A stretch of DNA of 59,521 bases, filler included, from Thelocarpon superellum (Eukaryota), in assembly GCA_026025795.1 (NCBI GenBank). It is 3 parts of 3 records of this genome, joined end to end, with 100 filler letters (N's around TTAATTAATTAA, not from the genome) between each part and the next. Parts side by side here need not be neighbours in the genome. Positions count along the whole stretch, not along the records: positions 19,902 to 39,680 come from JAPEUG010000340.1; 2 more parts are not named here. One strand, given 5' to 3'. The notes beneath the pieces are model-generated. The model searched no databases, was not told the origin of the DNA, and saw nothing but the letters and a program-made list of their open reading frames with translations. Positions 1 through 59,521 of the stretch are shown piece after piece (within the stretch, counting starts at the first letter, position 1; each line of letters starts with the position of its first letter). The position numbers were made by a program, and so were the translations under genes.

Positions 1-1917
1 AACTCCTCCTCGGCGGCGCGCACGCGGTGCTCGAGGCCCTCGACCTCGGCGCGCTTGTCGTCGATGGCCTCGGCGATCTGGTCGAGGATCTCGCGGTTCT
101 TCTGGTCGGCCTCCATCGCGCCGCCGCGCCGCTCGGTGATCTCCTTGCGCAGCGAGATGAAGTTGGCCTTGACGGTGCCGCGAAGGTCGAGGTTCAGTAG
201 TTGTTGTGGCTGGTAGCCCGTCGTCGCGTCGCTCAGCAGTCGGTCGCCCTCGGTCGGGGCGCCGGCGTAGGACCCACTGAGCGCCAGCGAGGCGAAGGTC
301 GGCGCGTCGTTGGTCGTCAGCACCAGCTCGTAGCTGCAGCCGCGCGCGTTGGGCGCCGTGGACGGAATCAGGCCGATCTGGTAGCAAAAGGAGTTGTACT
401 TCTCCACCAGGCGCTCGAGCTCGTCGAGTCGCCGGCTGGCCTCGGCCTCCTTGTCGGCCACCTTGGCCTTGGCCTCCTCCAGCCGCGCCGCGGTCGCCTC
501 CACGCTCTTCTGCAGTCGCTCGCGCTCCGCGTTCATCCGGTCAATGTCCTGCACCGTGATGCCCTGGCGGTCGACCGACGCCCGCAGGCTGTGCTTCTCC
601 TGCTCGGCCTCGCGCAGCTCCGCCTCGGCCTTGTCCAGCTCCGCGACCAGGAACTTGACCCGCGCCTCGTACTTCTCCGCCTTGCCCTCCATGCTGCTGT
701 TGTACTGCTCGAACTTGCCCTTGTCGGCCTCGAGGATCTTAAAGTGCTTGTCCAGCTTGGCCACGTCCGGGCTCTGCTTCTCCAGCTCGTCGATCTGCTC
801 CTGCAGGCTCTGGCGCGACGCCTCCAGCACCGTCATCTCCCGCAGGTACTTCTCGTTGGCCCGGTCAAACTCCGCCGCCATGTCGGCCACGTGCGGCGCC
901 AGCACCCTGTTGGCGTCATCGTCGTCGTCTTCCTCCACCTGCAGCCAGTCGCGGTAGGCCTTGCTGAGGAAGCCAAAGATGATCCGGTCGCCGCTCACGT
1001 CCACGCCGACCTCGGCGCACGCGTCCTCGTACACGCCCTGGTCGAAGCGGTCCAGCATCATGGCCAGCTGCATCATCCAGTGCAGCAGGCCCAGGAAGGT
1101 GCTCCAGTTCTGCCCGCCGACCGCCGCGATCTGCGACTTGGTGATGGACTTCTCAAAGGGGTAGCGCAGCTGCTTGAGGATCGGTGGCACCTCCTGGTCG
1201 ATGTTCTTGAGGAAGCGATAGCTAGGGTCGACGCGGTGATACAGCCACTGGAACATGTAGTTGAAGTCCTTCTGCGTCGGCGACTTCATCGTCACCTGCG
1301 TCAGGGAATGTCGCATCTCCATCTCGAAGCCGTAGTGCGTCAGGTAGTCGAGCAGCTCCTGCCCGATCTTGGCCTGGTACGAGCGATCCTTGAGCGGGCG
1401 CGGGTCGCGGGGCACGCCAGCCGGGAGGGGCGCTTGTTGGAAGAAGCTCTGGTGTCCCATGGACGTCGGTCGTTGGTACACGCTGCTCCGACGCTGCGCG
1501 CTGTGGTCGCCCAGCGACGCCGGGCCTCCGCCGACCGCATAGCTCTTGCGCCCTGTGGCCGTGCTGAAGCCCTGCGACGATGAGGTGCGCTTGATGGTGG
1601 ACGGCGCAAGGTCGGTCAGGTTGCTGCCCGAGGAGGATCGTTGGAAGACGGGTTGGTTCGGTCGCTGGGGCGCGAGCGACGTGCGCGACCCGGACATGGA
1701 TCGCGCATGGCTGGCGGTGTAGGGACCGTACTGCTGATTCATGCCCGAGGTCGAGCTGGATCGTTTGAGGGCCGAGGCGGGTTGTGGGATGCCGGAGTTG
1801 TAGTTGATCCCGCCCAGCGTCTGCTCTCCGATCCTCAGTCAGGCCACCTGGAGGACAACAGCCGATACGTACCTCTCGCGGACGGCGCACGCTGAAGAGC
1901 GCCGTGTCTTGCGACAT
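1..1917 (-). CDS. NDC80: Kinetochore protein Ndc80/HEC1 (3' end runs off the window)
   Basis: Manual translation: ATG at 1917, exon 1 MSQDTALFSVRRPRE, GT-AG intron 1872-1821, then TLGGINYNSGIPQP...DPRPLKDRSYQ...SPTQKDFNYMFQWLYHRVDPSYRF...LKQLRYPFEKSITKSQIAAVGGQNWSTFLGLLHWM (Ndc80 CH domain), followed by coiled coil. Absent from the ORF track because no stop lies in the window. Confidence 0.95.
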
Positions 1918-2612
1918 GTCGACCGTCTGCAGCGAAAGGGGATGAGCGTTGGTGTCGCGCTTGATGAGACGATGCGATGAGGTGCGATGAGGAGTCTTGA
2001 TGCTTGATCCTTGGTCGTGAGCTTGATCTCCATCTCCACGCTCGGTCGCTTTGTTGACAAACACGAGACGACCGCCAATCAGACGCGAGCCGACCCGACG
2101 GGCTCTCCGCCAATCACCGTTCGACTCGAGACTGTCGGCTTGCTTAGTTAAGCTGTCACTTTCACGCTAATTCTATCGTTCGACGTCGCAATTCTTCGCG
2201 ATACCGTTGGTGACTGGCGCTCCTCGGCCAATGCGATGACCGGTGCGTGGTACGAGGTACGGAGTACAAGGCACGAGGACAGCGTCGTCAACATCACCCG
2301 CACATCGCACACCTCGCACCTCACACCTCGCGCCCCACATACCCTACACACTCGCAAGCAAATGTTCTCTAGAAATACATCGGACATATAATCATGGCGC
2401 CGCCCACTCCCGTCCCCGCTCCAGCTCCATTGTGGTACGTGGCGTGATGGCAAGAAGAAAGCGTCGTCAGAAACCACCGGACCCCGGATCCGGGCGCGTG
2501 CGAGTGATGCCGGCGTGGCGGCCAGGGAAGAGGGGTGAGTACGCTATGTGCAAGGGGCACGGCCCCGCTGGACGCTCGCGCTCGCCCGCGGTACGACGAG
2601 CATCGTCGCTCG

Positions 2613-5600
2613 TCAACGCGGGGATTGGTTGATGTGCTGGAAGAGCGCACCAAACAGTCGTTCAATCTAGCCCGGCGTCAGCCCCGCTCCATATCGCTGT
2701 CGCACCCAGTCACCCACCTCCGGCGCGGCCTTGATGAAGGGAAGATCCCAGAACATGTAGGTCGGATTCTTGAGCAGCTCCAGCAGCGTGATGATCAGGC
2801 CCCACGGATGCGGCCGATGCACGATCAGCCGCTCCAGCAGCACCCGCGTGATCTGCTGCCGCACGTCCGACTCCTGCTGGTCGTTCTGGTCGCTGCCGAA
2901 GAGGAAGAGCAGTAGGTAGCTGAAGTAATGCGTGTGGCTGTTTGGGTATCGCAGCTGGTTCGCGATCGCACCGAGCAGGTGGTAGCGTGCCTCGGGCCCG
3001 AGCTCGCGCACCAGCGTGTGGAAGAGGGCCGCCTGCGCCGAGTGTTGCACGAACGTCGGCCCGCCCTTCTGTCCGACCGCCGCCATGGCGCTGCTGCCCA
3101 CGTAGAGCACCAGCGACGTCAACAACGGCAGGTCCACCGGCACCGGCACAAACGCCACCCCCGTCTCCTTGATCGCCGGGTGTCCGATGGCCCGCACCAA
3201 CCGCGCCACGTGCTCGTCCGTGGGCCCGCTCGCCAACGCCGCGTCTACGAGGTCCTTGACCTGCGCGCGCCGCAACGGGGCCTCAAAGTCGCCCGCGATC
3301 GTGGGCGACGTGCGGATCTCATGGATACGATCGACCTTGAGCCCCGCCGTGAACGGGTCCGGCAGCTCGGGGAAGGAAGACGGGTAGGCGCTGAGGACGA
3401 GGTTGCGAAGCTGCGTGCAGTGTGCCGGGATGGCTCCGCAGAGCCGGTGATGATTCTCGGCCAGAAACTCGGGGAAGTCGTGGTGGAGCACCAGCAGCGT
3501 GCGCAGCGTCCCACGGTATAGATCCTTGCTGGTCGTCGAGAGGTGGAGCGGCTTCAGCAGATCCCCCACAAACGACAGCAGCGCTTCCATGAGGGACGTG
3601 TACGGCGCCCATCCCTGTGAGCACGAGTTAGTCTTGGAGGCGCCCGCGTCTCGCGGTCGGGGTCCTCTCACCGCTTGATCCGGCAGCAAGAGCAGCGTCG
3701 GGAGGAAGTAGCGATGCGCGATCAGCGACAGCCAGGCAAAGGCAAAGCCGGGGAAGTACGCCGGTTGCAGCGTCAGGAAGGTCTCCGCCAGGACGAGCGC
3801 CATCGCCGTGTCCTGCGAAGGGTCGGCGTCGACCATGGCGGAGCGCACCCCGTGGTGCTCGCAGAGCAGGGAGGAGAACAGGCGGAAGAAGACCTTCTGG
3901 TTGAAGCGTTCGCCGCGCATGACGTGGTGATGGTTGAGCACGAGGACCACGAGCGACAGGGTCGAGCGCAAATAGGCCGTCTTGCGTCGGGCGCTCTCGG
4001 CCTCACGCTCGCTTTGATAGCGCATCAGGAGCAGGATCAGCTTCGCCAGGGCATCGACGCAGAGGAAGGCCTCATCCACGCTGCCCGTCACGCTGGGTTC
4101 GTGCTGCTCATAGGCGTCCACGGCCATGTCGATGCCGACGCGAAAGAAGAGACACGACTCCTCTTGACTGCCGAGGAGCCGCTTCTGATGTAACTGTCCG
4201 ATGAAGGCCGCCGCCGTCTGGTCCGTCAAGTCGCGTCCACAGAGCTGCACCCATTCGTGGAAGGCGTACTCCATCTGCTCGCGACGCGCGCGCGATCGCT
4301 CGTCGGGCGCGCCGTCCAGCCCCTCGGGCACGCCAGCGTCGCGAAGCCGGCGGACGATCTGCTGGGCAGGCTCCAGATCAGGCTCACGCTGCAGCCACTG
4401 CTCCATGGCGTCAAGGCTGAGGGCGAAGTCAGCCCGCAGGGCAGTGGGCCGCGCGCTGAACAGCACCTGGTCCATCAGCGCCGTCAAATAGTCCAGCGCC
4501 GGCCGGTGTCGATGCTGAAGTTGGCGGCTGATCCAGCCGTCGACCCGTTGCAGCTCCAACAGCCCCACGCGAACCAATGCCACCGTCGCCATCAGCGGCA
4601 GCGGCTGCTCGTCATCTTGATGCGCCAGCCGCATCGTCACTTCGCGCGCCGTCACAGGGGATGTGTCGCATAGTCGCTTGAGCAGCTGCACGAAAAGCTC
4701 AATCTCGCCCGGCTTCTCCAACTCGGTGTAGAGGATCTGGCAGACTTTTTTGGCGGTCATGAAGCTCAGGTCCTCGCCACGGGTTGACAGCGCCACCAGC
4801 CGCAGGATCTGCGTGGGGAGCGCGAAGGCCGGATCGGACGGTGCCCGGTCCTGGAAGGGGTCATCGGGCAGGTCCTTGACGACGGTCAGCAAGGTCGACA
4901 GGAGCTCGTCGAGCTGCTCGTGCGCCGACTTGGCGTCGGTGAAGCCGTTGAGCTGCGGGTGGACCACGGCAGCGGTCGACGACTGCATCAAGCGTTGCGT
5001 CGTCGGGCCTGCCACCGTGGCCGTCGGAATGGTGGCTTGGCGTGGCACGGCCGGGGTCTCGGCGGGCGTGGGCAGACTCGGCATGGCGGGGAAGGGCTCT
5101 TGCAGGACGTCGTTGACCATCTGGCGACCACTGTCGGTGGACGAGGCGTTGGTGTGACCGGGCGGGCCGCGAGACTGTCGCGCAAAATCCTCGTAGATGG
5201 CCATCTGCTCCTTGTTGAGACCGGTGGGCGATTGCTTGTAGGGCTCGGGGATATAAAAGGACCAGCGGTTCAGGATGGGGTCGACAAACGGCTCGTTGGG
5301 TCGGATGGCGCGGTGGCGACGACGCGCCACCAGCTGCTGCTCGATGTTTTCTTCAATTTCCGGCATCGATCGCTGCTCCGCCGCGCTCTCGACCATGTTG
5401 CAGGCCGTGTCGAGGTTGTCGTTGACGCACATGAGGATGGCGCCCTCGGGCAGCGGCTGGTCGCCAACCTCGGCCGACAGCACGCGGATGTAGTTGGTCA
5501 TGCTCATGCGCAGCGGCTCCTTGCACGTCACCAGCGCCAGACTGCCCGCCAGCGCTTTCACCATCGTCAGGGCCGAGGCGCGCACACGGTCCTCGTTGGG

Positions 5601-6726
5601 CTCCATGGCGAAGTCTTTGTGGATCAGCTGCGCCGTCGAGATGGCCGCGATGGTGACGGAGCGCTCGACCACGGGCGCGATGATCTCTTGGATCGCCTTG
5701 CGCACCGCATTCTCCACGATGTAGCGCAGCGAGTCATGGTTGATGCCCGTGTTGGCCGTGGGCGGATAGACGAGGAGCGCACCGACATCCGGTAACGACG
5801 ACGTGATTGCCGCCGGCGAGAAGCGGTCCGTGCGGGCACCGTTGCGGCCGAGGCCGGCGATGGCCAAGTCTTCGAAGCCCTCGAGTCCGTCCGGCAGCGG
5901 CGGGCCGGCGAGGTCATCGTCTGGATGAGGACGCTCGCGGAGGCTCGTCGAGGGTGCGAGCGCCGTGTGGTCGAGGGACAGGTCTTTGCACAGCACCTCG
6001 ATCTCGAACTTGAGCTGCAGACGGAGCTCGGCATAGTGGTAGAGCTCGATGAGCAGGCCGAGGATGTCCATGATCCAGGGATTGGGCGGTTTGAAGACGA
6101 CGGAGCGGCGTGCCTGAGCCAGCACCTTGCAGGTGAAGGGGATCGCTAGGAGTAGGCGCTGGGTGTCGTAGGCCTCGATCAGCAGCTCCTTGAAGGCGAT
6201 GTGCCGGTGCTTGATGGGCTTGTCGCGCGCGATGGTGAGAGACCCGAGCCAGCCGCCCAGGTTCTTGAGGTGAGCGCGCTCCGTCGACGACTCGAGGGTG
6301 CCAGGCGCATTCAGCATGCGGATGACGCTCACGTACGTCTCACGCAGAACCTGCGCCCACATGAGCTTGTCGCCGAAGCGCTCGAGCATGTCGAGATACA
6401 GCTGATGGAAGTTGGGCTGCATCTTGGCCCGCTCCTCCACCAGATACCCGGCGAACCAGCGGAAGTGCGGCGCGGCCACGGCCTCCTTGAGATCCGTGAG
6501 CTTGGCCTCGATGTTCTGCTCCGAGATGTTGTTGAGCACGAAGAGCACCTTGTCTTGCGTCTCCTCGTCCGGATCTTGATCGCGTTCGCTTGGTGCAACT
6601 GGATCCACGTGGAGCGAGGCGAAGCGGGGTGGGCCCGGATCGGAGGGAAAGAGCTCATCGACGTTGCCGTTCGTTAGCGTGGCGTCGTCGGAGAAGCCGT
6701 TGGCGGCGGAGCCGAGCCCATTCACG

Positions 6727-6760
<34 letters not shown>

Positions 6761-9700
6761 GAACCACCGCCGCGCCATCGCCTTCGCGCGACAGCTGCTG
6801 GGCACGCTCATGCACAATCTCTTCGGCCTTGTTGTAGGCCTCGGTGCCCTGGAGGCCAGGCACCTGCAGCAGGAAGTTGCAAAAGCCGGGCCACTCTTGG
6901 AGCCGGTTGAAGAAGTGGAGGAGGGCCTGCAGGCCGAACTTGTACATGGACGATTCCGGGGGGTAGTCGCGCACGGCCTCGAGGATCATGCCGAGGCCGA
7001 CGCGTAGCGGGATGCCGGCGATGAGGTTGAAGTTGATGATGCCCCCAAACAGGACGGCCGTGGTGGCCAGTGCCTCAAGCGGATACTCGCGAAAGCAGCT
7101 GTACTCGTCGAAGAGCCCGTGGATCATGCAGGCGAAGAGGTCCTGCTCGCCAGGGTCGCGCGATTGCTTGTAGCGCTGCAGGGCGCCCACAATGTCGCGC
7201 ACGTCGCGCTCGCCGTTGTACATGCGCTTGTAGTGCTCCTGCATGAGGGCGTCGGCGCCCTCGGGGATGGAATTGGAGTTCTCGCCATTGGCGTCGATGA
7301 GGTCGTCGAAGCCCTCGCCGTAGTTGATGAGGCGCGGATAGGCCTGGATGCAGAGACGCTGCACGGCGACAAGCTCACCCTCTTCGCGGCGCTCCTCGGA
7401 GAGGAGATCCTCGAGGATCTCGAGCATGGTGTTGACGGTGCGCACGGCCAGGCTGATGGTGCGCGGGGCTGCCTGATCTTTGCGCACCGTCTTCATCTCG
7501 TCCTCGGCCTTGATGGTCAGGAAGCGCGACAGGGCGAAGGCGAACTCCTGCGGGCCGCGTTGAGCGTTGGTCTGGGCCCAGGGCTCGAGATCGAGCATGC
7601 CGCGGCGGTGGGCCAGGGCGGCCAGGTCGATGCCGAAGGCGTTCAGGATCAGAAGCAGATCGTCGGACCAGTCATGCTCCTCGGCGTGCTCGAGGAGGAG
7701 CGGGAGCTTCAGCGGGTCTTGCGCGTGGGCCTCGACCAGGCGCGTGGCGACCCACTGCTTGTCCTGTTTCCAAAGCCCGTGCAGGACGAAGGCGTACTTG
7801 GGGTGCTGCTTGAAGAGAAAGGGGAAGAACAGGCGGGCATAGATGCCTTGCTGCGTCTCCGTCCACGGTTTCTCCACGGCGATGGCGGCGCAGAGGAAGA
7901 CGTGGGTGTGTTGTTGCACGACCTGCTGGAAGATCTGTTGGCCCTCGGTCGACATGAAGAAGCCCGGATTGTTCGCGATCAGCTCGAACAGGGCCGTCAT
8001 GGCGTCAAGCGAGACCAGGGTGTATTTGACCGCCTCGGCGGCATCCTCCTTGACCGCGTCGGAGGCATCGTCAAAGTCGGCCGTGGTGAAGGCCGGTCGG
8101 AGGCGCGGGATGGTCGAGGCGTCGAGCACGGTGGGCGACAGCGACAAGAAGACAGTCACAAAGGCCAGTAAGGTCTCGGGCCACTGCCAGCGCCCACTCC
8201 ACAGGAGCTGGAGGTCACAGGTGGCATCCTCCTCGGCGACGGGTCGCAAGGCGTCGTACAGCTTCAGGAAGCGCGGCTCGTCGATGCGGAGACCGTCGCG
8301 GTCGAAGCCACGGACGACCTGGGTCCAGTCCAGTGGGTGGGCGGACGTGTGGTCCCGGACGGCACGGACGACATTGGCCGGCCGATAGAGCTCCCAGTCG
8401 GGGTGGGCGATCATGCCGACCAGGGCGGCGGCGACGGCGGCAGCGTCAAGCGGCACGTTGGTCGTGGCGAGCAGATCCCGGCAGGCGTCCGGAGTGGCGG
8501 TGGCCGATGGACCCGCCTGGAGGAGGAGGCGTACCAGGGAGGGCCGGGCGTCGAGAAGGGTCAACAGGTGGAGGGCCATGGCCACGTCCATGGGCACCGC
8601 CGCGGATTGGGCCTCGAAGTGTCGCCGGACGGCGTAGGCCAGGCGTGCGCGGGCCTCATCATTCAGATTCGGAGGTGGATGCTGGGCCATGCCGTCAAGG
8701 AGTCGGAGGAGGACGGGTGGCGGGAGATCGGCATATTTCTGATCCGCCGTCATGGCGGCGGTCGCCAGCAGCTCCAGGAGACGCTGGAAGCTGCTGGCGA
8801 GAATGGCGTCGGCCTTGTTGCGAAGATCGGCACGCGTCGTCGTCTTACAGGCGAGGGCCAGGAGGGTCTTGTCGATGGCATCGAGCTTGAAGTGCTCGAG
8901 GAAGGTGGAGAGGTCGAAGTCGCGGAAGAGGTCGCCATCGGGGACGGCGAGGGCCTCGGCGATCTTGCGAGCTTGGTCGGGGTCTTGAGCGAGTTTACGC
9001 AGCTCGGCGACCAGCAGCGGATAGTTTCCGGCATTCTCGACAGGCCGGTTGATTCCAGGGAAGATCTGAGGCGCATTGCCGACGACCAGACGGCGAAAGT
9101 ATTTGGCGAAGACTTCCATGCCGTTGGACTGGATCAACTATGTGGGATTTCGCGGTCAGCGCGACGGGGATATGGATGGCGGGGGATGAAGGCTCACCTT
9201 GCGGATCTGGTCGGCTTGTGAATCCCACTTGGTGTTGTCCTTGTCCTCCTTGATGGTGCTCAGCAGCAGGAAGACTTGGGCGATGACGATCTTGGACAGC
9301 TGGCCGGCTTGGTTGTTGGCGTTATGGGCCGTGGCCGAGGAGGGGCTGTTGGGCGACTGGATGTTGGATTGGGAGTAGGAGGGAGAGTGGGTGAAGGCTT
9401 TACCGGTGCTGGTGCCGGTGCCGTTGGCGTTGCTGGTGCTTGAGCCTTGGCCACCTCCGCCTCCACCGCCGGCACCGCTCCCGCCGGCGTGCGGGCCGGC
9501 GTTGGATGACGCAGACGAGGAGGGCGGACGATTCGCAGCGGGTGGGTTGGCCCGGGATCTTGGAGATGACAATTGCGGACCCGAGGCAGGCGACTGCTGG
9601 GAGCCAGCTTGTTGAAGGGTCGGGAAGGCAGCGGCACTGGCCGCGTTCGAAGGAGCGTTTGGGCGAGCGGCCGCGCCGTCCCGGAGTGAGGCGTTCAGGA

Positions 9701-9983
9701 CGGAGGAGAAGGATGAGGCAAAGGGCGAGGCGGTGGAGGTGGATGGGGCACCCGTGGCACGCGGGCTGGACTGTGAGGTGGAGCGCGCGGGCGAGGCCCA
9801 CGGCGCGGCGCCCACAGCGGTGGAAATGGGCGTGAGGACCAGACGACGGGCGGGTGCAGGGGCGGCGGCGGCGGCGGACGATGACGCCGATGCTTGATGC
9901 GAGGCAGTGGATCTTCGGCCGGAAGGGTGGTCGGTGCCAGAAGCGGTCGAGTCCTGCGGAGGTTGAGGGGAAGGTAAGGTCAT
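2613..9983 (-). CDS. NOT1: CCR4-NOT complex scaffold subunit Not1
   Basis: Exons 9983-9198, 9137-3672, 3614-2718, 2666-2613 with GT-AG introns. Motifs LFDEY..F.EYPLEALATTAVLFG, HLKNLGGWLG.LTIARDKPI, LALVTCKEPLR, LLVLHHDFPEFLAE, NQLRYPNSHTHYFS, RLIVHRPHPWGL. Confidence 0.97.
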
Positions 9984-11458
9984 CTAGGATGCGCGAACAT
10001 TGGCCCCGTCCCAATTGCGGTCAAACGAGGGAGGATGGTTGTGCCTGGGAGGGCGAGGGGGACAGAGGCGTGGATGGATGGAGCGAGGTGTCGTGGGGAT
10101 GGAGGTGTAGGAGGCGGTGTGGTGGTGGTGGCGGACGGAAGAGACGGGGAGAGATGATGATTGATGGTCGACCTGGCTTGAATCACGAGGTGAAGGTTGC
10201 TTGACCGATGAGGCTCTCTCGCTCGCCGTGATCTCCCGCCCAGCGCCAGACGAACGTCTACTCGATTCACCACGAACACCAAGTGCAGGTCCCGTCGTCT
10301 GACTACGGCAGCATACCTACCCTCTGCTGTGCTCACGACGGCTGACTACGGGGCAAGGGAACGTTGGTCTGGGCATTGGTGGCCGCTGCTACGATCGTTT
10401 CTGCCCGTCGAAGCCATGGGAGCAAGGACGCTCGTGTCTTTGTACGAACACTCCAGGACACCTTTTCGTCGTGACAAGCGAGTTTGCTGGTCCGGCCACC
10501 CCGATCTCCGTACTCGGTGGTACAGGTGCGAGGACAGGTGCACGTAGGAACAGTAGTGGTTAGACATCGCTGTGCACGGAGCAGACCATCAGACGGTGCT
10601 CCGGTCGGAGCTTGTTTGTTCTGGCATCGAATCCCTCCAGTGAAGGAGAGTGCGCTGTCATCCGTCACAGACCTCAGCCAATAACGTTTAAGACGGCCAA
10701 GCTCAAATTGACGCTTGACAACTGTGGCCGGCAAAGATGCTGCCGGCCTGCATCGCACGTGAATGCGCGGAGCCTGCAATGGCAGAAGTAAGTGAGGGCA
10801 CGTGGCCGGCTGCAGAACTCGAGCCAGGCACTGCATCTCTTGTTGCGCGTCGGGCCGCAGTAAGACTCGTCGTCGACGACCCTACTGTCCGCTGCGTCGA
10901 TCGGACGAGGTTTTTCTGTCTCAGCGGCCCTGACGGCGCGAGTTGGGCGCACGCAACTGCCGAGAGGTTACGTGACATAAGCGGCGGGACTGCGGCATAG
11001 GTGGTCTGCCGCGTCATCCGTACCTGATTCGGGGGCGCCAGAACGAAGGGTACGGCAGTTTGGCTGGTTGCTGGGCGACGAGCTCCATAGCGCCGAGTGT
11101 ACAGCAAGAAGCGGCACGTAAACAGTGCCGGCTCTTGGATGATGGCCCCTGCACCCTACCACACCCACTCGTAGACTTCCACCTCTCCCAATCTGCCATC
11201 ACCACACTTCTCCTACCCGTATTCGTCCCTAACACCGGACCTCATCGCCATTGCCGTGCACGGCAGTCTCAATCATCATTCTCCCCTGCAGTCTGTCGCT
11301 CATTCCAGATCCTAGCTCTCCAACTGTTCGATCCAGTTGCCGCCTTCCTGTGCCCCGCGACCCTTGACCTGGCGTTATCACGCGACCGTTGAACCCTCGC
11401 GGTGCGTGGTGACGGCCGTGTTCGGGTGGGTTCGAGCCCGCCGAGCCAAAGGGGCAAG

Positions 11459-14400
11459 ATGCCCGGCACCATCGCAGAAGGGCCGAGCGTCTCACTCTCT
11501 TGTTCGTCGCTGGCCCCGCACGAGGCTGGACACACGCTGACGGCAAGATAGTTGCCAACAACTTCTGGGGCAAAGATGATGCCGGCGTGCATCCGTTGCT
11601 GGAGCGCATGCATGGGGCCAAGGTGACGTCGGATGAGCTGAAGGCTTTCTATTCCGGTCGGTGCCTCCGTTCCGCCCCTTCCGAACCCATGGACTGACCT
11701 ATGTTGCCAGCCCGTGCCGCCATTGAAGACGATTACGCCCGCAAGCTACTGGCTCTGTGCCGCAAGCCCCTTGGATCGTGCGAGGGTGGCACGCTGCGCG
11801 CCTCTCTGGACACGCTCCGGGGCGAGGTCGAGTCGATGGGAAAGTCGCACCAGGGCATTGCCGGACAGATGAAGAGCGAACTAGAAGAGCCGCTGGCGGC
11901 ATTCTCGGGCGGGTTGAAGGAGCGCCGGAAGATCGTGCAGAATGGGGTGGAGAAGCTACTGAAGGTCAAGACGCAGCAGACGCAAGCCATGAACAAGGTC
12001 GGCCCTCCCACGCCTCGGCCCTCCCACGCACTGCTGACATCGGATAGTCGCGCGACCGCTACGAGCAGGACTGTCTCCGGATCAAGGGGTACTTGGCACA
12101 GGGACACATGGTCATGGGTCAAGAGGAGCGCAAGAACAAGGCCAAGCTGGAGAAGACGCAGATCCAGGTGGCGACGTCGAACAACGAGTACGAAGCGGCG
12201 GTGAAGGCACTCGAGGAGACGACGACGCGCTGGAACCGCGAGTGGAAGGCGGCGTGCGATGTAAGCGGTCCCTCTTGCCGGATGCGCGGGATGGTGGATG
12301 GCTGACGCAGGCGAACAGAAGTTTCAAGACCTCGAGGAGGAGCGGCTCGATTTCATGAAGAGCAGCGTGTGGAGCTTCGCCAACATCGCCTCCACCGTGT
12401 GCGTGAGCGACGATGGGTCGTGCGAGAAGATCCGCCTGTCCCTCGAGGGTTGCGAAGTGGAGAAAGACATTGTTGGGTTCATCCGCGACAAGGGCACGGG
12501 CCAAGAGATCCCCGATCCACCCAAGTACATCAACTTCTGTCGTGGCGATGTGAACGACACTCCGTCCGAGATCTCCGAGGATGAAAACTACTCGGTCGCT
12601 CAGTTCCAACGCACCATCAATCCCGCCTTCCGCAGCTCCTCGCCCCAACCCTCGACGTACGACTCGCATCGCGATTCGCGATCGGACCTGGCCGGCCACA
12701 TGTCGGCTCGCGATCCCCATACGCCTAGCAGCCGCGACCGGAGCCGCGACGCGAATCTGACGCCTCAAGCCGGCGCCCCGCGTGGCGCCCCGCCGTCGCT
12801 GGACTATCAGGGGCAGGTGGCCGGTCAGCTGGAGTACCAAGCGTCGCACCACGGCCCCTTGGCCGCGGTGCCGCATAACCAGTATCCCATGGATGGCATG
12901 ACGATGCTCTGTCGGACCGGGCCGCCGTCGGACCGCAGCACCGCGACGAGTCCGGCGCGAAGATCCAGTCATGACTCGCAGAGTGAATATTCCATCCCCA
13001 CCTCCTTTTCGAGCCAAGACCCGGCGAGCGGCAAGCAATCGCCCGTCAAGGCCCTGCACGGTGTCCCGGCCCCGGCCCCGGCGGTGGCGGTGGCGGAAGG
13101 GAAGAACCTCCTGAAGAAGAAGAGTGGCTTTTTCCAGAGCCACAGTCCCTTCCGACGGAAGAGTAAGCACGAGAAAGAGCCGGGCGGGGCAGAGCCGGCG
13201 TCGTCCCCGGCCATGATGGCGCCGTCGGCCGGACGCAACACGTGGTCGGCGTCGACGGCGCGCACGTTTGCCAACGCCGAGGGCAGCCCGACACGGGCGG
13301 GGCCGATGTATGGCAGCACGCCGTCGCAGGCGGTCGTCTTGGGCGGGGCGCGACAGAGTGGCAGCCCCGAACCCGTTGATCCACGGGCCAACTTCCAGCT
13401 CAACGTGGGGGCCAACGTGTTTGACGTGGACTCGCCCGACGCGTGCCGCGAACCACGACGCAGCCCGGTCAAGAGCTCGAGCGCGGGGGTGGGAGCGGGG
13501 CTCGACGACCTCGATCCGATCGCGGCAGCGCTGGCCGAGCTCAAGGGCGTGAGCAAGCAGTCGTCGGTGCGCATGTCGGCCGATCGCTACCACGGCCTCC
13601 AGACGCCGGCGCCGTCGAACGCGTCGAATGCGTCGGGCGACAATGGCGTGCAAGCAGCGCAGCGGGGCACGCCTCCTCCATCGTATGACCAGCCTATGAA
13701 GCGGCTCGACCTGCCGCAGCCGGCCTTCACGTCGGCGTCGATGCAGCAGACGCGGCAGAAGTACGTCGACCAGGCGCAGCATGTCTTTGGCCGGTCGACG
13801 GGGGGCGCGGAGCCGGCGAGCCCCTACGGCAGTCCCTACGCCCCTCGGTCACAGCCGCGACCGGGGACGCAGGGCAGCAGCGGCAGTGGATCCGACCTGC
13901 CGCGTGCGACGTCGCCGGCGCCGTTGCGGAGCACCTCGCCCCGGCCCGGTTATGGCGACGGGCGTCAAGGGTACCGCTCCGCGTCGCCCCATGCCTACGG
14001 CGACGGCGCGCATGCGCGGATGAACTCGGTCTCGCCGCACAAGCGTGGCTCACCCCAAGGCTCGGCCGTCGGCTACGAGAGCGGCGGCCATCCCACGTCC
14101 ATGTGCCGCGAGGGCGACGAGCGGTACGGAGGCTCGCAGCGGAGTCGGGCCATGACCAACCAGTCGGGCCGTCCGCTAAGCTACTACCACGGAGCGGGGC
14201 CAGACGCGGCGAGCGGCGGCCAGCCGGCGTACGCGAGCAGTCGGGCGCGCAGCAAGAGCGTATCGGATGGCCGACAGTTCACCCGCGATGGACGGCCCAT
14301 TCTGCATTTTGGTGAGTGCCATCGCCCGCCGAGCATGACGACGGATGCTAACGATGCCTTGGGCAGCTCGCGCGCAGTATTTGTACCAGGCTGCGATTCC

Positions 14401-14536
14401 GGAGGAGCTGAGCTTCAGCAAGGGCGACATTCTCGCCGTCCTCCGCCTGCAAGATGACGGCTGGTGGGAGGCAGAGGTGGCCGGCAAGAACGGACGGCCG
14501 GGTTTGGTGCCCAGCAACTACCTGCAGCCGATTTGA
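11459..14536 (+). CDS. F-BAR + SH3 cytokinesis/septation protein (Hof1/Cdc15/Imp2 family)
   Basis: ATG 11459; multi-exon. FANNFWGKDD...AAIEDDYARKLL...KFQDLEEERLDFMK (FCH/F-BAR); C-terminal SH3 YLYQAAIPEELSFSKGD...DDGWWE...GLVPSNYL; stop at 14534-14536. Confidence 0.9.
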
Positions 14537-14728
14537 AGCGCGATGCTGCGGCGCAGACGGGGCGAGGCACCTGATCGCACCCTGGTGTTGTTGGAATGCG
14601 AGCGATGTTAGAGCGACGGGGCACGCCATCGGACATGGATCATCACCAGAGATTTGGCCCGGCCATGTATTGATAGGTTGCGATTCATTCGTCATGCAAG
14701 TACATGCCCTCTGGCCACCAATCTCCGA

Positions 14729-14780
14729 GCCGTCATAGTAAGGTCCGGGCGTGTGCCGTCATAGTAAGGTCCGGGCGTGT
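14729..14780. repeat. Perfect 26-bp tandem duplication (gccgtcatagtaaggtccgggcgtgt)x2
   Basis: Read directly from the sequence; intergenic. Confidence 0.9.
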
Positions 14781-15238
14781 GCGTGGTATGGTAGTGTGGA
14801 GGCTCCATACGGGAGCTCGAGGCTTCTGAGTAAGCCGCTTCACGTGACCCACAATAGCTGTATATTAGAACGGCGGATAGCTTCCGTAGAATAAGACACC
14901 CATCTCCAGTGGAATGACCGGGGTGCGTCAGTAGCGAAGACGGGATGTGGCGGGGCGTCGGCGGGGGTTCCCCCGGCCATCCGTCAACTGGAATCGCCGG
15001 CTAGCGAGCGACGGCGGTCGCCGGGGTGCTCGCCCACTGCAACACGGCCACGCGTACGGGTACGGCGGTACGTCCTACTGCGGGTGACCCGAAACTTGGT
15101 CGCGATCACGGTCGTCGAATTGGCGGCCGCGGTGCCTCACGTCATGGCTGGAATGTGGCCGCAGTCACCACACTGAATGATGCGTGACGAAAGTGTGCCA
15201 CGAGCTACCATCATCTCCGTGAGCGCCTCCCGCTGGCC

Positions 15239-16528
15239 ATGGCCCTTGCCAATGGCTCCCCGATGGTGAGCTCCGTCATCGCTCCCTCCTCCGTACTGGG
15301 CCCGACTGATCCGATGAGCCAGCACATCGCCCTGACGCCCTTCCGCGCCGCCATCTCCAAGCCGGCGCGGCGTGTCTACATCAGCACCGTGCTCTTCGCC
15401 TCCACCAGCTTCATCTTGCTGGTCCTGTCGCTCGTGGCCTACATCCTCTTCTACGTCAACTTCGTGCCCCACGTCGGCCTCGAGCGGGTGGTGCATCTGC
15501 AGTTCGGGTACGGCCTGGCATCCCCTCGGAGGGCCCGCAGCCACTGACGACCCACCCTTAGCTCGGGCGATCCTCACGGCATCGTCGCGCTCGGCGATCA
15601 TCTCGCCAGCCAGCAGGCCTACGATGTTATCGTCACTCTGGATCTCCCTCGGTCGCCGCCCAACCTCGCGGCGGGCAACTTCATGCTCGACCTCGCCCTG
15701 CTGTCGCCCGGCTCGCCCTCCTACGTGACGGCGCCCACAGACGCGGACGTGCTCGTGCGGTCGCGGCGGCCGGCTCTCCTCACGTACACCTCGCCCCTGG
15801 TGGAGACGGCCAATCGCGCTGCGAACCTGGCGTGGATCGTGCTGGGCTGGCGTCGCGAGGCAGAGGTACTCCGCGTGCCGATGCTGGAGGCCGTCGAGTT
15901 TGGCCGCGGCTGGCGCAACGTGCCGCGCGCGCTGAAGCTGGAGGTGCAGAGCGATGAGAAGATGGCCATCTACAAGGCCGTGGTCACCTTCACCGCGCGA
16001 TTGACGGGGCTGCGGTGGATCATGTACCACCACCGCATCATCTCGCTCGTGGTCTTCGTCTCCGTCTTCTACGTCACGTCGCTCCTCTTCGCCAGCTTGG
16101 CCTGGCTGCTCCTGTCCATGTATCTGTCACCCACGGTCAGCCGTCCCACTGCCGGCACGACGCCCGTCAAGTCGGACCCCGACGCGGCCCTGTTCAAGAC
16201 GGAGGACTCGGAATCCGACGCCTTTGATCTGTCCGATACCCCGCGTACCTTTCCCACCTACAGTCGGCAAGCACCGCTTAGCTATCCCGGTCCCGGGTCC
16301 AGTCGCAGGGTTGAGGTCAAGGTTGAGCCCGACGCCGCGGCCGACGAGGGCGAGGAAGAGGGTGGGGGCGGTGACGACGGCGTCGACGTCGATCGACTTG
16401 GCACCGCCAGCACGGGACGGCGCACGGACTCGGGTCTTGGAACCAGTGTGGAAGAAGGGGGCAGTGAGGCCGCGGGTGTGCCGCGGCGCCGGAGCCGGGG
16501 AGGACGAGGAGGAGTCGGTATCCCATGA
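15239..16528 (+). CDS. Seipin (BSCL2/Sei1/Fld1 family)
   Basis: Two TM segments flank a lumenal domain with V..ERVVHLQFG and QQAYDV.VTLDLPRSPPNLAAGNFMLDL; second TM follows LTGLRWIMYHHRIIS. Intron 15508-15561; probable in-frame intron 15266-15322. Confidence 0.9.
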
Positions 16529-16636
16529 GCTCTGACGTACTGTCTTCGTCATAATCCTGTTGTACACTATTGTCTGGACCGAAGATCTACAGTTTCTCCT
16601 CATGGAGACGCTTCATGAAGACAGCAGCCGTCCCCG

Positions 16637-16690
16637 TCATCTATCACGCTGTCCAGATCCCAATCATCTCTCACGCTGTCCAGATCCCAT
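16637..16690. repeat. Near-perfect 27-bp tandem duplication (tcatctMtcacgctgtccagatcccaW)
   Basis: Read directly; lies between the convergent 3' ends of seipin and the secreted-protein gene. Confidence 0.85.
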
Positions 16691-16767
16691 ACCTGCAGCC
16701 CTTTTCAGCCGGATTCCTCCGTCTGACACTGAACCCCCCCCCCCAGCAAAACGCACTTCCTGCCCCA

Positions 16768-17190
16768 CTACAGGCCCGGAGCCAGAGCACAGACGATGTT
16801 GGGCTGTTTCTCCGCGGCATCGATCGCATTCGTGATACACTTTGTACCCGTGTCGTCGATCCAGAAGCGATAGTCATAAGCCCTCGTGTCCGGCGGATCG
16901 TAGTACAAGGCCAGAGTGCCATAGCGCAACAACTCGCGGTCCTCGACGAAGCCGCGACACGCGTTGAGATTATCCTTCAAGCCCGACCCCGCACCGTCGC
17001 CGCCCTCGCTGTGCATGAATTCCGCGACGGTTTTGTTCCGGATCATGACGATATAGTGATGGTCCCATGGGTGCAGGCGCACGCAGGCGGAGGTTTTGAA
17101 GTCGCCTTGGCCTTGTGCCGTGATCTGTACCGCCAGGAGGAGACCGAGGAGCGCCCCGAGCGACGCTCGCAGCGTGGTCGTCGCCAGCAT
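16768..17190 (-). CDS. Small secreted protein, about 140 aa, 4 Cys
   Basis: Intronless ORF with a signal-peptide-like N-terminus (MLATTTLRASLGALLGLLLAVQITA) and a non-repetitive, globular-looking mature region (GSGLKDNLNAC...TKCITNAIDAAEK...VC). Confidence 0.7.
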   Translation of the reverse strand: MLATTTLRASLGALLGLLLAVQITAQGQGDFKTSACVRLHPWDHHYIVMIRNKTVAEFMHSEGGDGAGSGLKDNLNACRGFVEDRELLRYGTLALYYDPPDTRAYDYRFWIDDTGTKCITNAIDAAEKQPNIVCALAPGL

Positions 17191-17999
17191 GGTATCGGTC
17201 TGTGTCCGTCTCGCTGTCAGCATGCATGGCCTCCTTTTCTTCCGCGTCCATCACGTACGGAGAGGCTCCGGGGAGCGTTGACGGCGGAATCGACGAGTCT
17301 GCACTTTGTCGATCCATGCATCCGTCGCAGGCGTTTGCCTCGTGATATGAAGTATGGTCGGTCAAATCAACTTTCGGCGCACCTTCATGCTGAGTGACCG
17401 GCTAGAACATGGAGGCCACGGGGTAGCGTCGCATGGTTGATGTTGGCCTTGCTTAAGCCAGGCTGCGTGTGCTCCGTGCTTGTGGTCTAGACCGTGCTCG
17501 ATGTTCTCGCCGGAGCGTCGGTGCGCGGATTGAGGCATTACCTTGCTAGATCCATTCGATGTGGACCGCTCGCCGGTGAGTTGCGATGTGTGAACCGCAA
17601 GGTGCAGGATTCATGACCCCTGGCATGCCAGACGGACGCGATAAAGACCGACTCGTGGACTGGTCAGAGAGCAGGTTCCTTGAAGAACTACAGTGAGGAT
17701 CGAACACGAATACTCGTCCATGAGATGGTAGAGAAGACATCCTTTCCGTTCAGCAATGCGTGGGCGTGGGATACGCAACGGCATGAGCGCCGCGGAAGCT
17801 TGAGGCATGCAGGCTAGGTTCTAGCCTGAATCTAGAAGGCGTCCCTGCCGTCCCACTCGACTACCGCCGGCATGATACTAGTCGATGGATGCAGGAGAGA
17901 CATCGGTGCTAGAATAAGGTTGAAGGTCATGATGCCATCAGTGCGCCGGTAGCAGCCGAGACGTGCCCGACATCCTCACACATGAGGCATCAGCGTACG

Positions 18000-19801
18000 A
18001 TGCATATCCTGGTCCGCGCTTCCACGTATCGGTACCTGCACAGGGGCGAGCACTGATGATTCCGTGTCCGCGTCTAGGTGATCAATGATGATGGCCCGCC
18101 GTCGACGCAATCCTCGCCCTACGTGCACTCCCTGGTGCTGGGCTTGCAAGACGCCGGCCACGCCGTCTCCGTGGTGCTCCCACATACCCAGCGATCATGG
18201 ATTGGCAAGGCCCACATGGTCGGTCAGACGGTGAAGCCGACTTATTTCCGCCCCGGGACGTTGCATCAGGATGACGGCACGACGCACCCAACGCCTTTGC
18301 TATCCGGGTCGGGGTCGGGGTCGGGGTCGGAGTCGAGCGAGGAGTGGATGTTACTCGATGGGACGCCGGCCAGTTGTGCGCAAATTGGCATCCATCACTA
18401 CCGACGGGATCGTGGTCCGGTCGACCTGGTCGTGTCCGGCCCCAACTATGGCCGCAACACCACCGCCGTCTTCGGCTTGTCGAGTGGGACGCTAGGCGGC
18501 GCGCTGGAGGCGGCCGTGTGTGGTAAGAAGGCCATCGCTCTCTCCTACGCTTTCTTCTCGCGAAATCATGATCCCGACATCATCGCCGGCGCCTCTCGGC
18601 TGTCGGTCAAGGTGATTGAGTATCTCTCTGCGCATTTCGGGCCCGACGTGGATGTGTACAGCGTGAATGTGCCCTTGGTACCCGAGGTGGAACACCACAA
18701 GATTCTGTACACCCAGATGCTCCAGAATTACTGGTCCACGGGCTCCTCCTTTCAAGAGGTGGATCCCGTCCAAGACCGGCCAGACGCTGAGAAGCACGAA
18801 CGGGAGATCCGTGAGGAGAAGGTGCCCGAGGGTGGAGCGCCCCGCGAGACGGCCCACGTGACGCACAAGCACTTCAAATGGGCGCCCAACTTTTCCGACG
18901 TCTACCAAAGCGTCGAGACGAGTGCGCCAGGGAACGACGGGTGGGCGGTGAAGAACGGGTACACGAGGTAGGCTTTCCCCATCGCCGGACCCTCTCCGGC
19001 CGACGCTGATCCATTCCGACTGGCCCAGTGTCACGCCACTGAAGGCCAATTTCATGCACGCTTCAGGATTGGAGGGCGAGCTGAAGCTGTGAGTCTGACC
19101 GTCAATGTCCTCTGTAAATAGGCGAACGAAGGGGGTGGAAGTGAAGCCTGGGGGTGTGCGTCTGACCATCATGAGGTACAGACGAGATGAGACGGCCGGG
19201 GTGAAGGCTACACTCCAGCCTAAGATGCACTTGCACGTCAGGTACGACGACGCCTATGTGCAACCCATGATCATGTCCGCGCTTGAGCGCGGCCTTGCTC
19301 CATCATCGTATACCCATGTCCGCGGGATCGAGGCGCTTCCATCACCAAGCACCCCCTTCCTCCAGTATTCCTCCTATGAGACCCTCCCCTTTGAGCATCT
19401 CCTTGCACACCCCTCGAGCTCACTGGCCAATGCCTACATCATCCGCAAAGCGCTCATTCGGAAGCACTTCCTCGCCTCGACCATCCATGCGTGGATCACC
19501 AAACACCCAGCGAGCCTGCTCCCGAACCACGTCAAGCCCGCCGTGCAATTTGAGCTAGACTATGCCGAGTTCCTGGACGACGCCTTGGTCGAGGCCTTTG
19601 AGCTCCACCAGGCCTTCCAGCGTAACGCGGAGCGCAAAGCCGTCGAGCGTGAGTGGTGGATCCTGAAGCCGAGCATGAGCGATCGTGGCCAGGGCATCCG
19701 CCTCTTCAGTTCTGAGGACGAGCTGCGTGAGATCTTCCAGGAGTGGGAGGATGCGCAGCCTGGCTCGGACGAAGAGGAGGAGGGGGAGGAGGAGGAGGAG
19801 G
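18000..19801 (+). CDS. PBY1: SurE-like nucleotidase fused to a tubulin-tyrosine-ligase/ATP-grasp domain (Pby1-type); truncated by the spacer
   Basis: MHIL | intron 18012-18077 | VINDDGPPS...QRSWIGKAH...DGTPASC...VVSGPNYGRNT...SSGTLGGALEAA (SurE). Introns 18968-19028 and 19089-19181 join in frame to LANAYIIRKALIRKH...WWILKPSMSDRGQGIRLF (TTL family). Confidence 0.88.
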
Positions 19802-19901
19802 NNNNNNNNNNNNNNNNNNNNNNNNNNNNNNNNNNNNNNNNNNNNTTAATTAATTAANNNNNNNNNNNNNNNNNNNNNNNNNNNNNNNNNNNNNNNNNNN
19901 N
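19802..19901. other. Artificial contig spacer N44-TTAATTAATTAA-N44
   Basis: Six-frame-stop linker inside Ns; unrelated truncated genes on each side. Confidence 0.97.
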
Positions 19902-19902
19902 T

Positions 19903-21951
19903 CGAGACGAGCGGTCCGATCTGAAGCGTCGGCGATTGCAGACGGCCCGGGCCGAGACGGAGGCCGAGCCGGGATGGGAAACGGAGATTGATCTCCTCGG
20001 CGGTGTTCAGTCACTGCTAGATCAGCCGGTGGAGGCCGGGGAACACTCGTACGAGGAAACCCTCTCGTGCGTCCATGTCAATGTCAATCCCAGTCGCCAT
20101 GTCCACCAACGTCACGTCATCCCGCAAGCTGCGCTGATGAGCGTCATGAGTGCCTACGAGCCATTTGGAATTGTGCGACCGCCGACTTCGATTCTGCACC
20201 AGCAACTGGACACGGTTTTGACCGATGCGCCGTGCCCATCCCACGCGAACGACCTCATTCTATCTCATCCCGGACTCTCCTGGTCAAGCTCTTCCAGCAC
20301 CTCACCATCCATCCCTCCGTCGCTCCCACAAGTCGACGAGACCGACATACTGCACAGAGTCCTGCACGCCGTCGTCCTGTGCAAGATGTCGGTAGACTCT
20401 GATCATCTCCTGGCCGCACCTGAAGCAGCGCACCACGCACCCCCTCGCTTGGGCGCTCTGCACACAATCCTGTCCCTGGAAGAGCCGCTTGAGGCGCACG
20501 AGGAGGAGACGCAGTCAACGTCTTCGCCCACGACCGCTCGCCCTTGCTCTCCAGATGTCGTCGCCGAATCAAACCCGCCGTCCCCAGGTCTTGACGTTGA
20601 GGCAGCTACGGAGGAATCCATGTACGAATGCTCACCATTAAAAGCCTCGAAGCCGGACGCACCCTCATCGAGAGCGTCACCGTCGAAAGCGTCTCCATCG
20701 AAAGCGTCTCCATCGAAAGCGTCTCCATCGAAAGCGTCTCCATCGAAAGCGTCTCCATCGAAAGCGTCTCCATCGAACGCGTCACCATCGAAAGCGTCTC
20801 CATCGAAAGCGTCTCCATCGATAGCGTCTCCATCAAAGACCTCGTGCGTCATGAATGAGGAGATCCTCGAGGATCTTATCAGCCTGAATGCCACATCGCC
20901 GTGGCTCGTTCAGTTTGGGGGATCGGCCCACGGTGCAGAGGAAGACCTTATCGCAACGGACGTGACAGAGCAGACGCCGGCACCGGAGGAGTCGGAATCT
21001 GAATCAGATGCCGCAACGGATGGACAAGGGAACATGTCAGCAACTGAAGCAGTGTCGGAGCTGAGCGCGTGTATCGACGAGGATACCAGCATGTTGCAAG
21101 ACTTCCTGGGACGCGTGCGGGCCCGCAAAGCCGCGAAGGAAGCGCAGGAGGCACAGTCAAACAGCCAATCACCCACGGTCTCTTCGACAGCCGCGCGACA
21201 TCCCCTCGGCCACATCAACTCCCACTCGCCGCCTCAGGGCAAGAGTCGCAGTCCCGAGAGCCGGAGGGAAGACCCGCAAGACGAGAACTCGACGGACCGT
21301 CAGGAGCCCGACGCGACGGGACAAGATGCCGAAGACACAGTGACCTTCCGACGCAGCAAGCGCACACGCAACTCCATCGGCGGTAGCTCGAGCACCACCA
21401 GAGGCGCCCACGACGGCCCCAGCTTGATCCCCGTCCGTCGCATCCCCGGCTTCGCGGAGACTGTGGTGCTCGAGCCGTCCGAGGCGCAGAAAGTCGCCAT
21501 CATCACACGCGTCAACACGCGTCGAAACAAAGGCCAGCCGTGCACGCTCGTTTTGAAGAAGCTGAGTGCTCATCCGGTGGATCCGTCATCCCTTGGTCCC
21601 ACTGTGGCCAACACGAACACCAGTCTCAGCGGCGTGGTCATTGCCAGTAGCGCCACAATCGCCAGCAGTTCCTCGAGTACCACCTCCAGCGCCAGCGCAA
21701 CATCAACCAAGAAGCAGAAGAGCGTACGCTGGGACCAGCAACTGACCTACTTCCAAGACGGATCGGGCAAGACGAGCAAGAAGCAAAAGAAGAAGGGGAC
21801 AGGAAAGACACGACGAACACGCTCATCCGACGCCGCCAGAGTCGATGATGCTATCACCGCCACCATCGCAGACGACCGCGTTCAGGGCGCAGATCGCAAC
21901 GTCAATGGCACACCGGCGCCCAAACGCCGCAGACTTACGCTCGAATCATGA
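19903..21951 (+). CDS. Uncharacterised Ser/acidic-rich, probably disordered protein (5'-truncated) with (ASPSK)11 array, KSVRW motif and basic NLS-like tail
   Basis: Frame is open from the gap to TGA at 21949-21951 (more than 680 codons). Contains ITRVNTRRNKG, KQKSVRWDQQLTYF and PAPKRRRL. Confidence 0.75.
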   Translation, partial: RDERSDLKRRRLQTARAETEAEPGWETEIDLLGGVQSLLDQPVEAGEHSYEETLSCVHVNVNPSRHVHQRHVIPQAALMSVMSAYEPFGIVRPPTSILHQQLDTVLTDAPCPSHANDLILSHPGLSWSSSSSTSPSIPPSLPQVDETDILHRVLHAVVLCKMSVDSDHLLAAPEAAHHAPPRLGALHTILSLEEPLEAHEEETQSTSSPTTARPCSPDVVAESNPPSPGLDVEAATEESMYECSPLKASKPDAPSSRASPSKASPSKASPSKASPSKASPSKASPSKASPSNASPSKASPSKASPSIASPSKTSCVMNEEILEDLISLNATSPWLVQFGGSAHGAEEDLIATDVTEQTPAPEESESESDAATDGQGNMSATEAVSELSACIDEDTSMLQDFLGRVRARKAAKEAQEAQSNSQSPTVSSTAARHPLGHINSHSPPQGKSRSPESRREDPQDENSTDRQEPDATGQDAEDTVTFRRSKRTRNSIGGSSSTTRGAHDGPSLIPVRRIPGFAETVVLEPSEAQKVAIITRVNTRRNKGQPCTLVLKKLSAHPVDPSSLGPTVANTNTSLSGVVIASSATIASSSSSTTSSASATSTKKQKSVRWDQQLTYFQDGSGKTSKKQKKKGTGKTRRTRSSDAARVDDAITATIADDRVQGADRNVNGTPAPKRRRLTLES
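20674..20838 (+). repeat. Coding minisatellite, 11 x 15 bp (consensus gcgtctccatcgaaa)
   Basis: Read directly; encodes ASPSK x9 plus ASPSN and ASPSI. Confidence 0.95.
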
Positions 21952-22737
21952 TAGGATAGCGTCTTTGGATGTGCCTCTGCTCTGCTCATTCCGTGTTTCC
22001 TGCATCTGGCGCCTGTCGTGGCTTCTAGCGTGATAGTCGACCGCAGGACACGAATACCACACGATTCCTCTTTTTGTGCGAGCTCTTGTAAGACCGGAAT
22101 CTGATCGGAACAGTCCTCGTGGGATAAGATACGCGTTGGGACAGCAGTGTAGAAAGGAGTACAAGGCGAGCGGCAGATGTCTGTGCCAGCCAGGGGGTGC
22201 CGATACCACCAAATCCCTAGCCTAGACATCTGCTGGCCGCCTCGGTGCACCAATGACCAAGACCCTAGATGCGCTTCCCGCTTCTTTCCCTTCTTCTCCG
22301 CATATCAGAGCAGGCCTAGGTACACCTGTCGACGGGTCGAGCGGGATAAGACGGGACGAGGGAGGGAGAGATGCCGGTTCTATCAGCCCACTGGAAGGCT
22401 ACTCTTTCGCACACTCGTTGCGAACCAGACTGAGACTGCAGGCTGCAGCCTCCAGCGTAGACCGCGTCAACGCTTATCATGCAAGGGGTTCTCCACAATC
22501 CAAGGGATTCATCATCAACACTCACTGTCACTCCCGCCTGTGTTTGCACTTGCCTTTGCACGATCGCCTTCGCGGTAGATACGCAACCTGCGTGTACTCG
22601 TACGAGTAGGGTAGGGTTCTATCCCGCTCAGCGTTCTGTACGAGGGTACCTGCTCTTTGCGTAGTGTCGCGTGCGCTCAGTCTACGCATGCTGACTTGGC
22701 TGTCTACAGGTACCACGGTCCAAGTAGAGCAATTAGG

Positions 22738-22792
22738 GAGAGGGAACGAGGGAACGAGGGAATGAGGGAGCGAGGGAACGAGGAAACGAGGG
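22738..22792. repeat. Degenerate 8-bp tandem repeat (gagggaac)n
   Basis: Read directly; about 70 bp upstream of the LTR element. Confidence 0.8.
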
Positions 22793-22862
22793 TCCGAGCC
22801 ATATCTGCCCGAGTGCTCCCTCACTCAAAGCCATCCGGAGGTACTCCTCCTAGCATCGAGCG

Positions 22863-22993
22863 TGTCAGGATTGCAGGTCACGTGGACTGCCACGTGACCC
22901 CTCAGCTCATACAACTAGCAAGTTTGCTCTAGCTTAGCTAGTTAGACAATACAATCACTAGCTTCTACCTGAATAAAGGCTGAGAGCCTGACA
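22863..22993 (+). repeat. 5' LTR (131 bp)
   Basis: Matches 30765-30895 except at 22925 and 22981. Contains AATAAA (22972-22977) and a hairpin with two CACGTG boxes (22876-22899). Confidence 0.97.
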
Positions 22994-22996
22994 GCC

Positions 22997-23004
22997 TGGT
23001 AGCA
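22997..23004 (+). promoter_or_regulatory. Putative primer-binding site (tRNA-iMet type)
   Basis: TGGTAGCA begins after a 3-nt spacer downstream of the LTR. It is one G-to-A change (at a CpG) from TGGTAGCG, the Ty3-type complement of the initiator tRNA-Met 3' end. Confidence 0.6.
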
Positions 23005-23290
23005 ACACTGTTCAACAATCCTGTCCTCAGCGACACTTCCCCAGCACATAGACACTGTGTGGGGATATCCTACTGACTTCTTTAGACCCTGACATACATG
23101 GCCAGTCTGGACATTCTGAGCCCAAGATTCACTTGATCAAGCTCTTCAACTGACAGGAGAGAAGTAAAAAAACCCACTTCAACCCCCACTTCAACCTCCC
23201 ATCCCAATCTCATTTCCCTTTGCCCTTCTCACCATTTTGTCTCCCTTGTCCATTCTGCTCCTTTCTCCCATTTCGCCCTCTACCTTCATT

Positions 23291-25189
23291 ATGGCAGATT
23301 TGGTTGAGCCCTCTGCAGAGGAAGGCTGTCAAAATCAGAATGGATCATTGGCCTAGGTCGAATCACCCACAAACCTGCCAAGACAGCTAGACAAAGGAAA
23401 AGGACAAGCCAACACCTTCTACTAGAAAGGGGACTACATCAAGGAGTCAGTCCTTCTGTTCTATGTCCTCTAGCAGATCAAGAGAGACCCAGACCACACC
23501 CTTTTCAATTACTTTGTGGCAACTGATTATGCTACAACCTGAGCAATGGTCTGAACCCTGGGAAAGGGGCAGCAACAGAAGCTGTTTACTAAGGCACAAC
23601 AATCCTGTTGTCTTGATGACAACCCTCTAACAAGTAAGGACATGCTCAAGGACCTAATCAATCAGGTTAGGAAGGGACCAAGCATACTCAATGAAGAAGA
23701 CTTGAGTAGTGACCTTGACCTAGAAGGGTCTCCAAGGCCTTCTTCACAGGAACAAATAGATGTGCTAGAGTCCTAGGTCAAAGCACTCCTCAGGCACCAG
23801 TCCCTAGCTCCAGACACCCACAGGAGAGAGCAAGCTGTAGAGGACCTGTTTCAAGTCACTCAACAACCATCCCAGCTGTTTCAACTACCTGCATACCCTG
23901 TTACTTGAAGCAGCAGACTAGTGGATGCCTTTGAAGAGTGTCATCAATCAGCATCATTAGCAGCAGCTACCCACCCCTTGTCACAACAGGGACAGTACTA
24001 TCCAAACTTGCAAAACAACCCCTAGGGACACTACTCCTAACAACTGTTTAGCACTGAGTACTAGGACCAAAACCCACCAGACAGAGACACAATGGGACCA
24101 CAAAAGCCTTGCCTGAACCTGAAGGAGATCACTATTTTTGACCCATCCAAGCTGGAGATGTCAGTCCATTCTTTCATTAAGAGGTTCTATCAAATCGCTG
24201 ACTTGGAAGGAATGGATGTGGTGATGAGGGTCTTACTAATGTGCCTTGAAGGCACAGCTCAAGATTGGTATATCAGCCTTGCAGGAGCTGAGACTTGACA
24301 TCTTCACCACAATCTGTGATACTAGGAAGAGCTCTTGATTGCCTAGTTTGTAGGCAATAAGTAGGAAGCATGGGGAAGAGCACAGAGAATCAAGTTCTAG
24401 TTCAGCACAGAAGACAAGACATCCCTATCCTAGTACATCTACTAGAAAGTCAATCTCTTTCACAAGGGAGAATTGTGGGAAGAGGATGAGATTGTTTACT
24501 CCCTGTGGCAAGGCCTGGACCCACACCTGATGGCAAATGTACAAATTCAGCTACAGGGAAATACGATTGCCAGATTTACAAGAGATGCCCAAGATGTGTA
24601 CTACACAAGCCAGCAACTGTGGACAGAGCACAACCAAGGCTGTTTCCCTAGACCAACTAATTCTGTGAGTCCCTGGGTGACTAATTTCACAAGTGTCCCT
24701 AGGAGCAATTCCTATGAGTGACAAGACAACAACGCCTGCCTCACCCAACTAACCTAGGATTCCTCCTCCAATCTCTGCTTCTTGCAACTGCTGCAGTTGT
24801 TAGAGTTGAAAGGAAATGAGGGAATTCTGGCCTAGCGAAATCACCTGGATACTAGCGCACCCTGAGGAGTGACAGCAAAGGCAGGTTCCTGCTTCATCTG
24901 CAGTAGTATGGAGCATTGGGCAAATTGTTGTCTAGAGAAGAACTCAGTGAGTGGTAGAAGGAATCTGTTGACATGTGTCTGCTTCATCAATGAGGAAACT
25001 GACATGCTGTTAGACAAAGAGATGATGTCTATCCCAATAGGTGAATTCCATAGACTTATAGAAGCCTAGTACAGGAGCAAACTGGGACAACAGGCCCCTT
25101 TTGACAAAGATGTTGATATGGGAGAGTTGCCCAACACATCAGATTCCAAACCCCTACTACCACTACTACACTGTGATGCAAAAAACTAA
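23291..25189 (+). pseudogene. gag: gag, multiple premature stops
   Basis: Single frame from ATG 23291 through ORF fragments 24092, 24473 and 24869. Capsid-like FDPSK...FIKRF...LEGTAQDWY; zinc knuckle CFICSSMEHWANCC (CX2CX4HX4C); TAA at 25187-25189. Confidence 0.85.
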
Positions 25190-28100
25190 AGACTAGAGCT
25201 AGAGAAGTTGATGGCTCTGGCTCTAGAGCAAGGAGGTTCTATTAACAGCCTTTATTAATCATTTTGACTGGTTGTAGCTATACACTTACTAGCCTCAGGT
25301 TCTAGTGCTTTACACAGGCATGAGCTTATACACTAGACAAGCATTGAGATTACATCGAATTCTGCATTGACACTAGTTCCACAATTTCATTGATATCTGA
25401 CACCTTCCTTTTTGCACACTTCTCTAGTTTAGTGTGTGTACAGCTCTCTCTCCAACACTGCATCTGTTTGCATAGCATCAATAAGACAAACAAGTTGTTC
25501 ATAGATGAATTTGTTTAGATAGAGTGGAATATCCTAAGCACAGAGATTGACCCTATTTGTTTCTTGTCAGAGGTGCACATCATGCAATCTGTAGTATGTA
25601 ATTTGCTTATGGGCACTAGGGTGATGAAGGTGAAAGGGATGTGGCTAGTGTTGAACCTAACACAAAAGGATGACTGGATTGAATGTGATGGGAAGACAGC
25701 AAAGATCAATACTTTCAAGCCAAAGACAAAGCAACTGGAAACCTGTCAGTCAAATCCAACAGTAAAGGCCATTACAACTGCTTTTGCAGACCTCACAATG
25801 AAAGAGCTTCTTCCTAAGGTAGATGATGCAGAGACAGTGCTAGATGATCTCCCATTTGAGATAGGACTGATAGACAAGTCATCTGAAATTTCTAATATTT
25901 CTGATAAGTGGCTAGCAGACATTAGCAGGAGGTTGTGTCAAACAATCTTGAGATTTACAAAGGGGCTATTCTCCAAGCTCCTAGGAATGTTCAACAACAA
26001 CATCGAAATGAGCATTCTGTTTGCCAATGAGTCCAACTTCCAAGGTTTGAAGCAAGCACCTTATTAGCATTCACCTTGGGCAAGGCAGGCAATGGATGCA
26101 ATCTTGAACCCCTTAGTGGAGCAGGGTTGGGTAGAGAGAGTTCTGCTTAGACACCCTTGCCTAGCTTCCTCCCTGGCATTTGTAGTGTGGAAGAGGAGCA
26201 AGGCAAGGGTTGTGGTTGACTTGAGAAGGGTCAACAAACACCTAGTTCCAAACACCTACCTGCTTCTGAAGCAGGATGACATTCTCAACACCCTGAAGGG
26301 GGTGATGATCTTTACTAGCCTGGATATCACTAAGGGCTTCTTCTAGCAGTGGATCCTTGAGGCAGATTGATAGAAGACAGCCTTTGTGACACATAGGGGA
26401 CTAGAGCAGCTGACTGTGTCAACAATGGGCTTGGCTACTTTCCCTAGCTTCTTTCAGGCACAGATGGAGACTCTATTCTAAGGAATCCTGCACAACTTTG
26501 TGGAAGTCTACATCAATGACATCTTGATCTTTTCACAATCCCTAGAGGCACACATTCAACACCTTAAGGAAGTTCTCAGGCAATTGCAAGAGATTGGGGT
26601 GACTCTTGCCCTGTCTAAAAGCTTCTTCACATTCAAATCAGTTCAACTTCTAGGGCATTGAGTGTCTTGCTTAGGTTATACAACTCTGGACAACAAGACA
26701 GAAGCAATAAGAGCCTTGAAATTCCCTTCCTCCCTCCATGAGCTCAAGACAGGTCTAGGTCTTTTCAGATACTACTGTAAATTTGTTCCAGGGTACTCAG
26801 CAATCACAGAACCACTCCAGAGGCTCAAGACAACCAGCTTCTGTGACACACCTCAAAAGGGAGCTGAGAGAAGGAGGCATGCTGAGATATATAAGCTTCC
26901 ACAATCCCTCAAGTGCCTAGAAGTGTGGGAAAAGCTCAAACACTAGTTGTGTAATCCCCCAACCCTCACATACCCTGATTTCACAAGACTGTTCATCCTG
27001 TACATAGACAGATCAAAGGAGAGGGGTTTTGGGGCAGCCTTGCACTAGAAAGGAGGAGATGGAACAGACATCGAAAGGCTACTCCTCTTTCTCTCAAAGT
27101 CATTGTCGCAATGGGAAGCCAACTACAGGGCAACAGAACTTGAGGCTACCACTCTAGTCTAGACACTGAAAAAGATTCCACAGTTCACAGACAGCACAGA
27201 CCTAACAGTTCACATGGACTATGCTGCATTGCACTAGGTGGTTGACAAGGCAAGAGAAGGATCAAGAAACAATCATCTTATCACATAGGTATTGTTCCTT
27301 TCCAAATACCCTAACATGACCATCAGACACTGACTAGGAATGGCACAAGCGCATGCAGATGTGCTATTGAGGCTCCCTATAGCTGAGACACTCATTCTCA
27401 CAGTGCTGATGATGAAACCAGAGCTGAAGGAGGAGATTTTGAGTGTGACAAAGGTTGATCCACACTATTGAGTTATCCTAGAGGCCTTAGCAAAACTCCT
27501 AGTGGATGTGATCAAGGGACTAACTGACTACCATGGATTCTGCTAGGAGGATGGCCTACTTTGCCTTGTGGTGAAAGGACTAGATAGACACCTATCAACA
27601 GAAAGTCAAATCTGTGTGCCCTTAAGTGCCATGGAGCAATTTCTTCAAAGTGCTTATAACAAACATGCACACTAGGGACCACAAAAGACATACAAGCAAC
27701 TGTGGTGAGACATCTATTGCCAGAATCTCAAGAAGACTGTGGAGTTGTATTGCATGTCCTGCCCTGCATGTCAGCTTTCAAAGCTGTCCTATCACCTCCC
27801 CTATGGCTGTTTGCAGCCAATTTTAACCCCTCTGCATCCCTTTGTGACACTCTCTCTAGATTTTGTCACAGGCTTGCCCAAATCTATTTCTTTGTTTGAT
27901 TGCATCCTATTAGTTATAGACAAGTTCTCAAAGGGTGTCAAGTTGATTCCAGGCCTAACTACATGGTTGGCAAGGGACTGGGCTACACTGTTTTTTAACA
28001 GAGTGATCTGTAATTAGGGATTACCTCAAGCCCTTGTTTCAGACAGAGACCCCAAGTTCATGTCCCTGTTCTAGAAGTTGTTGTTTAAGCACATAGGGAC

Positions 28101-28905
28101 CAAGTTGTGCTATACCTTGTCATACCACCCCTCAGCCAATAGACAGGTAGAAAATTCAAACCACACAATGGAGGTGGCCCTGCACTGTCTACTAGTTGGT
28201 TCTTACAAACTGCAATAGGAGCAGCGCTTACTGGAGGTGGAGTACACAATCAACACTTCTGTTCATGTAGTGACAAAGACAACACCTTTTAAGGTGATGT
28301 ACAGCATCAGACATCACATAGGGATTGGTGGAGAGAAGAGCACCCTAGGATTGGTCAAGGACTTCTCAAAGTGCTAGGAAAGAATCTGCTCCCAAGTTGA
28401 AGATGCACTCTCAATGACCCAAGCCTGAATGGCCTTCTATTTTGACAAACACCACAATCCATGTGAACTAAAAGGTATAGTATACATCAGAATGGCCAAA
28501 GGGATTAAGGAAGGGTATCAACTGCCTAACAGCACAAAGCTGTCAGTCACTCAATCAGGGCTGTTCTGGATCAAACAACAGAGAGGACCTTTCACATACA
28601 AATTGGAACTTCTACAAGATATGAAGATTCACCTAGTCATTTCAGCAATACACCTTGAGCAAGCTGAGACCAACCAGTGGAACTGACACATCCCTTGACC
28701 TACACCAATTGTCATCTCAGGCCAGGATAGATACCTGGTCCATCAAATCATGCAAAAGGAGAAACAAGGGAATCACTAGATGTATTTGGTGCAGTATGAA
28801 GGGTTTGAAGAGCCAGAGTGGCAACAGGTGTCTTCACTCAAGAAAGATGTACCACAGCTAGTCAAAGAATTCAAGTGTTCCCTCCAAGAGTGACTAGAGA
28901 GCTAG
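25180..28905 (+). pseudogene. pol: pol (protease, RT, RNase H, integrase, chromodomain), -1 frame relative to gag, multiple premature stops
   Basis: PR FCIDTSS (from DTG, about 25369); RT VVVDLRRVN, LDITKGFF, VYINDILIFS (from YIDD); RH FILYIDRSKERGFGAAL, NYRATELE; IN H*G...CPACQ, LSLDFVTGLP, SDRDPKF, YHPSANRQVE; GPY/F-like KIHLVISAIHLE; chromodomain YLVHQIMQK...YLVQYEGFEEPEW. The 3' end is approximate. Confidence 0.93.
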
Positions 28906-29106
28906 GGGACCCAGCAGAATTCCATTTCAACAGTGGTGAATCTGTTTGTCCAACTCCTTCATTCCATACACCAATCCAGTACACTACCCCAACCTTTTTC
29001 CACCCTCACTCCATCCTCTGACTTCTTCTCACCTCTATTAAACCACTCCTCCCTCAAGTTATGTCTACAACTTGACCACTTCTGTTACCCCTGCCCAAAC
29101 ACAGCT

Positions 29107-30672
29107 ATGGCTGACTGCAAGGGCTCATTTCCATACTTTGTCAACATCTTTGAGCTCCTTGACATCAAGAGAAGTGTAACAACAGCTGAAATCAGCAGGG
29201 CCCTCACTCAGTCAACTCTGAAATATCATCTAGACAAGCAGACCAACACAACAGACACTGAGAAGGAGCTGGTGGAGGAAAAGATCCAAGAACTCAACCA
29301 TGTCTGTAGCATAGTCACAAACACATGGAAGTGGACAAACTATCAGAGGCAGCACCACCATGAGATAGACACCTTCTTCCATTTGAAGAAAGAACAGCTA
29401 CAAGCTGCAGAAGAGGCCAAACAACAAGCTGCTTAGGCATAGTGCAAGGTAGAAGAAGCAGAGTGTGAGTGCCTTGCAGAGGCTGCCTGCACAGCAGAAG
29501 CAGAGGCAGCAGAAGCTGCCCACACAGCAGAGGCAGAAGCAGCAGAGGCTGCCCACACAGCAGAAGCAGAAGTGGCAGAAGCTGAGCATTTGGCAGCAAT
29601 CTGTGAGAAAGAAGAGCACTAGTGAAAGAAGGACAAGGAGCAGTGTCATCTGTTCAAACAATACATCTCACTAGAGGAAGAAGTTAATAGGGTGAAAAAG
29701 GAACTAGAAAGACTAGAGGATGTCTGTCTAGCAGAAATCGCAGCAGCAAAAGAGAAAGCTGCAAAACTTCAACAAGACACTGAGTTGGTCCATTGCACAT
29801 GGACAGAGCAGGCACACCTGTCCAACAAGCCCTCTGACACAGAACAGAACAAGTGAAACAAGCATGACAGCCACACCCCCCTACATAGCCTTGACAACAC
29901 ATGTCAGGCTTGCTAGGCACTAGAGCCAGGTCCTCCCTAAGAGGAGACACCACAACAACCTGCTTGACAAAACCCTGTCAAGCAGCCCTCAACCCTGCTC
30001 ACAGACCCCACCTCACTCAACAGCATGAAGCCTAGGTCAAAGCTTGGTAAGAAGTCAAAGGGAGTTACAGATGGCATCCTGATTGGTTAGTACACAACAG
30101 ACTCTGACCCAAAGTGTGTCATATATGCAGGATTTGGGATAAAGGGACAGCTTCTACAACACCTTTCAAACCTGTCCAACAACAGCACAGTCATTCCAGA
30201 CAAGGGCTGTAATGGCAAAACCAGAGCTTTGGTTAGACAGGACAAAGTCATCTACTTCAACCAATTCAAAGGCACATCAGAGGACATGTTGGTGGAAGGA
30301 GATTTTGTGTTTGAGGCCCTGAAGCAGAAGGGTTGCACAAGTGGATGGGGATGGTCATCTTACTTAGAGATGAGGAATGATCCACAACACTGAGTAAGGG
30401 GCAGAGCAAAGCACAAGCAGGGCTCGAGCACAGAGGATTCAGGCGCCTACAACACTTTCAAGGAAAGCAACATCAACAAGTGTCAAGAATGAGTCCAGTC
30501 AATCCTCAGACACATCGACAAGGCCTGGAATACCATACAGCCAAAGGCCACAACAATTAACAAGCTGGGAGACACTACAGTGGACATGATCCAACATCAC
30601 TCAAACAAAGTCATCAAAGAGATATGAAGGATGCTTGCCAACATTGATGCTGACATCCAAGCCATCTGGTAG
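29107..30672 (+). pseudogene. Third (accessory) ORF of the retrotransposon: J-domain + Ala/Glu-rich helical repeat + unassigned C-terminal region
   Basis: One unbroken frame of about 520 codons interrupted only by stops explainable as C-to-T or G-to-A changes. N-terminus NIFELLDIKRSVTTAEISRALTQSTLKYHLDK...EEKIQELNHVCSIVTNTWKWTNY fits the J-domain pattern (YELLGV...A...EIKKAY...ALKYHPDK...EKF.EI..AY.IL.D..KR..YD). The 3' end is approximate. Confidence 0.82.
29476..29583 (+). repeat. Three 33-bp coding repeats plus a partial unit (ancestral approx. AEAARAAEAEA)
   Basis: Read directly within ORF3; copies differ by tgc/cac at a presumed ancestral cgc codon. Confidence 0.85.
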
Positions 30673-30755
30673 CTACCAGCACTTCTGCCATCTCAACCAC
30701 CACCACCTCACCTTCATTTCAATCAGGCGAGGACACAGATGTCCTCAATTGCGTT

Positions 30756-30764
30756 GGGGGGAGA
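30756..30764 (+). promoter_or_regulatory. Polypurine tract
   Basis: GGGGGGAGA immediately 5' of the 3' LTR. Confidence 0.85.
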
Positions 30765-30895
30765 TGTCAGGATTGCAGGTCACGTGGACTGCCACGTGAC
30801 CCCTCAGCTCATACAACTAGCAAGTTCGCTCTAGCTTAGCTAGTTAGACAATACAATCACTAGCTTCTACCTGAATAAAGGCCGAGAGCCTGACA
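30765..30895 (+). repeat. 3' LTR (131 bp)
   Basis: Direct repeat of 22863-22993, followed by TSD GAGCG. Confidence 0.97.
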
Positions 30896-32684
30896 GAGCG
30901 GATCCATGGACATGGATAGGCCGGCGTGTTGCGAGATAAGATCCACGACCACGTCCGCATCGAGACCCACCGACTCCCACTCCTCCAGCGGCCCGAGCCA
31001 CGGTCCATCCAGCTCTACCAAAGTCCTCGACCCCACATTCCCTCTTCCGACCCCACACCTTCCGTGCACGCGTCATCTTCATCGTCGGTATGGAGGGATC
31101 GGGCCAGGTTTGCCCTCGTCACTCGAATAGACTTTCTGCTTAATGTTCTGTAAGCTGTTCTTGCGCCCTGGTAGCCGCGCTCCTAGACCTTCCCCAGTCT
31201 TGGCATCTGGGGTCCGCCATGCTCAACCTCCTTCCGGTGTTTGCATTTGCGCGGAGACAAGAGCCCCGTGCTCGTCGCCTTCCGTTAGTCCACCAGCGGC
31301 AGAATTGTGATGAGGCATTGAGGACGACAGGCGGCCGGTCACCACGGACATCCGTCTTGCCGTGTGCGGCAGGACCGCAAGACCGCAGGTCAACGACGCG
31401 ATCGGTGGACGGTGGATGATGGCGTGAACGTATGCCCGAATGAGGATGGACGACGGGATAATGCTCCGAACGATTGTCGCGTCTCCGACTCGTCGTCGGG
31501 CACGAGACTGCCGATCGCTTCGGGTGATCCACGGCTGAAACGCGGGGTACCTGGCGACTCGTCGACTCGGTGACCCGAACGTACTCGGACGAAGTACTTC
31601 CTACTACTGGGTACAGCAATTCCCGGCCAGACAAGGCCGCGCCTCTTGTGCTGATAGACGGACCTACCCGAGCGATCGTCCGCGCATGGAAGTCACAAGT
31701 CGTAGACACGGCGGCTGTGGGTGAAACATCTTGCCCATTTCATCCCCCATGAGACAGGCAGGTCGCATGTAGCAGAGTGACGTCTCCAACGCCAGACATA
31801 TCGACCCGCACTCCTGCATGATGCAGTGCGTGATGCATCGTGCGTCTTACGTGTCCTGTCATCACCACATACATAGCATAGACATGTGTGGTCTACTATG
31901 ACGAGCGCGCTTGGAAGAGCCATGGCGGTCACAACGGGGATGCCTCATCGGGTGCTCCTTGAGCAACGGGAGGGAGATTGGCCTCGACCCGATGTGAGCC
32001 TCGTCCGCCTACCGTCAGCGTGAGGATGACGGGCCTGCCTTCTTCTCGGAGATGACGTCTCCTTATCTATCCACGGGCCGGCGGACCCTCGAACTGTGGC
32101 GTTTGCGGGATTAGTGGGTCTGGCGTCCGGAGCAGACGGTGAGGTTGGCACTCCCCAAGTGGAGCAGACCGTAAGGCCATCTTCGTGGGCACCGCCGAAT
32201 TGGGGCTTTGGGCGACGAGATTTCTAGGGTTCGGGGCGGTGACTGTTGGCGACAACCGTGGGACTGTAGTCGGGCGCCGCCCGAGCGAACCACGACGCGG
32301 GGCTGCAATGTTTACCCCGTCGCATTGGTCAACTTTGAGTAACGAATTGCTTTTTCCCTCGGAGCGGAGCGGTTCCTGACTCATTATTCCGCCCAAGAAA
32401 GGTGACTACACCGCTGGTACCGTCGGGACCATGGTACCCAATTCCCGTCTTCGGTTACGCCATCTTGCGTCAGATACTCGCAGTCCGCAAGAGCGCTGTG
32501 GACTACACCGTGCTACCCCACCACTACTGTGGTAGGCTCGGACGCCGCGGGGTTGGCGGTGCGGTTGGGCCTCCGCCTCCCCCTTCTGGCGCGCGTTGCG
32601 TAAGGTCGTCCACTGTTACGACCAGTAGCACCAGTCCTGAGAACTACTTTGTACTTAAAAAATTAGGTAGACAGACGGGCCAGC

Positions 32685-32732
32685 CGTGCAGTTGCAGGTG
32701 CAGGTGCAGTGCAGGTGCAGGTGCAGGTGCAG
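32685..32732. repeat. Hexanucleotide microsatellite (gtgcag)n, imperfect
   Basis: Read directly. Confidence 0.8.
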
Positions 32733-33763
32733 GACGAACGTGCCGAACGGCCCACACAGAGCATGACATGTGCACGTCTCGGCCTCGTATCCACCTTGTC
32801 CCCGTCGCTCGTTCAAGTCGTCCCACCGACCAGAAGATCTGATCGCCGCGTTCGCATCCTTGAACCGTGGGCCCTCCGCTCCCCAGCACGGGGCCAGCAC
32901 TGGGTCTCCTCGGGCAACAGAATGCTGGATCCTCCGGCCTCCGTAGTCCGTAGCTGCTCACTAAGCCGCGAGTCGGGGCGGCACCTGTAAGAAAAACATA
33001 CTATGTTAAGTAGAGTAGTACCGTGTTACTCGCACAGGTAACATAGTAATATGGACCACCAGCGCCGCTGACGGGAACGCGAATCGCTGTCCACGTGGTC
33101 ATCATCTCAAACTTTTTGCGGTGGCCGGACTATTATGTCATGGGAATCGCCCCCTCCGCCCCGCCGCCATTGTCTCCGTCGCGGCGTCGACGCCTATCGC
33201 CGGCTCAGGACGGCGCGTCATGGCCCTGACCGGACGCAACAGAACGGCGACAGCGCCGGCAAACGGGCACGACAGACCATGGGACCGCTTCGTAATTTGC
33301 CCGGGACAGGCTCGTTGTCATCGCGGCAGCTCCACCGCGGCGCCAGACTAGTACAGATTGCGAACACAGATGGTGGGGATGTGTTATATACAGCGCCTCC
33401 AAGTACCGACCTGCGCCGGGGCCCTCGATTGACCGTCCGAGTTTCACCCCGCTCATCATTATTCTGCACCCTCCACGCTTCCTGCGGCCATTCTGTCCGG
33501 CGCTGCCCCAGCGTCCAGCGTCCAGCGTCCAAATCACCTCAGCTTGGCCGGGTGGCCCACCCCTGGACCGCTCGATCGTCGCCCGTTGGTCTGTGCTTCT
33601 GCACCTCCCTCCTTCCTGCCTGGCACCCACCCCCGTCGCTCGTCGCCCGTCGCGACGCCTCACTCTGCGCGAGGCTGCCGCCACTCCTCGAGCGTCGACC
33701 AGCGTCAGCCGGGCACCCTCCCACCACGCTCCGAATATTTAGTCGTGCAGCGCCAGCGTCAAC

Positions 33764-35790
33764 ATGTCGCGCAGCAAAGCCCCCAGCGCCCACCCGCCAC
33801 CCACCTGCACCGTCGCGGCCGAGAGCCCCTCCTCCTCGCGCACTCCGTCACCCTCGCGGTCCTCGCGGTCCTCGCTCGACCGTCGACGAAGCCAGCGGCC
33901 CTCTTTCTCCTCCGTCAAAGAGGACGACTCGGGCGTGGCACAGTCGTTCGTCGAGTCCCGCGAATCCTCCTTCTACCCCCTCACCCGCTCCGTCACCCAC
34001 GACGACGTCGCCCGTGGCGACGCGGATCCCGCCACCGTGGCGACCACGTTGGCCATTCAGTCGCCCAGCTTCTGCTTTCCATGCGGCTGCTTCAAGGAAT
34101 GGAAGGGCATCAAGCTCCGCGGCACCGGCCTCAGCAAGAGCAAGAGCTCGAGTGACCTGCGCCTGCTGACCGGCCATGACCGTCGCAGCTGGGACGCCAC
34201 GGCCGCCTCGACGCCGCGCGCCCCGGAGAAGATCGCACCGGCGGAGCGAGCCCTTTATGCGCCGGGAAAGTCACCGTTGGAGCGACTACCGATCGAAATC
34301 CTTGGTGAGTTGGCCGGATGCATCTCCCGCCTGTTTCCCTCGACGCCTGACTTAGACATATTGGTGCAGATGAGATCCTCCCGCGATTGGTGTTGGACGT
34401 GCCGCCACAGGGCTATAGCCACCGCAACATCGATCTGATCTCGTGCCTCTTGACCTCGCGCACCCTGCACGCAGTCACCCTGATGACCCTGTACCGTAAC
34501 ATCACCCTGCCGCACTCCATCATCTTTTCCAAGTTCCTCACGCACATTGCCGACCATCCGGCCCTGGGCACGGTGGTCCGACGACTGGACTTTTCCCATT
34601 TCAGCTCCGTGGGCTTGGGACGCACGCGGCGCATGAACTCAGAATTGCAGATGGTCACGGCCGCGACGCTGTTGGCCTGTCTGCAGCTGACCCCGCGCCT
34701 GCGCGAGTTCCTGGTGCAGGAACACCTCGACGACGATCTCGACGAATTGGTCCTCACCAAGTTATTCTGCGACCTGCCCAACCTGCAAGCCGTCGACTTC
34801 TGCGCCGCCTCCTCCTCGGCCTTCAAGAACGCCATGAGCACGGTGCTGAGCCGGAGCAACGCCCGCTTATCCGCCACCATGCCCCTCCGACGCGTGAGCT
34901 TCCATGAATGCACGACCTTGCCCGCCGCGGTGTTCGAGACGCTCCTCGCACGTCTGCCAGGCCTCACCCATCTGGATGTCGGACACACGCAGATGACGGA
35001 CACGGCCTTATTCGCCATCTCGCCGCACGCGCGCCTGACCCACCTGAATCTCAGCCGATGCACCTGGCTGACGGGGCCACGGGTGGTGGACTTCCTCACG
35101 ACGCATCCCGCTGCGACGACGTCGCTGGTCTACCTCAACCTCCAGGCGGAGATTGCGCGCCACCGGCTCTTGGCGCAAGAGGACGTGGAGCGGCTGTTGC
35201 CACGACTTCCCGCCCCCTTACGCGCGCTGAATGTGAGCGGGGCCAAGATCGTGAGCGCCCATCTCGGGCTGATCCTCCCCCTCACCAAGAACCTGGATGA
35301 GCTCAGCCTGGGTTTCGCCGAGCTGTCGATCGATGATCTCAATCGTCTCTTCACCCCTGCCACCGCGACGGCCACGATGGCGGATGACCGTAGCGGGGTC
35401 TTGTCTAAGGAGGAGCGCGAGTGGGTTGCCCCCGCCCTGCGCTACCTCGACCTCACGGGCGTACCGGCGCTCACGCCCGGCAAGATGCTGTCGACCTCGT
35501 GTCTCCTGCTCCGACCATACACGCAACCTTTGGAGGTCCTCGAGCTGGGCGAGAAGGTCATCGCAGGCCTCCGCGACCGTCCGGCGTCGAGCCGACGACT
35601 GGGATGGGTCCTCAAGGAGTTTGGGCGTCGGGGCTGGCTGGTGCGTGAGCCATCGTCCGACGCATCGCTCCCGCGCGACAACAGCCGGCGTGCGTGGAAG
35701 ATGGGGGCCAAGGGATGGGGCATGCGCAAGATTCCCGTCACCTCGGGTGAGGTCGGGGGTCTCTATGGTCATTACATGTTCAAAAAGTGA
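33764..35790 (+). CDS. F-box-like + leucine-rich-repeat protein
   Basis: Exons 33764-34304 and 34370-35790. F-box-like SPLERLPIEIL|DEIL...DLISCLLTSRTLH...LYRNI; LRR-like LTHLDVGHTQMTD, LTHLNLSRC, LRALNVSG, LRYLDLTGV. Confidence 0.85.
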
Positions 35791-36474
35791 TGCATCTTCT
35801 CGCGTGGGCATGGGTATGGGCACGGGCATGGGAGGCATATCCAAAAGTTTCGACATTGCTCACACCGAGCCCGAGCCGGAGTCGGATGGGCGGAGTCTCG
35901 GCCCTTTTTAGCATACTATTGACCGGCTAGTCACTTGACTCATTCATCTCAGGGAGAGATATGCAGGAAGTCATGAGAAGTTCCCTCTTCGCTCAGGACA
36001 GGAACTGGAGCACTATGGAGTTTAACGACACAGATATCTTTCATAGCGGAGGGCGCCTCAAAGACGCAGAGGGATCGCAGTCGGTGGTAATAGTACTGGG
36101 GGCGCTCCAACATCACAGGGCTCTTCAAATGAACCGGGGGCTCCTCCGTACGACCATCCAGCCGCTTACTAATTACGTACCACGTACTTCGTACTCCCGT
36201 ACTCCCGTACTTGTACCACCGCAGACATGAGAACGAGCCAATCAGATGATGCCGCTCGCCAAGTGGACCGATCGACGGCTCTCTCCATCGTTGCCTCGTC
36301 ACCGTCATGCAGCCGCGTATGCCCGGTCAACGGCGTTGACGGCCCTCGTCTTCTCACGACATCTCCATCCTCCGTCGCCCATCGGGCACGATCCGCGGGT
36401 CCTCTCAGAGAGATCATTTACACCTCGGGCGCGAACCAAGCCTGGTCGGGATCGCAACGTCCACCCTCGCCGTC

Positions 36475-39325
36475 ATGGCGCCCCAACGGGATACGTTGTT
36501 CCGCTCGGCGGACATGTCCCTGACCCAGCTGTACATCGCCACCGAGATTGGCCGTGAGGTTGTCAGTGCCTTGGGCGAGATCGGCGAGGTGCAGTTCCGA
36601 GATGTGAGTGGTCGTGGGCCGGCCGCCCCATTTCCATCGGCATCCGTGCGTGTGCGCTGACCCTCGTCTCGACAGCTCAACGCCGACACCACGGCCTTTC
36701 AGCGCACCTTCACCAAGGAGATCCGGCGACTCGACAATGTCGAGCGGCAGTTGCGTAGGTGACGGCAGCGTCTTGTCCACCATGACCCCGAGCTGACCCC
36801 GGATAGGGTACTTTTCCTCGCAGATTGAGAAAGCGTCCATCCCTCTCCGCTCCGTGCACGCCGCCGCCGATGTCTTCGCCGCCCCGTCCGCCTCGGAGAT
36901 TGACGAGCTGGCCGACCGCAGCGAGGGCTTGGAGCAACGCGTCAGCTCGCTCAACGAGAGCTACGAGACCCTGAAGAAGCGCGAGGTCGAATTGACCGAG
37001 TGGCGATGGGTCCTACGAGAGGCCGGCGGCTTCTTCGATCGCGTGAGTGGCCGGGTGCATGGGCACGGGGGAGACGACCGTCCACTGACCGGCGCGCGAC
37101 AGGCACATGGCCATACCGATGAGATCCGACACTCGGACGACGAGAATGACGAGGCGCCGCTGCTGCAAGATGTCGAGCAGCACGTGCCCGGACAGAATGG
37201 CGAGGTCCAGTCCTTCTCCGTCATGAACATTGGCTTCGTCGCCGGCGTCATCCCGCGCGATCGCATCGCCGCGTTTGAACGCATCCTCTGGCGCACGTTG
37301 CGCGGCAATCTCTACATGAACCAGTCCGAGATCCCCGAGTCGCTGACCGACCCCACGACCAACGAACCCGTCAGCAAGAACGTCTTTGTCATCTTCGCTC
37401 ATGGCAAGGAGATCCTGGCCAAGATCCGCAAGATCTCCGAGTCGCTGGGCGCCGACCTGTACAGCGTGGACGAGAACAGCGACCTCCGCCGCGATCAGAT
37501 CCACGAGGTCAACGCGCGCCTGGGCGATCTCTCGAGCGTGCTGCAGAACACCAAGCGCACCTTGGACGCCGAGCTGACGCAGATCTCGCGCAGCCTGCAG
37601 GCCTGGACCATCATCGTCAAGAAGGAAAAGGCCGTGTACGAGACGCTCAACCGCTTGTCCTACGACCAGGCCCGGAAGACGTTGATCGCCGAGGCCTGGT
37701 GCCCCACCAACGCCCTCCCCCTCATCAAGTCCACCCTGCACGACGTCACCGATCGCGCCGGCCTCTCCGTGCCCTCCATCGTCAACGAGCTCCGCACGTC
37801 CAAGACGCCGCCGACGTTTGTGCGGACCAACAAGTTTACCGAGGGCTTCCAGACCATCATCAACGCCTACGGCACCGCCAAATACCAAGAGGTGAACCCG
37901 GGCCTCCCCACCATCGTCACCTTTCCCTTTCTGTTCGCCGTCATGTTCGGCGACCTGGGGCACGGCTTCATCATGACTTTGGCCGCGCTGGCCATGATCT
38001 CTTTTGAGCGTACCCTCTCCAAGCGCAAGCTCGACGAGATCTTCTCCATGGCCTTCTACGGCCGATACATCATGCTGATGATGGGCGTCTTCTCCATGTA
38101 TACGGGGCTCATCTACAACGACGCCTTCTCCAAGCCCCTGACGCTGTTCCCCAGCCAGTGGGAGTGGCCGTCGGACTTTCAGGAGGGCCAGACGGTGGAC
38201 GCCAGCCTCAACACCAAGGGCTATCGATATCCCTTTGGTCTGGACTGGGGCTGGCATGGGACGGAGAACGATCTGCTGTTCTCCAACAGCTACAAGATGA
38301 AGCTCAGTATCCTGATGGGCTGGGCGCACGTATGACGCCCCCGCCCGTGCGGTGAAGACCGATGCTGACCCGCGCCAGATGACGTACTCGCTCTGTCTGT
38401 CGTACATCAACGCCCGGCACTTCAAATCGCCCATCGACATCTGGGGCAACTTTGTGCCGGGCATGGTCTTCTTCCAGTCCATCTTTGGCTATCTCGTCTT
38501 CACCATCATCTTCAAGTGGTGCTTCGACTGGCCTGCCCTCGGCCAGGAGGCGCCGGGCCTGCTGAACATGCTCATCTACATGTTCCTGTCGCCAGGCAAG
38601 GTGGAGCAGCCGCTCTACCCGGGCCAGAGCGTGCTCCAGGTGCTCTTATTGCTCGTCGCCCTGGCGTGCGTGCCCGTCCTGCTGCTCCTCAAGCCCCTGT
38701 ACCTGCGCTGGGAGCACAATCGGGCGCGGGCCCTGGGCTATCGTGGCATCGGCGAGAGCACGCGGGTTAGCGCGCTGGATGGGGATGAGGACGAGGAGCA
38801 CGCGGGCATGAATGGCGCGCGGGACAGCTTCGGCAGCGACGGCGACGTGGCCATGATCACGCAGAACCTAGGGGAGGAGGAGCATGAGGAGTTTGAGTTC
38901 TCCGAGGTCATGATCCACCAGGTCATTCACACCATCGAGTTCTGCCTCAACTGCGTCTCGCACACGGCCTCCTACCTCCGCCTGTGGGCGCTCTCGCTGG
39001 CGCATCAGCAGCTGTCCATCGTGCTGTGGACCATGACCATCGGCATCGCCTTTAAGCAGACGGGCTGGCTGGCGGTGGTGATGATCGTGTGTCTCTTCTA
39101 CCTCTGGTTCTTTCTCACCATCGCCATCCTGTGCGTCATGGAGGGCACCAGCGCCATGTTGCACAGTCTCCGCCTGCACTGGGTGGAGGCGATGAGCAAG
39201 CATTTCATGGGAGACGGGGTACGTGTCGCGCCATCCTTGAGGGGAGCCATCACTGACAGGCCTAGATTCCCTTTGAGCCCTTTAGCTTCAAGGTGTTGTT
39301 GGAGGAGGATGTCTTGGAGGGATGA
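36475..39325 (+). CDS. VPH1: V-type ATPase V0 subunit a
   Basis: [92 protein letters not shown]. Five GT-AG introns; last exon 39266-39325. Confidence 0.96.
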
Positions 39326-39326
39326 T

Positions 39327-39468
39327 CAGGAGGACCAGAAGGCCAGGAGGACCAGAAGGCCAGGAGGACCAGAAGGCCAGGAGGACCAGAAGGCCGGGAG
39401 GACCAGGAGGACCAGGAGGACCAGGAGGACCAGAAGGCCAGGAGGACCAGGAGGACCAGGAGGACCAG
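39327..39468. repeat. Compound minisatellite of caggaggac (9 bp) and cagaaggc (8 bp) units in the VPH1 3' flank
   Basis: Read directly; starts 2 nt after the VPH1 stop. Confidence 0.9.
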
Positions 39469-39680
39469 TGGGGAATCGTGACCCTCGCTGCTGTACCAAG
39501 TAGTGTACGATGCATCACAGAAATGTAGATATGGCGCTATGTGCACCAGGGGTGGTGGATTAGAAGATCTGATCGAGCACGCATCTCTCATTTCGTATGC
39601 TCGTCACAGTAACGTATCCCCACCCGTCTTCGGGAGCCTTACATCCAAGGGCCTCGGCAAGGCGACGACGCTCCCGCCCG

Positions 39681-39780
39681 NNNNNNNNNNNNNNNNNNNN
39701 NNNNNNNNNNNNNNNNNNNNNNNNTTAATTAATTAANNNNNNNNNNNNNNNNNNNNNNNNNNNNNNNNNNNNNNNNNNNN
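39681..39780. other. Artificial contig spacer N44-TTAATTAATTAA-N44
   Basis: Identical to the spacer at 19802-19901. Confidence 0.97.
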
Positions 39781-39954
39781 GACAGCATCTCCTTCAAATC
39801 GTCCGTCATACTTTTTCCGTCTAAGGTGACATCAGTGGCATGCTCATGACGAAGCATGGTCCCTCGGCGCAGGCCGTTCTCCGCCCTACAAATCAACTCC
39901 GGTCCGATCCCACGCTTGGATTCGCTCGCAGTAGGTAGAAGATGGGTAGATCTA

Positions 39955-42549
39955 TCAGAACAATCCCAGAATATCCTCATGATTCTGCTTGGGCCCCGTC
40001 GCCGTCGCAAGCTGCTGGCTGGCCGGCGGCGGGGGGGTCGAGCCGTTGGTGAGGTTCAGTCCTCCGAAGCCATTCATCACATCCATCGCGCCCGGCCCCG
40101 CGCTACCTCCCTCGCTACCAAAGACGCCCATGAGGTCGTTGAGACCTTGACCGTGCGTCGCGGCCGAGGATAAGGCGGGCGACTCCACCCGCTGCGGCGT
40201 CCCTGCTAATCCTTCCAGCCCCGACGACCCCGCCGCCGGCGCCTTTTGCGCTGACGCCGGTGCCGCGCCGTCGAAGTCGAAGTCCAGTAGGTTTTCCGCG
40301 TTCGTCTGCGTCGGCGCCGGCCCACCTGACGCCGCGGCGGCCGCCGCCGCCGCGGCGATGGGGTTGTCTCGCGCATTTTGCATTTGCTCCCTGTCGCGCC
40401 ACGTTAGCTCGTGACCGAATTGCAGGAGGCATGGTGAAATGATGACAGCGGACGAGAGAGAAAGAAGAGTAACGCACTCAATCGCACGCTGCTGCACTAC
40501 GTCGGCCCCGTGCTTGCCCTGTCCGATGAAGGTCTCCGACGGCTTGTGGTAGACCGAGGCCAGCGTCGAAAGCTCCGTCAGTAGTTGGTCGAGGAGGACG
40601 GGCGGAAGCGATTGGATCGTCGTCGTAATCGCTGGTTTCGAGGAGAGCACAATGTTCTGCGAGCGTCAGTCAATCGTGGTGCCAGCGGAGAAGCCGGAGC
40701 GCGGACCTTGGTGATTTGTGGATCGCTGGAGAGCAGTCGCCAGTAGACGTATGCCCGATCGCGGATGTCCGGGTTGTCATTCTCCGCCGTGGCGATCTGC
40801 AGCACCTTCTGCACCAACGCTTGGGATTGATTAGGCTTCTTGAGGAACAGCTTGATCACCGCCGTCAAGATCTGCAGCTGCGTCTGCGTGAATTCCTCCA
40901 TGAAGCCCTCGACAAAGCCCGCCAGGATCTCATCGGCGTTGTTGATCTTCTCCGCGTACTCGCCCACGATCCAGATCAACGACCCGCGCGCGTTCGGCTC
41001 GTCGAGCTCGTCGATGCATTGGCACAACGTCGGGATGATGCCTTCGTAGCCGGGATACTTGCGGAAGATGTCCTTGATCACCACGATCGCTTCCTGCACC
41101 ACGTAGTTGACCTTGGTCGCGATCAGGTCGAGCAGCGCGTTGACGCATCGCTCGCTCGCGCTCTCAATCTTGATGGCCGCCTGACCGATGGCCTTGACCG
41201 CGCGCCGCACGAAGTCCATGTCCACCTCGAGCGCGTACTCCTTCAGCTCCGCCAGCAGCTGGTCCACGTTCTTGTCGTTGACGATCCGCACCATGATCTC
41301 CAGCTTCTGCAGCTTGACGTACGGTGGGTCGTTATACTTGCAGAAGAAGACGCGCAGCTCCTTGCTAAGGATGTCCGGCTGCTTCTGCAACAGCAGATCG
41401 ATGTTACGCAACGCGACATATTGCACTTCGGGGGCCGAGGAGACCAGCGTCACTGTGCCTGTTAGCCCATCCCTCCGCCACGGGCCCATGCACACGTACC
41501 GAGCGGTGGAGCCATCTTGCGGAGATACTGTCGGTTTACGTCCGGACTGATGTGCCGCATGTGGAGGAAGACGACCTTCACCGCGGCCAAGACGACGGAC
41601 GGGTTGACGTGCTGGAACTGCGGCGACACGCGCTCGCAGATGTGCTCGGCTTCTTTGACATCGACGGCGCGGTAGTCGGCCAGGGTGGAGAGGATGGTGA
41701 CCCGCCCCCACTCGGTGCACTCGTTCAGCGCCATGAGCATCTTCTTGAGCGTCGTCGGCGTGATGAGCAGCGCCTTCGTCTCCGGTGCCGTCTCGGAGAT
41801 CTCGGCCAACGCGGTGACGGCGTTGGCAACGACCATGGGATTTGGGTCGCCAATCATCTCTTGCAGCGACTCGAGAAAGCCATTTTCCAAGCACATGGCC
41901 GGATTGAGATCGAACAGCTTGGCCACGCAGATGGCCGCCGTCTTGCGCACGTACGGCGACTCGTCGCGAAGCGTCTTGCGCAGCGGTTCCTCCATGTAAT
42001 CGACCATCTTGTCTACCCGGATACAGCCCATGGTCCGGATGGCGAGGGCACGCACCAGGGGATTGGGATCTTCCGAGTCTTGGACGAAGGTGTTGACGGC
42101 GAGAATGCACAGATCGGGGTGTGATTTGGCGTAATTCCTACCATCGTCGTCATCACTCACGGCCCTCCAGCGGCACCCATGGGCGGCCGGACTCACATGA
42201 GATAGAGGTAGACGAGCTTCTTCTGGTCGAGGTCGGCGGTGGCGATGTTCTTGAGCACGTCCGGGAACAGGGCCGAGACATCTTTACCCAGGGTCATGGA
42301 CATGATGGTCTTTTGGATGGATTCCTTTCTGCCATCGTCTCAGCTTCGGTCCTGGGTCATTCGTCATTCGGGCCAGCATGGTGGACACTCATACCGTTCC
42401 CAAGCATATTGAGAGCTGCGCACACCATCCATGGTCAGCAACGCCACACGTCTGGGAGCGAGGGATGCTCACACCAGACCCGCCCGCAGCTCAAACGTCT
42501 CGCCCTTCCTCGGGACGGCAAAGGCCCCTCGGATGCGATTGACAGCCAT
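39955..42549 (-). CDS. APL2: AP-1 adaptor complex beta subunit (beta-1 adaptin)
   Basis: [26 protein letters not shown], 21-nt microexon 42415-42395, [73 protein letters not shown]; ends EDILGLF. Confidence 0.93.
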
Positions 42550-42992
42550 CTCTCCTACGCACCCGAGCACGTCGGACTTGGTGGTGTCTGGCTCATGCGG
42601 TAGTTGTGGGCGACGGTGCCGAAGCGACGCTGGGGTGCACGTCGATCCGCTCGAGCGGTTCCACGGTCACGATCGAGAGGCCTTTGAAGAATCACCGAAA
42701 GCGGCCGTCGACGGCCAGGGACGTGCAGATCGGCGCGCTCGAGAGAATCGGGACGCTACGGAATATTTAGAACGTGGGGAATGTCTGATGATACGGAGGT
42801 GATGATACGGAGGACGACGGTACCGCCGTCCTCCGTACTCGTACTTGTGGGCCACCAAGCCTCTGGTCTCTCTCGCTTCTCAAGAGTTCCGACTACAGCA
42901 TCTCGTCCGGTCCATCCCCACCTCGCTGCGTGCTTCTGCTTCCCACCTCTCGAGCCCGAGGCGACGCTGTCTCTGGTTCCTCCTTGTTCATC

Positions 42993-43269
42993 ATGGTAGG
43001 TCTTCTGCTTAGAATCTCATGGCAAAGCGGACCTCTTACACTCTTTGACAGGCGTCGAATCTGCCGAATCTGAGGCGACTCTTTGTCGAGGCCCGGACGG
43101 ACGCCGAAGAGAGCGCCTACTCTCGCACCGCAGTAGGGTGAGCCGGCCGCAGGGTGATGCACCGCTGACATCGACGCAGTTCTACAATCTCGTTCTCTTC
43201 GTGTCGTCCGTGGCGGCCTTTAGCCTCATGGCCCAACGAATGAGCGGGAGCAAAGCGCTGGTGGGATGA
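42993..43269 (+). CDS. 57-aa single-TM microprotein, three coding exons
   Basis: ATG 42993-42995 | intron 42996-43051 | 43052-43132 | intron 43133-43179 (CTGAC branch) | 43180-43269 gives MASNLPNLRRLFVEARTDAEESAYSRTAFYNLVLFVSSVAAFSLMAQRMSGSKALVG*. Confidence 0.75.
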
Positions 43270-43318
43270 GGCTCTCCCCCTCTAGTGTCTACAGGTCAGG
43301 CACACGGCCAGACCTGGC

Positions 43319-44445
43319 TCAGTCCGTCTCCTCGCCATCGTCTCCGAGGAAGTCCAGCTCCTGTAGTCCACGAGCGAGCCTTCGATGCGGTCGCGGCTTC
43401 TCTGCCGCCGCATCATCATCGTCCTCGTCCTCGTCGTCCCCCGCCTCGCCCCATCGTTGGTTGGAAGCCTGGATGGCAGCCACTTCGGCCTGCAATTCCC
43501 GTTCCTCCTTGATCTTCCGGGCCTTTTCGACGGAAAAGCGACCTTCAATACCGACATCCTTTAACATGTCCTTCAGATGCTTGATCTTGGAGGCAGGGGT
43601 GGAACAGGCGGCCAGCTCTCGGTGCCACAGCTTCCGCACGCCGCACTTCAACAACCAGGACTGGAGGCGTTTGATCTCGGCCTCCTGTGGCTCCAGCACG
43701 GGCGCGTCTTTCTTGGACGACGCCGTGGCTGTTAAGGACTTCTTGGCTGGCCCTGACGTGGTCGCTTTCACGCTGCGTCGCCGTGGAGCGTTAGGCTTTT
43801 TGGGAGCGTCATCATCCATCAGGATGGACAGCTCGCTATCAGATGAGGTGTCTCGGGCTAGCGGTAGCGGCGGCGGCGCCACTCGTGAGGGTTCAGAACG
43901 GCTCCCAGCGTCTGTCGTTCCATGCTTGGGCGGCTTCTTCGAAGGCCGGCCCATCGATGTGATGACGGGGGGTGGGTCTACGCTCTCCGCGTCCACGTCC
44001 TCGTCCGAAAGGACCTCTATCTTCCGACGCTTTCGGCTGTGGTCCACACTCTGCTTGCCACGCTGCGCCAGTGATGCCCGCCCTGGCGCGGGAAGCTCGG
44101 TGCGAGGCGCCGTACCCTCTGGCGCCTTAGACGGCGATTTAGGAGCGTCGGCGGTAGCGAATGCCCCCTCCTATAGATGTCCCATGATTAGTCGAGGCGC
44201 GCCAATTTGAAGGACTACCATACTATGATTTCTTTGCTCTTGACTTTCCACTCGCCATGCTCCTTGAAGTAGCCATGGGGAAGACGCAGCTTGTCTTCGA
44301 CTGCCGTTCGTACTTGCTTGATGGTCAGGTTCTCCCCACCGCCAGCACGAAAGAGCTCGCGCACCGTCTCCTGAAGACTGTGCGTCACGGTGGAAGTGGA
44401 GGGCAATGGCCGCGTCGGCGAACCCTCCGAATCGGCGTTGCTCAT
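43319..44445 (-). CDS. HIRIP3/CHZ-like histone-chaperone-type protein with N-terminal DEK_C-like domain
   Basis: Exons 44445-44224 and 44170-43319. N-terminal ENLTIKQVRTAVEDKL; C-terminal EIKRLQSWLLKCGVRKLWHREL...HLKDML.DVGIEGRFSVEKARKIKEERELQAE. Confidence 0.75.
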
Positions 44446-45518
44446 TTTGCAAGCCCTCGACAGGTGGAGGTGCAGCGCATGGAAGGGTAGTCGAGGACGC
44501 GTTGAGACCCCAACGTATCACGCACTGAAGGGAGCTTTAGACCACCAAAGATCACTCATGACTGGAGGAAGATCAATCTCAATTGCTGCCACGGTCCAAG
44601 CGCTGCATCGCTGGCGCACAACATGGGCAATCCTGTTGCCAGTGGAGAAGGTCGAGCCGTGGACAGCCTGGTCTTCCGTACAACAGCACCGCTCCACTGT
44701 CGTCCTCCGTACTGCTACACTAGGGGCCGGACGGCGCCTCTGAGGGTCTTCTCCTGCTGCTGACCCCGCATTGCGCTACGCGTCTACTGGCCTCCCACTC
44801 AAGCATGTTTCCGTGGTGAAGTTCAAGATTTACTAGAGCTTAGTCTGTGCCAATGAAAGAAAAGTACTGGTACGACGTACCTGAACACGGATCGCATGGT
44901 TCAGGTCCCTCCCTACTGGATAGGTACGAAGTACCACTACTCGTGCATTTACTCCGTGCCCACAGACACACGTCCGCACCCAAGGTCCACCAGCGGAGAG
45001 GATGCTTGGCAAGTCGGAGCGGGGTAGCTATGCCGAGCGTTGGGCATTTGCCCGGCTCATGCCACCAATCACATACCAGCCTTTGGCACCATCTGCGCCT
45101 GTGTCGTGCCAGGAAATCAGGGGTCTTGGGAAGCTTAAACCTGGAACTGACTCGCCAGCTGCAAGCCTGTAACGCACTGCGTGGCTATTGCGCTTGCCGA
45201 CGTGCAGCTGCTGCAGGCCCGATCATTCGCTGTCTTCCGTAGATCCTGTTGTCCGGCGGAGTAGCGCCAGCCGGTTCGCGACGTTATTTTCAACGTCATC
45301 GGCCCATAATTCCTCGTCTCTGCTCTCCGCCCCAACATGCTCCCGGGCGGCCGCATCCGCCACCATCTGCACTGCCCTCGTGCCGGTCCAGTCGTCGTAC
45401 GGGAGTACATGCTGGATGCTAGTGAGGGATTTCTGTCCGACCGCTGAGCTACTACTTTACCTCTGCTTGCCGCGGCCCAAGGTCTTGCGGAATCTCGCTG
45501 ACCTACCGACCCGCCATC

Positions 45519-47200
45519 ATGCCTGCGGCCCAAGGTTCCGCGTCGTCGGAGGCCAAGCCCGAATCGCGCCTCCTCTTGGTATCCAACCGCTTGCCCATCA
45601 CGATCAAGCGGTCGGACGATGGCAAGTATGACTTCTCCATGTCCTCCGGTGGACTGGTGAGCGGATTGAGCGGCCTCAAGAAGTCCACCACCTTTCAGTG
45701 GTACGGCTGGCCGGGGCAGGAGGTGCCGGAGGATGAGGTGTCCATGGTGGAGAAGCGGCTGAAGGACGAGTACAATGCGGTACCCATCTTCATCGATGAC
45801 GAGCTGGCGGACCGACACTACAATGGCTTTTCTAGTGGGTGGATCAACGGCACGCGCAACGAGACGTTGCTGACCCGGTGCAGATTCCATCCTCTGGCCG
45901 CTCTTCCACTATCACCCGGGCGAGATCACGTTCGACGAGTCGGCGTGGGAAGCGTACCAAGAAGCCAACCGTCTCTTCGCCAAGGCGGTGGCCAAGGACG
46001 TCAACGACGGCGACCTGGTGTGGATCCACGACTACCATCTGATGCTTCTCCCCGCCATGCTGCGGGAAGAGATTGGATCGAGCAAGAAGAACGTCAAGTT
46101 TGGCTTCTTCTTGCATACCCCTTTCCCGAGCAGCGAGATCTACCGCATCTTACCCGTGCGCAACGAGGTGCTGCTGGGTGTGCTTCATTGTGACCTCATT
46201 GGCTTCCACACCTATGACTATGCCCGACATTTCCTGAGCAGCTGCTCTCGAATCCTGTAGGTTGAGATGGTCTTTGCGAGTCGTCTCTTGCTGACGTGGA
46301 GACAGTGGTCTCACGACGACACCAAACGGGGTGGAGTTCCAAGGCAAGGTCGTCACGGTCGGAGCCTTTCCTATCGGCATCGACCCGGACAACTTCACCG
46401 AGGGACTGAAGAAGCCCAAGGTGCAGGAGCGGATCGCATCGCTGGAGCGAAAGTTCCAAGGCGTCAAGCTCATGGTGGGGGTGGATCGACTCGATTACAT
46501 CAAGGGGGTGCCACAGAAGCTGCATGCGCTAGAGGTCTTCTTGACGGAACATCCCGAATGGGTGGGCAAGGTGGTGTTGGTGCAAGTGGCGGTGCCCAGT
46601 CGACAGGATGTGGAAGAGTACCAGAACCTGCGGGCGGTGGTCAATGAATTGGTGGGCCGGATCAATGGGAAGTTCGGTAGGTCGGCTGGCGAAGCAGGGA
46701 GACGACGGGTTTGCTAATCAGGACAGGGACGATTGAGTTCATGCCGATCCACTTCATGCACAAGTCAGTGTCCTTTGACGAGCTCCTCGCCTTGTATGCC
46801 GTGTCGGACGCATGTCTGGTCTCGTCGACTAGGGACGGCATGAACCTCGTGGCGTTCGAGTACATTGCGACGCAGAAGAAACGGCACGGTGTGATGGTGT
46901 TGTCGGAGTTTGCGGGGGCGGCGCAGAGCCTGAACGGGAGTCTGATCATCAATCCGTGGAATCCCGACGAGCTGGCCAATGCGATCCATGAGGCGGTGAC
47001 AATGCCAGATGAACAACGCGCGATCAACTACCAGAAGTTGGAACGATATGTGACGAAATACACGAGGTATGAACGAGTGAGAAGGAGATGGAGACTGGAG
47101 ACTAATGAGTAATAGTGCCTTCTGGGGCGAGTCGTTTGTGGCCGAGTTGGTTCGAATCTCAGCACAAGCAGAGAAGAAGATTCGGGCGTCGGAGGCGTAG
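45519..47200 (+). CDS. TPS1: Alpha,alpha-trehalose-phosphate synthase (GT20)
   Basis: LLLVSNRLP, SSGGLVS, HYNGFS, LWPLFHY, WIHDYHLMLLP, FFLHTPFPSSEIYR, GVDRLDYIKG, STRDGMNLV, LSEFAGAAQSL. Four introns; TAG at 47198-47200. Confidence 0.97.
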
Positions 47201-47949
47201 ATTCACCTCGGGAGGAAGTGCATACGGGGATGAATGACCTGTGAAGGTCGCAGCACACGAGACAGACGCAGATATGCAAACACGGAGACCCGGTAGAACT
47301 ACGGAGAGACACATCGAGGGAGAGCATCTGCGACGGCGTTGCGTGAGATGAGATATCAAGGTACTGGTGTTATCCACGTCTGGGTGAAGGTCATTTTCTG
47401 CAGCCCACATGTACGAGGGGAAAACGACATCAAATGATCAGGTTGTTCACTGTGGTACAAGCAGGAGTTTTTCCTATGCTGGGGCATGTAGATGATACGG
47501 TGCAGTCCGGTATTCTTGCTCGGATGGAACTCTGAGAAAGCAGGAGTGCCATCCGAGGATGGCTGCGAGGACGAGTACTCGGACGCGACCCCTGGAACCG
47601 ATCGGCACAGACCAATCAACTCTCGTTGGCGTACCGCAGCTACGGCAGATCCCGAGCAACGCAACCACTATGTTAACTTGTGTTATTTTAGACTAGCAGC
47701 TCGATTCTGCTGAACTTGGGAACCCAGAAAGAGCCTCAGACAGTGTTAGCTCGGCAATCTCGACGTCTCCTCCCTCTCCCTCACCCTACCCTTTCTTCTG
47801 ACTCTTCCATCTGCACGAATTGACATCACCATCACCACCAGCCGAAGAAGACAAAGAAGAACGAAGACGACAACAAAAAGTACCCAAGGCAAAGAGAAAC
47901 GCAAACGGGAAAGAGAATGATCCTGCGAAGACCGCCGCCAACAAGCACG

Positions 47950-48731
47950 ATGCTCCATCATCGTCATCCACCGCTCGGCTCATCGATCGGGTGTCGTCGT
48001 CGCCTACTCCACTCTCCTCTCCTTTCTCCGTCGCAACAGGCACGGTCACGGTCACAGTCATTGTCGCCATCGCTGTCGCTGTCGCTGTCCAAGTCGATAC
48101 CACGACGACTGCTGTCACGATCACAAGCGGCTCTCCTTCCTCTTCTCCCTCCCCCTCCTCCTCCTCCTCCTTTTCCGTCTTCTGCTCCGTCTCCTCGGCT
48201 CGTCACGTCAAGAGTGGCAGGATCGTCGCAGAACCGACTCTTCTCCACCTCTACCTCCGCCTGTTCCACACCCGTCACCTCCGCCGCAACAACAGATGCA
48301 ACCACGTCTACCACGACCGCCACCGCCACCGCCACCGCCACCAGGAGCAGCGACAAGAACAGCCAAAGCGCCAGAACCGGCCCGCGCAGCCTGATTGGGC
48401 GCGTCCTACCCGGCGCACACGGCCCCAAAACGATCCGCGTTTCCATCCCATCATCCCACACGGACGCCGTCATACGGAAGAAATACCACGCCCTCCGCGC
48501 CGTTCTGGCGCACGATGCGCGCGGGACGCTGCGCGAAGGCGACGTCGTGCGTGTGCGCGCAGGACATAGGGTCGCGAAGAACGTGCGATATGTCGTCCAG
48601 GAGCTCGTCGCGCCTTTTGGGCGCGACGTGGATGTCCGTGAGCGGGTCTGGTACGATGAGGAGGGAGAGGGAGCGGCCCGAGGGGAGAAGAAAGTGGGCA
48701 AGAGAAAGTCCAAAGTCCTGGAGCGGCTCTC

Positions 48732-48778
<47 letters not shown>

Positions 48779-48831
48779 CTTCCTCCTCTACTACTCCCCC
48801 TTCCTCTTCTACTATCCCTCCTCCGATGTAA
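47950..48831 (+). CDS. Mitochondrial ribosomal protein uS17 family with long low-complexity N-terminus
   Basis: LIGRVL.G...KTIRV...IRKKY....VLAHD....LREGDVVRV...HRVAKNVRYVVQELVAPFG matches S17. Start ambiguous (47917 or 47950). A (GCT)n poly-Ala tract lies at about 48736-48777. Confidence 0.8.
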
Positions 48832-49016
48832 CGGAGTCAGCAGGAGATGATTCTACTCGCTGTACTAGTCACTGTGTTACCACCCCTATGAGAAAGGACT
48901 CCGTACGCTCCGCTTCGTTTCATTCATTGTAATGACGGGTCGTGCCGCTTCCACTGGTAACGATACTGGTAACGATACTGGTGGGAGGACGAGTGGTCAG
49001 GGTCCGCCCCCTGCCC

Positions 49017-51750
49017 TTATCCACCGCGCTCACCAAACATTCGGGCCCACTCCTCAAACTCCTTGAGGCCCTCCTTGCTCACGCTCGGTCGAATGTTGAC
49101 CAGTGACGCATCAAAGTCCTCCGCCTGGATCGGGCGGATCTCGTCCATCGACATGTGCAGGAGTGCTTCTCCTAGACTCCGGAGCGGCCCCATTGCCGCA
49201 TCCTTCGCCAGCGCCGTGATGTCTGATCCGGAGAATCCTGCCTCGTGTCAGCATGGAAGCGCCCTCTGATGGAATTGCCCAGGGGAGGGGGAGGGCTACC
49301 ATCGGTCAATCGGATCAATCGCTGAAGGTCCTCCTCGTCGAGATTGTGCTTCTGATGTCCCAACAACGTGCGTAGTTGCGTCCCTCGCACCGGTCCTTCC
49401 GGCAGGGGAATGTACTGTCGACGGACGAAGCGTCGCCGGGCGGCTTCGTCAATGGCCCAGGGGAGATTGGTGGCGGCCAACACCAGCACCCGGCTCGCAT
49501 CGCCCTTTTCCTTTTCCTTCTCGCTCTGTTCGCGTCCGGCGGCGGCCCGGGCAAGGTCGGACCACTGGATGAGGAACTCCGTCTTGACCCGTCGCGACGC
49601 CTCGTGTTCCGTCCCGGACCGAGCCGACAGCAGCGAATCGATCTCGTCCACAAAGATGATGGATGGCGCCAGCGCTTTGGCCAGCGCAAACAAGGCCCGC
49701 ACCAGCTTCTCCGACTCGCCCAGGTACTTGGACGTGAGGCTGCTGGCGGAGATGGAGAAGAAGGTCGATCTCGATTCCGTCGCCACGGCGCGCGCCAACA
49801 TCGTCTTGCCCGTTCCCGGCGGCCCGAACAGCAACATCCCCCGAGCCGGTTCCCGCAGCCCCATGAACAGATCCGGGCGGAGAAAGGGATAGACCACCGC
49901 CTCTTTCAAGGCATTCTTGGCCACGTCTAACCCCGCAACGTCATCCCAGTGGACCTCATCGCCATGGACCACAATCTCGTTGAAGATCTGTTTGGCCGCC
50001 GTCTCGTCCACCCCCGGCGGCAGATGCTTCATCACCTGCTCCACGCGTTTCTTCCACGCCCGGTCCTCGGCCGATGTTCCCACGTCAGACGTGCTGGTCG
50101 GCGTCGAACGATCCTTCTCTCGTGACCTCGGCGGCCCACTGCTGCTCGCACTGGCGTCGCTCACTGACTGCTCCGACGACCCACTATCTGCTCGCGCATG
50201 GACTGGCTTGCGTGCCATCGACGACGGAGCCACGGCCTTGCGCGGCACGGGTGCCGTCGGCGGGTGGTCGGTCACGCGGGACTTGCGCAGCGGAGACTTT
50301 GCTCGGCTTGCTCCCGTCGGTGGTGCCGCCCGACCCGACCGAGCGTGGTGCGGCGGCACGGGAGGTGGCTTCTTCTCCGCGGTCGATGTGGTCCGAGACT
50401 GATACACCGGCCATTCATAAGCCGCCGTGCTCGGTCGTGGCGGGGACCTGGCTTTCTTCCTTGGTATCTCCCCTCCCACCTTTCGCTGGATCGCGGCAAT
50501 CCGAGGCGGCTGCTCCACCGGATCCAAGGTGATCAGGTCCTCCATATACTGCGATCGTGTGCTTGGTCGCCGGGATTCGCGCGCCTCTTGCGACGACGGA
50601 CGCGAGGTACTCTTCGTGGCCGTCGATCGACCGGGCATGAAGTCAGATGGACTGGGTGGGCGGATAAACGGCGTGTTCTCGGTAGCCGACGGTCTGCGAC
50701 GTGCATCTCCCTCCGACTCAGGGCGGTACAGCGGGCTGACATCCCGGCCCTCTTTGCGAGCGGCATTCAACGTGCCTGCGCTCCCCGTCTCGCCGTGGCT
50801 CCGTCCGATCCCGTCGCGAGCCGGCTGAGAGATGGCTCCCCACGCTTGGGTGGCTGCCTTGGACGCCGCGATCCCGCTCTCCTTCCGCTGGCCTGACGGA
50901 CGTGGAGACTTGGACGGCCGGTTCCCGTTTCGACCCGTCCGCAACGTCGTCCGGAGCCCACCCCGCTTCTCTGGACTCGGCGATCGTGAGGTCCTGGGCA
51001 GAAGCGGGGCCACGGGCAGGGTCGGAGAGGTCCGGCGCGTCGCTTGGGCCTTGACTTGGCCCGCGCTCGTCGTCCGTAGCTGCTCCATCGGCGTTCCTTT
51101 CTTCGTGAACCCTGGTCGCTGCGGGAGGGGTGGGCCTGGTCGTGCCAGGTCCGGATAGGTGACGGCGGGGATGGTGCCCTGGCCGATGAAGCCGCGCTCC
51201 GACTCGCTAGAGCGGCGGGGGTCCTTGACGGCGTCGGCCCGCGGTTGGGAGGATTGGGAGGAGGGCGCGGATGGGTCGTCGGTGCCGTTGCGGCTCGAGT
51301 CCAGCCGGCTCAGACGGAGAGTGTCAAGCAGATCCACCCGCTCCTTGCACCGCAACTCCATGTCACGCAAAGACTCCTGGAGGGCCCGCTCCGTCTCGGA
51401 ACGGGGGCGATAATGCGGGGAGACCCGGTAGGCGTTGTGGTAGTAAATTTGGTCCAGGGCCGCGCGCCATGACCGGAGGGCCTCTGCTTCGTTGTTCTTG
51501 AGAAATGGTTAGCCGGTGACACAGAGCGGGTCGAGGCACGGGGGTACCACGGGAGGGCATATGAGTGCACCATGACGACCCTATGTGGGCACGGGGGGCA
51601 CCATGGGGCTCCGGATAAGGGAATCACGACAGCACCATGGAGGGATCCTAGGGCACGTACCTGGTCCTCGAAGTAGACCGCCGTGGAGCACTTCAGATAG
51701 CACTCGTCAAACGTCTTCTGCATGGAAGACGCCGTGTTGTTCCGCATCAT
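49017..51750 (-). CDS. Spastin/fidgetin-like AAA ATPase (yeast Sap1/Yta6 type)
   Basis: [27 protein letters not shown], Walker A GPPGTGKT, Walker [49 protein letters not shown]. Three exons; TAA at 49019-49017. Confidence 0.93.
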
Positions 51751-53263
51751 GGGACAGGTCCGCGGACCTTGGTCCCACGCGTTGTGGACGGTCGGAGAGG
51801 AGCACGAGGGGTGATTGGACCACTAGAGAAGAGAGGAGAGCAGGAGAGAAACACTGCGATGGCGTCGTCGTGAGACCGTGAGAGCACGCGACCGATGACG
51901 GGAAGAGAGTAAGGGGATCGGTGAGCGGTGCGCTGATCTTGACGGCGATCTTGACGGTGATTTTGATGAGAATCAGATGCCGTCCGGACGTATGTATTTG
52001 TATGGGCAGCGTCCACTGTGCACCGTGGACCAAACAACCTCGGAGTAGGTTGTATGGTATGGTGGGTATGTTAGGTGGCTCAGGTGCTGCGGCAGGAACG
52101 ATACAGAAGTACCAGCGTCTACGAGACGCTGGTTACTGTCCACAGTCCTCTATCAACTGTTCAGTACGAGTACAAAGTGCCGCGTGCCATCCACAAGACG
52201 CGAGCCGAGTGACGTCGCTGCTGCCCCACGTTAGAATCTCGTTCGTTAGTTATGTTCCTGTATGGTTCCAGTCCGAGGCTGTTACTGTCATGCCACCCAG
52301 AGGTGCGCCCGGATCATTCCTCATGCCCCGCATCAACGTGCCTCGCATCCAGACACCGACTGGGAAGCCCCTCTACATATCATTTGGTGTTGACCGAATG
52401 CCCGAAAGCGCAAGGATATTGCACGGTCGCATCTGGGCTTGTCGTCCTGCGCTCGCGAGGTCCTCGTCCATTCTCGACCGAAGGCCAGGCGCGACTTCTT
52501 CCACCGGTTGGTTGGCGACCCGGGACTTGACCGGTGACTTGACAGGAGTGGCGCCGGGGCGCTTCGCTCCGCTCCGCTCTAAACATCGCGAGTAACTCGC
52601 ACAGTTATTGTCATGTTACTCGGTTGCCACCCGTACCCGTACCCGTTCCCGTTCCCGCTCCCGTACACTATCTTGGAACACGAGCACTCTGTGCCTGCGT
52701 CTTGCCAAAAGGACGGAGGATCTGGTAGAGAGAGCCGACGGCCCTCAACATACTTCTAAGATGTCTATCGATCTAGAAGGGCAGAGCAGATGGGAATCGG
52801 ATCGGAATCGGATCGGAATCGGAATCAGCACGAGTCTACCTCAGATGGATCCCGAGCACCTGTCTCGACCGACGGCCCGACCTGCGCCGGGTGCGCCCGC
52901 CCACAAATCGACACGAAAAAGTTGGGGAGCAGGAAGAATGGAATCAGGCCCAGGAGATGCACAACACACAGTCCGTCTTGGCTTAACCAAGCATTTGGGA
53001 GCAGGAAACGCCGGAAATGCAGCCGAGATCGCTCGCCCATGCGGCAGAAAATGCAAGTACGGGGCATGAGATGGACTCGTCAGGGGACAAAGATGGAGAA
53101 GTTGGAGAGACGGCGGCGAGGGTTGAGGAGAAGGTGGAAGAGGGAAGATGGACAGCGACAAGGTGGGCCGAACGCGGTCTACGTGGAAGGTGCCGCCGGA
53201 TGCAAAATGGCGCCGAGATGCGAAGGGACGGCAGCAAGGTCGAGGAACAACATGGAAGTGCCG

Positions 53264-54618
53264 TCACAGCGCCGATCGCTCTGCCTGCCGGCGGATGAAG
53301 TAGGCTTTCGCCATTTCGTATGCACTCCTGCCACGTCGCATCAGCACCGTCATCATTCACGGCTCATGGCGTCTACTTACCAGCAAATGGCGGTGCTGGG
53401 CATCGTGGTGATGATGCGCGGTCGCAGGCCCCGGAAGAATCCGCCAAATCCATCGCGACGATAGATGATGGCCGACGCCTGCCACAGTCCCTTGGCATTG
53501 CGGATCTCTGCATCCCGTGCCGTGCCCCGCGTCTGCAACAACGTTTTGGCCACGTCCAGGGGCGTGGTCAAGCCGGCCGCGAATGCTCCGGCCAGCCCAC
53601 CGGATACGCAGTGCGTCACGGGATCGTACCGCTTCGAGGGATTCATCAGCTTAGAGATGGACTCGTACGCGGTGAACTGGATCGCGGTAAAGGGGATGGT
53701 CATGGAGAGGGTGGTGGGGTAGGACACGTAAAAGGCCGCGAGACCCTCGGCACGGTAAACGGATTTGGCGCAGTGGGCCAGGGATTTGTGTATCGACCCG
53801 TGCAGCTGCATTCGTTGTTTGATCACTGAGCGCCACGTTAGCCAGACATGTCCCCACTCCCTCCAATCTCGGGACCAGGCCTGGCCGTACCGTCAAAGGG
53901 ATTCATGATGGCATCGCTGGCCGTCGTCGCACATGCCCCGCTGACGGCTACCACCGGTCAGCATCACGACACCTCGACGCCACGGATACACCGTCCTCAC
54001 CAGCTGCCAGCGGATGATGTGCGCTGCCTTCGTTCCCACCCATCGCATGCTTGACCGCCTCGTAGGTGGCAAAGTAGACGGCGTGCGCGGGGCCTGCGTG
54101 CTTCATCAGCCCCGGCTCCTGTCGTCGAGCGAAGGTGGAGCCTGACCTGCCCCCAGCGCGACGCTGGAGATACCTTTCCATAGCGCCCACACCCCCTCAG
54201 TGGATGAGATGCGCGTGACGGCATTGGAGACGCCCGTGTAGACCGCGGCGGGAGAAGGATTGATAACCTGCATGCGGGTCTGCAGGGTGTTGGATTAGCA
54301 TGGCCACGCCTCGCCCGGGACATCGAACCCACCTTGATGGCATCAATAGGATACATGACGGTGTGTTCCTGAGAAACGTCAGCGGGGAGCCCGTCGCCTC
54401 GAACCCGACTCCGTCCAGGTCTACGCACCGCGATCCCCGCAAAGGCACCGGCGGCGAGATTGGCCGACAGTGAGAAGCTGGGGGGGAGGGCCTCATAGCT
54501 AGAGAAGAAAGAGGGGGATCAGCGGAGACACATTCGGAGCGATACCAATGCTCCAGGGACTGTGGACTGGGGCCACCCACTCATGTTCTTCGATCGGCAC
54601 CGACGGCTGTGCCGCCAT
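53264..54618 (-). CDS. Mitochondrial carrier, Mrs3/Mrs4 (mitoferrin) iron transporter
   Basis: Multi-exon. AGAFAGIA|EHTVMYPIDAIK, GPAHAVYFATYE, FYVSYPTTLSMTIPFTAIQFTAYE, TTPLDVAKTLLQ, PRIITTMPSTAICW, YEMAKAYF. Confidence 0.92.
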
Positions 54619-55767
54619 GGTGCTCTCGAGCTCTCGAGCAACAGCCGTCGAGCGAGTGTCGATGGCTCGACTCGAGATCACCGTCATCCGCGGCAGCGGT
54701 GTGCCCTCCCGATGAAGTGGGTCCGCGCGCGCGCGCAAGGGCCCGGTCGCGCGCGGGCGAGGAAGAGGATGCGCGTCGAGGGGGAGAAAGGTGGAGGGGA
54801 GGCGGGGAGGAGAATATGGAGGGTGCGGGCGAGGCCGAGGGCGAAGGAGCGGCGAGGAGGGAGAGTCGAGCAGCGTCTCTTAGAAAGAAGTGGTGACGAT
54901 TGCGGTGGGTGTCGCCTGTCGCATCGCTTGCTGGTGGAAATGGAAATTTCCGAGGTTGACCTGGTTGACCTCCCGCCGAGCGCTGTGCCAACTGTAACTG
55001 GAACCCCTTGGTCCACCACGCCGACCTGGTCCAGGTAGCCGTCTTAGCTGGGGTCTCTCGGATGCCCCGTCCGCCGCCGCCGCCGCCCACCGCCCGCCAC
55101 CAGGCGAGCGATCGGCCAATCGACCCACCAGCTTGGGGGTTCCCCCAACTAACTACGGAATACGAGCAACGACTGGTACGAGGATTCGTCCAGGCACGAA
55201 CGTTTCCCTTCCCTCGCCAGGCACGCCTAGTCGTCGTCATCAAGTCCTTGACGCGCCTCCACCGGCCATGATGCCCCCAAGAGCCATGCACCCCACGCCG
55301 CATCTGCCGGCAGGTCGTGTTGATACCTCGAGCTCTGCCACGCATGCAGCCATGGTCTTGGACGATTCGTACACAGCTGCTGAGCGACGCATAATCAACC
55401 GCGTGGTGGAAAGAAAAGGCGCTGGCCGGAGCTGAACAGATGGTCGCATACGTCTACAGGTGAGTCGATGAGTCGGTCCGAAAGACTAGACAGCAGCAGG
55501 CTCTGAGTAAAATGAATAGAACGAGGCCCGGCCAGGACGCTTCATGCGGCGCTAGGTAACCACCACCAACAAGGCAAGTCGAACAATCGAAAGGGAACCA
55601 TAGGTGTCATGGGACCGTGCATTCGCTCACTGGATCACTTCATGCCGATGCGGGTACGATGGACATCTTCCCGAGGGCCTAGTGTACATTCGATGGTGTG
55701 CCCACCAAGACCAATCTCATCCGCATCAACGCCGACACATGCACCGAGACCCGTCATCTCAACACGG

Positions 55768-58658
55768 CTATCCAATGTTGACCCCCGTCCCGCGACCCTC
55801 CGCTTGCGCCTTCTGGAACTGATACAAGAGCCCCAGCACCCCCGCCCCGCCTCTCTCGCCCGTCACGCCGTCGACGTCTTCCTCGTCCAGCTCGTCCTCC
55901 TCTTCCGCCGTCGCCCGCGTCGTTTTCCACGAGTCCCCAAGCTTGCTGTCGTCCGCCATCCCGCCCGACCCGCTCGACGCCGCCACCGACCGCTGTGGCG
56001 GCCCGCGGGACTGACCCGCCTCGTCCGCTTCCTCGGGCGCCTCGACCATGACCGAGCCCGTTGCAAAGCGAGGCCGCGGCTGACTCGTGGCCGGCTGGTG
56101 GTGCGGGTCCAGGAGGATGGACATGCCCAGCGATCCCGACTGCTGCCCGTGCGGCGCCGCCGTCCGGCCGCGCCCCGTCATCCGGAGGCCCGCCGTCGAC
56201 CCCGTCACCTTGCCCGACGACGCCGGTCGTCGGGCCAGGTGCCCGGTGACCCCCGCCGCCCCGTCCAGTGTCGGCGACATGAGCCCGGGGAAGCTCGGCG
56301 GCGGGTGAAAGTGCCGGACGGCAGCTGGATGCATCGGACCGATGCCCGTGCGTGGGTTGGTGGCGTAGTTGTCGAGGAAGCCAAAGTAGGAGGCCAGCAT
56401 CTTGCCGTCCTTGGTGGCGTAGTAGTCCTGTCGCAGATCTGGCCGCCCGTCCGGCCCCGTCATCGTCGCTGGGCCCGCCGTGTTGTCGCCGCCGCGCTGG
56501 AAGTCGAAGACGGCAAAGGAGCAGACGTAGCCCAGGCCGTCCACGTGCACCGTGAACTCGCGGAAGAAGTCGACCAGCCGGTCGCTACACGTGGGCAGGC
56601 TGAACCACAGCACAAAGGGGGTGAAGATGATGCTGAGGATCTCCTCGAGGAAGATGACAATCTTCATCTGATACAGCGCCGCAAACTCCTTGCGCACCTC
56701 GTCGCTGTGGAGCCGGCCGCGCCACGACGTCGGCACGTAGCGCGTGTACTCGATGACGTTGTTGAGTGCGAACTCGGGGTCGAAGACCAGCGTCTCCTCC
56801 GGCACCCCGCCCCGCGCCATCGCCCACACCGTGCCGAAGACGCCGAGGTAGAAGAGCACAGTGCGCTCCGGCGTGATCTCGAATCCCAGGAAGAGCTCCG
56901 GGTCGATGACCGACGCCAGCGCCAGCACCGCCGCCAGCGCCCCCGACACAAACGCCACGAAGCGGGACAGCTGCGTGGTCTTGTCCTTGGGGAACTGGTC
57001 GACGTATCGCGTCGCGAAGGGATACGACATGTTGATCCGCCGCTGGAAGAGGTGCCAGAGCTCGTTGAATTCCCGGAACTTCCACTCCGCCAACGGCGTG
57101 TATTGCCGCGATCCGAGCTGCGACGGGTTCCGTTGGAATTCCTGTCCACCACCCCAGTCAGCCTCGCCCACCCCCTCCCACGGCGTCGGGCGGATCTTAC
57201 GGTGAAGTAGCGAAAAAAATAGAGCATCATCAGATAGACGACGATAAAGGGCGCGCACACCACGTTCATCGTCCCCGCAAAAAGGAAGCGCCGGCGCAGG
57301 CCCTCGCTCAGCTTCCGCCGGTGCGTGTCCTTGAGGAACAGCGGCCGCACCTGTCCCTGCTCGTTGAAGACGTAATCGAGGATGCACAGGTTCAGGTTCC
57401 ACTCGAGCGTCTTGGAGAAGAGTTGCCGGTGGCGCAAGAAGGGGATGGGCAGGGTCAGGTCGAGGATGTCCTTGTTGAAGAGCGCGATCAGGTAGTTCTC
57501 TTTGCGCATCAGCCGGTTGGCGATGTCGTGCGCGTCCATGCGCTGCTTCGATTGGTGCCCCATGTACCGGCGATTCCGCACGCCCACCCCGTCGGCCGTC
57601 ACGGGATTGGCGTCCCGCAGCGTCATCAGCCGCGCCACCACGTCCTGCCACGAGATGGTCTGGATGTTGGCGTCGTCGATCTCAAGCAGATGCACATAAA
57701 AGTCGTGGATGTGCCGCAGCCGCCGGATGTCGACGAGGTATTGAAACACCTTGCCGATCCAGAAGACGGCGAAGAGCCACAGGAGCACATTGGTTGTGCC
57801 TGACATGGTCTTGGTGCATTGCGGGATCATGATCTGCGACATGGTCTTGCTGTTCGGCACCTTGCCGTAGTCGATGCAGATGGTCAGGAAGGTGGTGAAG
57901 CCGACGACGAAGGCCAGGGTCAAGAGGTTGAGCACCCGACTCAACATGATGCACCAGATGCCATTGCCCAAGTAGTAGTCGTACACGTCCTTCAGGAAGT
58001 TGTCCAGATTCTCCACGTTGGCCCACCGCCACATCGCTCGTTCCTTCGGATCGACCAGACTGAGCTGGAACTTGTTCGTGGGGGGGATCAAACGTGCCGT
58101 CGTTGCTTCGCGGGGGCCCGGGTGAATCCGCTGACGCGCCTGCGTCGACTCCCATCGGGCCCGGGCTTCAGCCGTGGCCGGACCGGGGATGGGCGAGGGG
58201 GGGTGTGGAGGAGGGGGCAAGCCAGCGCCGCCCGCCGCTCCCAGACCCGGCGCCGCCGTGTCGTCGACACCTTCGGTTAGCAGCGAGAGCGGCACCTCAT
58301 CGTCGCCCTCTTCTGGCTCGGGCGCACGGCGCGATGGCCCCATCCACTTGGGCCGGCTGGCGCTCCGCAGCGCCGACGCTCGCCGGCCCTCGCGCGACGG
58401 CTCCGCCAAAAACGCCGTACTCTCCGTCGTCATCTGGCTTTCGTCCATCTGGGCCGCAGCGGCGTGATCGAAGTCATAATGTTCAAAGCCGCCCCCAAGG
58501 TTCTCCTCATCCAAGGCCATGCCCGCCCGCTCTTCCAGGTCCGAGACATCGGACGATTCGTCGTGTGCGCGAAGGGTCTCATAAACGGAAGGCTCACCCT
58601 CCCTGGGCGGGAGGAGACGCGACAGGAAGTTGGACGCCATGCCGCCCGCGCTTGTCAT
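55768..58658 (-). CDS. ATG9: Autophagy-related protein 9 (lipid scramblase)
   Basis: [88 protein letters not shown]. Intron 57200-57142; start at 58658 or 58640. Confidence 0.96.
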
Positions 58659-59428
58659 GGTGATTGGCGGGGGCGGGGAGTGGTGAGCGGAGGGCGGAGG
58701 GTGGAAAGGACGGACAGCTAAACCAGGTAGCTGCGGGTCTTCGGATGGGCCATGGTTCAGGAGACGCCCTCTACCAACCGCCACGGTCGGAAGAAGGCAT
58801 GACTCCTGCGACGAACGAGCGATCCAGTACGGCCTAAGTGCCTGCACTCCACAGATTTGGATCGAGGTGGTCAAGTGATGAAGCGAATGACCATCATCTG
58901 TTTGATCTAGTTAGAGCGTTTCCACGCCGCCTAGATCCTCGAACAAGCTGTCCCGCGAACGTGCACGAGCCCCTAAGCCCCGGGCTATTAGGCGGCCGCC
59001 GCAACACCTATGCTGGTACGGGTATGGGTACGGCTACGAATACATATACGCATACAGGTACTTCGTACCATGGACAACACCGAGTCGCCTAACCGTCGAG
59101 CAGAACGTGACGGGCGTTGACAGGTTGTCACGTTAATTTATCACTCACGTAACGTCCAGCGCTTAGCTAAGAGGGCTAGGAATCAAGCGTACGGCTGGAA
59201 ACCACTAAGAGTCTCCCGCCGGCAGGCTTAGCTCACCCCCAGCCTGAATATCTGGCCGCGTCAATGCAAAAAAGCTCATCGTATTTTACTCCCATCGTGA
59301 CTTCAGAACCATCACGTGACCGTGAGCCATGTGGACGGCATTCGATGCTCGCACGTGACATACTGAAAGAAGACGTAGTTCAATATCCGACGGTTCGGGA
59401 GGTGTGGCATTTGGCCGCGTCGACCAAG

Positions 59429-59521
59429 ATGGTGGGTGTCGACACGACCTGTCCGACCATGACTCTCCCCGACGGACGCACCCTGGCGTGGGACGAGTAC
59501 GGCGTGCCGTCCGGCCCGGCC
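59429..59521 (+). CDS. 5' fragment of a probable alpha/beta-hydrolase
   Basis: MVGVDTTCPTMTLPDGRTLAWDEYGVPSGP resembles the LPDGR.L...EYG...G start common in alpha/beta hydrolases; only about 30 codons are visible. Confidence 0.55.
   Translation, partial: MVGVDTTCPTMTLPDGRTLAWDEYGVPSGPA

Follow-up and report, generated by a model that had tools for sequence, protein, structure and literature searches.

Sequence comparisons support the view that ORF3, the third gene of an 8.03 kb LTR retrotransposon of the Ty3/gypsy chromovirus type in Thelocarpon superellum, is a real J-domain protein gene which survives in the env position of the element as a relic with HLD in its J-domain motif. The explanation that we prefer, with a rough probability of 0.65, is that a low-copy family of such elements took up a J-protein gene of the host, which became its intronless ORF3, and that the family was then killed by RIP-like hypermutation. 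The element was read in a stretch of 59,521 nucleotides, filler included, all of which is referred to here as the window.

Paired LTRs with TG..CA ends, a TSD and a polypurine tract (PPT) identify the element as an LTR retrotransposon (Table 1), and the order RT, RNase H, integrase in a single pol frame places it in Ty3/gypsy. The direct repeat itself covers 132 nt (22863-22994 and 30765-30896) with two differences, both of them a CpG in the 3' LTR against a TpG in the 5' LTR. Since the termini are TG..CA and the duplication GAGCG is of 5 bp, the LTR is taken as 131 bp, the length originally predicted; its first 37 nt occur twice in the window against zero occurrences expected. Pfam matches in pol were RVT_1 at 26200-26661 (E 1.1e-17), RNase H at 26911-27309 (RT_RNaseH_2, E 2.3e-15), Integrase_H2C2 at 27616-27783 (E 6.3e-10) and SH3_Tf2-1 at 28507-28641 (E 4.7e-3), together with a weak Chromo match at 28732-28875 (E 0.0018, 18.6 bits against a cutoff of 25.1, profile positions 1-51 of 53). 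The first stop of pol is read as the TGA at 28891-28893, and 25 stops fall in its 1125 codons. Since the gag region matched no Pfam family at E<=0.01, the label gag comes only from its position and from a zinc knuckle (CX2CX4HX4C) at 24890-24931. The pol domains and ORF3 all lie in one frame without indels, and since pol and ORF3 share this frame a Pol-J fusion instead of a separate ORF would be possible.

Table 1. Features of the element, with positions counted along the window
Feature	Position	Strand	Basis
TSD GAGCG, 5' copy	22858..22862	+	sequence reading; identical 5 nt after 3' LTR
5' LTR, 131 bp, TGTCAGG...CCTGACA	22863..22993	+	direct-repeat search
Putative primer-binding site TGGTAGCAACAC	22997..23008	+	inferred: 3 nt past LTR, TGG start
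gag-like region and presumed protease, frame of 22997	23291..25518	+	position and zinc knuckle
pol, frame of 22996	25519..28893	+	Pfam domains
C/T-rich spacer, pol stop to ORF3 ATG, frame common to both	28894..29106	+	sequence
ORF3, complete intronless J-domain protein CDS, 12 internal stops	29107..30672	+	translation, phmmer, hhalign
J-domain, residues 13-85	29143..29361	+	Pfam DnaJ, phmmer, alignment
Ala/Glu-rich repeat, ~33-nt units, AEAEAAEAAHT	29476..29584	+	direct-repeat family and translation
C-terminal module: alpha/beta domain and helical hairpin	30049..30645	+	phmmer, hhalign, alignment, homologue models
Polypurine tract GGGGGGAGA adjoining 3' LTR	30756..30764	+	sequence
3' LTR	30765..30895	+	direct-repeat search
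TSD GAGCG, 3' copy	30896..30900	+	sequence

The element resembles fungal chromoviruses in its short TG..CA LTRs, its 5-bp TSD, the RT-RNase H-integrase order, SH3_Tf2-1 and a chromodomain (a weak match here), but differs from them in that the chromodomain and the PPT are separated by about 1.8 kb of additional sequence, which contains a third gene. In the accessible part of a survey that covered the LTR elements of 59 fungal genomes, extra domains are mentioned only for "complex transposons" that arose from multiple insertions, and the word "DnaJ" appears 0 times (PMC3248453).

The original prediction of a sense frame of about 520 codons between the chromodomain and the PPT, intronless, in the env position and free of frameshifts, agrees with what was found: ORF3 has 522 codons including the terminal TAG, is complete from start to stop and lies inside the LTRs. 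A CAG is present 3 nt upstream of its ATG. Its 12 internal stops are five TAG, one TAA and six TGA, and no frameshift is needed since one frame holds both the match to J-domains (residues 13-85) and that to the C-terminal family (about residues 185-513). ORF3 resembles env in position only; its maximum Kyte-Doolittle mean over 19 residues is 0.65, with no transmembrane-grade segment, and no env family is among its Pfam matches.

The Pfam DnaJ profile (PF00226), which had been proposed as a check, gave a divided answer when it was run on the mutated ORF3. Residues up to the first stop matched with an E-value of 3.5e-5 and 24.3 bits over a nearly full profile (positions 2-62 of 63), but this score and the 22.2 bits of the whole ORF3 are both under the Pfam gathering score of 27.8. 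For a mutated relic, a score below the cutoff weakens the case for a working J-domain, not that for J-domain descent. A phmmer search of 1,835,955,588 proteins returned 10 matches at E<=1e-3, and all three of the N-terminal ones were canonical DnaJ (E 2.6e-4 to 5.9e-4); against PDB sequences, five of five matches were J-domains. Judged by these comparisons, the J-domain resemblance of ORF3 is more than chance.

The motif in ORF3 reads K-Y-H-L-D-K and aligns to KYHPDK of DnaJ proteins, or LKYHLDK to LKYHPDK with one residue more, with H41-L42-D43 encoded by CAT CTA GAC at 29227-29235, while TGG codons at 29326 and 29332 occupy the K-R positions of helix IV. Of the HPD J-domain originally proposed, the canonical N-terminus stands, but the tripeptide in the present ORF3 is HLD, and HPD is ancestral only by inference. 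As the state before mutation HPD is plausible, since a single C-to-T change, at a C in a CpA context, turns CCA into CTA; this consideration concerns one codon of the window. Among the sites listed, a CpA context was found at 6 of 14 T-for-C variant sites.

Behind the J-domain, where an Ala/Glu/Arg helical repeat and a further domain had been noted, we find an Ala/Glu repeat followed by a conserved module. The repeat sits in a helical linker (residues ~85-250) and is missing from the homologues of ORF3 in the alignment. Residues 256-513 accounted for the other seven of the 10 phmmer matches (P0003-P0006, P0008, P0009 and P0012, proteins of 232-480 aa; E 7.5e-7 to 8.5e-4), and hhalign aligned ORF3 with the family profile at 98.9 % (E 1.9e-17, 223 columns), which makes ORF3 a member of this family. 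The alpha/beta domain has the pattern G..DP.P.R...F...G.i.RR ... EG..F..L..G.T.GWG..Y.HM, of which ORF3 retains DP.P, F..G and T.GWG; that RR has become QH and KR has become KC is expected from the loss of CGN codons. The domain was modelled confidently in a family homologue (pLDDT 85) and gave no clear structural match in searches made with whole-homologue models, the best PDB hit of the P0006 model in Foldseek being 1kcf_B at E 0.16, with none at E<=1e-3. In the wider lists of structural matches the helical hairpin dominated, but its Z of 7.3-8.6 is no higher than helical models can reach by chance.

The family comprises P0003-P0006, P0008, P0009, P0012 and P0015, several of which have a J or J-like N-terminus. 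Its members stand alone (232-523 aa) in seven clusters of 1-3 members on 1-5 contigs, and judged by this small cluster size they look like single-copy host genes. They share with ORF3 the architecture, the C-terminal motifs and the start and stop positions, the Met and stop of ORF3 aligning with their N- and C-termini; ORF3 differs by its extra Ala/Glu linker, its location in a retrotransposon, its inactivation and an identity of only 22-28 %. The best identity to ORF3 among 1.84e9 representative proteins was 37 %, in the J-domain only. P0012 (MCJ1367491.1), from the lichen fungus Acarospora aff. strigata, is the sole member with a recorded organism, keeps HPD and scores 31.1 bits with Pfam DnaJ against the cutoff of 27.8. 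Its AlphaFold model (pLDDT 70) has the J fold: 65 residues align to 7tgh_J1 with an rmsd of 1.8 and Z 9.1, 2dmx and 1wjz each reach Z 8.5, and a Foldseek search of the PDB with this model returned J-domains only (best 2dmx, E 6e-3; none at E<=1e-3). Since P0003, P0009 and P0015 have degenerate J-like domains without HPD, recruitment of Hsp70 is not constant across the family. P0003 and P0009 matched no Pfam family, nor did the C-terminal part of the family members.

In the ESM Atlas P0012 reached 0.78 to DnaJ/DnaJ-X clusters, which is a lead only, and P0006 had no usable match. A word-index protein search with ORF3 alone, an index too coarse for a family this divergent, found no relative; with family alignments as queries, one alignment recovered P0003 only and another P0005 and P0012 only. 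Metagenome contigs searched with a family alignment and P0008, and viral contigs searched with that alignment, matched the search pattern, but none of these matches was a relative.

The mutation load of ORF3 equals that of gag and pol, as had been stated. Stops per 100 codons are 2.49 in ORF3 and 2.22 in pol, and the CpG observed/expected ratio (o/e) is 0.045 in ORF3, 0.03 in pol and 0.03-0.07 across the element, against 1.07 in both flanks. The spacer between pol and ORF3 contains no CpG, and none of the 522 codons of ORF3 is CGN, as against 29 TGN and 54 CAN. Between copies (source-run contigs against the window) 575 of 631 variant places are transitions; the 40 places listed of these 631 are transitions without exception, and they run both ways among the copies. 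At the 28 listed sites where T or A in the window stands against C or G in another copy, the context is CpG at 15 and CpA/TpG at 13, and TpA is not enriched within the element (o/e 0.49-0.69). The C-to-T and G-to-A changes described originally are not generic, being mainly CpG-directed with a CpA/TpG component.

As in RIP, the transitions are limited to repeated DNA and independent in each copy. The likeness to RIP of fungal repeats lies in the near-exclusive C-to-T/G-to-A change, its confinement to the element and the sharp edge at the LTR. In Neurospora the RIP pattern is CpA-to-TpA, and the element differs from this in that CpG is the main target (o/e ~0.03) and CpA the second. Deamination over time at methylated CpG, in an element that is silenced, would give the same pattern here as a premeiotic, duplication-dependent mechanism. 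By a rough measure, inferred CpG loss per 100 nt is ~6.0 in ORF3, 3.1 in gag and 3.8 in pol, against 10-12 in host genes, and the higher value in ORF3 than in gag and pol was counted toward a host-gene origin. GC3 after mutation is 0.52 in ORF3, 0.51 in pol and 0.86-0.88 in host genes; since these values were taken after mutation they do not decide between host and element origin.

Among the source-run contigs aligned to the window, 52 of 151 are under 99 % alike. Summed contig depth, which is not copy number, was 177-260 over the six ORF3 bins, 150-160 over the flank and 160-316 over gag-pol, the sequence of ORF3 itself being read in the window copy only; diverged contigs made up a depth of ~21-64 as against ~113-160 for the window's own copy. 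This summed depth over ORF3, and only this, suggests that further diverged copies also cover ORF3, although a paralogous host gene, or unrelated contigs placed on the Ala/Glu repeat, could in principle account for the extra depth. Two related organisms from the same sequencing study showed no such element at >=80 % likeness (2 and 0 contigs aligned).

On our preferred explanation, the window would hold one dead copy of a low-copy chromovirus-type element with a cellular-type class-C (type III) J-protein gene, whose product would have had four parts: the J-domain, an Ala/Glu coiled-coil linker, the alpha/beta domain and a C-terminal helical hairpin. Since the homologues stand alone, in tiny clusters, capture of a host gene is indicated, and the gene most likely entered by a reverse transcriptase template switch onto host mRNA; homologues of such low identity do not appear to pinpoint the donor. 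ORF3 would then have been carried through at least one transposition, which is supported in part, since one TSD bounds the whole unit and contig depth suggests ORF3-covering copies. All copies would next have been hit by RIP-like CpG/CpA C-to-T hypermutation, which in the window cleared every CGN codon of ORF3 and made its 12 stops, a level of damage that pol shares. The intact protein would be predicted to dock on Hsp70 via helices II and III with the HPD loop between them, and to stimulate the Hsp70 ATPase, and the C-terminal module may have governed the choice of client or the place of action. If the protein was useful to the element, folding or activation of Gag-Pol/RT, or particle assembly, would be its likeliest role, but ORF3 may equally have been simply a passenger.

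There is no sign that ORF3 is a separate later insertion. The possibility that a J-protein gene or retrocopy was inserted into an element already in place in the genome, or joined it by recombination, never transposed with it and was mutated by silencing or RIP between the LTRs is one that we regard as quite improbable. RIP and methylation can extend into unique DNA flanked by repeats, and both the reading of ORF3 across the window copy only and the host-like appearance of the homologues would suit such an event. Against it, the borders of ORF3 show neither poly(A) nor remains of another element, flanking repeats or duplications there do not exceed 8 nt, CpG loss in the middle of ORF3 (1.57 kb) is as complete as in pol, depth is above that of the flank in all six ORF3 bins, and one diverged contig (~28713-28966) passes the pol stop and shares the spacer behind it. 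The original claim that ORF3 belonged to the repeated family, and was not a later insertion, is borne out as regards the missing insertion marks and the equal mutation, while its carriage by other copies is only suggested. Next to no credence can be given to the reading in which a mutated frame of low complexity resembles a J-domain by accident and ORF3 is no gene remnant. The sub-cutoff Pfam score and the 12 stops are what could be said for it, but two separate parts of one frame match database-wide at E 2.6e-4 to 7.5e-7, hhalign gives E 1.9e-17, the DnaJ profile is covered at full length and ORF3 starts and stops where the homologues do, so that this reading is refuted statistically.

The reading closest to the original prediction is that a chromovirus lineage kept the J-gene as a working, selected third gene, an adaptor bringing its own Hsp70 recruiter to Gag-Pol/RT, to particles or to the evasion of silencing, and that intact relatives exist; we consider this doubtful. 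ORF3 is complete, in sense orientation and in the classic accessory position inside one TSD, the depth suggests more than one ORF3 copy, none of the 10 joints listed skips ORF3, and its J-domain is more canonical than that of most stand-alone relatives, reaching 24 bits even when mutated. A need for chaperones also has precedents in the accessible parts of two papers, in which hepadnaviral RT requires activation by Hsc70/Hsp40 (PMC2094093) and Ty1 host-factor screens include the J-protein Zuo1 and the Hsp70-family Sse1 (PMC3522557). However, the 1.84e9 representative proteins held no close relative of ORF3, intact or fragmentary, no homologue found was linked to pol, in this genome the element family has a low copy number and is dead, and the related organisms of the same study lack such an element at the likeness given above. 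The J-protein gene of the proposed Hsp70-recruiting retroelement family is present, but no intact gag-pol-J element was found in the proteins, contigs or runs examined, and the homologues look like host genes.

No description of a J-domain gene in a retrotransposon was found in the literature within our scope, outside which lay subscription journals and supplements, and the expectation that none was known has held. The nearest cases, as far as the accessible parts of the reports go, are the LTR elements of bdelloid rotifers, whose ORF3s encode a GDSL esterase, a DEDDy exonuclease or env-like proteins (PMC5408684), and Gypsy elements of Phalaenopsis that carry an AlkB m6A demethylase (PMC9289625); the text of the latter paper never uses the words "DnaJ", "chaperone" or "Hsp". 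They are like the present element in having a cellular-type gene downstream of pol, in sense and inside the LTRs, but the cargo differs, and a J-domain co-chaperone is in neither abstract. In those accounts there are many copies, with expression or enzyme activity shown, whereas here there is one dead copy and others are only suggested. What the present case offers is a starting point for searches across the whole genome and across species, and it also draws attention to a small family of proteins that still lacks a name, with one member recorded from a fungus.

LTR retrotransposons are known to capture genes, though rarely. To our knowledge, each fixed cargo marks a host-limited step, as do envelope genes, dUTPase and the AlkB demethylase directed against m6A control, and a J-domain cargo would place such a step in folding or assembly that depends on Hsp70, an idea that fits the hepadnaviral and Ty1 observations above as far as those sources were accessible. 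If ORF3 did serve its element, no retroelement before this one would have been known to encode a J-protein; the J-domain of polyomavirus T antigens would be its viral counterpart, and the alpha/beta domain would be the client-picking module of the protein. The large and small T antigens of polyomaviruses carry a J-domain, and they, like the DnaJ proteins of giant viruses and phages, resemble ORF3 in that a selfish replicator has its own J-domain; they differ in belonging to DNA viruses and in that the domain after the J-domain is unrelated to that of ORF3. When the P0012 model was compared with the viral library BFVD the J-domain matches were only weak (E >= 7.7e-3), and they included Hokovirus, Terrestrivirus and the small T of bandicoot papillomatosis carcinomatosis virus.

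GC content lies at about 58-70% across the window and at 40-50% in a single block at ~22.9-30.9 kb, which is an LTR retrotransposon. It is framed by a 132-nt direct repeat (22863-22994 and 30765-30896) with two differences. Since the termini read TGTCAGG...CCTGACA and GAGCG is present on both sides, the LTR proper is 131 bp and the element has a 5-bp target duplication. The LTR start occurs twice in the window, at the two LTRs. The pol domains were searched in translation with stops read as X; a Pfam search of the gag-like frame matched no family. The element is Ty3/gypsy of the chromovirus type and otherwise an ordinary chromovirus, inside the LTRs of which lies a further frame, ORF3.

Features of the retrotransposon and of neighbouring genes
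Feature	Position	Strand	Basis or remark
Not1 gene, 2155-aa frame	2667-9134	-	long uninterrupted exons
Target duplication GAGCG	22858-22862, 30896-30900	+	same pentamer both sides of element
Element, LTR to LTR	22863-30895	+	paired LTRs inside 5-bp target duplication
LTRs, 131 bp	22863-22993, 30765-30895	+	ends TGTCAGG...CCTGACA
Putative PBS TGGTAGCAACAC	3 nt downstream of 5' LTR	+	position alone
Gag-like frame	upstream of pol; CX2CX4HX4C knuckle at 24890-24931	+	translation
RVT_1	frame of 22996	+	Pfam E 1.1e-17
RNase H	frame of 22996	+	Pfam E 2.3e-15
Integrase_H2C2	frame of 22996	+	Pfam E 6.3e-10
SH3_Tf2-1	frame of 22996	+	Pfam
Chromodomain, weak match	28732-28875, frame of 22996	+	Pfam E 0.0018, under cutoff
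First stop behind chromodomain, TGA	28891-28893	+	sequence
C/T-rich spacer, 213 nt	between pol stop TGA and ORF3 ATG	+	sequence
ORF3, 522 codons	29107-30672 (ATG at 29107, TAG at 30670-30672)	+	no frameshift needed
Ala/Glu repeat linker	29476-29584	+	direct repeats; extra in ORF3, absent from homologues
Polypurine tract GGGGGGAGA	directly 5' of 3' LTR	+	read from sequence
V-ATPase subunit a gene	36797-38332	+	long uninterrupted exons
Adaptin N-terminal region gene	40578-42134	-	long uninterrupted exons
AAA ATPase gene	49172-51505	-	long uninterrupted exons
ATG9 gene	56664-58907	-	long uninterrupted exons

The original prediction had described one sense frame of about 520 codons without frameshift, inside the LTRs, behind the chromodomain and before the polypurine tract. 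The frame was found at 522 codons, and the LTR, polypurine tract and Pfam coordinates confirm its position. Its TAG lies 92 nt from the 3' LTR, and it contains 12 internal stops, six of them TGA. ORF3 and pol share one frame, free of indels across 5.1 kb (25519-30672), the gap between them being 71 codons with two stops (TGA 28891, TAG 28903); it is possible that the ancestor, before mutation, encoded a Pol-J fusion. ORF3 was rejected as an env since a hydropathy scan found no transmembrane-grade segment in it, and the env position is all that is common.

CpG has nearly disappeared from the element: its observed/expected ratio, 1.07 in both flanks, falls to 0.07 across the leader and gag, to 0.045 in ORF3, to 0.03 in pol and to 0 in the spacer. 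TpG and CpA are overrepresented inside the element (1.3-1.7), unlike TpA (0.49-0.69). ORF3 has no CGN codon among 522, all 13 Arg codons being AGR, with 29 TGN and 54 CAN. Per 100 codons, pol has 2.22 stops and ORF3 2.49, so that on both measures ORF3 is as mutated as pol, as had been claimed. At both LTR differences the 3' LTR has CpG and the 5' LTR TpG. The short LTRs were largely spared, with two and four CpGs left (two CACGTG boxes each) against ~20 in the 7.8-kb interior (22994-30764). Among the Logan contigs of sequencing run X1 compared with the window, 52 of 151 were less than 99% alike, and 575 of 631 variant places between copies were transitions, as were all 40 of those listed, in both directions between copies. 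Among the places listed, where the window has T and the other copy C, the next base is G (n=8) or A (n=6); where it has A and the other copy G, the preceding base is C (n=7) or T (n=7). From these counts and contexts, the mutation is therefore RIP-like, with CpG as main target and CpA second, and occurred separately in each copy.

The N-terminus of ORF3 is a J-domain by solid sequence homology, as originally proposed. Pfam DnaJ aligned to residues 14-79 over profile positions 2-62 of 63 (E 3.5e-5); the proposed profile check, made here on the window's own mutated ORF3, thus spanned nearly the whole profile, but its score of 24.3 bits fell short of the 27.8 set as the curated cutoff. When 1,835,955,588 representative proteins were searched exhaustively with phmmer, 10 matched at E<=1e-3. 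Three of them match the N-terminus (P0007, P0010, P0011; E from 2.6e-4 to 5.9e-4), and each is a canonical DnaJ protein that itself scores 70-86 bits with Pfam DnaJ. All five PDB sequence matches are likewise J-domains (DNAJB2, Sis1, E. coli DnaJ). L-K-Y-H-L-D-K of ORF3 aligns to L-K-Y-H-P-D-K of DnaJ proteins; the motif now reads HLD, its L being a CTA codon one C-to-T step in CpA context from CCA. Since this step fits the CpG/CpA-directed process, it is likely, as read from the window's copy, that the ancestor had HPD. A single CpG change would turn CGG into each of the two TGG codons (29326, 29332) that occupy the K-R positions in helix IV.

The other seven matches (P0003, P0004, P0005, P0006, P0008, P0009, P0012; 232-480 aa; E 7.5e-7 to 8.5e-4) cover ORF3 residues ~256-513, and a Pfam search of them gave no family for this part. 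The aligned homologues have in common a module in which columns of G, D, P, F, Y, E, T, G, W and Y are invariant; its motif, G..DP.P.R...F...G.i.RR ... EG..F..L..G.T.GWG..Y.HM, precedes a helical hairpin. By profile comparison (hhalign, 98.9% probability, E 1.9e-17, 223 columns) the membership of the C-terminal half of ORF3 in this family is solid, and this, with the Ala/Glu linker, bears out the repeat and further domain expected behind the J-domain. Four members have a J or J-like N-terminus: P0012 (MCJ1367491.1, from the lichen fungus Acarospora aff. strigata and annotated as a hypothetical protein) keeps HPD and scores 31.1 bits with Pfam DnaJ, above cutoff, and P0003 (RAPD), P0009 (NNPD) and P0015 have degenerate J-like domains. 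In the AlphaFold model of P0012 (pLDDT 70) the N-terminus is predicted to adopt a J fold, superposing on 7tgh_J1 with Z 9.1 and rmsd 1.8 Å (65 residues) and matching both 2dmx and 1wjz with Z 8.5; the model of P0006 (pLDDT 85) has a small alpha/beta domain with a long helical hairpin. The alpha/beta domain common to P0006, P0005 and P0012 is without a Pfam family and is paired with a J or J-like domain in some members and not in others. Searches with whole homologue models gave no convincing structural relative in the PDB for it, and it may be an undescribed domain.

Since the Met and stop of ORF3 align with the termini of stand-alone homologues, ORF3 is one complete, uninterrupted family coding sequence. 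Each of the seven homologue clusters comprises 1-3 members, found on 1-5 contigs (some contigs being 38-82 kb long), and therefore looks like a single-copy gene rather than a transposon gene; phmmer found nothing closely related to ORF3, either full-length or fragmentary, in 1.84e9 representative proteins. Inferred lost CpGs per 100 nt, a rough measure, were 6.0 in ORF3, 3.1 in gag, 3.8 in pol and 10-12 in host genes, which points tentatively to a host-like origin, later than that of gag-pol. The simplest account would be that a host mRNA was taken up through a template switch during reverse transcription, which would leave ORF3 intronless, complete and sense-oriented, with a UTR-like C/T-rich stretch before it.

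A separate later insertion would be an alternative to carriage by the element, but nothing marks one, since the ORF3 borders show neither a poly(A) run nor flanking repeats >8 nt. Run X1 is the single run with this stretch (0.93 of its words). Among the 10 joints listed none skips ORF3, and one diverged contig (~28713-28966) crosses the pol stop and reaches the spacer. Three contigs run into the LTR from differing flanking sequences, which shows that other loci of the element exist. Mean word depth was 177-260 in six ORF3 bins, 150-160 in three flank bins and 160-316 in gag-pol, summed word depth being no copy number. None of the ORF3 variants listed stands at full single-copy depth, which is weak evidence that the same genome lacks an unmutated progenitor gene of at least 80% likeness. 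By our estimate, there is about a three-in-four chance that ORF3 has moved with the element in one transposition or more. Diverged contigs have a depth of ~21-64, about one-third of the ~113-160 of the window's copy and flank, possibly reflecting a subpopulation, a second strain or an assembly effect.

J-domains contact Hsp70 via helix II, the HPD loop and helix III, causing ATP hydrolysis that locks Hsp70 on its client, and class-C J-proteins couple this triggering to a private targeting domain. The intact ORF3 protein may have been an Hsp70 adaptor of the J-protein kind, with the alpha/beta-hairpin module as its putative targeting part. It could have been expressed by read-through from pol, given the common frame, or from a spliced message, given the CAG 3 nt upstream of the ATG. 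If it served the element, reverse transcriptase activation or particle assembly are candidate roles, since hepadnaviral reverse transcriptase needs Hsc70/Hsp40 (available text of PMC2094093) and Ty1 host factors include Zuo1 and Sse1 (available text of PMC3522557). It is equally possible that ORF3 was a passenger.

Bdelloid rotifer LTR retrotransposons with several ORF3 types (PMC5408684) and orchid Gypsy elements with AlkB (PMC9289625), as described in the accessible parts of these papers, likewise carry an extra ORF, the cargo here being a J-domain gene. In the full-text literature, supplements and subscription journals aside, we found no retrotransposon with such a gene, and 'DnaJ' is absent from the accessible text of a fungal LTR survey (PMC3248453) and of PMC9289625. 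This cargo is apparently unusual and undescribed, and known so far from one dead copy. As to the predicted J-domain gene of a retroelement family, the J-domain, the family membership and the location hold, whereas HPD, carriage by sister copies and benefit are what we infer.

The window appears to be an artificial join of three pieces of ~19.8 kb; the retrotransposon lies wholly in the middle one, and genes of the outer pieces are not necessarily its neighbours. The housekeeping genes and a host GC3 of ~0.86-0.88 (Not1 and V-ATPase frames) fit a GC-rich fungal nuclear genome. The linkers at 19802-19901 and 39681-39780 are 100 nt each (44 N, 12 nt, 44 N), the 12 nt of the latter being TTAATTAATTAA. 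A long Ser/Pro/Ala-rich open frame (19858-21951, +), shortly before the element, contains a run of some twelve SKASP/ASPSK pentapeptide repeats (20600-20860, +). At 39330-39470, 3' of the V-ATPase subunit a gene and adjoining the second N linker, units resembling GGAGGACCAG(A/G)AGGCCA are repeated in tandem.
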